NCBI GenBank assembly: GCA_031763465.1
Contig: JARFOE010000115.1
Location: 9,825,473 to 9,884,511, forward strand
Reading direction: 5' to 3'
Length of the DNA stretch: 59,039 bases
Origin: Squatina squatina
Lineage: Eukaryota
Shown: piece by piece, positions 1 through 59,039 of the stretch
Layout of the letters: each line of letters opens with the position of its first letter
Numbering within the stretch: the first letter of the stretch is position 1
Made by a program: the position numbers and the translations under genes
The notes under the pieces: model-generated
Told to the model about the DNA's origin: nothing
The model's input: only the letters and a program-made list of their open reading frames with translations
Databases searched by the model: none

Positions 1-2855
1 TGATGACGGGGCAGATATGTGGTCGTAAGCTCATCTCAGGGGTCTATACGACACCGAGGTTGTGAACGGTGTGGATCCACCTCTAACAGCTGTCAGGGAG
101 AGGGATGGAGTCATTGGACAGGGAATGGCATTCATGGTGGGGACTGAAGACAATGGCTTTGGTCTTTCCAAATATTTAGTTGAAGGAAATTTCTTAGCCA
201 GCAAGATGTCTCCTTGCAGTAGCCCTGCACTGTTCATCTATTGGGCCTCTTGGGAATTTTCTAAACTTTGTATGGAATGGTTTTAATATCATGAGAGAAT
301 GGAATCTCTCACCTCGCTTCCCTAAAATTAAACATTAGGCACTTGAGGAGCAGAGCTCTGGGCACATCTTCAAGCATGTACGTACAAGAACTCCTTTGTG
401 GCTGTGGTTACTGAGACCTGGATGGATGTGCCGTGAGTAGTATAATTCCAGTGTGCTGGTTATGTACCACATAACTGCAGCCTTCACATATATTTGTCTT
501 TGAGGTGATTTGCCAAGCTATTGTTTTATCTACTTGAGGGCTTTTCCAATATGGAAATCTTGAATGGGACTTGCAAACTTCAGAAAGCAGCTGTAAAAAT
601 AGAGGTGCATCTTTAGTTTGGTTTGATCAGTACACTAAGTTCTGGCAGATCACATTCAAAACATTGGCCTCTTTTTCNNNNNNNNNNNNNNNNNNNNNNN
701 NNNNNNNNNNNNNNNNNNNNNNNNNNNNNNNNNNNNNNNNNNNNNNNNNNNNNNNNNNNNNNNNNNNNNNNNNNNNNNNNNNNNNNNNNNNNNNNNNNNN
801 NNNNNNNNNNNNNNNNNNNNNNNNNNNNNNNNNNNNNNNNNNNNNNNNNNNNNNNNNNNNNNNNNNNNNNNNNNNNNNNNNNNNNNNNNNNNNNNNNNNN
901 NNNNNNNNNNNNNNNNNNNNNNNNNNNNNNNNNNNNNNNNNNNNNNNNNNNNNNNNNNNNNNNNNNNNNNNNNNNNNNNNNNNNNNNNNNNNNNNNNNNN
1001 NNNNNNNNNNNNNNNNNNNNNNNNNNNNNNNNNNNNNNNNNNNNNNNNNNNNTACTTCTATACTCACCAATTCTCTGGGGGGCAGGGAGAGGGGGACAGA
1101 GATGAGGCGTAAGAGCATTAATTATCTCTCCTTTCCAGCTAATTTTCAATACATCTATAGTACAGAGTTTAAAAAGGTGAAACCGAATAGGGGAGCAGAC
1201 AGAATATCACCTGTTGCTGGCTTTGTAATCATGAAGAACTATAATAAACACTTGTTAAACTTTTAAAGGGTCATTGAGCAATTACTTTCTGAATAAAACT
1301 CACTGGTTCTGGAAATTTGACATGCAGTGTAGTTGTACATCCAGTAGATGGAGTATGAATCTTGAAAATTCATCAATTGTATTTGTACATTGGATAGAAA
1401 AAGCATAGCTTTATTTTTATTCTATATCTTGTAAAATGTTTTATTAAAGGATTTTATTGTTGCCTGTGAAGTTAAAACACCTGGTTAAATCAAGATACCC
1501 AGAAAGCCATGAGACATTTACAGCTACACAAGGGCGAGGCCTCCATTTGGTAGCAGGCCCAACAAGAGATGAGATGTAAGGTTGGGGTACTGTGGTTACT
1601 GGGAATCAGTGCCAGAGAAACTGTTTGAAGTTTGCTGCGGTCTTTGGGCAAGTAAAGCAGTTCTGTGTAACTTTTCGACTTCCTGAGATAGGGTGGAGCA
1701 CTGGAGAATGGGATAGTTGGTTAGACTGAGTACACAGGAAGGGGGCCCACACATTCCGGCATATTTCCAGCTCCAGGCTCAATCATATAGACTAGCATAT
1801 ATCCTAAGTATATTTTTTTTTAGACAGTATGTATAAGTGCTGGCTGTTTTTGGTAGTTTTAAGATCCTCAGTTCCAGACGTGTCCTGCTACACCGATTTC
1901 AGGAGCAGCAGAACTGAACGACTGTTTTTCAGGTCTGTGTCTGATGGCTACTGTGTGAGTGTGAAATATGTTGAGGTTTCCAGTCTGTACCGAGGAATCT
2001 AACCTCAAGACGTTAGGCAACCTTTGCCAGGAACTTTGACAGACCTGCTTTTGTCACCGAGGCTTTCATTCTGGTTCGAGCAGCTGGACTGAATAAACAG
2101 ATAAACAACTTGGTTTAAACTTCTGTGCTAAAAATAAGAAGTAGAAACTGATAGCATGCCAGGTAGCATGCAATTATTTTGTCCTCTTCTAATCTGTGAA
2201 TTTCCCCTTGCGACTCTCATTTATTGCCCTGGCGTACAGTGGGGTACCTCCTGGGGAAGGCACATGAGAAAGATTAGTGTCAAGAGAGAGAGAAGTTAAT
2301 TTTCTGTAACCTTTTTCTTTGGTATACACAAGCTATTAGATGGAAAAGAATGTTGTCGCATTAGTATTTTCTGTAATCTTGGGAGCAATCCTTGAAAAAT
2401 ATTTTTCAGAACGGTGATATCTGAAAATTGAATGTTTTTCACACACTACTGATCGAATTTGGAAATAATTCCTTTCTAAACATACTGCATTCTGAACTGG
2501 TTGAGTAGTTGTTTCCAGCTTTTACAAATTTGGTTCTGCATGTGTTGTACTTAAAGCAGAATAAAGGTGGCAGCTCTCCGCAATGCCTGATCATCCTCCA
2601 TTCTACCTTCAGATAAGCTTGACTTTAGTTAGCTGCATGGTGCCATGATTCACGTTAAGGTTAGTGCCCACTGTGTACCAATGCTTGGTTCGGGTGTCCC
2701 AATTTCCTTTGTCAAGTGCCTGGTAAAAGCTCTCTCTGCACTCCACCTACCTGTANNNNNNNNNNNNNNNNNNNNNNNNNNNNNNNNNNNNNNNNNNNNN
2801 NNNNNNNNNNNNNNNNNNNNNNNNNNNNNNNNNNNNNNNNNNNNNNNNNNNNNNN

Positions 2856-3058
2856 GTGATAGAGAATTCCACAGGTTCACAACTCTCTGAGTGAAGAAAT
2901 GTCTCCTCATCTCAGTCTTAAATGGCATGTCCCATATCCTTAGGCTGTGACCCCTGGTTCTAGACTCCCCAGCCAGGGAAAACATTCTAACTGCATCTAT
3001 TCTGTCTAGTCCTGTCAGAATTTTATAAGTTTCAATGAGGTCCCCTCTCATTCTTCCA
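2856..3058 (-). mobile_element. CR1-type LINE, ORF2 C-terminal fragment
   Basis: Minus-strand translation RGDLIETYKILTGLDRIDAVRMFSLAGESRTRGHSLRI...RRHFFTQRVVNLWNSL is the typical CR1 ORF2 C-terminus. Truncated by a gap. Confidence 0.9.
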
Positions 3059-3144
3059 AAGCACTTTGGGCCGTCCTGAGGCTGTGAAAGGTGCTATATA
3101 AATGCACATTTTTTTATGCTGATACACTGATTTTTCTGTTGCAG

Positions 3145-3254
3145 GATCATTGGGACCTGGAGCAATATCTGCCATTGTAATTGCTGCTGTTCTTGGAGTG
3201 TCTGTATTGTTCAGCCTGGTCATAATCACCGTGAGAAAGCTGTCAGCGTCTTAG
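3145..3254 (+). CDS. SNORC: SNORC (C2orf82), cartilage transmembrane proteoglycan; terminal coding exon (TM segment and short tail)
   Basis: Acceptor tttttctgttgcag at 3131-3144, then phase-1 (G)SLGPGAISAIVIAAVLGVSVLFSLVIITVRKLSAS* with TAG at 3252-3254. Closely resembles the recalled mammalian SNORC C-terminus [36 protein letters not shown]. Too short for the ORF track. Upstream exons not found (gaps or outside the window). Confidence 0.9.
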
Positions 3255-4091
3255 ACTTAATAAATGATTAAAAATAGACACTGCCGTTATTTTATTGGTC
3301 TTTATTTCCCGTTTTATTAACTGAAATAACCCAATTACTTTCAGAGCATATTTCTTCATAGCTATATTTCTAACAGACAATAATGAGCAGAAAGGATGGA
3401 CTCATTATAGATCTTAGTCTACACAGGATCATTCGGTATGAGGGAAGCTCAGCACAAAAACACACAATAATGTGTTAGAACCCATGCAAATTTTTGAGCT
3501 CATTATTATTGTATTAGATTACTATTTGATTTGCTTTCAGTCTTGTTAATGGCATCTTAGTAATTTCCTTTACTGGTTGAGCCTCTGCTGCACAGCTGGA
3601 TGAATTATGGATTTTACAATTGTTTTAATTCTGTTAGTCATGCCTCCTCAAAACTATGTAATTAATTTATATTAGATGTCCGCTGTTCAATCCGATAGAG
3701 AGTTGTATTGGAACTCTTCATACACAGTGTTTTCTTTGGNNNNNNNNNNNNNNNNNNNNNNNNNNNNNNNNNNNNNNNNNNNNNNNNNNNNNNNNNNNNN
3801 NNNNNNNNNNNNNNNNNNNNNNNNNNNNNNNNNNNNNNNTTACTTTGAACACAGAAGTAAAAAACACCAATGATATGATATTTGTAATATAAAATAATGC
3901 AACTGTAGCAACCTACAGCTATAAAGAAAAGGTTATCTTACTTCGCGTAAAATACAGAAGAAAATTATCTGCCAACCAATAACAATTACATATAAACAAA
4001 AAATGCTGGAAAAACTCAGCAGGTCAGGCAATAGCAATTACATTACTGAAACACACCAAGTCAGCCATGCTGCTGAAGACGCTTCACTCAC

Positions 4092-4266
4092 CAGTTAGCC
4101 CAGAGGAGGGAGGATTACGCTGGATTTCTTCAGCTGTGTTCTCCTGCAAGATGTCCCAAAGCTGCCACTGCATCTTGGGGTTTAAGATGTAGAAGGGCTG
4201 GTTTGGATTCTTTTCTCGATACCTTTTGTAATTCTCAAAGAAATTATAGTCTGGATGATTGAACCA
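4092..4266 (-). CDS. ST6GAL1: Beta-galactoside alpha-2,6-sialyltransferase 1, internal 175-bp exon leading into sialylmotif S
   Basis: [59 protein letters not shown] with AG acceptor (4267-4268) and GT donor (4090-4091). PPSSG begins sialylmotif S. ST6GAL2 not formally excluded. Confidence 0.85.
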
Positions 4267-4962
4267 CTGGGGGGAAAAAAGTAAATGCAGAAATGTTGAG
4301 TATTGTGTTGTAGGATGGCACTTGGTTTTCTCTCTTTCATTGACAAATTTATTGTTGGATTTAAAAAAACCGAATTGTGCATTCTGAGGTACAGTCACTG
4401 AAGTCCCACCATAAGGTGAGTGTCCTTTTAAAATACAGTAGATATAAGCCCATTATAAAATTTTCATGAGTCACATTTTGATCTTCACCTAATAAGAAAT
4501 ACAAGTGACGCTTTAAACAGTCCAACATCACTACCATTTTGCAGCAATGCATTTTGCAACAACCCTTCCTGCACTCGGTTGTTTCAGGCCCCTTCTGCTT
4601 TGCATGGACTAACTCCAACCTGACTGGGTTGGGGGTATAGCAGAACGCTGCCACGACATGAGGAGCCACCTAAGCAAAGCTCATCACAGGCGAGGTGTTN
4701 NNNNNNNNNNNNNNNNNNNNNNNNNNNNNNNNNNNNNNNNNNNNNNNNNNNNNNNNNNNNNNNNNNNNNNNNNNNNNNNNNNNNNNNNNNNNNNNNNNNA
4801 ATTAGCAAGTTTTTTTAAAGCTGTCTGTGAGATTTTTTCTAAGTGTCACATTGCTCGACTTAAAAAAAAAAGACTCCCCAACTCGTCCCTTAGCACCAGA
4901 AACTGAGGGCAGTCTAATTGGGTGCCCTAAATCTCCAGTCAGATGTTTCGAGTAAAACTCAC

Positions 4963-5497
4963 CTATTTCGCTTCCCAGCCTCGATCGGAGGATAGAGCCA
5001 GCTGATGCCACGACAGCGCACGTCTTGAATGGTCCGAGTGCTTGAGTAAGATTTCTGGTTGGTATGTGCTCCCGCCAGTCAGATGTCGTGAAGGGCTCAT
5101 CTCCAAACTGAATGGACGCCACTTGGATCCTCTGTTTCAGTCCACATAACAGTTCTTTGCTGCTGAGCTTCTTTGGCTGTCTTGTTCCAGTGAAGTTCAC
5201 AGCGTACTTATTCATTGACGCATAATTGTTTTTAACAGTCCGTAGGCGGCGGTTGAGGTGGTCCGAAGAGCTGTCTTCATTCCAAATCATCCATGAATTC
5301 CATTGTTTTTTAAACGCAAGCTTTATCTTTGTGGGTTTTGCTGCTGTGTTGGAAATGATTGATGGTTCCTTCCCTTGTTGTCCCCTGGATAAATCCCTGG
5401 TAACTACAGCCGCGGGCAGAAGATCCTTTGAAGCAGTTGTTTCTTTGAACTGGATTTCTGATTTGCTAGATCCTTTTATTTTGCTGTTATTTGTCTT
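4963..5497 (-). CDS. ST6GAL1: ST6GAL1 first large coding exon (stem and start of sialylmotif L); 5' end lost in gap
   Basis: ...WNEDSSSDHLNRRLRTVKNNYASMNKYAV...ELLCGLK...PFTTSDW...LGPFKTCAVVASAGSILRSRLGSEI|G. CAVVxSAGS...LGxEI is sialylmotif L. GT donor at 4961-4962. Two small middle exons and the last exon are not visible, presumably in gaps. Confidence 0.87.
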
Positions 5498-5755
5498 NNN
5501 NNNNNNNNNNNNNNNNNNNNNNNNNNNNNNNNNNNNNNNNNNNNNNNNNNNNNNNNNNNNNNNNNNNNNNNNNNNNNNNNNNNNNNNNNNNNNNNNNGGG
5601 ATGGTTCTTTTAAATATAAATATGCAGAGAAAGTGCAGTCTCTGTCCGTTCAAATATTTGCCCTATTCCCCCGGTCTGTGTGAGGAGGAAAAGCGAGCAA
5701 TCTGTTTATATTCTGACCCAGTGGGTGAGGCCTGTGGAACCCGCTCTGTGTGGAG

Positions 5756-5905
5756 ACTACTTACATTGAGACACCAAATCCAGGGACAACTTACATTGAT
5801 ACACCAAATCCAGGGACTATGTACACTGAGACACCACATCCAGGACCGCTTACACTGTGACACCAAATCCAGGGATCAGTTATACTGAGACACCAAATCC
5901 AGGAA
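5756..5905. repeat. Minisatellite, ~29-bp unit, about 5 copies
   Basis: Tandem (t)acactgagacaccaaatccaggga(c) units read directly. Confidence 0.85.
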
Positions 5906-6399
5906 CCACTAACCTCAGCCCCTAAGCACTAACCCTAACCAAGGATTATTGATAGGGAGCATTGCAGGAGCTGAAGGCCTGATAAAGAAAGTATTTGAAA
6001 CAATTATCTTGATTAAAGAAATAATGCGAGATATGTTAGCAACAAGAGATTAAATCAATGACACCATCAAAATCATCAATGAGAAATACAAATATCAGAA
6101 TATTTCAAAGGCTATCGAATCCAAAGAGGGTTAAATGATACAGAAAATAAAGGATTTCAAATCTTATGCAAGACAGTTCAATAAAAAGATGGTTCAAAGG
6201 AAAGTCAGATGAGTATAAAGTGAGGCACTGCAGTTCAGTCTATTACACCCACAAGCCATGTACTCAAATGGAACAAGCTTTAGGTTTAATATGGTAGAAA
6301 GTGAACTAGGTGAGATGTGATATAAGTTAGAGTAAGAAAAGTCAGCAACAGAACATTAATTAGTCTCTGATCTCTTTGGGTGAGGGGGAGAGGGCCGGT

Positions 6400-6660
6400 T
6401 AGAGGCCCTCCTCGTGAGCTTGCTCCTGGGCCTGGCCAAGTTGGCCATCAACAGATCCAGGCAGCGGGTGACCGAGGGGGTCATTCGCCCTGACTGCCTG
6501 CCTCTCTTCTGCGGCTACATTCGCACCTGGGTGTCCCTGGAGATGGAGCACGCGGTGTCTGCCAGTACGCTTGAGGCCTTCTGTGACCGGTGGGGGACTG
6601 GAGTGCATCATTGTGGGGATAATCGGGTTTTAATTTAAGTTTTGGTTTAGTTTAAATTAT
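6400..6660 (+). mobile_element. Tx1/L1-clade LINE 3' fragment
   Basis: LLLGLAKLAINRSRQR...CLPLFCGYIRTWVSLEMEHAVS...EAFCDRW resembles the C-terminus of Tx1-like ORF2, followed by a T-rich tail. Confidence 0.6.
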
Positions 6661-7229
6661 GTTTTTTTCACCCAAAAAAAATCCCCTGTGCTGCCATCTC
6701 TATTGTATGTATTTAATTAGGTTTTCAGGTTTTGAATAAACTTGTCTATTTATAGCTTTTAATCTAGCTAATAACCTTCAATTTAACCTTGTTTATTAAA
6801 TTGTTATACACTTTCAGTCTTTACTGTAGCTTAGCCCTCAGTCCTAATTTATCCCTATGTTACTTTTAATGTATATTTACCATGATAATTAATTTTAATG
6901 TTTTCCCAGCTCTTAAAACACATTTAGAGGGAGAAAGGAAAAATACTCACTTACCTGCTTTCTAGTGTCACTTTCTTAAACAGAACCTCATGCCACTGTT
7001 CCTACTGTCTGTTCCTTTGTAGCTACTGCTCTTCTTCATGCTCTACCCCTCTGGATTTGGACTATGATGAAATGGCAGTCATCCATTTGTCTTGCTATTA
7101 TTGATAACTAACTCACATGTTGAGATAAAGTTGATACATGGTTTTTGTGCAGGTGTGGCTATTGGCATTGAATGCTGGAGCTGTCTGTCACTCCTACCAA
7201 TTGAGAGGGCTAGTATTGACACTGCTGTC

Positions 7230-7535
7230 CTAATAAATAGGATTATAGAGGTGCTGGAGATGCAAAAAAATGACTTGAGGATGATTCCACAATGAGAGGT
7301 CAGGAAAGATTGAATAACTGGGGCTCTTCTAGAAAAGGCTGAGGGAGTGACTATAGAAGGGTTTGATAGGGTAGACCTTTCTGGAGAGGCCAAAACTAGG
7401 GGCCATAATTATAGGCAAGTCACTAATAAATCCAACAGGGAATTCAAGAGAAACTTCTTTATGCCAGTGGTTAGAATGTGAAACTCCTACCACAAGGAGT
7501 AGTTGAAGGATAGCATAGATGCATTTAAAGGAATG
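7230..7535 (+). mobile_element. Degenerate CR1 LINE 3' fragment
   Basis: CR1-like segments aactaggggccataa...gagaaacttcttt...gtggttagaatgtg...catagatgcatttaa. Confidence 0.7.
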
Positions 7536-7744
7536 TCAAACTTTCAAGGAGAAAGGAATGGAAGAATATGTTGGGTCAATTTGGGTGGAGATAAAATTAA
7601 CAAGGGAAGGAAGATACTGGTAGATGTACTGTATAGGCCCCCANNNNNNNNNNNNNNNNNNNNNNNNNNNNNNNNNNNNNNNNNNNNNNNNNNNNNNNNN
7701 NNNNNNNNNNNNNNNNNNNNNNNNNNNNNNNNNNNNNNNNNNNG

Positions 7745-8442
7745 CATATGAACAACACACACGTTACTAATGTGCAAATTGGCCAGCAACTTGTGGTGAG
7801 GAAGAGATGTACGTGAACTGTGAATCGCCAGAAATTACTGGAAAATTTGCACCGCTCTACCATTAGCTTCACAAAAACGGCATGAAGTTGCTGCATTTGT
7901 ACATTAATTGCTGATTAAATGTGCAACAGAATGCTAAGTTTAGTAATTAACAGCGCAAATACCCTTTTAATTAAGTAATAATTGTTAATGACTGCCAATC
8001 AACCTTGTTTCCATAGAAAGTGAACAATTAAAAGTAGAGTGTCTCATTCCTTCAAGTTGTGAATTGTAGTGGGAGATTTTAAAAATATCAGTTTTTATCT
8101 TCTTCATTTGTCTCCTTTTCCTTGCCCTCTTAATCCAACTTTCTTTCCCTTTCTTTATTTCTCTTTCTATACCTGATTTGACAATGAATTCACCCACTCT
8201 AATTCACTTTCCTTCTCATTCCTTCCTCTGTTTATTTTTCAATCCTTTAATCTCATTGCTTAAGGAGATACATGCAATGGTCATTCACCAAGGCCCCAGA
8301 TGTTTAGTTGCCCCCGCTGTGCCATTATCAGCTTGCATTTCAGCAACTTTGTGGGAAAAAATTTTAAAAACTTAAATATGCACAAACAAGTCTAACTAAC
8401 GGGGCGTTCTACGAGATGCCCTGCTCCAGCTAAATTTGGGCC
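7745..8442. repeat. Dispersed repeat (probable non-autonomous DNA transposon); related copy at ~23735-24048
   Basis: Shared blocks ctctttct(a/g)tacc(t/c)gattt(g/a)aca..gaatt..ctctaattca..tttcc and tatcagct(t/c)gca(t/c)tttcagcaactt, both copies ending in tt(t/c)(t/g)ggcc. Confidence 0.6.
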
Positions 8443-8844
8443 ATAACATGACCATGATAGGATAAGCAACTCTGAACGGAATGGGCTTGACAAGCTGAAG
8501 ATTTTTCCTCACTGCAGACTTTACAATCTTATGAAATAATAGCTGAAATTACAAAAAGGAATTAAAATTACCTTCAATTCTTTTACTGACAATACAAATC
8601 CCAGAAAATAGCATTAATTCTGGTTATATTGGTATATTAGTGTACTGGTATACTGATTGTCATCACAATTCCATTATGGGTGGAAAATTCAGCAAAGCCC
8701 GCTAATCTACCGTTATGCACTCTCAGTGTGAAAAATACCACCAGGAGCTGCGATCTCACCAATCATGGCAAGACCGGGGCGGCCGGGGTTGGTGGCGGGT
8801 GTCAACCCCACTCCTGGATACAGCCCGCACTGTGTGAAGAATCT

Positions 8845-9042
8845 TCATAAGAACATTAGAAATAGGAGCAGGAGTAGGCCATTCGGCCCCTCGAGCTCCA
8901 CCATTCAACAAGATTATGGCCAATCTTCTACCTCCACGCCATTTTCCTGCACAATCCCTATGCCTTTAATATCTAGAAATCTATCAATCTCTGTTTTGAA
9001 TGTCCTGAAATACTGAGCCTCCACAGCCATGTTGGGTAGAGA
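8845..9042 (-). mobile_element. CR1 LINE 3' end
   Basis: cataagaacattagaaataggagcaggagtaggccattcggccc is the shark CR1 3' tail (reverse). Minus translation SLPNMAVEAQYFRTFKTEIDRFL. Confidence 0.85.
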
Positions 9043-9142
9043 NNNNNNNNNNNNNNNNNNNNNNNNNNNNNNNNNNNNNNNNNNNNNNNNNNNNNNNNNN
9101 NNNNNNNNNNNNNNNNNNNNNNNNNNNNNNNNNNNNNNNNNN

Positions 9143-10439
9143 AGTGTATGGGTCACAGTTCCTTGTTGCTGATCTTTCATAACAATAAGGGTCACGTTCA
9201 GGATCACAATTTCTGTCGTGTTCAGGTACATGATTATATTCTTCATTTCAATGACAGTTGGGGTCAGATGGGTCACAGCCAGCACGTGGCTGAGAATTGT
9301 GAACTGGATAACAGGCTGGATGATAATAGAGATCACAATCATGACCTTCCTTAGTTTTACCTTTGTACATGGATTGAGGCCTGCGACAGTTACGATCATA
9401 CTCGGGATCACAATCAGGGTCTTCAACAGCTTGGTCAATAGATTTCACATTTTGACGACAGTTGGGGTCACGGTATGAATCACATTCAAATTCTTTTTTA
9501 CCACCATATACAGGTCTATCAGGACTACAATAAGGGTCATATCTGGGGTCACATTCAGAGTCTGGTGCAGGCTCATCCTTAGGATGATATGCCGATTGAC
9601 AGTTGCGATCATAGTATGGGTCACAATCATATGGATTTTTATAGGCAGCCACAGTGGAGCGGCAATATGGATCCTTTGCAGTGTCACAGGCAGGGAAAGC
9701 AGTTAGGGTCTGAGTAGGGATCACATGATTGCTTTAGGTAGGCAACCAGTGCCAGACAGTGTGGATTGTCTGGATCATATGGATTACAATACTGGTTTAC
9801 TAACTGAGCATATTGTGCATAAGTGAAGGATTGCTGGTAATATCCTGACAAGGTGCGTTTAGAATATGATTCAGCGTGGCAGTAAGGATCTTTCTGGGGG
9901 TCACATGACTGTACCTGGGTTCTGCAATATGGATCTTTCTTTGGATCACAAGGGTACGTTTCTGCTCCATAGTATGGATCTTTTTTTGGATGACTAGAGT
10001 ATGCGTCTGCTCTGCAGTATGGATCCTTCTGTGGATCACAAGGGTACGTTTCTGCTCCATACGAAGCTTTCTTTGGATCACTAGAGTATGCTTCTGCTCT
10101 GCAGTATGGATCTTTCTGTGGATCACAAGGGTACACTGCTGCTCTGTAATATGGATCTTTCTTTGGATGACTAGAGTATGCTTCTGCTCTGCAGTATGGA
10201 TCTTTCTGTGGATCACAAGGGTATGTTTCGGTTCTGCAGTGTGGGTCTTTGTATGGGTCACACTGCTTCTGAGTGTAAGCTACTTGCTTCTGAAGAACAA
10301 GTGGCTGACAATCGGGATCTTTTGTTGTGTCACATTCCTCTTCACGTAGACGCTGCAGGAATGCTTGATATGACCGCTGGGACTCATCTCTGCTCTTGGC
10401 CTGAAGATATTGTAGATAAACTTTGTCCAATTCATATAT
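9143..10439 (-). CDS. and1/and2-like: Actinodin-family (And1/And2-like) protein, main repeat exon; frameshift near 9690 and in-frame TGA at 9248-9250
   Basis: AG acceptor at 10440-10441. Begins IYELDKVYLQYLQAKSRDESQRSYQAFLQRL, like the actinodin ELDRxYLxYLQxKxRxE..RSY block, followed by about 17-18 C(D/N)PxxDPxC-type motifs (CDPYKDPHC, CDPQKDPYC, CDPYSDPNC, CDPRYDPYC, CDPERDPYC). Frame 1 stops at 9684-9686; repeats continue in a shifted frame and past the TGA into the gap. Confidence 0.85.
9880..10262 (-). repeat. Coding tandem repeat: 45-bp (15-aa) unit with 90-bp higher-order periodicity
   Basis: Alternating units AETYPCDPQKDPYCR and AEAYSSHPKKDPYYx, seen in DNA as repeated gcagtatggatctttctgtggatcacaagggta. 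Confidence 0.9.
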
Positions 10440-12403
10440 CTGGAAAATGAGTAAGTAAAATGGTGGATTACAGAGGCTGCTGCAAAACTCTGGCACATTT
10501 TACACTTTCTAATTTGTATGTACTGGCAAAATAGTTCTTGCTCTTCTTTGATAAAGGGCAATTTATAATTTCCTTATTCTTCACTTTAGGCTTTTTTGTG
10601 TCACTGCTCCTCAACCAGGAGGTTCAGCAAGCCTNNNNNNNNNNNNNNNNNNNNNNNNNNNNNNNNNNNNNNNNNNNNNNNNNNNNNNNNNNNNNNNNNN
10701 NNNNNNNNNNNNNNNNNNNNNNNNNNNNNNNNNNGGCATAATGTGCTTGGATAAAATCCCTCTGCTACTTTAACAAATTCAATTAGCCTTTTAAAAGAGT
10801 AGGAGAGAAGGCAAGCTAAATCAAGAAATAATCATTGGTTGACAGCAAACTCGGTTTTAAAGTTTATGGATTGTAGCAGGGTTGGAGAACTGAGGGAGGT
10901 CTACAATTTTGAGCATGAGTTTTAGTATGATGTGATGTGATGAGTCTTAATTTCAATACAGTGTTGATACAGATGGAGCAAAGGTGTGTAGTTTGACATA
11001 TTTGCGCACTTTTATACTTATCTCAAATTTTGGGAGATCGATGCCAAATGTAGCTTCGCGCATTGCTCTCTCGTGATTATAGGAGCCGGTGTCTCTGCTC
11101 TGTAGGCCCACTGGACATCTATTTGGAAAATGGAGATTGCATGCACAGTGCTCTTGGAGCGGGGGAGGGCTAGAATTTTAACTCCCAGTTGGGAAGCCAG
11201 CAGGACACCTGCCCGGATTTTCTGTGGGAGGCTTAGCAGGTTTCAAATTGGGGGGCCTTCCAAATCAGCGAAATAAAATCACGTCACAGCGCCAATGATA
11301 TCAGTGGGCTGCGACTTTTGTATGATATGTAGGTCTCTGTCTGCTTGGTGTGGGCTATCCTCCCAAATGAGTTTCTGTTCAGTTAAAATGGCACAGGGCC
11401 AGAATGCATTGGGAATGGAGGGCAACTTCCCCTCAACATTTTAATTACCCATCTGTCCCTTTTGTGTCAGGAGGGCCGGGTTAAAAGCCAGCTTTTCGAC
11501 CTTAACCACTAACTTTGGAAATTAATTCCATTGCTCTCTGGTGCCAATTAGTATACAAAAGCAATCAAAACACGGTTTCTCAAAAACATCTCTAATTTCA
11601 AACCATATTTAGCTCAAGGGAATGATAAAAATATATGGTACGGTCATACAATTTGCTCTGGAGTGACATTTATTTAATCCACTATTCAGATTGTAAGTTA
11701 GAAAAATATTTCTCTTCAGTTTACACATATAACTGAAGGATAGAATAACCCCCTCAACATTTGAACATACTACAATATCAAATTATGCCTTCAGGCAGGT
11801 ACTTTGCAACTATACACCTTTAATGCAGTGGTTAACTAAATAGTAAATGTGAAAAATAGGCTTATGATATTCAGGGGCATTTTTATCAAAGATGTTGATT
11901 ATACTGAATAAGTATAATTTTGATGGTCACAATTTCAATAAGACTGGTTTAAACATGTAAAACATTGGGAACTACATAAAAATAGCTGATATGCAAAAGA
12001 GCATTCCTAAGAGATTGGCGCCAAGATGAGCAAGGCAAAGCTGAGGGGATGTCCAAGAATGCAATCTGGAATATAGCAGATCTTTTTCTGGGGTGACTTT
12101 ATTACATAGTATAGAATACATTTTCAACAAATAGTTCAGTATACAATATTGTACCAAAGAAGCTGACTGTTAAATCCTCTTTGTATATGGATACTCTATT
12201 ATGTTTGCAAGTCATGTAATTCTGCATGCAAGTGTACTGCCATATTTGCTAATTAAATATACATCAATCGGCTTTGAAATAGGAACAAATTGGATATTCA
12301 ACCAGATGTGGTGCAGATGTGTACCATTTAATCACCATAAATGCAAGAAGAAAATAGAAAATCTCTAATAAAATATTAAAGTGGTTAAAATATTTCCACT
12401 CAC

Positions 12404-12476
12404 CGGGTAAGAACAAAACGGTTAGAACCACAGTAGCCAGGATCAAAGAGAATATGTTCCCCTTTGTGCAGCCCAT
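12404..12476 (-). CDS. and1/and2-like: Actinodin signal-peptide exon
   Basis: MGCTKGNIFSLILATVVLTVLFLP plus phase-1 donor (G|GTGAG, GT at 12402-12403). Upstream acceptor ttttccacag at 12506-12507 implies a non-coding exon 1. The intermediate exon(s) presumably lie in the gap at 10635-10734. Confidence 0.75.
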
Positions 12477-12683
12477 CTTAACCTATATTTTAACACCTGT
12501 ATATACTGTGGAAAAACATAATAAAAGATGTGTTTAATTGCCTCTTGTGATGTCGAGTGCAAATTGATGGCACATTTCCATGTNNNNNNNNNNNNNNNNN
12601 NNNNNNNNNNNNNNNNNNNNNNNNNNNNNNNNNNNNNNNNNNNNNNNNNNNNNNNNNNNNNNNNNNNNNNNNNNNNNNNNNNN

Positions 12684-12950
12684 GACCTTTCAGGAGTGAA
12701 ATTAGGAAACACTTCTACACACAAAGGATGGTAGAAGTTTGGAACTCTCTTCCGCAAATGACAATTGATGCTAGAACAATTGTTAATTTTAAACCTGAGA
12801 TTGATAGCTTTTTGCTAACCAAAGGTATTAAGGGATATGGGCGAAAGGAGGGTATATGGAGTTAGGTCACGGATCAGCCATGATCTCATTGAATGGTGGA
12901 ACAGTCTCGAGGGTTCAATGGCCTACTCCTGTTGCTAAGTTCCTATGTTC
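12684..12950 (+). mobile_element. CR1 LINE 3' end
   Basis: PFRSEIRKHFYTQRMVEVWNSLPQ...FKPEIDSFLL, followed by the 3' UTR tail ggcctactcctg...cctatgttc. Confidence 0.85.
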
Positions 12951-13569
12951 CACTTTTTTCATTCATCATGAAAAATCTTAAACAGAGAAGAACACTCAAT
13001 CCATTTATTCATTTCATGAATTTAGGTTGCAGCAATACAGTTTTATACGCTCTCTTCCCAGGACTTGCTTGCCCTTTATCACCGATTAATATGCACAAGC
13101 TGCATTCACAGCATATTCCAGTGAGGAAAATTGGGAAATCTCTTTCTGTAATTTCCCTTCATTTGTATAGTATTCTTGCTTTTAATGAATCCGGCCAATG
13201 GCTAGAAAATCTATCCTATATATTTCTAATTGGCTGTTTTTTGATGGTAGAATCACAAGTCTGATGATCTCAATGCCAGATAAGGAATTCCCCTCACTTA
13301 AAAAAAGCTATAAACCTTTCTGCGGTTGCTGCTGGGTTTTGCAATCCCAGTGCAAATAAAATGTCAAATATTGTTAAAATGGTGCACAAGTCTGAAGTTT
13401 CAAACTGTATAGCACTCTCAGTTCTGGTCACTGCAGCACATGGGAAACATCCAAGCCCTGGAAGGGTTGCACAGAAGGATGATGGGACTTCCCTATTATC
13501 AGAGGAAAAGATGCAAGTGAGAGAAGACCTTATACAAGATACTAAGTGGCACAGAAAAAGGTTACCATG

Positions 13570-13815
13570 AGCACTATTCCACATTAAAAACCATGACTGC
13601 CGAGCAAAGGGGACACAGGTGCAAACTGGTAAAAAGGAAGTCCAGGACTAACGTCAGGAAGCACTTCTTCACAGAGTGATCAATATTTGGAATGGTCTTC
13701 CAAGTAGGGTAATGGAGGCAAACGGAAATGTTTTAGGAGGCAGCTGGATATTGTGAGGGAGCTGAGCATTGGCTCCTATGGAAAGATGAGACAGATGAGC
13801 TGAATTGTCTCTCTC
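13570..13815 (+). mobile_element. Degenerate CR1 3' fragment
   Basis: ggggacacagg...aggaagcacttcttcacagagtgatcaatatttggaatggtcttcc corresponds to RGH...RKHFFTQRV..WNxLP. Confidence 0.65.
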
Positions 13816-14453
13816 ATCTGTACTTATTTTTGTGGATATACTCAAAAGGTGTGCATTTAGCATCTGAGTCAAACACCAGGCGAAAATTAGAAACCTCCAC
13901 AATAAGTTTAATACACTTCACAGCTCTGTAATATTCCCAGCACCTATTTTTGAACAAAACATATCCTATCCAATCTGTAGGTTTTCACGCACACAACAAT
14001 GATAACGAAGTGGTTTTCTGCCATTAGAATTAAGAGCAGGACTTTACTCAAATAATTATAAGCAACCTCTGTACCCCCCCAGCAGGTGTTTTGCAAAACT
14101 CAACCCTTCAATTAATGTTTAAACTGTGATTAGGATCTGAAAAACCTCAACAAAAATTCTGCATTCATGATGGAATGGCAGGTTTGTTGGTGGGAAAAAA
14201 AGCTGCAACTTCTCTGTACTATCTATTAAAAAAAACACAAGATTTTGTTACATTTACTTTAATAAAATAAATTCACAATTTTAAAACACAAAAAAAAGTT
14301 AACATGGTGATCAGGATTGTAAAATGTGGGCTCTCTGTTTGGAAAATGTCCTGCCGTCAGCATTTGTCCATCGAAAGGCTGCTGGCCATTCTTTTCCGTG
14401 TCTCCATGTTTGAAGATGTAATGTGGTATAGATGGTGAAGTGTGGAAAACGAA

Positions 14454-14491
14454 TCACTGAATATCGTCATCATCAAAGAGGTCTTCAAAAT
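14454..14491 (-). CDS. Candidate terminal exon of a small secreted acidic peptide
   Basis: tttag acceptor next to a gap, then phase-1 (x)FEDLFDDDDIQ*. A candidate ATTAAA polyA signal lies on the minus strand at ~14258-14263. Confidence 0.4.
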
Positions 14492-14675
14492 CTAAANNNN
14501 NNNNNNNNNNNNNNNNNNNNNNNNNNNNNNNNNNNNNNNNNNNNNNNNNNNNNNNNNNNNNNNNNNNNNNNNNNNNNNNNNNNNNNNNNNNNNNNNTGCT
14601 CTCAGCAATGACTTTTCAAGTTTACAGCAGTTTTGAAGTTAAGGAAGTTCCAGAAATAAATGTTATTAAACTTAC

Positions 14676-14727
14676 GTATATTCAAGATGAGAAATATAAA
14701 CAGCCCAATATAGACAAACCACTTCAT
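14676..14727 (-). CDS. Candidate signal-peptide exon of an unnamed small secreted protein
   Basis: ttttacag|TCAAAATG (acceptor 14733-14734, A at -3), MKWFVYIGLFIFLILNI, then a consensus phase-1 donor C|GTAAGT (14674-14675). Confidence 0.55.
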
Positions 14728-15085
14728 TTTGACTGTAAAATAAAAGCATAATAATTAGTCATCCAGTCAGTCTCAGCATCTCCAAATATTTAGCATTGGT
14801 CACAAATTAAACTTTTTATACATAGGGTTTGCAGATAAGTTTGAAAGTATTAAATGAAATCACATTTCATTTACTGATCTAAGCTTGAACTTGCACTTAA
14901 AGACTTCCAAATAAACTTTCAATACGTACATTTTTAGTCAGGGATTGCACTGAATGAGAAAAAAAGGTTTAAACTAAAATTACGCTTCAGACCTTGAATG
15001 TGTGCTTGACTAGCTGTGGGACAAAATGTTTAAATTGGCTCAGTCTAAATTAGAGGAAGTAAACGTCACTTCTCTTGCTCAAAGA

Positions 15086-15095
15086 TTTTTTTATA
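15086..15095 (-). promoter_or_regulatory. Possible TATA box of the small secreted-peptide gene
   Basis: TATAAAA on the minus strand, about 100 bp upstream of a possible non-coding exon donor (gaagc|gtaatt near 14983). AT-rich background makes this weak. Confidence 0.25.
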
Positions 15096-15324
15096 ATGTA
15101 CCCTTTCTATGACTAGGCACGAATATGCTGCCATTTGTGAACAGCCCAGTTCGTTTTACATCTAACAGCGCCCTCTTAAGTTAAAGCTGAAAATGTATTT
15201 TTAAAAGGAGAAAAAAAACCTGTANNNNNNNNNNNNNNNNNNNNNNNNNNNNNNNNNNNNNNNNNNNNNNNNNNNNNNNNNNNNNNNNNNNNNNNNNNNN
15301 NNNNNNNNNNNNNNNNNNNNNNNN

Positions 15325-16031
15325 TATCATTGTGCGGAATGAGAATTCTTCAGTGAAATGTATAGAAAAATGAGCAGACAGGAATAAGGTGCAAGGCAAC
15401 AATACATTGGAGGGGTTTCCAAAGCCACCATAAATCAAAAGAGTGACACGTAAGCACTTAGGAGAGTGCTGCTCAGAATCCACAGATCGCGTTACAGCTT
15501 GGAACCCATTCCAACCCATCTGTTCTTTTATATGAGACAGGCAGCATATGGAATTCCTTTCTGCCCTTATGACTGGTTCCTTACAAGCTGCTAAGTCCCT
15601 CTGTATCTCTCCCAGGTGGGTGCTGTCTGCAACAATGGCATGTTGAAAACAGTGGCAGTTTTCACATTAAATGGTATCACACAGGGGAAGGAGTCCCACT
15701 GAACACTGGGATGTACCTATGTTGTCAATGTTTTGGAGAGGATTTCCTTTGTTAGGTATTTCCATCAAAACCAGGCACATGCTCTTTTTGAATGCAGAAT
15801 GAGGAAACTTGCACTGACTTATCATTACACGCAGCAACCAGAGGAACTTCTACCCCATCTCACTACGTCACGACAGGAATAGGGAGCAGTTATTTTTCTA
15901 CGTTAATATTTTCTACATTATAACAGTGACTACACGGCAAAAGTACCAATGTATTGTTGCCTTGCACCTTATTCCTGTCTGCTCATTCTTCTATACATTT
16001 CACTGAAGAATTCTCATTCCGTACAATGATA
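15325..16031. repeat. Inverted repeat, ~86-bp arms (15325-15410 and 15946-16031)
   Basis: The arms are near-identical reverse complements; both translate as LPCTLFLSAHxSIHFTEEFSFRTMI on opposite strands. Confidence 0.9.
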
Positions 16032-16257
16032 AGCTGTACACGGCAGACTCCCACATCAATAAAGTGCTTTGCTGTAAAGTGTTTTGGGACATCCTGTGGT
16101 CATGGAAGGCGCTATGTAAATGCAAGTCTCTCTTTCTTGATTCATGCTCAGGTAGCTGATCCTTGCAGGAGTGCCCCGACCGAGCATTGTATTTTATGTC
16201 AGCATAATAATTTTTTTCCCCCTTTTAGAATCAGCCATCATTCATGAAGAAAAGGAA

Positions 16258-16333
16258 ATGGAGAACATGGTGCAGAAGCAGACAATGGAATTCTCAGATT
16301 CATTTAATGTTAACATCTTCATACTTTACTCAG
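16258..16333 (+). CDS. Putative leader exon of Ig receptor gene A
   Basis: MENMVQKQTMEFSDSFNVNIFILYS plus phase-1 donor CAG|GTAATG. Splices in frame to VFHLFVVCGA, completing a plausible signal peptide. The start ATG is uncertain. Confidence 0.5.
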
Positions 16334-16836
16334 GTAATGGATGTTAATGGCAGCAACCCATCCTTATGTTTATAAGAAAAGATATTGCTGAGTAATTCAC
16401 ATGTGTAGAAGCAACATTGACCATAGGAACATGCCCACTTACCTAAGCCTGAAGAATGTAGATTCTGATTGAAAGCCCAAGGCTCAGAGACCCCTCCCAA
16501 ATATCCGTATTATCGCTGCTGGAGTTGATACTGCTCCAAACCACGTAGGTGCGCAGCACAGAGAATTTCAGCCTCCACTAACAAGTCAACCCATCTAGCC
16601 CTTACCAAGGAGCCCTTGGCTTAGTTGACAGATTACTGAGTCTGCCACAGAGGATCAAGCTGATTCTAATTTCCCATCTCTGGGTATTTTTTTCTTCAAG
16701 CAAACTCAAGACCAAAAAAGACCCTGGTTACCTACCTTTCTATGCACCCTCACTAGTTATGAATTGATGGTACATTTTGTTGTTCTTAGAGTAGCAGCAA
16801 AAATTGACATGTGAAATCTATGCTTGTGTTTTCCAG

Positions 16837-17196
16837 TATTCCATTTGTTTGTAGTGTGTGGAGCTGAATTGTTTGCCAGACCTGATACCATCACTAACGT
16901 CACTGCAGGAGAGGAGGTCCTGTTCCCGATAGAGCACCAAGGCAAAGACGATCAGTATGATGTAACATTTAGATTGAGATATCCATTGGCCTTTATGATT
17001 TTAGCATGGAAGTCCAGTAATCCGTGGAAACTGCACATCGTACACCCACTGTATGAACACCGAGCTGAAATCCGCGGACATTTGGTGGTGCTGTACAATG
17101 TACAGATTAATGACACTGGGGAATATGAAATACAAATTAATTATGGGGCAGAACTGAAAAACCGGGACCAAAGTACTTTCAGGATGCAAGTATTTG
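16837..17196 (+). CDS. CD2/SLAM-family-like receptor A, Ig V-set exon
   Basis: 360 bp, phase 1-1, ttttccag acceptor and G|GTAAGT donor. NVTAGEEVLFP...ILAWKS...LYEHRAEI...VVLYNVQINDTGEYEIQI lacks the canonical B/F-strand cysteines, as in CD2/SLAM/CEACAM/HEPACAM N-terminal domains. Confidence 0.85.
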
Positions 17197-18254
17197 GTAA
17201 GTGTTCAATACTGGAACTTCTGCTAACTTTCAGGATTGCAGTTCCATTGTAGCATTTACAAAATTCAGTATTTTCATTGAAGCCTGAAAGGGCTCACGGT
17301 GTAAATTGTGTTTGATCACTTTTAAATAGTTTTTGTATGAAGTAAATAACTTGCTACAACCCTTGACTTAATATCAGTAATACAGAATATACTTTTTGCA
17401 TCAACTTATTATATGCAATGTACTTAACAAAAAAAACAAAAAAATTTACTTTAATCATTAATGCCCTTCTGAGTCCACTCATCCAAGCTTGTTCCTGCAG
17501 ACCAGTTTTGTAAGATTTTGCCTCTTGTGCAAACGGAGCAAATGTTGACACAGCCACCAAACATCCTTGAATAAGGGCCTATGACATGGGAAAACAAAGT
17601 TAGCATTTTTGCACCAACAACTTTTTCACATTTACGGTTAGTTGATAGTTTCCCAGTTACAACTGAGCCAAAACCTGTAACCGTGAATAATAAACTCACA
17701 TAACCCTCGGTCACATAACCATTGGGTTTACCAAGTCAGCATGCTGAAACCATACCTTGTCCTTGGCACTGAGGGTGGCATTATAGACTTATTGGCTGAG
17801 AGCAAAGCAAGTTCCTCATGGGGAGGATTAATTTAGCATTTCAGCTATCCCCATTACAAACATAGAATAGGAAAATGCTACACCATTTTCAGTCACTGTT
17901 TTTGGACACACTGGGTTATGTGTAACAGTTGTAGATAAACTAGAGACATGACATTCAGAAACATCTTGAACAAAACCATCTGCATTGCTTATGAGCTGAT
18001 TAACTGCCATTGCTGATACTTGCATTTTATAGAATATCTCATCAGAACTTGGCTAATTAAAGGAAATCGGAAAACTACTTTGCATTGTTTCATTCATTCT
18101 CTGCAGCAGAACAATTCCTTGGGCCAGAACATTATCAATATTAATGATCATACTGTATCAGAAATTTTTGATTGAGGAACATTTTAAAATAAAGAGACAG
18201 GACCGTGTATGAGGGAATGCATCAGACAATACTAAAGCTGGTCCAGTATACGTA

Positions 18255-19340
18255 ACCACGCTGGACCAGTAAACATTTAGCTACAACTTTTGTTGTATGA
18301 ATCTTTCCATCTCTTTCCAAAAAGTGCTATTTGCACATTGCCAAAGTTGATATTTTCCAATGTCATGTTTTACCGTTTGGGGCCTTCCTCACTCATTGGA
18401 ACAATATACTCGCCGGGAATTCCCTCTGGGAATCTCTCAATCAGCTGCCAGGAGTTCGGTGGAACCCACCGTTGACATGTGGAAACGGAGTTTCTGCCAA
18501 ACCTCTGCCAAAGTTACGGCTGCGGACTGGGACAAGCCCGAGGAAATTCCCGCCACAGGTGACAATCCTCGCAGTATGCTACTAAAATATTAATTGTCTT
18601 CAGCATAATGCATCAACTGGATCTGTTAACATCAGGACCTCTCTTATTGGAAGTGCAGCCTTTAAGATTAATCTGTTTAAAACACCAAACAAAAAGGATA
18701 GACTTGCATTTGTGTAGTGGTTTACCANNNNNNNNNNNNNNNNNNNNNNNNNNNNNNNNNNNNNNNNNNNNNNNNNNNNNNNNNNNNNNNNNNNNNNNNN
18801 NNNNNNNNNNNNNNNNNNNNNNNNNNNGCATAGAAGCCACACTGGACCAGTAAACATTTAGTTACAATTTTTGTTGTATGAATATTTTCCATCTCTTTCC
18901 CAAAGCCGCTGTTTGAATATTACCCGAGTTGACATTTTCCAATGTCATGTCTTATCATTTGGGTCCTTCCTCCCTCATTGGAACAACATAATTGCCAGTA
19001 ATTCCCTCTGGGAATCTCTCAATCGGCTGCTGTAACGTTACCAGGATTTCGGTGGAACCCACTGTTGACGCGTGTAAATGGTGTTTCTGCCAAAGGTACG
19101 GCTGCGGAGTGGGAGAAGCCCCGAGGAAATTCCGCCGCAGTTGACAATCCTAGCGGTATGCCTTCAAGAAATCCACTGTCTCTTGCATAATGCATCAACA
19201 GGATGCATTTGTGAACTACAAAAACAATGCATCAGTTAATATCAGGACCTCTATTCTATTGGATCTGCAGGCTTTAAGATTAATCCGTTTAAAACACAAA
19301 ACAAAAAGGATAGACTTGCATTTGTGTAGTGGTTTATCAC
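18255..19340 (+). repeat. Diverged direct duplication of about 480 bp (~18255-18727 and ~18836-19340) in an intron
   Basis: Both copies run from ctggaccagtaaacatttag to aaaaggatagacttgcatttgtgtagtggttta, with many substitutions and indels, separated by an N gap. Confidence 0.85.
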
Positions 19341-19437
19341 ATCTCTCAGAAATGTCTCTCAAGGCATCATATAAAATTAATTACTCTAAAGTGCAATAAC
19401 TATGTTACGTAGGTTAATTATCATCTGTGTATTTCAG

Positions 19438-19719
19438 AACCAGTTTCTCAACCTGTGATAGTGATTCTTGGTAACTGTGTGAGTGCACCAAATATCACTT
19501 TGAGCTGCTCTGTCACCAAAGGAACAAATGTCATAATCCACTGGGAAAAGGTGTCCTTGTCTGGTGTTATCAATGAGACATATGATGGGACAGTGCTTGT
19601 GATAGACTGTGTTACTGAAGAGGAGCAACATGCGTACAGGTGCACAGCAGAAAACCCAGTCAGTAATGCAACCAGCAACAAAGTGACTGCCGACCTACAT
19701 AACTGGACTAATCCCAATG
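19438..19719 (+). CDS. CD2/SLAM-like receptor A, Ig C2-set exon
   Basis: 282 bp, phase 1-1: [38 protein letters not shown]...IDC...[11 protein letters not shown]. The PVSxP...C...W...YxCxAxNPVS pattern is typical of this family. Confidence 0.9.
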
Positions 19720-20302
19720 GTGAGTGATTAGAAAAATGATCTAAATTACAACAGCAACTCTACTTGTAGCTTTCCTTCACAAGAATTCAGCTGAGAATGT
19801 GGAGTGATGATGTTCAAATGAATACATTCCTCTATATCCATGGCTAATACAGCTGCAAAATCTGTCAAATTCTGTAGGTGGGGGGTACAGGCAATATTCA
19901 TCTTATCGAGAGATGGAGTGCCCAACTGCTGCAGGATAATGGAGGCAAATCCACACTGTTATTGCCTGATTCACAAATTCTCCAAATCACAACTTGTACT
20001 ACTTGTTTGTGGGTGTATCTGCACACAGGACCATGTGCTCTGTGTCCATATGCTGCTCCATTCAACAGCAGGTGGAGGATAAAGGAGTTCTTGTATCCAG
20101 TCAGAGCTGACATTTCAACTCATCTCTCTTCATTGGGTGTCAAGTATTTTATTTTTCGAGCTGTCAGTCTGTCCTGTAACCACAAGTTCAAAACTACAAC
20201 TGCATTTTGGGCCAGAAATTTACACCGTTCAAAATAAAGCAAAAGGTAATTAGTGTCTCTGGGAACAGGGAGAGAATCCACTTGCCCTTATTCAGAGAAA
20301 AA

Positions 20303-20738
20303 GAAAAAAGACTTGCATTTGTATAGTGCCTTTTACGACAACCTGATGTCCCAAAGCACTTTACAGCCATTGAGGTACTTTTTGAAGTGTAGTCGCTGTT
20401 GTAATGTAGGAAATGCAGCAGCCAATTTGCGCACAGCAAGCTCCCACAAATGGCCATGTGATACCGACCAGGTAATCACTTTTAGTGATGTTGATTGAGA
20501 ATACATATTGGCGAGGGAACCAGGGATAACTCCCCTGTTCATCTTTGAAATAGTGCCATGGGATCTTTTACATCAACCTGAGTGTTTAGACGGGGCCTTG
20601 TTTTAACGTCTCATCCGAAAGACGGCACATCCAACAGTGCAGCACTGCCTCAGCACTGCACTGGAGTGTCAGCTGAGATTTTGGTGCTCAAGTCGCTGGA
20701 GCGGGACAGAACCCACACCCTTCTGATTTAAAGGCAAG
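20303..20738 (-). mobile_element. tRNA-headed Deu-domain SINE (SacSINE1/AmnSINE-like)
   Basis: Reverse complement of the Deu core (gtgccgtctttcggatgagacgttaa...aaagatcccatggcactatttc) and the tail gcactatacaaatgcaagtcttt. Confidence 0.8.
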
Positions 20739-21059
20739 AGTGGAAGAGGATAGGACCAACCATGGCCTTCCCTTCCCTCGAGTTCTTTCTGATTTCTCAC
20801 CTCAGTCTTAACAGAGACCCGCTCACTGGCCCCACCCCAAACCCCTCCCCTACAAACTAAGGTAGTTTCCCTTAACCCCTCACCTCTTCACCGTCCCCAC
20901 CCCAATTTCTACCTTGGCCCAGTTATTCCCCCTTTCTCTGACCCGGTTTGACCCGAAGCCAGCACTTGGTCTTGATTACTCATGTGTAATACAATGGGAG
21001 ATCAACCCGTGGTTTTGTTAAGAGCAAGTTGTTAATTCTTTTAGGAAGATACTTTGTGT

Positions 21060-21925
21060 ATTAATTAAATAGATGAAATGAATGGGTTTTCAAAAGGCAT
21101 TTGCTAAGTTGCCATGAAGCAAGCTTGTTAATAAAATGCAGGCAAATGGTATTAAAAGGTGGCAGTTTGGAAAACAAGTTGGTTAATGGATACAGAATGG
21201 AGTGTAGTGGTTCATGTTTTTCAGATTGGAGAGTCAGTGGGCTTGGGTACAGAGCTCAAATGTCACAAATTACAGAAACTCAAAAATAGGGAACACGGTT
21301 ACCTTTTAAAAGTGGAGGATAAGTTCATAAAGCTGTAATTTAAAAAAAGCATATGGGATCCTCAGTTTTATAAATATTTTACAGTACAAAAGGAAAGAGA
21401 TAATGCTAAACCTGCACAAATCATTGGTTAGGCCCAAGTTACAATAGTGTGCCCAGTTTGTGCTCCTTACGTTGGGAAAGATGTCACGGGCACAGAGAGG
21501 GTGCAGTGGAGATTCACTAAGATGATACCAGGGATCTGAGATTTTAATTCCAAAGAGACAAAAGAATCTGGAGCTGTTTTCTTTAGAACAAAGCAGGCTA
21601 GAAGATGATTTGACAGAAAAATTCAAAATTATGAAGGATTTTGACATTACATCTGGAATAACTATTTCCGCTCAACAGTAAGGGCATAAACTTATCACCA
21701 AAAGAGTAAAGGGAGAGGTTAGGAGAATTTTATTTTATGCGGTGGGTTTTTCGGATATGGAATGTCTCACCACAAACTGGGGGAAGCAGAATTCAGAATG
21801 GCTTTTAAAAAAGAGGATGAATATGGGAAAAACATGGAAAGGACAGGGGAATGGACTAAGTGGATAATTCTCAGAGAGCTGGCACGAGCATGATGAGCTG
21901 AATGGCCTCCTGCTGTTTCAAAACA
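21060..21925 (+). mobile_element. Degenerate CR1 LINE (RT to 3' end)
   Basis: Decayed ORF2 segments (L(H)KSLVRPKL..CAQF; ERVQWRFTKMIPG; LELFSLEQ..L..DL) and the 3' tail gctgaatggcctcc. Confidence 0.75.
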
Positions 21926-21944
21926 TTCCATAAATCTATTTCAG

Positions 21945-22044
21945 GTAAAAGAAACCATTTGATGGTCCTGCTCCTTGTGGTGTCGTTGATGGCAGTTCTG
22001 GCTTCAGCCATTGTGTATCTCTGCAAAACTCCACAGCAAAAGCG
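21945..22044 (+). CDS. CD2/SLAM-like receptor A, transmembrane exon
   Basis: tttcag acceptor, phase-1 (G)KRNHLMVLLLVVSLMAVLASAIVYLCKTPQQKR, donor CG|GTAAGT. In frame with the C2 exon. Cytoplasmic exon not confidently identified. Confidence 0.8.
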
Positions 22045-25000
22045 GTAAGTGCTGCCGTTCAAATTAACATGAAACCTCAGAAAAGTGCAAAGACACTGTC
22101 CGGTCATCTGTTACTTCATTGTACGGTGCTATTTGTAGAGAAACTGGACGCATTCATTGTAATAATGTTTATCAGTGAAACGATCGATGAGAACATTTAT
22201 CGGCTGATTAAAAGAAAACACGAAGAGACTATCTTTTAAATTACAGTTTACTGTGTTTTGAAGATACAGCATCAATAATTGTGATCAAAGATGCATTAGC
22301 ACAGTTCAGACAATGAGACACTGAGGAATCTTTGCTTTCTCCACATTGGAGTATGGACAGGTGCCATTTGTTGATTTTGGGATACTGACTGCCTTGAGAT
22401 ATATTGGACAATTATTGGCACGAAAACAACAAAAACGGATTTATGTCAGACGTCAATCTATTAACAGAGTTCATTTAAACAAGGTTCCAGACAGAGAAAA
22501 TTCAGTTATGATAGGATACATAAGTTCACACTCTAAGGATTATTTGCGCTCATCAAAGACGGTCAGCTGTAATTAAGTTAATTTAGCAGTGGGAAGGTGA
22601 AGTATAGTCAATAAGCTAAAAGCACAAAAGTAATTAACTTGTGACCAGCCATAGCTGGTAACTTTACATTGAAAATAAACTAGTACAAATTTCACAATTT
22701 TCAATAAAAACCAAGACTGCTGTTCAGGATGGGAACATGATGATAACCAGGAGTGGTGCTACTATCCAGGGTATCATTATGCCTGAGTGATGGCAAACTA
22801 CAATTCTACCAGGCCATTTTGCTCCTGCTCTTCCTCAAACACTGGGGCTATGTGGAACACAAGACCAGGCTACCACAAAATGAGCAAATGGTTGACTTTA
22901 GAGGTCAGGTTGTGCACACAAGCATATTTTTTTAAAAAGAGAACAATTTGTTTTCCTGAAGGCTGTTTGAAAATGAACAGCTTGGTGAGATACTGACTAA
23001 ATCACAGCAAAGTGGTCCCAGATTCAATATCAAACCTGTGCAGAGTTAGCCTGGCAGTAGTGAGGTAACTCGCTCGCTTCTTCATTTCCGCCTTTAGAGA
23101 TGGGAAAGAAGGTTTGATTATCACGGATTTTACCAACCTCAAAAGATGGAATGAACAGATTAAAAACTTAAATTACTTAAGATTTGGAATTTACGGAAAA
23201 ATAACTTGTATCTCAATTATTTAAAAAATCAACAGTCACATCACTTCTTTAAAATAAACAAATGCATTGCATTATAAAGTATTATTGGTATGGTTATGGG
23301 AAAATGGTTAGCAGGCCCTTGAGCCTCTGAATAAATGCCTTCTTTTTTTTCCAACTTTTCCCAAGACACATTTGCACTTCATGGTACAACACATTGCTGG
23401 AGTGGAATAGTCCCTTTTTCTGTTAGGGGTGATTCAATGAGGCTTTTTTACAAATTGAATGCAGCAAAGTTTACATCCTTCATTGGGCAAGGGCATATTA
23501 CAGATGAAGGTTATCTCGCTTTGTTTGCCAGTTTGTTCCAAAATACAAAATTGGTTGTTGATTCCATTTTAACTGTTGATACTTTCCAGGATGACCATTT
23601 TGAAGAGTGCTTGACATCCGGTGTACACCTGAAGGCAAAATGTCTAGCAACAACTGTCTGCTGTAACTAAATAGAATAAAGAATTAAATTACTATTTTAG
23701 AGGTTATGTCACAGAGACAGTTTTAATACTGAGATTGATTTTGAAGATTTTCTTTCCCTCTCTCTTTCTCTTTCTGTACCCGATTTAACATTGAATTCCC
23801 TTACTCTAATTCAGATTTCCATCTCACCCATGTGCTGTTAATTTCACAATCCTTCAATCTGATTGGTTCAGAGACACAGTTGCTTGCCCGGTTCACTCGG
23901 GTCCTAGGTGTCCTGTTTTCCTGACTGATGTTATCAGCTCGCACTTTCAGCAACTTGCTATGCAAAAACTTTAAAAACCTGAACGAGCAAGGGGAAGTCT
24001 AACTGACGGCGGACATTGTTAAATTCACTCCAAACCAGATTCTGGCCCAATGAAATCAATGTGACTATGACTTTGGGAAGTGTGATTTCACAACAGTTTC
24101 ATCACTTTGTTTTGGTTTCTCACCGTGTGAAAGAATTTTCCATGAAAACTTATTGGATTATGGTAACGTATGTTTTTTAGGTCCGACAAGTGAATCCATC
24201 AACGACCCTCGAGTGCCATTTGTTGACCATCTCCTACAATTTACTCAGTGGACCTTATTGTTCTGGCAGCTGATGACGGGCAATCCCTGCTGGAATCCAA
24301 CTGTGCAAAAATGGGAACGACACACAAGTGTTGCGTCAAATTGAACTTGTACTTCAGCGTTTGCTGCAATACACTACTGCTGTGGTATGTTAATTGCAAC
24401 AAAAGTACAAAATGCGCTTGTGACTGCTTAAAAATGTAGAATGCTTTTTGTGGGAAGTGCTTGATAATATAAATGTTCAATAATTTCAGATGAAGATTTG
24501 ATAATTCAGTTCATGCGATAGTTAACAAAATATTGTTCACAGGTGCTGAGTGAGTGAGACAACATTGCCATTTATTACAGAGATTTCCATAGGAATTACA
24601 GCACATCTGTCCCAACGGTTCTGTGTCGGTGTTTATGCTCCACACGAGGCTCCTCCCACCCTACTTCATCTCACCCTATCAACATACACTTGTATTCCTT
24701 TCTCCCTCGTGTGCTTATCTAGCTTTCCTTTAAAATCCATCTATGTTATTCGCCTCGACCACTCCATGTGTCAGCAAGTTCCACATTCTCGCCACTCTCT
24801 GAGTAGTTAACTTAAATGTGCCGAATTACCTTCATCATATAAAGCTGCCTTGTGATAGCATTTTCTCATTTCACACTGAAAATTTAAATCCAGGCATATT
24901 CTTACAAATTTGGGTCTGCCATAGATACCTTCTTGGGTTCAGTGGCATCTGTTCCTCCCATAAGCAGTCCAAGAATTCCACTTCTTATGGGAGTGGATTC

Positions 25001-26149
25001 ACGCTGCCCCATATCGACTTGTATGATAGAGTAACCCAGGGACATAACAATAACATCCCCTTGTGACCTGGATTCGGTATTCATGCCTGTTGCACATGTG
25101 CTTCTCAACCTATTCAACGGTGGGCCGAGCAAACACTTGAGTGCATTTTATATTTCAGATTATCTTCTTTCAGAAAACCCAGATTTGCAATAGGAAATAT
25201 CCATTGGAAATTAAAAAGAATCAAGGTGTGTCCTAACAGCAGTGGTGTAAATATATTCATTATTTCTGAACTCCCTCAAATTTGCCTTGATTGTCTTTGT
25301 ATAAATTAATTTTATTTGTATTTTCAGATTTGTATTTTTTTACATTGCTGGGTTACTTTTTACCATTGAAGAGATCACAGGGATGTGTGATGGCAAGTCA
25401 GAAGATACTGTTTTAAAATAATGAGTGAAATGCATATCTGCTGCTGAGGTCCAGCTGTGTTTTTATGGCCTGTCCCTTTCAGGGCTCAAAGTTGAATTGT
25501 TTTAAACAAGAAATTGTGCAGATTAGCAGGTGCTCATCAATTCCCAGCTCCACGTCCAAAATCAGCATGAAATTACTGCCATTTAAAACAAACATTTGCA
25601 TTTTGACGTCGAGACTGTAAAAGATGTGTTAGGTGCACGATTTCTTTTATTTATGTAGATGATTGAATATTTGCGACTTTTAGTTTTATGTTCATGATCT
25701 TGTATCACAACTTGAAGCTATTTCCATTTTAAATGTTGCCAAATGAAATAAAGTATTGATCACCAGTCTCCTTTTTCATCTAAATTATGTGTTTGTAAAT
25801 CATTCTCTCTCTCGGATGTCTTTTTCCTGTTGATGATTTGTTCAAAATACACGTTATTTTCCTTTGATACTCTGACTATTACATTTGATTTTGATTTGGG
25901 ATTTACAGTTAGATATTGATATAGGTTGTGACTTTTACTTTAATCTTCCTAGTTTAATAAAACTCCAAGCACCGGCTTTTTGACAGCTTAGTGTGTGGTC
26001 GCACATATCCAGCTCCACTGCTGATGTGTGTGTGTCTGTTCCCGTCAGTCTCCGAAAGGTCCAGAGGTGAAAATGCTAAACCTGCTCATAAACGTACTTG
26101 TTTTGTATTGGCAAAAATTCCTCCAATAACATTTCCAATGTAGTCCTTT

Positions 26150-26322
26150 CCATCTCTATGGGGCTGTTTGTGGGAGATTGATGTGTCCAAATTGGCTGCC
26201 GGGTTTCCTAGGTTCCAACAGTGACTCGACTTCAAAAAAAAAAAGTACTTCATTGGCTGTAAAACACTTTGGGACATCCTGAGGTCGTGAAAGGCACTAT
26301 ATAAATGCAAGTCTTTTTTTCT
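26150..26322 (+). mobile_element. 3' part of a DeuSINE
   Basis: gctgtttgtgggag...aaattggctgcc...cattggctgtaaaacactttgggacatcctgaggtcgtgaaaggcactatataaatgcaagtc, the same tail as the copies near 20303 and 31750-31890. Confidence 0.75.
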
Positions 26323-26340
26323 TGCCTTGCAGTCTGCTCA

Positions 26341-26449
26341 AAGTTCTGAAGAAGTGTCATCGACCTGAAACGTTAACTCTGTTTCTCTCTCCACGGATGC
26401 TGCCTGACCTGCTGAGTATTTCCAGCATTTTCTGTTTTTATTTCAGATT
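26341..26449 (+). mobile_element. Penelope-like terminal repeat fragment containing a minimal hammerhead-like motif
   Basis: agttCTGAAGAagtgtcatcgacctGAAACGTTaact followed by ctgtttctctctccac.gatgctgcctgacctgctgag. A related copy is at 36411-36494. Confidence 0.6.
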
Positions 26450-26646
26450 NNNNNNNNNNNNNNNNNNNNNNNNNNNNNNNNNNNNNNNNNNNNNNNNNNN
26501 NNNNNNNNNNNNNNNNNNNNNNNNNNNNNNNNNNNNNNNNNNNNNNNNNTATCATCGATAAATGCAGTGAACAGAAGTGGCCCCTGAACCGAACCCTGTC
26601 AGATATCCACTTCCAACCGCTCTGAGAAATTTCCCCTAACACCAAG

Positions 26647-27311
26647 GGGCCGAAAGTGACTCCCACCATGTTTAAAATGCGTACGGGGCGGGAGCTGGCA
26701 TTTCACTCGCCAGCGCCCACCCTGTCCTGGCCATCCCAATATTCGCTACTCCGGGGCGCCTGCAGGAGGCAGCACCCTCCCAAACCCTGGCCGCCAGTAG
26801 CGTGGCTTCAGCGCCACGCCAACGGTCTCCGAATCGCTGCATCAGCGCACAGCGCGCTGACGTCAGCAGGAGGGCCAGGCCTCCCTTAAAGGGGAGGACC
26901 GCTGGCCATCCTGAATGTGCTACCCTAGGCCACCAGGGTGGCCGGCAACCGGGCCACCAGCCTGGCACACCATTCCGAGGGGCCGCCATTTATCGGCCGA
27001 CACAGACACTCTGGCCTTTAAGGGGTCCGTTGCAGCGACAGGTTTTCCTGTCACTGCAATCGCCCCGCACTGCGGCCGCCTCCTGTGGGCGAATTTTCCC
27101 GCAAGATGCAAACGGAGCGGCAAGGGCGTCTTGATGACGTCACACGCCAACCCGCCAGGAAATTCTGCTGGGCAGGCGCAAAGGCCTCTGCGCCCCAGCT
27201 GAATTTCGGGGGAGGCGAGATGGCCATCTCCAGACGCCATCTTTTTCATAACGCCCCATTAGCTACCCTCAGAGGCGCTAATGGTACATTAAAAGAGGCC
27301 AATTTCGGCCC
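26647..27311. mobile_element. Non-autonomous PIF/Harbinger-like MITE
   Basis: TIRs GGGCCGAAA(G/T)TG at 26647 and its reverse complement caatttcggccc ending at 27311. Identical 3-bp flanks AAG at 26644-26646 and 27312-27314. GC-rich interior without transposase. Confidence 0.75.
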
Positions 27312-27319
27312 AAGTCTCT

Positions 27320-27830
27320 CCGTTAGTCCCTTCTAGCCAAGTTTTAATCCAGTTTGTCTCCCAATTTATTTTCCATAATCTTCTCCAGTAATCTCCCATG
27401 TTGTACCTTGCTGAAGGCTTTCCGAAAGTCCATGTAAACTACATCATACATTTCCCTCATCTGTTCCCTCCTCAAAGAATTCTATGAGGTTTGTCGAGCA
27501 TGATCGTCCCTTTTGAAATCCTTGCTGGCTACTTCTAACTATTTTCTCTCTCTCTGGATATGTAGTAATTTCACCCTTAATTAGAGACTCTCATTTTCCC
27601 CACCACAGATGTAAAACTAACTGGTCTGTAATTACCTGATTAACTCTGACTCGCTTTTTATAAATGGGTATTACATTGGCCAGTCTCCAGTCTCCCAGTT
27701 CACATCCACCCTCAATAGAGCCAGAAATGTAATGTCCAGGGTCTTGGCAATATTCTCCCTCAGGATCCCAGGATGTCTCCCATCGGTCCCTGGTGTTTTA
27801 TGTTTCTTCAGCCTAAATAACCTGTCTCGC
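27320..27830 (-). mobile_element. CR1 LINE reverse transcriptase fragment
   Basis: Minus strand gives DVVYMDFRKAFSKV and NYRPVSFTSVVGK-type RT motifs. Confidence 0.8.
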
Positions 27831-29853
27831 TCTCACCCTCCAGGATTCACCTCCTCTCCGATGTCCTTCTCTCGTAACTTATTAAAGACCGTTGACATTT
27901 TTTGATCTTCGTGTACAACTTCACACCGTACTCTGAGGTTGTGTATATCCACAGATCTTACAAATACAGACCTTCATCTTCCCGATCTTGTATGTTTCAG
28001 TTCCGCACCAGCTGACTGAACCTCTTGAAGCAGCTCCTGCTTTTCTGCCTTCTTAATTTGACACTGCAGTACTGGTTAATCTCACCTAAATATGCAAAAC
28101 AGCAGTGACCCAGTTCATTATAACACACTTATTCAGCACTCCTGCAACTGGGATAAGTGCGAGAGTTTGCAAAAGTAACATCCTGTCACAGTTTATTTCT
28201 TTTGTTTTATTCCAAGTGGCATTCTGTTGTAAGTACAGGGTCACTCAGGAGCAGCCTTAATTAGAAGTATTTAAATGTGCATAAACAGCACAGCAACAGC
28301 CCCAAAGGTTTCTTTGTGTGGGTATGTGTCTGTGTTTGTGCATGTTTGTATGTATGTTTATATATGTGGAGTGTGTATGTGTGCGTGTTTGTGTATGTAT
28401 GCGTGTGCATACATCGTCTCCTGCTCCCTAAATTTACCAGGTGGGATTGAATGTGAATGTTTGGGAGGTGGAGGAAATTATTGCAGCAGAAACCAAAGCA
28501 ACACTACCTCATATCGAACAGAAAACTGTATTTAATACACAAGAATGGCATTTATGCCCATTAAAACTCTTCCTGCCACATAAAAGATTACCCAACATGA
28601 TTAATCCCCTCAGGGAAAGTTATTTGCAAATAGTCCCTAATATCCAATTCTAATCAAGCAAAAGTCCATTATTTTCATCCACTTTCACATCGTCAATAGT
28701 CAACACTGACATGCAACATTTCCACCCTCCCTCAGCTCATAGGATCAGGAGTAGGCCATTCAGCCCCTCAAGCCTGCTCTGCCATTCAATGGCTGATCTC
28801 TACATCAAATCCATTTACCTGCCTTAACCCCATATCCCATGCTGCTCTTCCCTGACAAAATGGCTCCAGTAGTAAAGGAGTTAACTCATCATGTAGAGTG
28901 AAATTCCCCTTAAATAAAATGGGAGGTAACTGCTTTTCTCCACAATTGACATCACCCTCAAGAAGTCAGAAAAGACGTAGCTTTGAAAAATTCAATTTCT
29001 GGGAATACAACTTTGTTAGCTGATCATTGATGATGGAGAATGTAGCCTATTTCCATTATAAGAGGATGTATCACCCCCATCCACACAATCCCTAACCCCG
29101 CTCCCAATCAGGTACTTTTCTTGCTCCGTTTTGATGGAGTTAACTGGCTCAGCCTCAGCTATTTGCAGGGAGTTTGTTGCCCAGGGCTAATGGGTGTGGG
29201 AATCCTAGTAAATTTGTGTCAGTGAGTGAAGGGGGTGGGTGGAGGGAACACTAAGGAAACTTGAACTAGCAAGAGGGGAGAGTCTCTCAAATTCTTGGGC
29301 CAGAAAGTGGGGGGGGGATCCCTAGCAATAATCAGTAAGTTGGAGTGGGGAAGTGATGTCTTGTTCTCCATTCTATAATTCTTCTATCTCCCTCAGATGC
29401 TTCCTTTTCTCTTCCACTCTTCCCATCTGTCCTTTTGTTTAAATGCAAATTTGCAACAGGAGGTCCAACATTGAAGATATATAATATTTGTTGATTCGTT
29501 TTGTCAATCGTAGCTTCAGACTGGCTGGAAAATTATAGTGCATGACCCAGATCTTTTCCCACCTTTCATTGTGTAAACATTTGGTACTTGTTCCAATATG
29601 CATTACTTTACATTTATGTACATGAAGACCGATTGCTGAGCCCATTAAGTGCACAGTTTCTCCCCAATATTAAACTAAAATGGTCACCAGAATCAAAAAC
29701 ACAAAGCTGCCAGGTCTTCTACGAGTTGGCCTAATTTGAACTAGAATGGAATGTGATGTTGAGAAATTCATGAACCGTATGTTTGCAGAGCAAGAGAGAA
29801 AGATGCTTGTAAAGAACTAGTGAAATGAAGAGAATCTGTGGATGAAGAGAAAC

Positions 29854-31182
29854 ATGTCCAAAGTGTCTAAGTACAGCGTGAAGTCCAAACATTCAGCAGC
29901 CATTATAAAAGCCATGAGTTTTGTTCCAGGTAACATCATAATAGAATATTTTAGCACAGATTATAACCACTAATCACTGATTATAACCACCAGACACTTA
30001 TTCATTTGTCTTTTTCCAGTATTCCACCTGTTTACTGTTTGTGGAGCAGTGACACTGGCCACACCCAATACAACCACTGAAGTCACAGTAGGAGAACAGG
30101 TCCTGTTCCGTGTAAATCCCCAAGGTGGAAGTTGGCATGGAGTAACTTTTCATGCCAAAACTCCATCTACTATTATTGCAGCATGGACAATCAACAATTC
30201 AGTTGAACTATGGACTATATGAACACAGACTGTAATGGAACATGAGTGGTTCTGTGGTGTTGTATAAGGCCCAAATCAGTGACAATCGAGAATATGAACT
30301 AGAAATCAACTACTACCACGCAGGAGTGAAAGGCAATGATGTCACGTTTTTTGAACTGTGCGTGTTTGTTAAGTACTGATCAGTAGTGATAGATCATACA
30401 AACACTCATTCATTGAGTGCTCCATTAGCATTCCTGCATCAAAATAAAATCAGCTTGAAGCCTAATGTTTATCGCCAAGCCATGAAATTCATTGCACTCT
30501 GTTAAAATCAATTACTGAGCAAACATGGTTCACTTACTTCAGCTATTCACTTACTCAGTCTTTGCATTTTGCCAATGCTTTTCCTACCGCTCGTGTTTTC
30601 ATCATTATCTTTTTATAGTGCAGCCACGAAGCATTTTGCAAAGTCTTCCTTCTGTCAAGGATGGACTAGTCTGTTTTCTGAAGGAAAGTGAACATCAACA
30701 TTGTTATAAAAACATTGCTCTATCTAATAATAAGCATTAATCACCCACTGCAGTTATTGCGACATTGTTGTTATTTTAATTCACTTAAAGCAGCCTATTC
30801 AATTCACTTATAAATAAAAAGACAAAAACTGCAGATGCTGGAAATCTAAATCAAACATATTTTTAAAAACTAACGGGTTTCATGCCCATTATTCCTCTGT
30901 CTGTTTCAGAATCAGTTTCCCAGCCTGCTGTGAGAATTATCAGTGACTGTCCAACTCCAAATGTCACTCTAAGCTGCTCAATCTCTAATGGAACAAATGT
31001 CACATTTCATTGGAGAAAACAATCCCTATCTGGAGCCATTAATGGTACATACAATGGGACAGAACTAGTGATAGACCGTGGTAACAAAGAGGAACAACAT
31101 GTATACAGATGTGTAGCAGAGAACCCAGTCAGTAATGCAACTAGTGATCCAGTGAGGCTCGAACTGTGTGCTCGGAATAAAG
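29854..31182 (+). pseudogene. CD2/SLAM-like receptor B pseudogene, paralog of receptor A: putative leader 29854-29929, disrupted V exon 30020-30368, open C2 exon 30910-31182
   Basis: V exon FHLFTVCGAVTLATPNTTTEVTVGEQVLF...IIAAWT has a frameshift near 30210, an in-frame TAA at 30233-30235 and a donor changed to TTTG|TTAAGT. C2 exon ESVSQPAVRIISDCPTPNVTLSCSISNGTNVTFHWRK...YRCVAENPVSN is clearly paralogous to 19438-19719. Confidence 0.8.
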
Positions 31183-31289
31183 GTGAGAGATTAGAAAAAA
31201 AAATCTATCCTGCAAAAGCTACTCTTAATATTTATAATTTTTCTGCCATTAGATTTCAAAGAGATGACTTCCTCCTTCACTTGGAGTTT

Positions 31290-31890
31290 GTCAGCTGTAG
31301 CTCGGTGGGCAGCACTCTCGCCTCTGAGTCAGAGGTTGTGGGTTCAAGTCCCACTACAGAGACTTGAGCACAAAATCTAGGCTGACACTCATTGCAGTAC
31401 TGAAGCAGTGCTGCACTGTCAGAGGTGCCGTATTTCAAATGAGATGTTAAACTGAGACCCCATCTGCCCTCTCAAAGATTTAAAAGATCCCATGGCACTA
31501 TTTGAAGAAGAGCAGGAGAGTCCTGGCCAAAGCTGCTGCTAATTTTATTTTGGGTGCGTGGCCCCTTTAAGGGGCTATAGGCCCATTCAAGTTACCCTGC
31601 ATGTGCATTTTGTTTCCATTATAACTGCATTGAGTGGCCCACGTGGGACCTGCAGATCCCAGCTTAAAGGGAATATAGGTCCTGGCCAATATTTATCCCT
31701 CAACCTGCATCACTAATAATAGATTATCTGGTCATTATCACATTGCTGTTTGTGGGTACTTGCTGGGTGCAATTTGGCTACCACATTTTCTACAACACTG
31801 ACTAAACTTCAAAAGTACTCAATTGGCTGTAAAGTGCCTTGGGATGCCCTGAGACCATGAAAGGTGCTATATAAATGCAGGTCTTTCATT
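31290..31890 (+). mobile_element. Near full-length Deu-domain SINE with an internal insertion
   Basis: tRNA-like head (tagctcggtgg A-box, ggttcaagtcc B-box), Deu core and 3' tail ggtgctatataaatgcag. Interrupted at 31531-31678. Confidence 0.85.
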
Positions 31891-32139
31891 TTAATAGTAG
31901 GACAGTTCAGAGCAGACAACTCCGCTTCATGTGGGAGAGTAGAACAGCCTGAACTAGACTTTTGCTGTCAGTGCAGTGCCACCATTAGCAGATAGTGTAC
32001 TTCTACAACTGGTCAAGCAAGTTCTTCCCACATAGGACGGTAAACACTAGTGGATTGATGACTGGAAATCTTCATCAATGACAGGACCCAATCTAAAACA
32101 CCAACGTTATGATCCAGTGAGTCAGACTGTACTGCACGG

Positions 32140-32511
32140 TTAAGAACATAAGAATTAGGAGCAGGAGTAGGCCATATGGCCCCTCGAGCTTGGTCCGCCA
32201 TTCAATAAGATCATGGCTGATCTTCGAGCTCAACTCCACTTTCTTGCCCTATCCCCATATCCCTTGATTCCTCTGGAGTTCAAAAATCTATCTTAGCCTT
32301 GAATATACTCAACAATTCAGCATCCACAGCCCTTTGGGGCAGAGAATTCCAAAGATTCACAATCCTCTGAATGATGAAATTCCTCCTCAGCACAGTCTTA
32401 AAAGGCCAGCCCCTTATCCCGAGGATATATCCCCTAGTTCTAGACTCTCCAACCAAGGGAAATAACCTCTCAGCATCTACGCTGTCAAGCCCCCCTCAGA
32501 ATCTTTTATGT
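32140..32511 (-). mobile_element. CR1 LINE 3' end
   Basis: taagaacataagaattaggagcaggagtaggccat tail plus reverse ORF2 C-terminus; similar to 2856-3058 and 8845-9042. Confidence 0.85.
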
Positions 32512-35237
32512 NNNNNNNNNNNNNNNNNNNNNNNNNNNNNNNNNNNNNNNNNNNNNNNNNNNNNNNNNNNNNNNNNNNNNNNNNNNNNNNNNNNNNNNNN
32601 NNNNNNNNNNNATGCACCCCTCCCAGTGTAAATTCCTGAGTCACTGAGTCATGCTACTATTAATGCACACGGTTGCTGAAGTGAAACCATCCCAAAACTT
32701 GAAATCACTTATTGAAATCATATTGTCCCCACTCAGAATACCCTGAAGAGCAAATCCCATTGCACCCTTTCCAGTGCTTTCTCAGTACCCAGCATTGCAT
32801 GTTTATTGGAGATTTATGATCCATACTGTTAAAAATACACCCTAGCAGATATTGTTTTCCTGGTAAGAAGCCAGTTTGAAGCATCTATGTGGATGAATTC
32901 CCACAGTGTCAGTGACTTCACACACAACCATTATATCCACTGAAGGTTGCCAGAACTTTTTATAGAACTCCACCAGAAATCATTGCTTTTCCATTCTGAA
33001 TTTGGCCGAATGCCGTTCCCAGATCTTAAAAGGGAAACATCTCAATAGCTGTTTTTCTCATCTCCGACTTGCAGAAAATTCTGACAACTATATGCAGCAC
33101 TTTCTCTGTTGCCTGTTCCCAAACTTGTCCAGAGATTGATTATACCATTGCAAGATTTTATAATTCTTTGAGCTTTGGGGTGGGGCAGAAGGTCCATTTT
33201 AAGATTACAGATCGAGTGAGGGGACATTTCTTTTTTTAGCGTGTATAGTCTCACAGTTGCTGTTCTTATTACAAAGCTAATGATACTGATAATGTAGAAA
33301 CTGAGTGATTTGTCTGCTTAANNNNNNNNNNNNNNNNNNNNNNNNNNNNNNNNNNNNNNNNNNNNNNNNNNNNNNNNNNNNNNNNNNNNNNNNNNNNNNN
33401 NNNNNNNNNNNNNNNNNNNNNATTACAGAGTCCTTCGCATTGCCTATATCGACAACCACAGAACAGAACTGGATAGGAAATTAGTGTCAGCACATGCGCT
33501 GCTATGTAAGTTCTTTTCATCTGTGCTTCCAACAAGATTCTGATCTCTGGTCTTTAAGTTACACAAGACAAAGTACAACATTTCTTTTCCTTGACCCTCC
33601 GGTATAATTCCTGGTATCTTAAAACAGTAAAAATACACACCATCTCTTTGAATGAATCTGAACCATGGGATGGGCTTTAAGTATAAATTAAAGATAAATA
33701 ATATCATTCAAAATTCTGATAACTCAGACACAGCTTTTCTAGTGAAACTATAAAGTGATCTGTGTAGTACACAAAATATGTGTCGTCACATTCACGTCTG
33801 AGTAACTTGACTACCTTTGTTTTTCTTGCCCGTCCGCACGACCCCACCTCCCTACAATAAAATAAAGTTTCCCTGCATTGACCAGGGTGTACAACATAGT
33901 GAGAGTGAGTGACCTATACAGTATTACAGCTGCATTATGGATGTCAGGTCAACAGTTATCCAGCCAAAAGTTCCAGACATACAATTGGAGCTTCATGAAA
34001 AACAGAAAAAATACTTCTGATATAATCAGTGACTGTAGAATATCTATTAAATGGCGATATTCTTTACAACTGTATTACAAGATAAACAGCACAATACATG
34101 GTGTATCCCTAATATGAACCATTATCAAAGCTAGCTTTAAGTGGAGCCAATCTCTTATGGTTTTGGACCCCCTGCTGATGCGTGCAATCATGGAAATGAG
34201 CAGGCAGCATGAAGTTGGTGTGCTGCCTGTGTTACATTGAACGGGAGCGGGATAATCATGCATTGCGTCCCCACCTCCCCCCCCCCCCACCTGATTTCAG
34301 GGGCTATCCAATTTAACCCCAATATTCTTTACTTCACCTTTTCTCAGTACCTCACAATCTATTTGTTTAACTAATGCCATCCCTCAGGTCACATTGTTGT
34401 GTTTTTTTCCTGCTGTGTGCTGCTCACTAATTTGTTACTATGGCTACAGACAATGTTGGCCTCTGTTTGAGTTCCTTAAGGTGCAGTTACTCTATTGAAG
34501 GTGTTTTTTTCCTGTGATTCCAGCCGTAGTAACAAATGCGTATTGATAACCTGGGATTTATTTAAAAGTAAACAAAAGCAATCTATATATTCTTTGATCC
34601 CCTCTTCCCTCAGTTGTTGTCCTACTAAAGAACTGATTACCTTCTGGTTTCCAGTTGTTGCACCCAAAAAATCTTAGCTGCTCCTGACAGACTTGCTGTG
34701 TACTTCCAGCTGAAACCTTGCCCTCCCCTCCGTCCAGAGACCCCTCGCTTTCCCCTCCTGGTGCTCAAACACTTCTTTATGTGGGTGACGTTGGCAAGGC
34801 GCCGTTTATTGCCTCTTACAAGTTTCTGGCCTTGGGATATTATTGGGTACGGAGGTGCTGGTCCACCTACCCAATATCTAACCATACAATAGAATAACCC
34901 AGAGCAATGGTGGGAGGAGGCTCGTGTGGAGCATAACCATAACTGGCATAGACCAGTTGGGCCGAATGGCCTGTTTCCGTTCTGTAGACTCTACATAGAA
35001 CATAGGAGCAGGAGTAGGCCATTCTGCACTTAGAACCTGCTCCGCCATTCAATGAGATCATGGCTGATCATCCAAATTCAATANNNNNNNNNNNNNNNNN
35101 NNNNNNNNNNNNNNNNNNNNNNNNNNNNNNNNNNNNNNNNNNNNNNNNNNNNNNNNNNNNNNNNNNNNNNNNNNNNNNNNNNNAACTCACACCCCAATGC
35201 AGGACCTACCAGAGGGTGATTAAACTGTAACTTATTT

Positions 35238-35241
<4 letters not shown>

Positions 35242-35287
<46 letters not shown>

Positions 35288-35288
35288 A
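35242..35288. repeat. (TA)n microsatellite
   Basis: Read directly. Confidence 0.95.
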
Positions 35289-35967
35289 AAATAACATTAC
35301 AGTAATTATACACAGCCTTTGGTCTGAAAGATTTTAAGGCAAAATCTGGTATGTCCACATTTTATGTCATACTAGAGCACTTATCCTGATGCAATTTGCA
35401 CCCTTTCCCAAAAGAATTCAAACCCAATTAAACCACAGTTGATTGATATTACTTGTGAATAACTGAACAAAAATAGAGAAAAGGCAAATTAATATTCCAA
35501 ATGCACAATATGCAAAACCTCACATCTCACACATTACGAGCTAGTCAACAAGGTTCCAAAGCACAGAGATCATCAAAGATCTGTAGTAAGACTTATTAAG
35601 TGGGCTACTGATATATATATAAAAATTTATATTCAGTAAGGTGAAATATAAAAAGATTCAAGATTATTGGAGAAAGTGAAAGAAAGGAATTGGTGATGAA
35701 AGGTAACTGTAGGCAGTGTGTTCACAATGAGCAGCTCAACAGAAGCAAGGCACAAAATCTTTACATACAAAAGCTATTCAAAATTAAACAACAGTACAAT
35801 GCAAATGGGACACAAGTGTAGTAAAAATTGAAAAATTAAAAGTGGATCTGTTGTTTTGGGTCATTATTGCCAGTAAGTCTGTTAAAAATCACGATGATTT
35901 TCCTTGCCTCTGTTGCTTTTTTTTCCTGCAATAACAATCCATTTCAGTGGATCTTCTCCCTTCTCCA

Positions 35968-36162
35968 TTAAGATAAAGGCTTAACCAAAAACAATTTCTC
36001 TCCCTGTTCACTTGTGAAAATTGGCGCCTTTTTGTAATGTTCCACTAAATCTTCCATGCTGTCAAACTTACGCTGTCCAATGCAGTAGAGGCCTTGTTTC
36101 AATTGTACCTTGAAGTGTTTGTTTTTATTTTGGGCCTTCAAGGACACCGAGAAGTCATTGGG
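35968..36162 (-). CDS. NCK1: NCK1 last coding exon (SH2 C-terminal half), 195 bp
   Basis: [64 protein letters not shown]. Acceptor at 36163-36164. Not in the ORF track. Confidence 0.96.
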
Positions 36163-36868
36163 CTGTGAAAGAAGAAGTGAAAATCAAGTTTGATTAAGTT
36201 TCTTTTCAAAAATGCACAGTCTGAATGCAGACACCAACCTTGTTTTACACAATGCAAACACACACTCTCAATCATCATTGAGTATCACTGGGCAGTAACC
36301 AGGAGAAGATGATTTTCTCACTATTACAGTACTTTGACTTTCTAATCCCACTGCTAGTCACCTACCTTATAAAGACTACGTTTCTCTACCTAGATTGTTA
36401 TGATCAGCAACTGTTTTTGACGAAGGGTCATCGACCTGAAACGTTGACTCTGTTTCTCTCTCCACAGATGCTGCCTGACCTGCTGAGTATTTCCNNNNNN
36501 NNNNNNNNNNNNNNNNNNNNNNNNNNNNNNNNNNNNNNNNNNNNNNNNNNNNNNNNNNNNNNNNNNNNNNNNNNNNNNNNNNNNNNNNNNNNNNNNNNNN
36601 NNNNNNNNNNNNNNNNNNNNNNNNNNNNNNNNNNNNNNNNNNNNNNNNNNNNNNNNNNNNNNNNNNNNNNNNNNNNNNNNNNNNNNNNNNNNNNNNNNNN
36701 NNNNNNNNNNNNNNNNNNNNNNNNNNNNNNNNNNNNNNNNNNNNNNNNNNNNNNNNNNNNNNNCTAAACATATCATTGCCATAGCTCCTATTAGGTTTAT
36801 TGGAATACTGTGAGAAATTACTTGGAAACGGAAAATCAGAATTCTAAAATAGCTAATCCATTACTTAC

Positions 36869-37581
36869 TGATGACTCGCTGTCTCGAATTATGAAATCGC
36901 CATCAACTCCCCTTTCATTCAGAGCCATTTCTCCTTGGTGCCTTGTAATCTTTCCATAATACCATGGACTACCCGCAAACCTGCCAGTGGTTGCTGCTCC
37001 TATGTAGTCACATCGTGGTGGTGTTGGACCAACACTAATGACTGGTGGTGACGTCTGCACAATATTCACATAGTTCTTGGGTACCAGACCCACTTGGCCA
37101 TCAGCTTTCCTACATTTCCACCATTCTGGATCATTTTCTGGTTTCTCAACAACATCCATCACTTCACCCTTCTCGAAATTAAGCTCCTCTTCATTTGAAG
37201 AACTGAACGGGTACAAAGCCTGCACAACGTGCAGTACTTTGACATTGTGTGCGTTGATCACAACTGCTAGTCTCTCTGTTAATGAGCCCACAGGATCCAC
37301 TGTGGTGCCCTCGGGTTCCTCCATAACGTAATTTGAAGGGAACCAACCAGTTTGTCCATTATAACTACCCCTCCACCATCCATCGCTGCATTTTTCCATG
37401 ACAGTAACTTTTGTCCCTTTAACCAATGAAAGCTCATCATCTCTCTCTTCCGTGTAGTTGAATTTGACATAAGCAGGAGCATTCAAGTCATACAGACGTT
37501 CCCCATTGTCAGCATAGCCATCGGCATCTGCATTGGATGCAGTGTCTCGAATACTTGGTTTCCGTTTCACTTTTCCAATTC
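36869..37581 (-). CDS. NCK1: NCK1 middle coding exon (second and third SH3, start of SH2), 713 bp
   Basis: [10 protein letters not shown]...[16 protein letters not shown]...WFPSNYV...[21 protein letters not shown]...[10 protein letters not shown]...FIIRDSESS with canonical splice sites. Confidence 0.97.
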
Positions 37582-40500
37582 CTTTCAAAAAAGATAAAAT
37601 ATTATTGCAATAGGTAAGATGACAAAACCTACAAAGCATAAAGCCATGCAAAGTACTTCAAGTAACATTTCAACCATGACTGCAAAGGTATTTTGTGCAC
37701 ACACAGACTGACTGACAGTTTGGCATTGTGATGTTATGCAGGTAATTATTGTACATCAGGGATTGTGTCACTGCTGTCAGGGCTGTACATTTACTGACCC
37801 CAGGATGGCCAGCAGCAGTTGAGAGGGCCCAGAGAAATCGCGTCGTGCAGACTGCCAGTCTCTAAAAAATGGTGCATTTAGCTGAGTGAGATCCACGAAA
37901 ACAATATAAGAGCAGCTTCAGGACTCCTCTTTGAAGAGATTCTCTTGTATAAACATAACATTACTGCAGAATCATTTACAGCACGGGAGACCATTTGGTC
38001 CATTCTTTCTATGCCAGCTCTTTGCTAGAGCAAACCAAAGCTAATCCCACAATCCCACTCTTGCCATAGCCTTATATCTAGCTCTGTTTCATATATTTAT
38101 CCAATTTTCTCTTAAAAAAATGTAATAGCTTCTGCCTCAAACGATATGTCCATATAACTTCTGCACATGGTGCACGAGGTCCCGACAAAAGTGCTTGGAG
38201 CATGTCATTAGCTACATCCTGTCAATCAGACAAATATCCATGTACTCCTACTTGCTGCTTTATCATTTTGCCATTCCTCTATCCATATGCTAAACACAAT
38301 AAGCTAACAGATTCAACCATTGAAAAATATCAATGTTCAAGCTGTCCAGTCAGAAAAACTTATGAAGTGTTACCGGATCTTAAATTACAATAGTCAAATT
38401 CATAAAGTATTTTGTTAGTAAGGAGGATGGAGGGTCTCAGAGGTAATGTAGCCGTGAAGATGTGTATTGGGCAGGGGAAAGTGTCTCATGGGAGTTAAAT
38501 GCCTTTAGGATTTAGGTTATTTGTCCTATTATTGGATAGTGGCCGAACCCAAATAATGCAAGAGATTTTTTTTAAAAGGGAAGAGAAGCAAGGGCCATTA
38601 TTCACCCTTAAATCTCTTCAATCTGTCATTTGTTTATAAACACATCAGAACCTTTATAGAACAACTGTTACACTAAATTCCATGCACTCCATTGTGGCTG
38701 GGGCAGAAAGAGAAATTACCATTTAAAAACCCACTGTCACAGTAAGAATAATGCAGGAAACAGGGGTGTCAATTACTGACCTGTCATCCATATGCATGTA
38801 TTTACTGAAGAGTGGAATCAATACCAGATTCTGACTGCTGTGATGAGTTTCTGGGCATGCCCAACACACTCCCCCACAGACACCAATTACCACAGCCCAA
38901 GTGCATAAAGGCATTGGATTTAAGTGACAGATGTTCCTTGGTTCCCAGTTTACGCCATCCACCTCCCCCCAAAAAACCTTTTTAGTTTCCATGCTTCATT
39001 CTCCTGACAATTAGTTGGGAAAACAGAGGAGAAGGTAAGGATAACTGATGGAATTAGCTGGCAGATTCCAGCTTCTGAAAGGAACAGCTGTCTGTGAGCA
39101 CTGAGAGGAGATACTCATTCAGTGACCTGTCTTTGCTTATACAGTTCAGGATTGAAATGGTTACTCGGTTGGGACAAGAACATCAACTTGCATGTATTTA
39201 GCACCTTAAAAATATAAATGCATCCCAAAGCATTACATAGAAGTGCAATCAGACAAAAAATGGACATCAATAACATTTAAATACCGCCTTGAATATTAAC
39301 AAAATTTGACACTGAGCCATGTGGGAACAAGGGTTGGCACGACTTGGGTATCTTGCTATTATTTCTGTGCTGTCTGTGAGAACAGCACATGCTGGGTTAA
39401 TATTTACAACTGCTTTCTTCTGAGCATGGGTTCTAAATTGGCTAAGAGGATTTGGGGGAAAAGGTAGCTTCAGGGAAAAGACAATAGTTGGAGGTGTGAG
39501 AGTTATTCAGCCATATCCAACTGACTCAATTTGATAACTCTGTTTAGGAGGTGGAAGGATTTATTACAGCAGTATAACAATTAGGGCTGTTAAGTGCCTG
39601 GATGTTTGGTTTGTGTTGTTATTCTGTGGCATTTGTCTGTATCTTTGAGGTACCATGATTCATTGATAGTGTGCAGGGAATGCAGTGATCAAAGGTAAAA
39701 GTTAATATAAGAAATGTAAGGAAACACTGTTCAGCAGCTCACACTGGAATTAAGGTGAGTGTATGTCTCNNNNNNNNNNNNNNNNNNNNNNNNNNNNNNN
39801 NNNNNNNNNNNNNNNNNNNNNNNNNNNNNNNNNNNNNNNNNNNNNNNNNNNNNNNNNNNNNNNNNNNNNTCATTCATGCGCTCCTTAAATGTTTGCCATT
39901 GCCTATCCACCGTCAACCCTTTAAGTAACATTCCCCACTTGCTTGAGGTACGAGGAGGCACCCAGCACCAATGTTACCATAACCCAGCAAGGAGTCAATG
40001 CTTTCAGGAGAGAAGGAAGGCAAAATAATTGGCAAGAAATAAACTCAAAAATTGAAGATTAGTTACCAAGCAGGTGCAATGAGTCATTCGCCTATGTAGC
40101 TTCTGTAAGGGTCTAAATTGAATGAGTAAGGGTAAAATTTCCCTCATAACCTGAATGATGAAGGAGGTGCAAAAAATACCAATGTCAAACTATTGTCAGT
40201 GACTCTGATGTCAATACATAGAAAGACAGAAATGTGTTTGCATAGTCGTTAAATTTATTTAATTTCAGCAAGATGTGCCAGACTGGGACACAAGAGGCAT
40301 TTATTGTGCTCTGTGTGTGGGTACTGGATGTTTTCTGAAATTGGAAATTTATGGACGTACAAGTTTCCGATCTTTGTCTCTGCTCAAACAGCACAACAAG
40401 GGAAACAGCATCAGATTTCATAATCTCTATAATACTTGATGGAAAAGTCTTTCTTCTTCTCCCAAAGAATTAAATGGCATACTTTACTCCTCTTAATTTA

Positions 40501-41004
40501 AATGTCTGTATTTGGATCATTGAAAGAAGGCAAATGAAAAATGCAAATAGAGATGACAGCTTTGAAGCAGCAGTTGGTTACTATAATTGGTTCCAGTGTT
40601 CTAACAGGGAAAACAAATTCAGCCAGGATTCTTTCTCCTGATCACTATCCAGTGACTCCTGCTGCAAAAGTGTTTGTTTGTGGACAATGGATGAGGTCAG
40701 GGTTCAACTGTCATGACATCCACATACAAATAGCCTGTTGGCATTCATTGTTTAGGCTCACACATCAAAACTAGCAACTTGAGTGAGCTCTGGAGGGTTA
40801 CTGGTACCTGTCGTACCATGCCCCATTCTTCGTCAAATCATTCGGAAGGGGAGATAAAAGAAAATTGGAAAATAGATATGAGTCTCTTCCATTTTCTGTG
40901 CACAATATTACCTGTAGAAACAGATCCACTTTCTATTGCACTGCCAGGCTCCAGCAATGAAAATGCAAGTGATTTTTTAAAATTAGCTTCCAGCAAGTAA
41001 AATA

Positions 41005-41600
41005 AAGATCCCACGGAACTGATCTCTTCCTACCTCAACTCTGGTTTTTCTCCCCTTGTCCAGTCTCTTCCCACCTACATCCGCGACTCTTCTAATGCCC
41101 TCCGCCACTTTAACTGTTTCCAATTTCCTGGCCCCAACCGTCTCCTTTTCACTATGGACATCCAATTCCTCTACACTTCCATCCTCCACCAGGACAGCCT
41201 GAGGGCGCTCTACTTCTTCCTTGACCAAAAGCCCAACCACTCCCCATCCACCACCACCCTCCTCCTCTTGGCTAAACTTGTTCTCACATTGAACAACCTC
41301 TCTTTTGACTCCACTCACTTCCTCCAAGTTAAAGGTGTTGCTATGGGAAACCGCATGGGTCCTAGCTATGCCTGCCTTTTCATGGGATATGTGGAACATT
41401 CTTGGTTCCAGTCCTACTCGGATCCCCTCCCTCACCTCTTTGTCCAGTACATTGATGACTGTATTGATGTTGTTTCCTGCTCTCGCCCTGAACTAGAACA
41501 TTTTATTCACTTTGTTTCCAATTTCCACCCTTCCCTTACCTTCACATGGTCAATCTCCGACTCTTCCCTTCCTCGACTCAATTTCTGGGGATAGGCTATC
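41005..41600 (+). mobile_element. Penelope-like element, reverse transcriptase fragment
   Basis: MDIQFLYTSI...QVKGVAMGNRMGPSYACLFMGYVE...YIDDCI, the PLE-type RT motifs. A related fragment is at ~43995-44103. Confidence 0.85.
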
Positions 41601-42748
41601 NNNNNNNNNNNNNNNNNNNNNNNNNNNNNNNNNNNNNNNNNNNNNNNNNNNNNNNNNNNNNNNNNNNNNNNNNNNNNNNNNNNNNNNNNNNNNNNNNNNN
41701 AATGGAGGAACAGAGTTGAATCCATGTAGTCATCCCTCATTGAAACACTTCTCCACAGATTCTTAAACTGCCCATACCATTTTCCCATGCTGCCAAAATC
41801 AACAGGGACATGAATCAAGGTACAAATATACATTCATTTCACATTGACTACAGATGATTCAGAGTATATTACAATCTAGAAGTTTAGGTGATAAACCAAG
41901 GTTTACAAATAGCTAATAAGATAGCATTGAAACCATATTACTGTCTTTCCAAGATTCATAATTTTATGTTGTTCTCAATATTACTTGTTTTTAAATTTGG
42001 AAAAAAAAAATTATCTGTGCTGGTCCAGAATTACCCATTTGTCTTGCATTTAGAAATAGAGGCTGTTATATATTCTATTAAATTAGTCTAATAGTAAGCA
42101 AACAAAGCATATATAAAGTTCAATCTGCTTTGAGTATTAGAAAAAGTGGTTGCAGAAAAGTAAAGGAGATTGCACAGCTATACATCGCCAAATAGTTAAT
42201 AAATGCTCATCTTAAAGCTCGTTTAAATAATGCACATAAACTACGTTTTATATATACAGCGAGAAAAGAATTGTCTAATTTGCAGCATGTCTGCAGAAAT
42301 CTTTCTTTTAAATAAAGTACTTATTGGGCATCTTGTATCTTAGAATAAGAGGATTTCTATTTTATCTGTATTCTGTTCTGTTGGACCTCAATGTGTGCTA
42401 AGTTTTATTAGAATGATTAAAAAAAAATAGAAAAACAGATGGTTACAAGACCATGACGTTGAGCAGCATAATATTTTTATTGTATACGTTTCCTCCATTA
42501 CCATCCACCCATCTGCCCAATTTTAAAATCATTTAAAATACCCACTGGTGTTTCTATCTTTCAGTGCTGCAATACTTCCCTCATGATTATGGCTGCTAAT
42601 ATTCACAATTTGGTTTCACACTATGACAAGAGTTTTCAATAAAGACATCATTTGTATTTTGGGTTAGAAGAGTTTTAAAAAAATACTAAAATCAAGTAGT
42701 TTTACTGAGTTACAATACTTCAGCATATATTATCAATGACAAACTTAC

Positions 42749-42974
42749 CCAAGGTATCCTTCAGGTTTTTCACAATAGAAGCTTTCCTGGCACTGTTCTT
42801 TCTTTCCACATAATTTGAAGGTACAAAGCCAGTTTTGTTTGTGGAGTTTCGAACACGCCACCATGACTTGGAGTCATCCAAGAGCCATAATCGCTCATTC
42901 TTTTTTATGTCCAGCTCTTGCTCCTGCTGGGCCACATAGTCAAACTTGGCAATCACAATCACCTCTTCCGTCAT
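42749..42974 (-). CDS. NCK1: NCK1 first coding exon (first SH3), 226 bp
   Basis: [75 protein letters not shown]|G. Exons total 226+713+195 = 1134 nt, giving 377 aa. Adjacent to SLC35G2 on the same strand, as in mammals. Confidence 0.97.
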
Positions 42975-45900
42975 CTTCCCGTGGGTTCAGCACTGTAAGT
43001 TCGAAGAGAAAAGAATTATTATTTTAACAAAATAGTGCAAAAAAAGTCGCAGAGCACCATGNNNNNNNNNNNNNNNNNNNNNNNNNNNNNNNNNNNNNNN
43101 NNNNNNNNNNNNNNNNNNNNNNNNNNNNNNNNNNNNNNNNNNNNNNNNNNNNNNNNNNNNNCCAAAACGTCACACTCATCACTCGCAACTACCATTGCTA
43201 ATCAAGGTTGTGGAACAAAGAGATTCCAGTAATACAAAAGTAAAGCCACGGTATAACACTGCAAAATATAAATACAACAAAAACTCTTCTCGGGAGCAAT
43301 TTCAAGGCTGTAACCCAATTTCTGGATTCAGAGGATCGTTGCGATCCATAATAGATGCTTGACCAGTTCACTGATGAACTGTTATCAGATTATTGCTTTG
43401 TAATCATTCCCAGGCAGCCATTATTCTCCATTTGTTCCATGTCATGATTGGTAATTTCACTGCTCAATGCTCACGGGAATGTTATTTCACATAGGTGAAG
43501 CCCTGATTTACAGTTCAATTTAAGCATTTCTGAAGGAATTGGTTTCCACTATTCCTGAAATCTCCTTTAAATAAATTCTGGTGTTGAGATGTTTAAGCTT
43601 TTACTGAGTTCCCTCCCCCCTTAATTACCCACCTGCCCGCCTTCTTTTCCTTGCATCTTTATGGCACCGCTTTCATTTACCTGAATATAAGGCTTATTAT
43701 TCAAAACATATAGATTTAAAGGAATGCAAACATTTTATATACTATTCAATGATTAAAACTTCAAAAGTCAGTGAAAATATTAGTTAAGCAAGTGAAATCA
43801 CAAGTTAATTCAAATGGTATGTGTGGATTTATATTTTACCTCAACGAAATCAGTCTGATTTTTAAATAGCGTTCTAGACCTTGGTGTGATGCTGCGAGCA
43901 GGTTCATTTCGGCTCCCTTTCTCGCTTTTCTACTTTATTTTTTAGTCGACGAATTTCAATCCTGCCCTGAAATCCCAACTTTCAATTGATGTTCCCAAAA
44001 GTTCCCAATTCCCCTACACTTCCATCCCCCACCAGGACAGCCTGAGGGCGCTCTGCTTCTTCCTTGAACAGAGACCCAACCTGTCCCCATCCACCACCAC
44101 CCTNNNNNNNNNNNNNNNNNNNNNNNNNNNNNNNNNNNNNNNNNNNNNNNNNNNNNNNNNNNNNNNNNNNNNNNNNNNNNNNNNNNNNNNNNNNNNNNNN
44201 NNNAAAATGTCACTAAAAATAAATTAAGTATGCAGTTTTACGTCACAACCTGTTAAAAGACTATACAGGGTTATAGCTTTTTGTCGCCAATGGGCATAAG
44301 CCATTTCAAGACGAGCAGTGATCTCTTGCTATTACTGTCAGTTCCCAGGACAAGCAGCCATGTCTTGCAACCTTTGGCATTCATAGTGCAACTTATTATA
44401 AAAATCCAGACTTGTGTAGCTGTCAGCTCAAATATGGCTTAGAAAAACTTGGCCTAGGGAGATGGTTGTGTGTACGTACACACACACACCCAGGATAATT
44501 TAACTGACTCAGAGCATGGTAGCTTTTAAGCAATTTTTTTTTAAAACTCAGACTACCAAGTTATAAAGGGCTCACTCAAATCCACGTAACTGAATATCTG
44601 ACCTTTCCTTCCATGAGATATCTGCTTCATAATCATTGCTGATATATTTAAAACCTTTGTCCATCTGGAATGATTCCAAGGTTTTAAATGGAGCACAAGA
44701 ACAGAAATGTATTTCGGGTGAGGGCCGCAGCAAGGATACTGCAATACAAAAATTGCAACAATTTTTTTTTTTTAAATCACCACATTTCTGCAGATGGCTC
44801 CAGCTTCATCTACATGCAGTGGCATAGAAACTGGTCCAAGGCCCCACTGGAAGGTGAAGTAACATGGGTTAATAATAAATCTCTCGCCGAAATAAAAATG
44901 TAATTAGATTTGGGGAATCTTTTCACAAATATTTGGAGNNNNNNNNNNNNNNNNNNNNNNNNNNNNNNNNNNNNNNNNNNNNNNNNNNNNNNNNNNNNNN
45001 NNNNNNNNNNNNNNNNNNNNNNNNNNNNNNNNNNNNNNAAATCCTTTTTATACAATAAACCCCAGCCAACACAGTGAATTAATAAAAATCCAGCTTTGTT
45101 CCTCCTGGAGACAGCATTAGCGCAAGAAATGGACTTTGTCCTCATAACTACAAATCCAAGTGACAGATGGCAGCAAGAGCTTTCTCCGTTACTTGTCGAA
45201 TGATCTTGATCCAGGTGTTTGTTATCATCAGGAGACCACAGGAAAGAAATTGTATACTACTTATTAAAATACATGGATTCAATAAGCACACTTCTACTTT
45301 AACAGATCTTGAAAAGCCTGCCAGCCAGAGGAGGTTCGATCAGTTTGCTTAGATTTGTTCATTTTAATAAACAGACGAAACTAGGAAAGTTAGAAATTAA
45401 TGGCAAAGTTTAAGCCCATTAATATTTACTGGTCCTAATAAAATGCCATCTGTTTGACATAGGATACTATTCTGGATCATATATACTACTAAATAGCTCT
45501 TTTGGCAGAAAACACATTCTTGCACACATCACTTCATCAAGGTTTGGATCAATCTCAAGTGATGTTGATTAAATCTTGAATTCAGTTCTTCCATTCTTGG
45601 AACTACTTTGCAACAAACAGAATTGACCATCATAGCACAATGTTCCTTGCTTATGTGCTTGTTTTACATTTGCTGCCTTTCTACTTATTCTCCTGACAGT
45701 TGCTACGATTAATCCACTTTGCATAGCGCATCTAACTTAACTGATGAAACAGGAAAGAGACAGGGCCACTTTCGAGCGAGAACGAACCCACACGGGAGAG
45801 ACAGAGCGAACATGTTAGAAATCACGGGAGAAAATGAGCCAGAATCAGAGATAGACATGCACAAAGAATACAAAAGCAGCCACTCAAATGAAAGGGGGAG

Positions 45901-47214
45901 GGGAATGGGTAAGCAATATTTCTGCATACTAGTGGGAAGACAGTCAGTGGAAGCTTTTATATGTTACATCACTTAAGAGGTTTTTTGGGGGCGGGGAGGA
46001 AAGAAAGTGAAAAAGGGCCAATTTTGCTTGCATGCAACTCCCAAAGACACATCACAAGAGGAAGAAAAAGGTCAAATGAAATCCAACCTAAAATTAATAG
46101 GTTGGGATCTAAATGCAGTTCTTCCAGTCAGCAGGGGGTCCTGAATAGTGCAAGAGTTATTTTACATCCTAATCCCAAAGAGGCAAATGCAAATATTAGC
46201 TGGCTACTTCACAAACTGTAATCATCCTCATTGCCAACAACTGCTTCAGCCTTTCGGTTACCAAGAAAAGGAAGCCGGATTCAGTCAAACAAATGAAAGG
46301 TCCGTGAATCATGTTCTCTCAGAAATTAAGCTAAACCAATGCCAACTTGAAAGTGGCACAAATTTACTGTCTATCTTCTCATTTCTTAAATCGATGACAG
46401 TTGTCTTGAATGCCTCATCTCTCTATTTCCACCACCAGGAAATTCTTCTAAATTAAGTACTCCATCTCTCTCCCCAACAAGAGTACATTTAGAAGGTCTT
46501 GCATGATGTTATATTTGAAAATTGTCGTTTACTGGTGTGATCCTCAGGCGTGAATTGTTTTCAATTATTTCAGTGACAACGATTTATTTGCTGGCCACAA
46601 TTTCCTGTTATTATTTAAAATACATTACACTAACAAAGCATAGTGGCAGTTGATGCCTCTACTGACAATCAAACTGTACACAAAAGGTTTGAAAACTGAA
46701 TATAAACACTCCTTGCACTATACAGTTTAGTAGAAAAAAATCCTTCATGCCAGTGATCGAATGTCAGGGCTAAAACAATTTATAATCTGTTCAAATTCAC
46801 AACATTATTTACAAAACCTCAATCAGAAGATTAGGTTACTGCCTTCTAATCACCCCACGTATCAATTGTTCCCTTCAAAATATGCAAAACAGATACCAAG
46901 CAATGATTCAAATTAGAAATTCAAATCAGACCTCAATGACACAGAAACCTTGGGATGTCATTCTCATTTACAACGTCCTGCTGAACTCAAGTAGAAACAA
47001 CTAAAACAAAGCTGCATAAAACAAAATATTTGGTAAAGGGACAAAACACATCAAATTTCAAACAGAAAAGCAGGTATGTTTAAGAGGTCATATGAATAGA
47101 AATAATAACAATGACAGCAGAGTCAACTTCATTGAAGGACTCAACTCCAGTTTATTTCTTCATTCAAGTGGTATACATACAATCATAACCAATTGTTGGT
47201 CTGGTGATCTATGT

Positions 47215-47334
47215 CTTGATGACCAGGTTCAAGTCTCATCATGGGACATTGGAACCAGTTCTGGGGGAGGTGGGACCAGTACAAACCGGATGGTCTGCAC
47301 CTGGGCAGGACTGGAACCAATGTCCTGGGGGGAG
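47215..47334 (+). mobile_element. CR1 ORF1 SGNH-esterase fragment
   Basis: GHWNQFWGRWDQYKPDGLHLGRTGTNVLGG contains the DGLHL esterase motif. Confidence 0.75.
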
Positions 47335-50300
47335 NNNNNNNNNNNNNNNNNNNNNNNNNNNNNNNNNNNNNNNNNNNNNNNNNNNNNNNNNNNNNNNNNN
47401 NNNNNNNNNNNNNNNNNNNNNNNNNNNNNNNNNNCAGGCACTTTAGAGCTACTGATTTAGTTGGCAGCAAGTGAAGCCAAAGCATCCCTAGAGGGTTAAA
47501 AAGAAATTAAGTTGTGAATCACTTCAATTTCCCCCACCCACAGAGAAAACTGAAAGTTGACTGATCAGACAGTGCCAACTATCACACCTAAAGCCTCCCC
47601 TCTTGCAGACAGAAATAACTGAATTCTTGGCCAGTGCCCGTCTATCAGCACAGTATCAAATGCTAAAGCTGACAAATGCCCCCTTCCCCCACCCAGCGGT
47701 AAATACAGCGGTGGTGAAAGCACTACTCCAACCTAAATCCTGTTGGACAGAGGGCAACAGAGAAATGAACCAGGGTTCAGCTCTTAATGGAAATCCAGTG
47801 AGCCCTGCTGGAACCTCAACACTGCGCACTGGGTGAGAACAATTGATGTCTTCTGCTCTCTCCTTACTTAACCTCATCCCCAACAACGATTTAACTTGCA
47901 CATTACCCAGACCCAAACAAAGAATAGCCATGTAGTCAAGATACCAGAAGGCTGCCAGCACAATCTTCCAACACCGGCCATGTTTTCAGCAGAAAAGAGA
48001 GAAAATTGGGACTGGGCAGCAGCAAAAACCTGCAGTCAACATCGTTCGCTTCAATAAGTGCAAAAGAAAGTTAAATCGTTTTTAAATTGCAGCACCATTT
48101 AATTAGAATCAGATCTCTTTTAAAGACTGTCATCCTACTCAGAGACTCAAATTGTTAACAGGACATGTGGCACAGTCAAGCCTGATGGCATTACAATAGC
48201 AGCTTTTACATTATCTGCTTGACTGCTTCCGGCTGCTTTCCTCAAAACTGACCACATATTGTGTGCGCACACAAGACAAAGTGATAACATCTATAAGCTC
48301 AAAGACAAACTCAAGTGTTTCTCACAGCAGTTATATCACTCGACAGAAATACAAGCTACAGTCCTGAATTTACTGAGAAAAGCAGCTGATTGCAGAAAAG
48401 AGCACCATTTTACTTTTTTTTTAAAAAAGTGAACACCATATAGTAAATCAGCTCATGCTTGCAATTCAACATAGTCCGTATAGGATCCAATATTACAGCT
48501 TTTGGTAAACAGTAAAAATTCCCTTCAGGAAGTATGGAGTATTACTTGCCAATTTAAATTAGGTTCTAACAATGTCAGAAACAAGACTATTTTTCTTGCC
48601 TTCCAACAGGTCACATTTACCATCTATTAATTTNNNNNNNNNNNNNNNNNNNNNNNNNNNNNNNNNNNNNNNNNNNNNNNNNNNNNNNNNNNNNNNNNNN
48701 NNNNNNNNNNNNNNNNNNNNNNNNNNNNNNNNNCTTCCCTGGAATTTAGCGGGAGATGTTAGTGGCACCACTTAATTTTTAGAGCCTCCTTCAAAGCCTG
48801 CAAACGAGCGCAATTAGTGGAAACACCCAATTGTGATTAATTCACACTGGAGGTGTGGCCACTTTGTGGCTGGGGCCAGCACCTAGCTTAATGTTTTTAA
48901 GACCAGCGCAAAAGATTGCGGAAACTCGATTTGAGCTGAATGTTATTTGCGCTTAAAATTCCGTAGGTTAGGCTGATTTGGGGCGAATTGTGCTTAAAAA
49001 TCCAACGTAACCAAGCATAAACTCTCCCCCATAATATGTGTAAAGACAGATTATTTGTCTGAAAATACATATTTTCTGTCTTTTAGTTTTGATTGAATTT
49101 AGGTGTATAATTTGTTGTATTTCTGTATGTCCTATTTATATGCACATGTGCTGTATATCTATATTTTCCTCTTTGTAAGTAGTGTTTTCTGTGTTTTCTG
49201 TGTGCAGTTGCTGATATCTGGTATCACAGCTATGGTGGGTTGATAATCAGCACTATTTTTTTCTAGCAGCCAGTTTTGCAAACACTGGCAATTTCCTGAC
49301 TTGAATCAGTGATAAAGCTTACTGATATCTGGTGAGGATATTTTATAACCTAATCTTCCAGAGCTATATTTTTGTACAATTAGGATGAGCCTGCTCTCTC
49401 AAAATGTGACACTGGAAATCTGAAACTGTCTTTAAGCTGCAGCCAGACATATGAATATAGATTCGATTCCCTTCCGACACAGAGGAGCCATGCCTTCAGT
49501 AATGAATTCAAAGTGGTATTCACATAAGTCTCGATGATAACAAATATAGGTACAGTATAAAGATTCCTAGGACATTAAACAAGATTGATTTCAGATTTGT
49601 CACAAATGTATAGCTGTCATTTCCCCCTGAGTGTTCCTCATATGGATAATTATGAAGAAGAAGACTTTTGAAACGCCCTAGCCATATTTATGTTTTACAT
49701 TTTGAAATGATTCCTCACAATATATTTGCTTGTCTTTCATAAATTTTTATCACAGTACATGGTGGCATGGTTGGCTGTTTGTTCGGCAGTTAGCAATTAT
49801 TTTAAAGTCTAAGTTCATCAGTTGAGATAATTTGGGGTTATCAACTGTGACTAATGCTGATCAAACAGGAAACAAAAACTAAAAATCTACTAACATTGCT
49901 CCTCTGTAGGCTTTGTGGGGTAAAGTCCACAGTCACCTATCCTAGGATGTTCCAGATCCCATTCCTGATCTGTGCTTAGTCAGCTGATCTCAACTGGGCA
50001 ACAGTTGGGGAGTAACAGTTGCTCTTAGCACCTCTGGATTAAATAAGGATAGATTGCTGTTCAGTGAACCCCGCCCCGCTGGAAGGTGCGCATTTATGAA
50101 CATCAGGCAATAACAGGACAGACTGTGGTGTGATGTCCTCCGTGGTCGAAGAGCCCGGTAAAGCTCTTTACTGAGGCTGGCACTTGAAGAAAGGCTGCCT
50201 ACTGAGGTATCGCAGGCCCCTGTAAAACTGTACCACGGCAGGAGTCAATGGCTTCAAGGGGGTAGAAAAGAAAATTCGAATCCTTTCTAAGTAATTGGTG

Positions 50301-51094
50301 GGCATTTTAACAAAGTATTTGATTCTAATTGGAAAGTTGTAGGAAATCATTGGAAGAAAACATTGTACTGCAAAAACCTTGAATGTTGGAACTTGATCTT
50401 TAATACTGACAAGCGTGCTGTTTTCCTTCAAAGAGCTTTAGTCCTACATGCAACCCAAACAGTTGGACAGCTGTTAGATTCCATTGTGAGATTATTTGTC
50501 CTGTCAAAAAAAGTTTACTGACAAGATTAAAATTCAAGTGGGAGTGCGCTTGAATGTCAGGCCAGTAGAGAGCTGAAATGTGATGATGTATGCAACACCA
50601 TTTGTTAGATCTACAGCTGACTTCCTTAATTGATCTAAATGGCTGCTGTTAGAGCTGACCCCACAATATATGTATTATGTGATTGTCCACACGCTTCCAA
50701 AATGCTGCAGCCATGTTATACATTTGCCAACTACTTTTGGTCTCCATTTCCCAGTGTGATAATAAATAAGAACGTGCTGTGATATGGTAGTTGGGCAGAT
50801 ATTGCTACAGGCAGAATTTAGAAAAAGCTTTGTGAGAGATATAAAGGTAGATTTTGGTCTGGGCTTGTTTTCAGGCCTAGACTCGGCACTGTGCGACCAG
50901 CATGCACCCGAACCAAGAGGCCCGAGGATCCATGGAAATAGATCCACAGGCCTTATCAGTATACTTGGTGCAAGCTGTTCACTCCTCCACAGCCAGATGT
51001 CCCAAGCAAAGACTTAAATTTTGGTTTGCTCTGCCTCACCGGCAGTGGCCTTCAGCTAAGTCCTGGAAGGGCAGGTGAGGGGGCGGGGTTGGCT

Positions 51095-51338
51095 GGGAGA
51101 TGGTGGTTGGGGAGAGCGAGATGGTGATTGGGGGGGGAGCGAGATGGTGGTCAGGTGGGCGAGATGGTGATCGAGGGGAGCGAGATGGTGATCTTGGGCG
51201 AGATGGTGGTCGGGGGCGAGATGGTGGTCAGGTCAGCGAGACAGTGGTCAGGTGGGCGAGATGGTGGTCGGGGAGAGCGAGATGCTGATTGGAGGGGGCG
51301 AGATGGTGATTGAGGGGGCGAGATGGAGGTCGGGGGGA
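51095..51338. repeat. G-rich minisatellite, ~19-21-bp unit gcgagatggtggtcggggg
   Basis: About a dozen tandem gcgagatggtg units, truncated by a gap. Confidence 0.9.
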
Positions 51339-51708
51339 NNNNNNNNNNNNNNNNNNNNNNNNNNNNNNNNNNNNNNNNNNNNNNNNNNNNNNNNNNNNNN
51401 NNNNNNNNNNNNNNNNNNNNNNNNNNNNNNNNNNNNNNAAGCAAAACCTCCACAATACTATGCATGGATAACATGTTACTTTATTCACCATCCTATCAGC
51501 CTTGCATGTACATTGGGTTACTTTTCATTAATAAATACAGACACTTCACAATTGTCTGCTGCACATTTTATTCCACACAACATTCAGAGAACATAACACC
51601 AATTGACCATCTTTCGACACTACAATACAAAAGAACATTGCACGGTTGACATTCATAGAGCTGCTCGCTCATATTTAATCTTCTAATTATTTATGACATT
51701 ACTAACAT

Positions 51709-52956
51709 TTATTTGATGGGGGAAATTGTTATCTCCAGGGAATCCTGCCTGCTACTCCGGTTGACCCAGTAATGCTTGTAACCAGTCAGTGCGAAGACGC
51801 TGAAGACGATTATTGATCCACCAATAAGGTCATACATGGTTGGAAACATACGGAGGACCAGCAACTGGAGTATCATTGCCACTACAATTTCTAAGTGTTG
51901 GACCGTGCTAACTAATGCTGGATGGAATCGATTTAATGCGTAATATACACCTAGGAAAGCCACTGTAGAACAGAAACAGATACCTAATAGATATCCCCAG
52001 GTTTCTCCATCCAACGGTATAATAGGCTCTTGTAGGATAAACATTGTGGAGGCACCCCAAACTGTACCTGTCCATCCAAAGGTGAAAAGGGCAGTCCACA
52101 TGCTAACCTTTTCCTTGATAGCTCTGTAAATGATCATGGCCAGCGCGGTGGTCAACCCAGCCATTACTGTCATAGTATAGCCAAAGGCTTCCTTCCAAAG
52201 GCCAACCAATGAATTATCTTCATCAACGATATTGGGGATCATCACCAGGCAAAGGCCAAAGATGCTGCAGACCACTGTGACAATGTCGGTGTAGTCCAAG
52301 CATTCGTCTACAAGTAGAAAGGCCAGAATGGCACTGAAGACTGTGGTGGTGGCTCNNNNNNNNNNNNNNNNNNNNNNNNNNNNNNNNNNNNNNNNNNNNN
52401 NNNNNNNNNNNNNNNNNNNNNNNNNNNNNNNNNNNNNNNAAAGAAACAGGCGCATCCTGTATCCATTGGGTCCAAAAGGATGTTCACTGCCATAGCAGAC
52501 AACGACAACAGAGAAGACCTGGAGCACGGAACGAATGAAGAGGAGCTCCAGGGATGGCACTTTGGACCGATCAGCAGCAAGTCGGGTTATTAATGCAACA
52601 CAACCATGGGCCAAGGCAGCCCCAAACAGAGCTACCCAGGTTATTCTTGGTGTGCTGACCACACTTTGTCCAGCATTTTCTGTTTGTTGTTCCACCCCTT
52701 TATCTTTCTGTTCTTCTGATAAACTCTGACGAACGTCAATTGTCCCAAAGAATGTTCTTCCTCGTTTTTTAGTGTCACCCAGAAGTTTTTTCTTTGGGTT
52801 GTCTTCAGCATAATTTCCACTGTCTTGGTCTGTTTCATCATAGCCCTCTTCTCCAGGCTGTGGGTAATGTGCCGTGTATTTCACAGTCACTGTGTTTGGG
52901 TGGATTTTCACTCTCTTTTTCGAGGGGTATGTTGGCTTAGTAGGTGAAGATGCCAT
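51709..52956 (-). CDS. SLC35G2: Solute carrier family 35 member G2 (TMEM22), single coding exon with an internal N gap
   Basis: [35 protein letters not shown]...[13 protein letters not shown]...[12 protein letters not shown]...[17 protein letters not shown]...SPIK*. EamA-type multi-TM protein. Acceptor tttgctgcag at 52980-52981 just upstream of the ATG. Confidence 0.95.
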
Positions 52957-53507
52957 TTTCCAGCAGCAGAATCTCTGCCCTGCAGCAAATTTCACAGAAA
53001 AGTTAAACCTTTATATTGTTTGTTGTTACTGTACCCGTGGCAAAGCATATTCAGTTAATATTTACATGCAATTTTGTGCACCATGCCTACTGAAATATAC
53101 ACTAGCAAGTCCCCCTGGCCTATTTGTAAAAGCCTTAATTTAAGCTATGACCCATCCATGCATTTATTACAACAACAATTCATTCAACCATAGAGTATAG
53201 AATGTTTCAAAAATCATAATGCAACAAAGAACATGATTATATTAAAAGATTGATTGGTAAACCTGGTGATACAGTTAAATATAAAGATGATAAATTGTAT
53301 GTTAATGACAAAAAAATTAATGAGTTGGTTAAAAAAAGTGTTCTTGCACAGTGAGTGGTTAAAATGTGCAATTCACGGCCATAAACCATTGTTGAAGTAA
53401 AGTCCATNNNNNNNNNNNNNNNNNNNNNNNNNNNNNNNNNNNNNNNNNNNNNNNNNNNNNNNNNNNNNNNNNNNNNNNNNNNNNNNNNNNNNNNNNNNNN
53501 NNNNNNN

Positions 53508-54274
53508 GAGCACAACAGGAGGCAGCAGGAACTGACTGGAGCGGCGAGGCATGCCTGCATGTTCTAATCACCATGGAAGAGACGGTGCTGGCCATTAGCG
53601 GAAGGGCCATTGCTGAGGCAGTGGCTAGCGGCGGGGCTGAATCCATTGAAGATGATGGTATCCACATACCTAATCCTCCTTGTCACATCCCACTTCCCCC
53701 TCATCCCACAATATCTTCTGCAAGCTGCAGATGGTGTAAGCATACACTTCTTACTTTCTCATCTCCCCTCACCACAACCCTACCCTTGTCCCTTTTTCCT
53801 TTGAGTTACCCAAAAATCGCAACCTCCCTAGGCAGTGGCAGAAAAGCAAGAAGAGAGTGATGCTGAAGACACACTATCACTTGATTTCACACTCGCAGCT
53901 ACCTGCTCAGATACTGACACTGCGCTTAATTTAAAGAATAGCATAGAGGCAGGATCTACACGTGGTGAGATACCGGGCACGAGTGCGCTGCAGCCAGGGC
54001 AGGCGGCGAGGATAGCGCAGGTGCCAGCTCACCAGAGGACGAGGTAGCACACAAGTTCTGCTGCAGTGGACTTAGATGAGGATGTCGATGGGCCAGACTA
54101 CAGAAAAAGACTGATGGGTGTACACATGGAAATGGTTGGTGCATTGGCAAGCCTGCCATAAAGCCTGTGTGCAATGTCAAGGAGCATGGAGGAGTCCAGC
54201 TCCGACTTGGCACAGGGCTTTGCGCAGAGCTTGAAGCTGTTGTGGAGTATTTCAAGATACTCGACACAAAGACT
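53508..54274 (+). mobile_element. Decayed repeat, probably a PIF/Harbinger-associated accessory ORF fragment
   Basis: Shares long blocks with 55598-56483 (gatagcgcaggtgccagctcacc.gagg; MSRSMEES..LAQxFAQSL), with stops and frameshifts. Superfamily assignment is inference. Confidence 0.5.
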
Positions 54275-55597
54275 NNNNNNNNNNNNNNNNNNNNNNNNNN
54301 NNNNNNNNNNNNNNNNNNNNNNNNNNNNNNNNNNNNNNNNNNNNNNNNNNNNNNNNNNNNNNNNNNNNNNNNNNTCAGATGTAGCAGCAGGAGACGGTCG
54401 ACTGCCGGGACTGCACCCACGGTGCAATTTGGATGGCTGACAAAAATAGGCCTGAAGATAAATTATGCACTCAACTATATGTAGTTGGTGCTAACTTCAT
54501 TAACCCCTTATGTGAACAAGATGTTACAGCACTTATGAAGAAAGGCCTCGTAAATGCTGCATCGCTAAATGAATGTTTAATTTACCTTTAAAAAATGGTG
54601 CTGCATCCAGGGGCCAACTGTGCAGCTGTCGCTGCTAACCCCAGGCACCATTAATGNNNNNNNNNNCGTGCATGGTATTGATGTCATTATCACCGTGCGC
54701 CGCCGACACCCTTGCCGCGCCGGCCTGCGGAGTCACATCGTCTGGGCACCTCCGCAAAACAGCCCATGAATGTCTCAGGAGCCCCAAACTGCGCTGCAAG
54801 CTGCAAAAAAACCTCAGCGTCCTGGGAGTGCCAACAGCAGACGCAAACCAGGCGCACATGAGCCATCAACTTCGGCCCCTGGAAGTTCTTTGATTGGGAG
54901 AGGGGAGAGGGGAAATCATTTAACATTGTCTACATCTTTGTCAAAATAGTCCTTTCCACAACTAAGTAGAATACCTAATGCCCATAAAATTGGATATTTA
55001 TAGGATTTAATTTCAAAAGGCATAATCAATTCCTAAATATACACAGGGTTAGGCCATTGTAACTCAAAAATGCATCATGTGGTTGAATGCATGACTGACT
55101 CCTAAAATCGATGATTGAAGTTGCATTAACAGTCACACAGTCTGTTCTTTGAGATAACATTCAGTCAACAGAAATAAAAATGGTGGATCTTTCTGTACTA
55201 AAGTGTGCTTTTCTAAAATTAAACTGACACTACACATTGATGGAACAATTTATAATAAAAAAAACACAATTATGCACAGAGTAGACAAAGACCTGAAACT
55301 GCCACTTACAATTACTTGAGTCTCTTTGACACTCTGCACAGAGGTTTTCCATAATAAAAGATGGAAAATGATTCATGAAATTCCCAGTTATGCTCATCAA
55401 TATAGAAATGGCAAACACCTTTTATTCAAAATAAAACTGCAGGTCACAATTAGATTCAAACTACTAAAGAACATTTTAATTTCCTTTGTACAATTTCNNN
55501 NNNNNNNNNNNNNNNNNNNNNNNNNNNNNNNNNNNNNNNNNNNNNNNNNNNNNNNNNNNNNNNNNNNNNNNNNNNNNNNNNNNNNNNNNNNNNNNNN

Positions 55598-56483
55598 CCT
55601 TTTCCTTTTCAGATAATCAAGGACGGAAACCAGCCCAGGCAGTGGAGGAAGAGCAAGAAGAAAGTGAAGATGAGCCTCCATCACTCAATCTCACAGTCAC
55701 AGCCACCAGCTCAGATACTAACACTACATATTTTAGAGGATAGGATAGAGGAGGGCTACGCATATGGTAAGATACCAGGAGCAGGATCCACGATGTGGGG
55801 AATGGATAGCGCAGGTGCCAGCTCACCGGAGGCCGAGGTCTACTAAAAAGGGTTCAGATGAGAACTTTGATGGGCCAGGCTACAGAAGAAAGGCGACAGA
55901 TGTTCGTACCAAATGAATGGTGCACTGGAAGGCCTGCACTCAATGTCAAGGAGCATGGAGGAGTCTGGTACCAACTTGGCACAGGATTTTGCGCAGAGCT
56001 TGGAGCCCATCCTTTGTAACCTGGAACGGATGGTCACCTCCTTCAGCCCACCTGCAGAACCAACCATGATGCAGTGTCTGATGGCTGGTGTCTCAGCTTC
56101 TATTGTAGCACAAGCAGCTGCCACTAAAAGGCTGGGTATGGCAATGGAAGCTCAGACTGCTATCATGAACGTTCTGATTGCTGCCATCATGGCTCTGGAT
56201 ACCAGTGTGCGAAGGGGTTTCCACGATGTGACAGCATTCCAGCAATCTGTTCTTCATCAGATTACTAGGATGGCTGAGGTGCCATGGAGGATGAACCTGC
56301 TGTTCTCTCTCAGGATGGCAGCATTTGTTCTCCCAACCCTGCCACTCTGCCAGTGCCTTTGCTGTTTCCTGTCAACCAGCCAGCCCAGGCTGCTGCTGCC
56401 CAGGCCAAGATGGTGCAGTCTGAAGCCGGTTCTTCTAGGCCCAGAGCTGCTCAAGATCACCCTCCAAGGACACCTGTATTCTT
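55598..56483 (+). mobile_element. Second copy of the same decayed repeat family
   Basis: EEEQEESEDEP-SL.LT.TATSSDT..., MSRSMEESGTNLAQDFAQSLEP; paralogous to 53508-54274. Confidence 0.5.
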
Positions 56484-59039
56484 NNNNNNNNNNNNNNNNN
56501 NNNNNNNNNNNNNNNNNNNNNNNNNNNNNNNNNNNNNNNNNNNNNNNNNNNNNNNNNNNNNNNNNNNNNNNNNNNNNNNNNNNCTCGGGTAGTGTGTGTT
56601 TGGGGGAGGGGAGCGGGAAATGTGGCTTCAGTTCGAGTTCGCATCTTTTTAAAAGACTTTCTTTTCCTTGTTTATTTCGTGTTTATTTTTTTTTACATTT
56701 CTCGGCGTTTAAGTGGTGAAATTTATATGAAAGTTTTATTTTCGGTGGAATACAGGTTTTGAACGTTTGCGCGTCACTTCATTGCACGCACATATAAAAA
56801 AAGGTTAAAATACAAATGTTGTTTAATTGCCAAGCAGACGAAGGACGTGCAGGGATACAAAGGCAAGCCTGAGTAGAAAGCTGGAGTGTTTTTTTTTCAC
56901 TTCGCTATTTTTGTTTGATAATGAAGCGACTGTTTGCAAATAAACGAATAATACTTGCTGGATTTTGATATATTGGAAAACAAAGTTAATTTAGTAAACA
57001 GGAATAAAACGGTTTGTAGCCTTCAGTATATGATCTCACGATTTTTTTGTTATTACACTATTCTGAGTAGAGTCAGGTGACGGCATGCTGATGACTGTCC
57101 TTGGTTTTTCTCACGCAATCCAGCCGCCCAGCAGCCAGTTTTACAAGTACATGGGAGAGAGAGAGAAATTCNNNNNNNNNNNNNNNNNNNNNNNNNNNNN
57201 NNNNNNNNNNNNNNNNNNNNNNNNNNNNNNNNNNNNNNNNNNNNNNNNNNNNNNNNNNNNNNNNNNNNNNNNNNNNNNNNNNNNNNNNNNNNNNNNNNNN
57301 NNNNNNNNNNNNNNNNNNNNNNNNNNNNNNNNNNNNNNNNNNNNNNNNNNNNNNNNNNNNNNNNNNNNNNNNNNNNNNNNNNNNNNNNNNNNNNNNNNNN
57401 NNNNNNNNNNNNNNNNCAGTGGTATTAAGTGGGGGTCTTGGTTATTTGAAATGCCTGGGCAAAGTACAGTAACTTGTCTGCCATTGAAATCATTATATAA
57501 TAAAACCGTGGACAGGTTAAATGTAAATATTAAGATAAAGGAAAAGTCCAAATTTGAAGCAATTCAAAATATAATGCTGAGATTATAATTTGAAAATATC
57601 TGAATTTTGCTTTTTGAAGAGTGGGGACATTTTATATCTGGCTAACCCAGTTCTATAGTTTGTTTATATGTAGAGGATGAACATTATTTTTCAATTGTGT
57701 AATAATGATAAATTTGAAGGTATAGATTCAATTGAGGAAATGAGACTGGTGTGTTATGCTACTTAATAAAAAGTGAAAGGAAATAGTGTAAAATTAATCT
57801 GTTGTGGGGTATTGCTTCCCATCAGAATACATTTGGAAATCCAAGCTTATTTGCACTCCTGATTTACTTTCACACTACTTGTTGAGTGTTGGAAAGAATA
57901 CTGTGCAAGCTAAGCATAGTAAATTTTGATCGGTTAAACTAAAACAAGTTGTTATTTTGAGATGAAGCATGGGTATGCTTTTATAAACAGCTTGTGCATC
58001 AGGGACACTTGCTGGCAGCTGCACTTAATGTACTCTGGTGTAGATGGCAGTTTTCTTTCTCTCTTTCCCCAAAAGTAAAGCAGTTGAAGGAAGAAAATGA
58101 GTATTGGGAATAAGTGTATGTTTGGAATTAATTTTGGTTTCAGATAATGTTTATCCACTTGATATGGTTTATTTGATTAGTATATTATGGCCCTAAATTC
58201 ACTCTCATGTATACTTTGTTAGGTCCTGCTAGGTGAAAGACGTCCCAGAAATATTTAGACCGAGACAGAACTGAGATCAGGTTTTTCCATGTGGTCCTTT
58301 TGCTTGGTACTTATAATTCAAGTGAAAAATTCAGTTCATCATAATTGAACTTTAGAGATGAAATAAGTAACTACTGACTCTGGATATATGTCCTTTTTAA
58401 GATGTTAACTGCAGATTTTNNNNNNNNNNNNNNNNNNNNNNNNNNNNNNNNNNNNNNNNNNNNNNNNNNNNNNNNNNNNNNNNNNNNNNNNNNNNNNNNN
58501 NNNNNNNNNNNNNNNNNNNATGTTACATTTTGGGGTGGGGCGGGGTGGTGGTGGTGGTGGAGTAGTAGGCGTGGAAGTCTATAAATTTTGAAGATGTAAC
58601 AAGGTGACATTGTTTTATGTGCCTATTACAAGTACAAAATGCATATATTTATTTCAAATGGCACAGTCCATATGAGTATTTTGTAGTAAGCAAAAGTACC
58701 TTCCAGTCTTAGGTAAAGCTACACATTGCTTTGAGCTATTTTTATCGACAATCAGGAGCTTAATTCTGGACTGCATACCAGACTGTACCATTTGATCAGC
58801 TACATAAAATGGGAGCAAAACTTTATCATTCCAAGAGCAGTCTGTTTATAAAAAAAAAAATATGAAATATTGTACAGTATTTTTTAACTTAAAGATTTCC
58901 AGTTGTGTATTTTCTGTTAATAGATCTGTGTTTTTGATCAGTCAATGGATAGATTTTGGTGCAGTCCTATACTGTTTGTGTGTCCGGAAAGCACTTAACA
59001 TGCATGACATGTATTCCAGAAGGCAGATGTTACTATGGT

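Follow-up and report, generated by a model that had tools for sequence, protein, structure and literature searches.

An apparently recent, lineage-specific disruption of the single actinodin and1/2 gene found in the shark Squatina squatina

Outside the tetrapods, actinodin (And) genes are reported from every jawed vertebrate so far studied, and actinotrichia do not form properly unless they are present (PMC13120675, 2026). On the minus strand of a 59,039-nt stretch of Squatina squatina DNA, called hereafter the window, sequence comparison identified an actinodin gene, and1/2, whose reading frame breaks inside the exon that encodes its repeats. This raises the question of whether the protein has been shortened, the gene is being lost, the message is recoded, or the break is an artefact or an allele of one animal.

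The broken exon and the identity of the gene

Exon 4 lies on a contig of 1,492 nt (9143-10634) between two 100-N gaps. Read from the acceptor at 10439 (minus strand), its frame runs as ...CDPYSDPNCFPCL and ends at TGA 9686-9684, the new C-terminal end being FPCL-stop, with two novel residues. The next frame past the shift holds seven motifs or variants (CDTAKDPYC, CDPYYDRNC, CDPRYDPYC, CDSYRDPNC, CDPEYDRNC, CDLYYHPAC and CDPSDPNC), one of the seven fitting the strict pattern C[DN]PxxDPxC. Past the seventh comes CAT TGA AAT, with TGA at 9250-9248, and then NEEYNHVPEHDRNCDPERDPYCYERSATRNCDPYT until the N gap at 9142, in which two further motifs are found, one of them cut by the gap. Counts of the C(N/D)PxxDPxC motif are 7 strict and 9 relaxed upstream of the shift, and 2 strict and 8 relaxed downstream. 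The parts of the gene are the following.

12404-12476, minus strand: coding exon 1, intact, with ATG and a phase-1 GT donor at 12403
10635-10734, minus strand: N gap, which would hold exon 2 (about 48 nt) and exon 3
9684-10439, minus strand: translated part of exon 4, 251 codons with nine relaxed motifs, AG acceptor at 10441-10440
9684-9686, minus strand: premature TGA met after the frameshift, from frame translation
9143-9693, minus strand: former coding region, now out of frame, with eight relaxed motifs and the KDEPAP and GKTKEG..C..YY...CYPV blocks

A first-pass annotation, made from the letters of the window, had reported the frame-1 stop, the seven shifted motifs and the TGA at 9248-9250; all are seen in the frame translations. 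Its estimate of a product cut to about 9 motifs likewise agrees with the count before the stop.

Used as a query, the shifted segment retrieved 13 actinodins among 51 candidates, the best being lungfish actinodin1/2 (E 3e-26), and all 13 were And1/And2 or mis-named models of these. Since 30 alignment columns are also identical between it and six And1/2 proteins of bony fishes, the shifted-frame motifs are not due to chance. The upstream segment gave one match among 160 candidates, the Chiloscyllium punctatum model P0014, which is also the only shark orthologue found in the databases, where such proteins are nearly absent. A Pfam profile search returned nothing for either repeat segment. Among the further database matches (12 in total), the five inspected besides P0038 were unrelated repeat proteins.

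Exon 1 is 80% identical to P0014 aa 1-25 and encodes a hydrophobic stretch that is probably signal-peptide-like. Exon 3 was found on an unplaced contig (C803047, L003 604-453) with its AG and GT intact; it encodes an augurin-like domain (PF15187, 30 bits over a cut-off of 27) and an RSKR dibasic site, and is 75% identical to P0014. We place it, by inference, in the gap at 10635-10734. Searches of the assembly did not recover exon 2 (2 pattern matches, against 4 in the control), nor the C-terminal tail when the P0014 tail served as query. Over the about 325 upstream codons, the start codon and the three splice sites seen, there is no disabling change. The gene thus has the repeated motif, the N-terminal augurin-like region with its dibasic site and, out of frame here, the middle blocks of the And1/2 type; a continuous full-length frame is what it lacks.

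The lesions against relatives

Contigs from four runs of relatives (X1, X2, X4 and X5; four organism labels, three studies) were aligned to 9143-9900. They come from a list of 24 runs in which the best share was 0.12, with no run of this species and no RNA from it. X1 and X2 are the same at all listed sites, so that the four runs hold three distinct sequences. The relatives share 90-95% nucleotide identity with the window gene, and their contigs are in frame at both lesion sites in four of four runs. Three changes stand out.

9694-9695, minus strand: junction of a 32-nt frameshifting deletion, with CC microhomology (four of four relatives' runs)
9248-9250, minus strand: second, in-frame TGA, where relatives have GGA (Gly); plus-strand C at 9250 in four of four runs
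9838-9840, minus strand: junction of a 33-nt in-frame deletion, with 3-nt microhomology, by which one whole CDPRYDANC-type motif was lost

Between window positions 9695 and 9694 all four runs hold 30 letters, which, allowing for a 2-nt overlap, makes them 32 nt longer here than the window. Hand translation of the extra letters gives an in-frame, stop-free linker with RTKKEVHTT or a variant, similar to the Lys-rich linker that precedes the following motif in gar. The frame is broken after CDPYSDPNC, as first described, but by a 32-nt deletion and not by a single base. The GGA-to-TGA change sits 440 nt downstream of the deletion and its stop. At the third site X1, X2 and X4 carry 33 extra nt and X5 30 extra nt net; this change, upstream of the shift, was absent from the first-pass annotation. 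When changes in the same codon were combined, none of the 40 substitutions listed of 82 created a stop in the relatives.

That all relatives might share a functional stop at 9684 is thus refuted, and the alignment of orthologues places both disabling lesions on this lineage. The 32-nt deletion and the separate TGA, neither of which occurs in the relatives, are too many for a single sequencing error, as had been argued from the window alone. Because the open frame is common to the relatives and to bony fishes, the broken state is derived. Taken together, the data look like a real and recent disruption, specific to this lineage, of the one and1/2 gene that was found in the shark.

At 10460 and 10507-10509 in the intron, X1 and X4 have 9 nt and 7 nt that are missing from the window, and such length differences may point to a deletion-prone lineage.

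Upstream of the shift lies a tandem array of motifs.

9879-10262, minus strand: array of 45-nt motif monomers (TRF: 8.6 copies, 90-nt higher order), also in relatives

A second alignment of runs (10128-10634; X1, X4, X5 and X13) showed that the window array has one monomer more than X4, by record coordinates, and that one of its monomers is 3 nt shorter than that of X1, at a loose end of the X1 contig. All three upstream length differences (33 nt, 3 nt and one monomer) preserve the frame. A lineage-specific, compensatory gain of upstream repeats was considered and rejected, since the array exists in relatives and differs from X4 by one monomer. The X13 contigs, whose RNA status is a guess, stop at the exon edge (10434) with no intron cover, which suggests a spliced and1/2 transcript in that relative. 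At the other end of the exon, run X5 has over window 9143-9178 a 41-nt contig at depth 64, versus 6.9 over the exon. A tandem motif array probably follows 9143 and explains the gap at 9043-9142; P0014 has repeats like those of this proposed array.

The search for an intact paralog, suggested in the first-pass annotation, returned one locus: no second and1/2 copy was found in the incomplete assembly with the segment, P0014, P0006, the contig DNA or the motif pattern as queries. Nine of 13 motif-pattern matches fall at this locus, and the remainder are repeats or contain a stop. Weak matches at seven loci (L004-L011) and pattern matches on C1042391 and C504081 proved to be simple repeats, and a pattern match on C234 was rejected for a stop inside the motif. 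And3/4 were not found either with PF15187, P0014, P0006 and the motif pattern, a set that held no And3/4 query, so this is not evidence of absence.

Shortened, dying or miscalled

The first-pass annotation had offered shortening of the protein or loss of the gene, and both stand. We tentatively prefer the first, to which we give a little under an even chance: a truncated product of about 342 aa (251 encoded by exon 4, and 91 ahead of it on the model of P0014) with nine motifs, still secreted, the old 3' half decaying as untranslated sequence. The 32-base deletion shifts the frame and the new stop comes four codons on. Microhomology-mediated repair or slippage, acting in the germ line, would have produced the deletions, and the second stop would either have been carried along in sequence already freed from selection or mark a prior stage in that shortening. 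The shark-type array of 45-nt motifs upstream may supply motifs enough for residual function, the former 3' coding half being likely to decay untranslated. Whether the message escapes nonsense-mediated decay depends on exon 4 being the last exon.

Truncation is the best reading because the frame is uninterrupted through exon 1, exon 3 and 250 codons of exon 4, and the splice sites of exons 1 and 3 are intact. The frame-preserving upstream length changes were also counted in its favour, as was the motif number, which equals that of gar and bichir And1 (9 each) and exceeds that of carp And2 (7). P0014 lacks the KDEPAP and GKTKEG blocks at about aa 165-180; either its gene model is wrong or actinodin has been shortened in another shark lineage too, and with that caveat it was counted on the same side. 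Against truncation we counted that dN/dS is no lower upstream than downstream, that the lost half carries blocks conserved from lungfish to teleosts, that the retained part, too, has lost a whole motif and that exon 2 was not found. The chance of both disabling lesions falling this far 3', about 13% by a hand estimate, was counted against it as well.

Selection was estimated on changes assigned to this lineage when all covering runs share the other letter, which assumes that the root lies off this branch. Substitution rows counted were 40 of 82 and 40 of 60 in the two alignments, which differ in their fourth run; 9838-9900 is without rows, and the rows excluded were four that fall within the repeat (10169-10196) and one at 10372, amid paired 1-nt gaps. 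Upstream of the shift there were 5 nonsynonymous and 2 synonymous changes (dN/dS 0.64), and downstream 10 nonsynonymous changes plus the stop (11N) and 5 synonymous (0.53), so the comparison on either side of 9690, proposed at the outset, gave values that do not differ significantly. Over all 23 changes dN/dS was 0.57, different neither from 1 (p 0.16) nor from the background of 0.35, the other branches having 0.38 and 0.33. No contrast was significant (p 0.43-1.0; counts are small). The counts establish no more than a recent date for the change, and do not tell truncation and loss apart.

Early unitary pseudogenisation is a close rival of truncation, and a possible one, because dN/dS is no lower upstream than downstream. 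By this account and1/2 function has been lost, the lesions are its first scars, and the upstream part is open as little time has passed. It is favoured by the occurrence on a single lineage of three lesions and a 3-nt deletion where the relatives show no broken frame, by the absence of a second copy among the sequences assembled, by a dN/dS indistinguishable from neutral, and by the change of a motif proline on this lineage (CDPYRDPNC to CDSYRDPNC, position 9478). On the other side stand the intact start codon, splice sites, dibasic site and upstream codons; all 30 invariant columns survive downstream, so that any loss must be recent. Squalomorph sharks generally have ceratotrichia, which we also counted against a pseudogene. 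Isistius is reported to have them (PMC6101376). Experiments in zebrafish bear on both sides, as truncation there is null-like and loss of And1 and And2 together deforms all fins (PMC13120675). The literature searched gave nothing relevant on sharks lacking ceratotrichia, including the available parts of PMC11681717, PMC7614347 and PMC6101376. No link to ceratotrichia reduction, which the first-pass annotation had raised, emerged from the analysis.

It is unlikely that the lesions are unfixed in the species, whether as errors of a short-read assembly at low depth or as alleles carried by a single animal. The assembly comprises 1.15 million contigs, with 33 gaps in the window and gaps also inside RAG1, and sequencing depth was probably low. 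G-to-T is a common damage error and could account for the TGA alone, but G>T/C>A accounts for only 2 of 18 lineage-specific substitutions listed. Short-read or graph errors would not usually take the form of deletions as long as 32 and 33 nt, flanked by only 2-3 nt of microhomology and set in sequence that is not repeated. Repeat collapse does not account for the lesions, since no exact repeat of at least 8 nt overlaps any of the three, whose distances to the nearer end of the contig are 107, 551 and 696 nt. No alternative contig or copy of the deleted letters was found in the assembly, which weighs little in an incomplete genome. What probability this explanation retains falls mostly on the single-base TGA and on possible heterozygosity; an assembly artefact as the cause of the lesions is unlikely.

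Control exons showed no break: about 680 sequenced RAG1 codons, a 273-codon NCK exon, and the EamA and immunoglobulin-domain exons. The ST6GAL1 exon, the only control able to show an in-frame deletion, had 0 gaps over 178 aa against Pristiophorus. The neighbours of and1/2 in the window are these.

4090-5497, minus strand: ST6GAL1 exons, open where sequenced
51712-53010, minus strand: EamA transporter gene, presumably SLC35G2-like, open where sequenced
19413-19724 and 30867-31364, plus strand: immunoglobulin-domain exons, at least two, similar to each other, by domain match
16815-17249, plus strand: V-like exon, within 16815-31364

The immunoglobulin-domain genes of 16815-31364, which we take to be CD2/SLAM-like, suggest a tandem group of such genes between and1/2 and NCK. 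The ST6GAL1 exon is 83% identical to that of Pristiophorus and 80% to that of Heptranchias, with 71-76% for Heterodontus, Cetorhinus, Stegostoma, Scyliorhinus, Chiloscyllium and Mustelus, and 57-70% for seven rays. The ST6GAL1 tree groups the window with sharks (100/100) and leaves it out of a fork of five galeomorph taxa (88/85, not starred); the window lineage is, as far as this exon can tell, probably squalomorph. Elsewhere in the assembly, L015 (C230752:240-515) is an ND4 fragment that is open under the vertebrate mitochondrial code; it looks, we presume, bird-like and is possibly a contamination. L016 looks like a broken nuclear copy of ND5.

Programmed recoding, by which a +1 slip at UUU-C and readthrough of the UGA would yield the full-length protein, is highly improbable: at the junction TGC TTT CCC T a slip from UUU to UUC would enter the downstream frame, but the junction was made only by the lineage-specific deletion, relatives are in frame there with GGA at the second site, and two rare events would be needed together. 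As neither site is conserved in any of the four relatives' runs, this proposal of the first-pass annotation is rejected.

Comparison with known actinodins

A search of the genome with PF15187 gave two matches, exon 3 of and1/2 and an exon on C80 that we call ECRG4-like after its Pfam family. A pair of NCK followed by an augurin-domain gene on the same strand occurs twice in the genome.

36839-37657 and 9143-12476, minus strand: NCK exon and and1/2, in the window
C80, 5261926-5262306 and 5252435-5252584: second NCK, 63% identical and 9 kb upstream, and the ECRG4-like exon

This pairing, together with the PF15187 match, suggests that and1/2 is a genome-duplication paralogue of ECRG4/augurin. The actinodin family is described as without known homologue (PMC13573005), and among the matches listed in a literature search on the ECRG4/augurin link actinodin was unmentioned.

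A naturally halved or dead and1/2 would make it testable what number of repeats and which of the conserved blocks a fin fibre needs, and whether ceratotrichia can form without And1/2; if the truncation is true, it would be a natural test of the role of the lost half. The worth of the finding rests on confirmation by reads and on the fin anatomy of the species. The function of the repeats is said not to be inferable from sequence (PMC13573005), and catshark And1 is expressed in the fin fold (PMC4778128). No damaged actinodin outside tetrapods was found among the matches listed in the non-subscription literature searched, including the available parts of PMC4764851, PMC13120675, PMC13573005, PMC8423624, PMC5836032 and PMC4778128.

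Over the shifted segment, And1/2 of lungfish (P0001), coelacanth (P0005), gar (P0002), bowfin (P0004), bichir (P0007) and sturgeon (P0008) are 39-45% identical to the window gene. These proteins and P0014 have in common with it a signal-like N-terminus, the augurin-like domain with its dibasic site and the C(D/N)PxxDPxC repeats, and the bony-fish And1/2 also the KDEPAP and GKTxEG blocks, out of frame here. P0014 is 71-80% identical over exon 1, exon 3 and the start of exon 4. The window gene differs from them in a frame broken after nine motifs, in a second stop downstream and in the 45-nt array, which its relatives also have. And3 and And4 (Atlas clusters of 302 and 306 aa, scores 0.77-0.78, leads only) are close in length to the predicted truncated product, from which they differ in that the window gene carries And1/2 blocks and a far larger number of motifs. 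Zhang 2010 reportedly described the loss of actinodins in tetrapods.

The closest experimental parallel is a zebrafish CRISPR allele of and2, which, like the window gene, has lost C-terminal repeats; minus 8 of 10 repeats, it behaves as a loss-of-function allele whose transcript is strongly reduced, and no rescue comes from the short And3/4 (PMC13120675). That allele keeps 2 of 10 repeats alongside a paralogue, whereas the window allele keeps nine motifs with no other and1/2 copy found. Tetrapods have lost actinodin genes altogether (PMC4764851, PMC13120675), in contrast to the window gene, whose damage is recent and whose 5' half is open; if it is lost, the same family would be failing again.

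Follow-up and report, generated by a model that had tools for sequence, protein, structure and literature searches.

A probable and1/2-type actinodin gene with a long, interrupted repeat array in Squatina squatina

Actinodins are defined by a C(N/D)PxxDPxC repeat in PMC4764851, which also lists and2 and and3 of the elephant shark and regards the elastoidin fibres of actinotrichia and ceratotrichia as homologous. ScAnd1 marks the paired and median fin folds of the catshark (PMC4778128), and And1 is among the fin-specific genes of bamboo-shark fin buds (PMC7932699). These sources already document actinodin in three cartilaginous fishes (elephant shark, catshark, bamboo shark) and its expression in the fins of the catshark and the bamboo shark. 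According to PMC13120675, elastoidin combines collagen with a Tyr-rich component, actinotrichia are absent from zebrafish and1;and2 double mutants, and zebrafish And2 has 10 repeats. That actinodin makes up the non-collagen fraction of ceratotrichia has already been published as an inference, and in the literature covered, with most subscription papers outside that coverage, we found no protein-level proof of actinodin in ceratotrichia, nothing on chondrichthyan actinodin repeat number and no broken shark and gene. Repeat counts, elephant shark included, are drawn in Fig. 5 of PMC4764851.

The bamboo-shark fin-bud And1 contig and the gene models g10785 and g27100 are assigned to coelacanth XP_005991231, which is match P0018 of the present searches (PMC7932699, Onimaru 2021), and g10785 is read here as chiPu_0010785 through the pairing of identifiers in the same source. 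The coelacanth accession in the text of that paper is XP_015216565, differing from its supplement, and its expression table has no row for XP_005991231. With both g10785 and g27100 assigned to coelacanth And1/2, either one gene has been split into two models or the bamboo shark has a further paralogue.

The locus compared with these systems lies in a 59,039-nt stretch of Squatina squatina DNA (the window), in which the following features were located.

13041–13047, minus strand: candidate promoter element TATAAAA, seen in the sequence.
12404–12505, minus strand: first coding exon, with acceptor AG at 12507-12506, ATG at 12476, leader MGCTKGNIFSLILATVVLTVLFLP and a phase-1 GT donor at 12403.
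10635–10734: N gap, likely site of the missing middle exon or exons; the bamboo-shark counterpart has 66 residues including RSKR.
10335–10439, minus strand: start of the last exon with the conserved non-repeat actinodin block, IYELDKVYLQYLQ...RSY, behind a strong acceptor AG in phase 0, opening with IYELDKVYLQYLQAKSRDESQRSY.
9684–10439, minus strand: frame A, 251 aa, nine Cys-pair modules (seven strict) and three Cys-less copies, ending at TGA 9686-9684.
9879–10262, minus strand: tandem amplification, 45-nt units paired as a 90-nt unit, between ancestral modules 2 and 3.
9687–9695, minus strand: frameshift site, CCCTGCCTG, with an additional C or a second copy of CCTG.
9251–9691, minus strand: frame B, 147 aa, seven modules, with the anchors KDEPAP..CDPRYDPYC, DPDCDPEYDRNCR and GKTKEGHDC.
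9413–9436, plus strand: catshark ScAnd1 reverse-primer site, a 20/24 match, in frame, with DQAVEDPD here and DQGVQDPD in the primer.
9248–9250, minus strand: in-frame TGA within the array in the sequence as assembled.
9143–9247, minus strand: 35 more codons with one strict and one cut module, resembling the bamboo-shark ERTASENCDPYT units.
9043–9142: N gap; neither the remaining part of the exon nor a later stop codon is present in the window sequence.

The first coding exon had been proposed as a signal-peptide exon, and this is borne out by its start codon, its GT donor and a hydrophobic leader of 24 residues, 20 of which are identical to residues 1-24 of P0005 (chiPu_0010785), so that it is predicted by homology to be signal-peptide-like. 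The acceptor AG upstream of the ATG agrees with the structure of zebrafish and1, in which exon 2 contains the start codon (PMC13120675, PMC6497306). Separated as it is from the first coding exon by a LINE-like fragment and an N gap, the TATAAAA element can be tied to the gene only as a guess. With a phase-1 end to the leader exon and a phase-0 start to the last exon, a direct join from 12404 to 10439 is impossible. When middle residues 25-90 of three homologues were compared with six frames of 10440-12403 and of 5000-20000, only chance-level local scores were obtained, and the basic RxxR site and the WYxxHxDFW region are absent from the sequenced intron, which holds a 100-N gap. The 100 N of that gap (10635-10734) do not give its true size, since 28 of the 33 gaps in the window are exactly 100 N long. 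No further exon was detected downstream of the gap at 9043-9142 by tblastn with four homologues; as assembled, the gene lacks its 3' end and sequence amounting to two middle exons.

Full-length homologues match Augurin/ECRG4 (PF15187) in their N-terminal domain (P0005 with 33.2 bits and P0009 with 30.4, against a cut-off of 27), whereas the window segments gave no match; only the end of the domain lies in the window, and most of it is expected in the missing exons. Augurin is not known to have a repeat array, and no paper connecting actinodin with ECRG4 was found in the literature covered.

Elsewhere in the window, alpha-2,6-sialyltransferase exons at 4087-5200 (minus strand), of which 4805-5200 matches ST6GAL1 structures (E 6.5e-13), form the downstream neighbour of the actinodin gene. 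An NCK1-type exon (SH3-SH3-SH2 start) lies at 36839-37657 (minus) and an EamA-family transporter frame, which we take to be SLC35G2, at 51712-53010 (minus). Two-Ig-domain genes, weakly SLAM/CEACAM-like, form a tandem pair at 16815-19727 and 30004-31364 (both plus), and the first exon of the second copy carries a frameshift near 30210 and a stop, the mark of a dead duplicate or an assembly error. An 86-nt inverted copy (15325-15410 and 15946-16031, 98% identical) begins exactly at an N-gap edge and looks like a scaffolding artefact, a direct duplication of ~600 nt (18256-19339, 78-93% identical) flanks the gap 18728-18827, and tandem repeats occur at 5755-5910 (30 nt) and 51097-51338 (~21 nt).

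The identity of the gene was approached through both reading frames of the last exon. In a search of 1.84 billion representatives, the top match of frame A was Chiloscyllium punctatum chiPu_0010785 (E 4e-37); four of the 12 frame A matches were actinodin-type, and the other eight, four of which were inspected, were discarded as repeat-composition matches. Residues 1-83 of the last exon share 61/82 identities with chiPu_0010785 and 29-39 with each of seven bony-fish proteins, which places the window among the cartilaginous fishes. The likeness to chiPu_0010785 also takes in the leader, the first three modules and an ERxAxxNCDPYT unit; the bamboo-shark protein differs in having 13 modules with a 25-residue repeat unit of its own amplified, in lacking the anchors found at the locus, and in possessing the middle exons and C-terminal tail that are missing here. 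It was the only chondrichthyan relative recovered, in searches that did not compare frame A with proteins of length 138-440 and of which one missed its own member P0009. Frame B gave 26 matches among 132 candidates, headed by Neoceratodus And1/2 and then gar actinodin1, with 14 of the 26 named actinodin1, 2 or 1/2.

The non-repeat block noted in the first-pass annotation proved to be of actinodin type. A block of the form ELDxxYLxYLQxKxR..RSY, a feature of And1/2 membership, stands before the repeats, and over 35 residues it gives local scores of 75-140 in 7/7 actinodin-type proteins (shuffle maxima 38-52) and 23-26 in 2/2 unrelated repeat proteins. The block and the anchors align to an HMM built from 24 bony-fish sequences, with a block domain E of 2.6e-12. 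Three of four And1/2 anchor patterns are matched, all downstream of the frameshift and in frame B; the GKTKEG anchor is present in every bony-fish protein compared (16/16 teleost, 5/5 non-teleost). The fourth pattern (15/16 teleosts, 5/5 other bony fishes) has no regex match at the locus, where a diverged module occupies its place in the alignment. The order of modules is that of lungfish And1/2 on either side of the 45/90-nt insertion. The 20/24 match of the ScAnd1 reverse primer has a chance expectation of ~4e-4 in the window, and the forward primer matches weakly (14/20, six mismatches, one of eight such sites). Scyliorhinus canicula ScAnd1, a gene known here from the primers in PMC4778128 alone, has a forward primer encoding GRAEPC that resembles the CRAE.. 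units of the locus, and its fin-fold expression is known whereas the locus is known from DNA alone. No second actinodin copy was found within the window.

A gene of the and3/4 type, or an unrelated Cys/Pro repeat protein with the same motif, is a very improbable reading. The Atlas clusters nearest to frame A by name are Actinodin3 (0.82) and Actinodin4 (0.78), which are weak leads (frame B gave none), and a Pfam search with three window segments returned no significant family. The unnamed protein P0008 (543 aa, Thr/Ser-rich and apparently unrelated) carries many C[DN]PKKDPxC repeats but has no actinodin block, so that the motif by itself is no proof of membership. Against this, And3/4 are described in PMC13120675 as much shorter and with fewer repeats, compared with 17 or more modules here, and the non-repeat block and anchors fit And1/2 and not P0008; the reading is largely ruled out. 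The And1/2 assignment is based on anchors and array length, in a comparison containing no And3/4 sequence and no tree, and the block, the anchors and the chiPu_0010785 match uphold the original call of a chondrichthyan actinodin. We consider it probable that the locus is an and1/2 gene of a cartilaginous fish, with an elastoidin-fibre role in its lineage.

The repeat array had been described as about 17-18 motifs with three degenerate ones, which stands under a relaxed count: the last exon contains 17 complete C-x6..9-C modules, an eighteenth that the gap at 9142 cuts short, and three copies without Cys. Only nine of the 17 conform to the strict motif C[DN]PxxDPxC. These nine are the only strict motifs in the whole window, and none appeared in 30/30 base shuffles. 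The composition over 433 codons (Tyr 11.8%, Pro 12.0%, Asp 11.5%, Cys 8.3%) agrees with the Tyr/Asp/Pro/Cys-rich character previously assigned, but the supposed single chain does not exist in the assembly, the frameshift and the TGA having been overlooked. The tandem amplification contains nine units (eight of 45 nt, one of 42 nt) alternating as a 90-nt unit, two of them identical, with pS 0.48 exceeding pN 0.18 over 28 non-independent pairs; unit lengths that keep the frame, together with pS > pN, suggest that the region was coding during its growth. The growth of the array by in-frame 45/90-nt duplication is recent. At 9386-9412 (minus), the DPDCDPEYDRNCR module precedes the GKTKEG module, while in bony fishes such a module closes the array; it is a duplicated or moved module.

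Under one counting rule, which leaves out five partial, fused or unnamed rows, there are 8-10 modules in 16 teleost proteins, the range that the first-pass annotation gave for zebrafish And1/And2, 11 in bowfin, 12 in gar and bichir, 13 in bamboo shark, 14 in coelacanth, 16 in lungfish and 17 or more in the window DNA. The DNA of the window is therefore clearly above the teleosts and barely above the lungfish, and its excess of modules is due to one insertion (9879-10262). Long arrays are not shark-specific, given the counts in lungfish, coelacanth, gar, bichir and bowfin, and the lungfish protein (11.3% Tyr) is as rich in tyrosine as the locus, with 8.3% in coelacanth and 4.6-7.3% in teleosts; a long array as a cartilaginous-fish feature is overstated. 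The comparison makes long arrays the rule outside teleosts rather than an invention of sharks, and teleost arrays look reduced. Neoceratodus forsteri Actinodin1/2 (A0A7H0XJU6) and Latimeria XP_005991231 share the block and module order with the locus; unlike it, they lack the 45/90-nt insertion, have two extra modules at the position of the frameshift, keep open frames and carry the DPDCDPEYD module last, where the locus has such a module before GKTKEG. Teleost And1 and And2 (zebrafish and1, and2) share the block, motif and anchors and differ in module number, in longer Pro/Ala linkers and in their lower tyrosine share.

No uninterrupted reading frame runs through the array as assembled. Frame A meets the frameshift, frame B follows as far as the TGA, and 35 further codons lead to the N gap, so that translation covers nine modules, a teleost-like number, and leaves the conserved And1/2 anchor modules out of frame. 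Splicing does not offer a bypass of both lesions, since no donor upstream of the frameshift pairs with an acceptor past the stop. The claim of an array larger than in teleosts accordingly holds for the DNA and not for the chain translated from the assembly, which does not demonstrate a larger-than-usual protein. The product would have nine modules with a real frameshift, 16 with a real stop alone and at least 18 with both lesions being errors.

That both breaks are real, with a product of ~341 aa and nine modules from either a shortened working allele or a decaying gene, we hold to be close to an even chance. The frameshift would have come first, leaving the remainder untranslated, and the TGA would have been acquired later, a single real frameshift accounting for tolerance of the second lesion. 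The CCTG-CCTG duplication is slippage-like, a nonsense change would be an unlikely consensus error since few substitutions create stops, and with both lesions in the last exon nonsense-mediated decay need not act, as is generally understood; the nine modules also equal a teleost number. On the other side, 8/8 complete modules past the frameshift retain both Cys, the anchors kept across bony fishes are intact here, and the catshark probe, known here from its primers, spans the matching region. The zebrafish and2 mutant, moreover, was designed by removal of 8/10 repeats (PMC13120675).

Alternatively, the breaks may be errors of a fragmented short-read assembly and the true gene may be whole, with at least 18 modules, somewhat above lungfish; we regard this as a serious possibility, though one that falls well short of an even chance. 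The 59 kb of the window are broken by 33 gaps, with contigs of 1.2 kb at the median, the frameshift leaves a linker of 2-3 residues where the shortest of 244 homologue linkers has six, and bony-fish modules 5-6 are missing at precisely this place, as expected from a mis-join. None of the four anchor patterns occurs in the bamboo-shark model, and the second model, g27100, is assigned to the coelacanth protein that g10785 also matches, so that this locus may be prone to poor assembly in other species as well. A frameshift and a stop likewise interrupt another exon of the window, although that exon may just be a dead duplicate. Two independent errors within 450 nt are required, and two other frames of the window, those of the NCK1 exon (819 nt) and the EamA transporter (1299 nt), are uninterrupted, a control that is partly circular because both were chosen as open frames.

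An intermediate case, in which the frameshift is an error and TGA 9250-9248 the true end of a protein with 16 modules and no acidic/Tyr tail, is improbable. The CCC run at the frameshift site is in its favour, as are the conservation of frame B as far as the stop and the lack of any And1/2 anchor beyond it; a perfect module past the stop, like bamboo-shark coding sequence, and the tail that homologues have beyond their last module speak against it. Within the reading in which the frameshift is real, it is conceivable but rather unlikely that the gene still works, a Tyr-rich module having been amplified upstream and the C-terminal modules of all examined bony fishes dropped, with the module number about kept.

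By analogy with its homologues, the protein would be secreted from fin-fold ectoderm and mesenchyme, the leader being seen at the locus and the expression known from relatives, and cleaved at a basic RxxR behind an augurin-like domain whose exon is missing here. The mature chain would consist of short Cys-closed loops, each module presumably closed by its own disulfide, with Tyr/Pro/Asp-rich linkers between them. The loops may bind collagen fibrils or one another and so bundle the needles, the tyrosines may be cross-linked, and co-assembly with collagen would yield the elastoidin fibres that sharks have as ceratotrichia. A PDB search with the family profile gave 0 matches. It is a reasonable inference that the protein of this locus is built into ceratotrichia; the first-pass annotation put the case for an expanded ceratotrichia protein too strongly.

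The locus adds one chondrichthyan and1/2 sequence, with middle modules that are missing from the bamboo-shark model, and long arrays outside teleosts fit, and in that sense support, the accepted view that ceratotrichia are homologous to actinotrichia. The locus would gain in importance with a real frameshift, since and1/2 would then have been naturally truncated or lost in a fish, which would test which modules elastoidin needs and would parallel the loss of and1/2 in tetrapods. Should the shortened gene also be a working one, then, together with the different unit amplified in the bamboo shark, shark fibre proteins would turn over their repeats freely, and module count rather than module identity would matter for fibre assembly. 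In its stronger form, the same reading would make this a living chondrichthyan in the course of losing and1/2, as tetrapods did.
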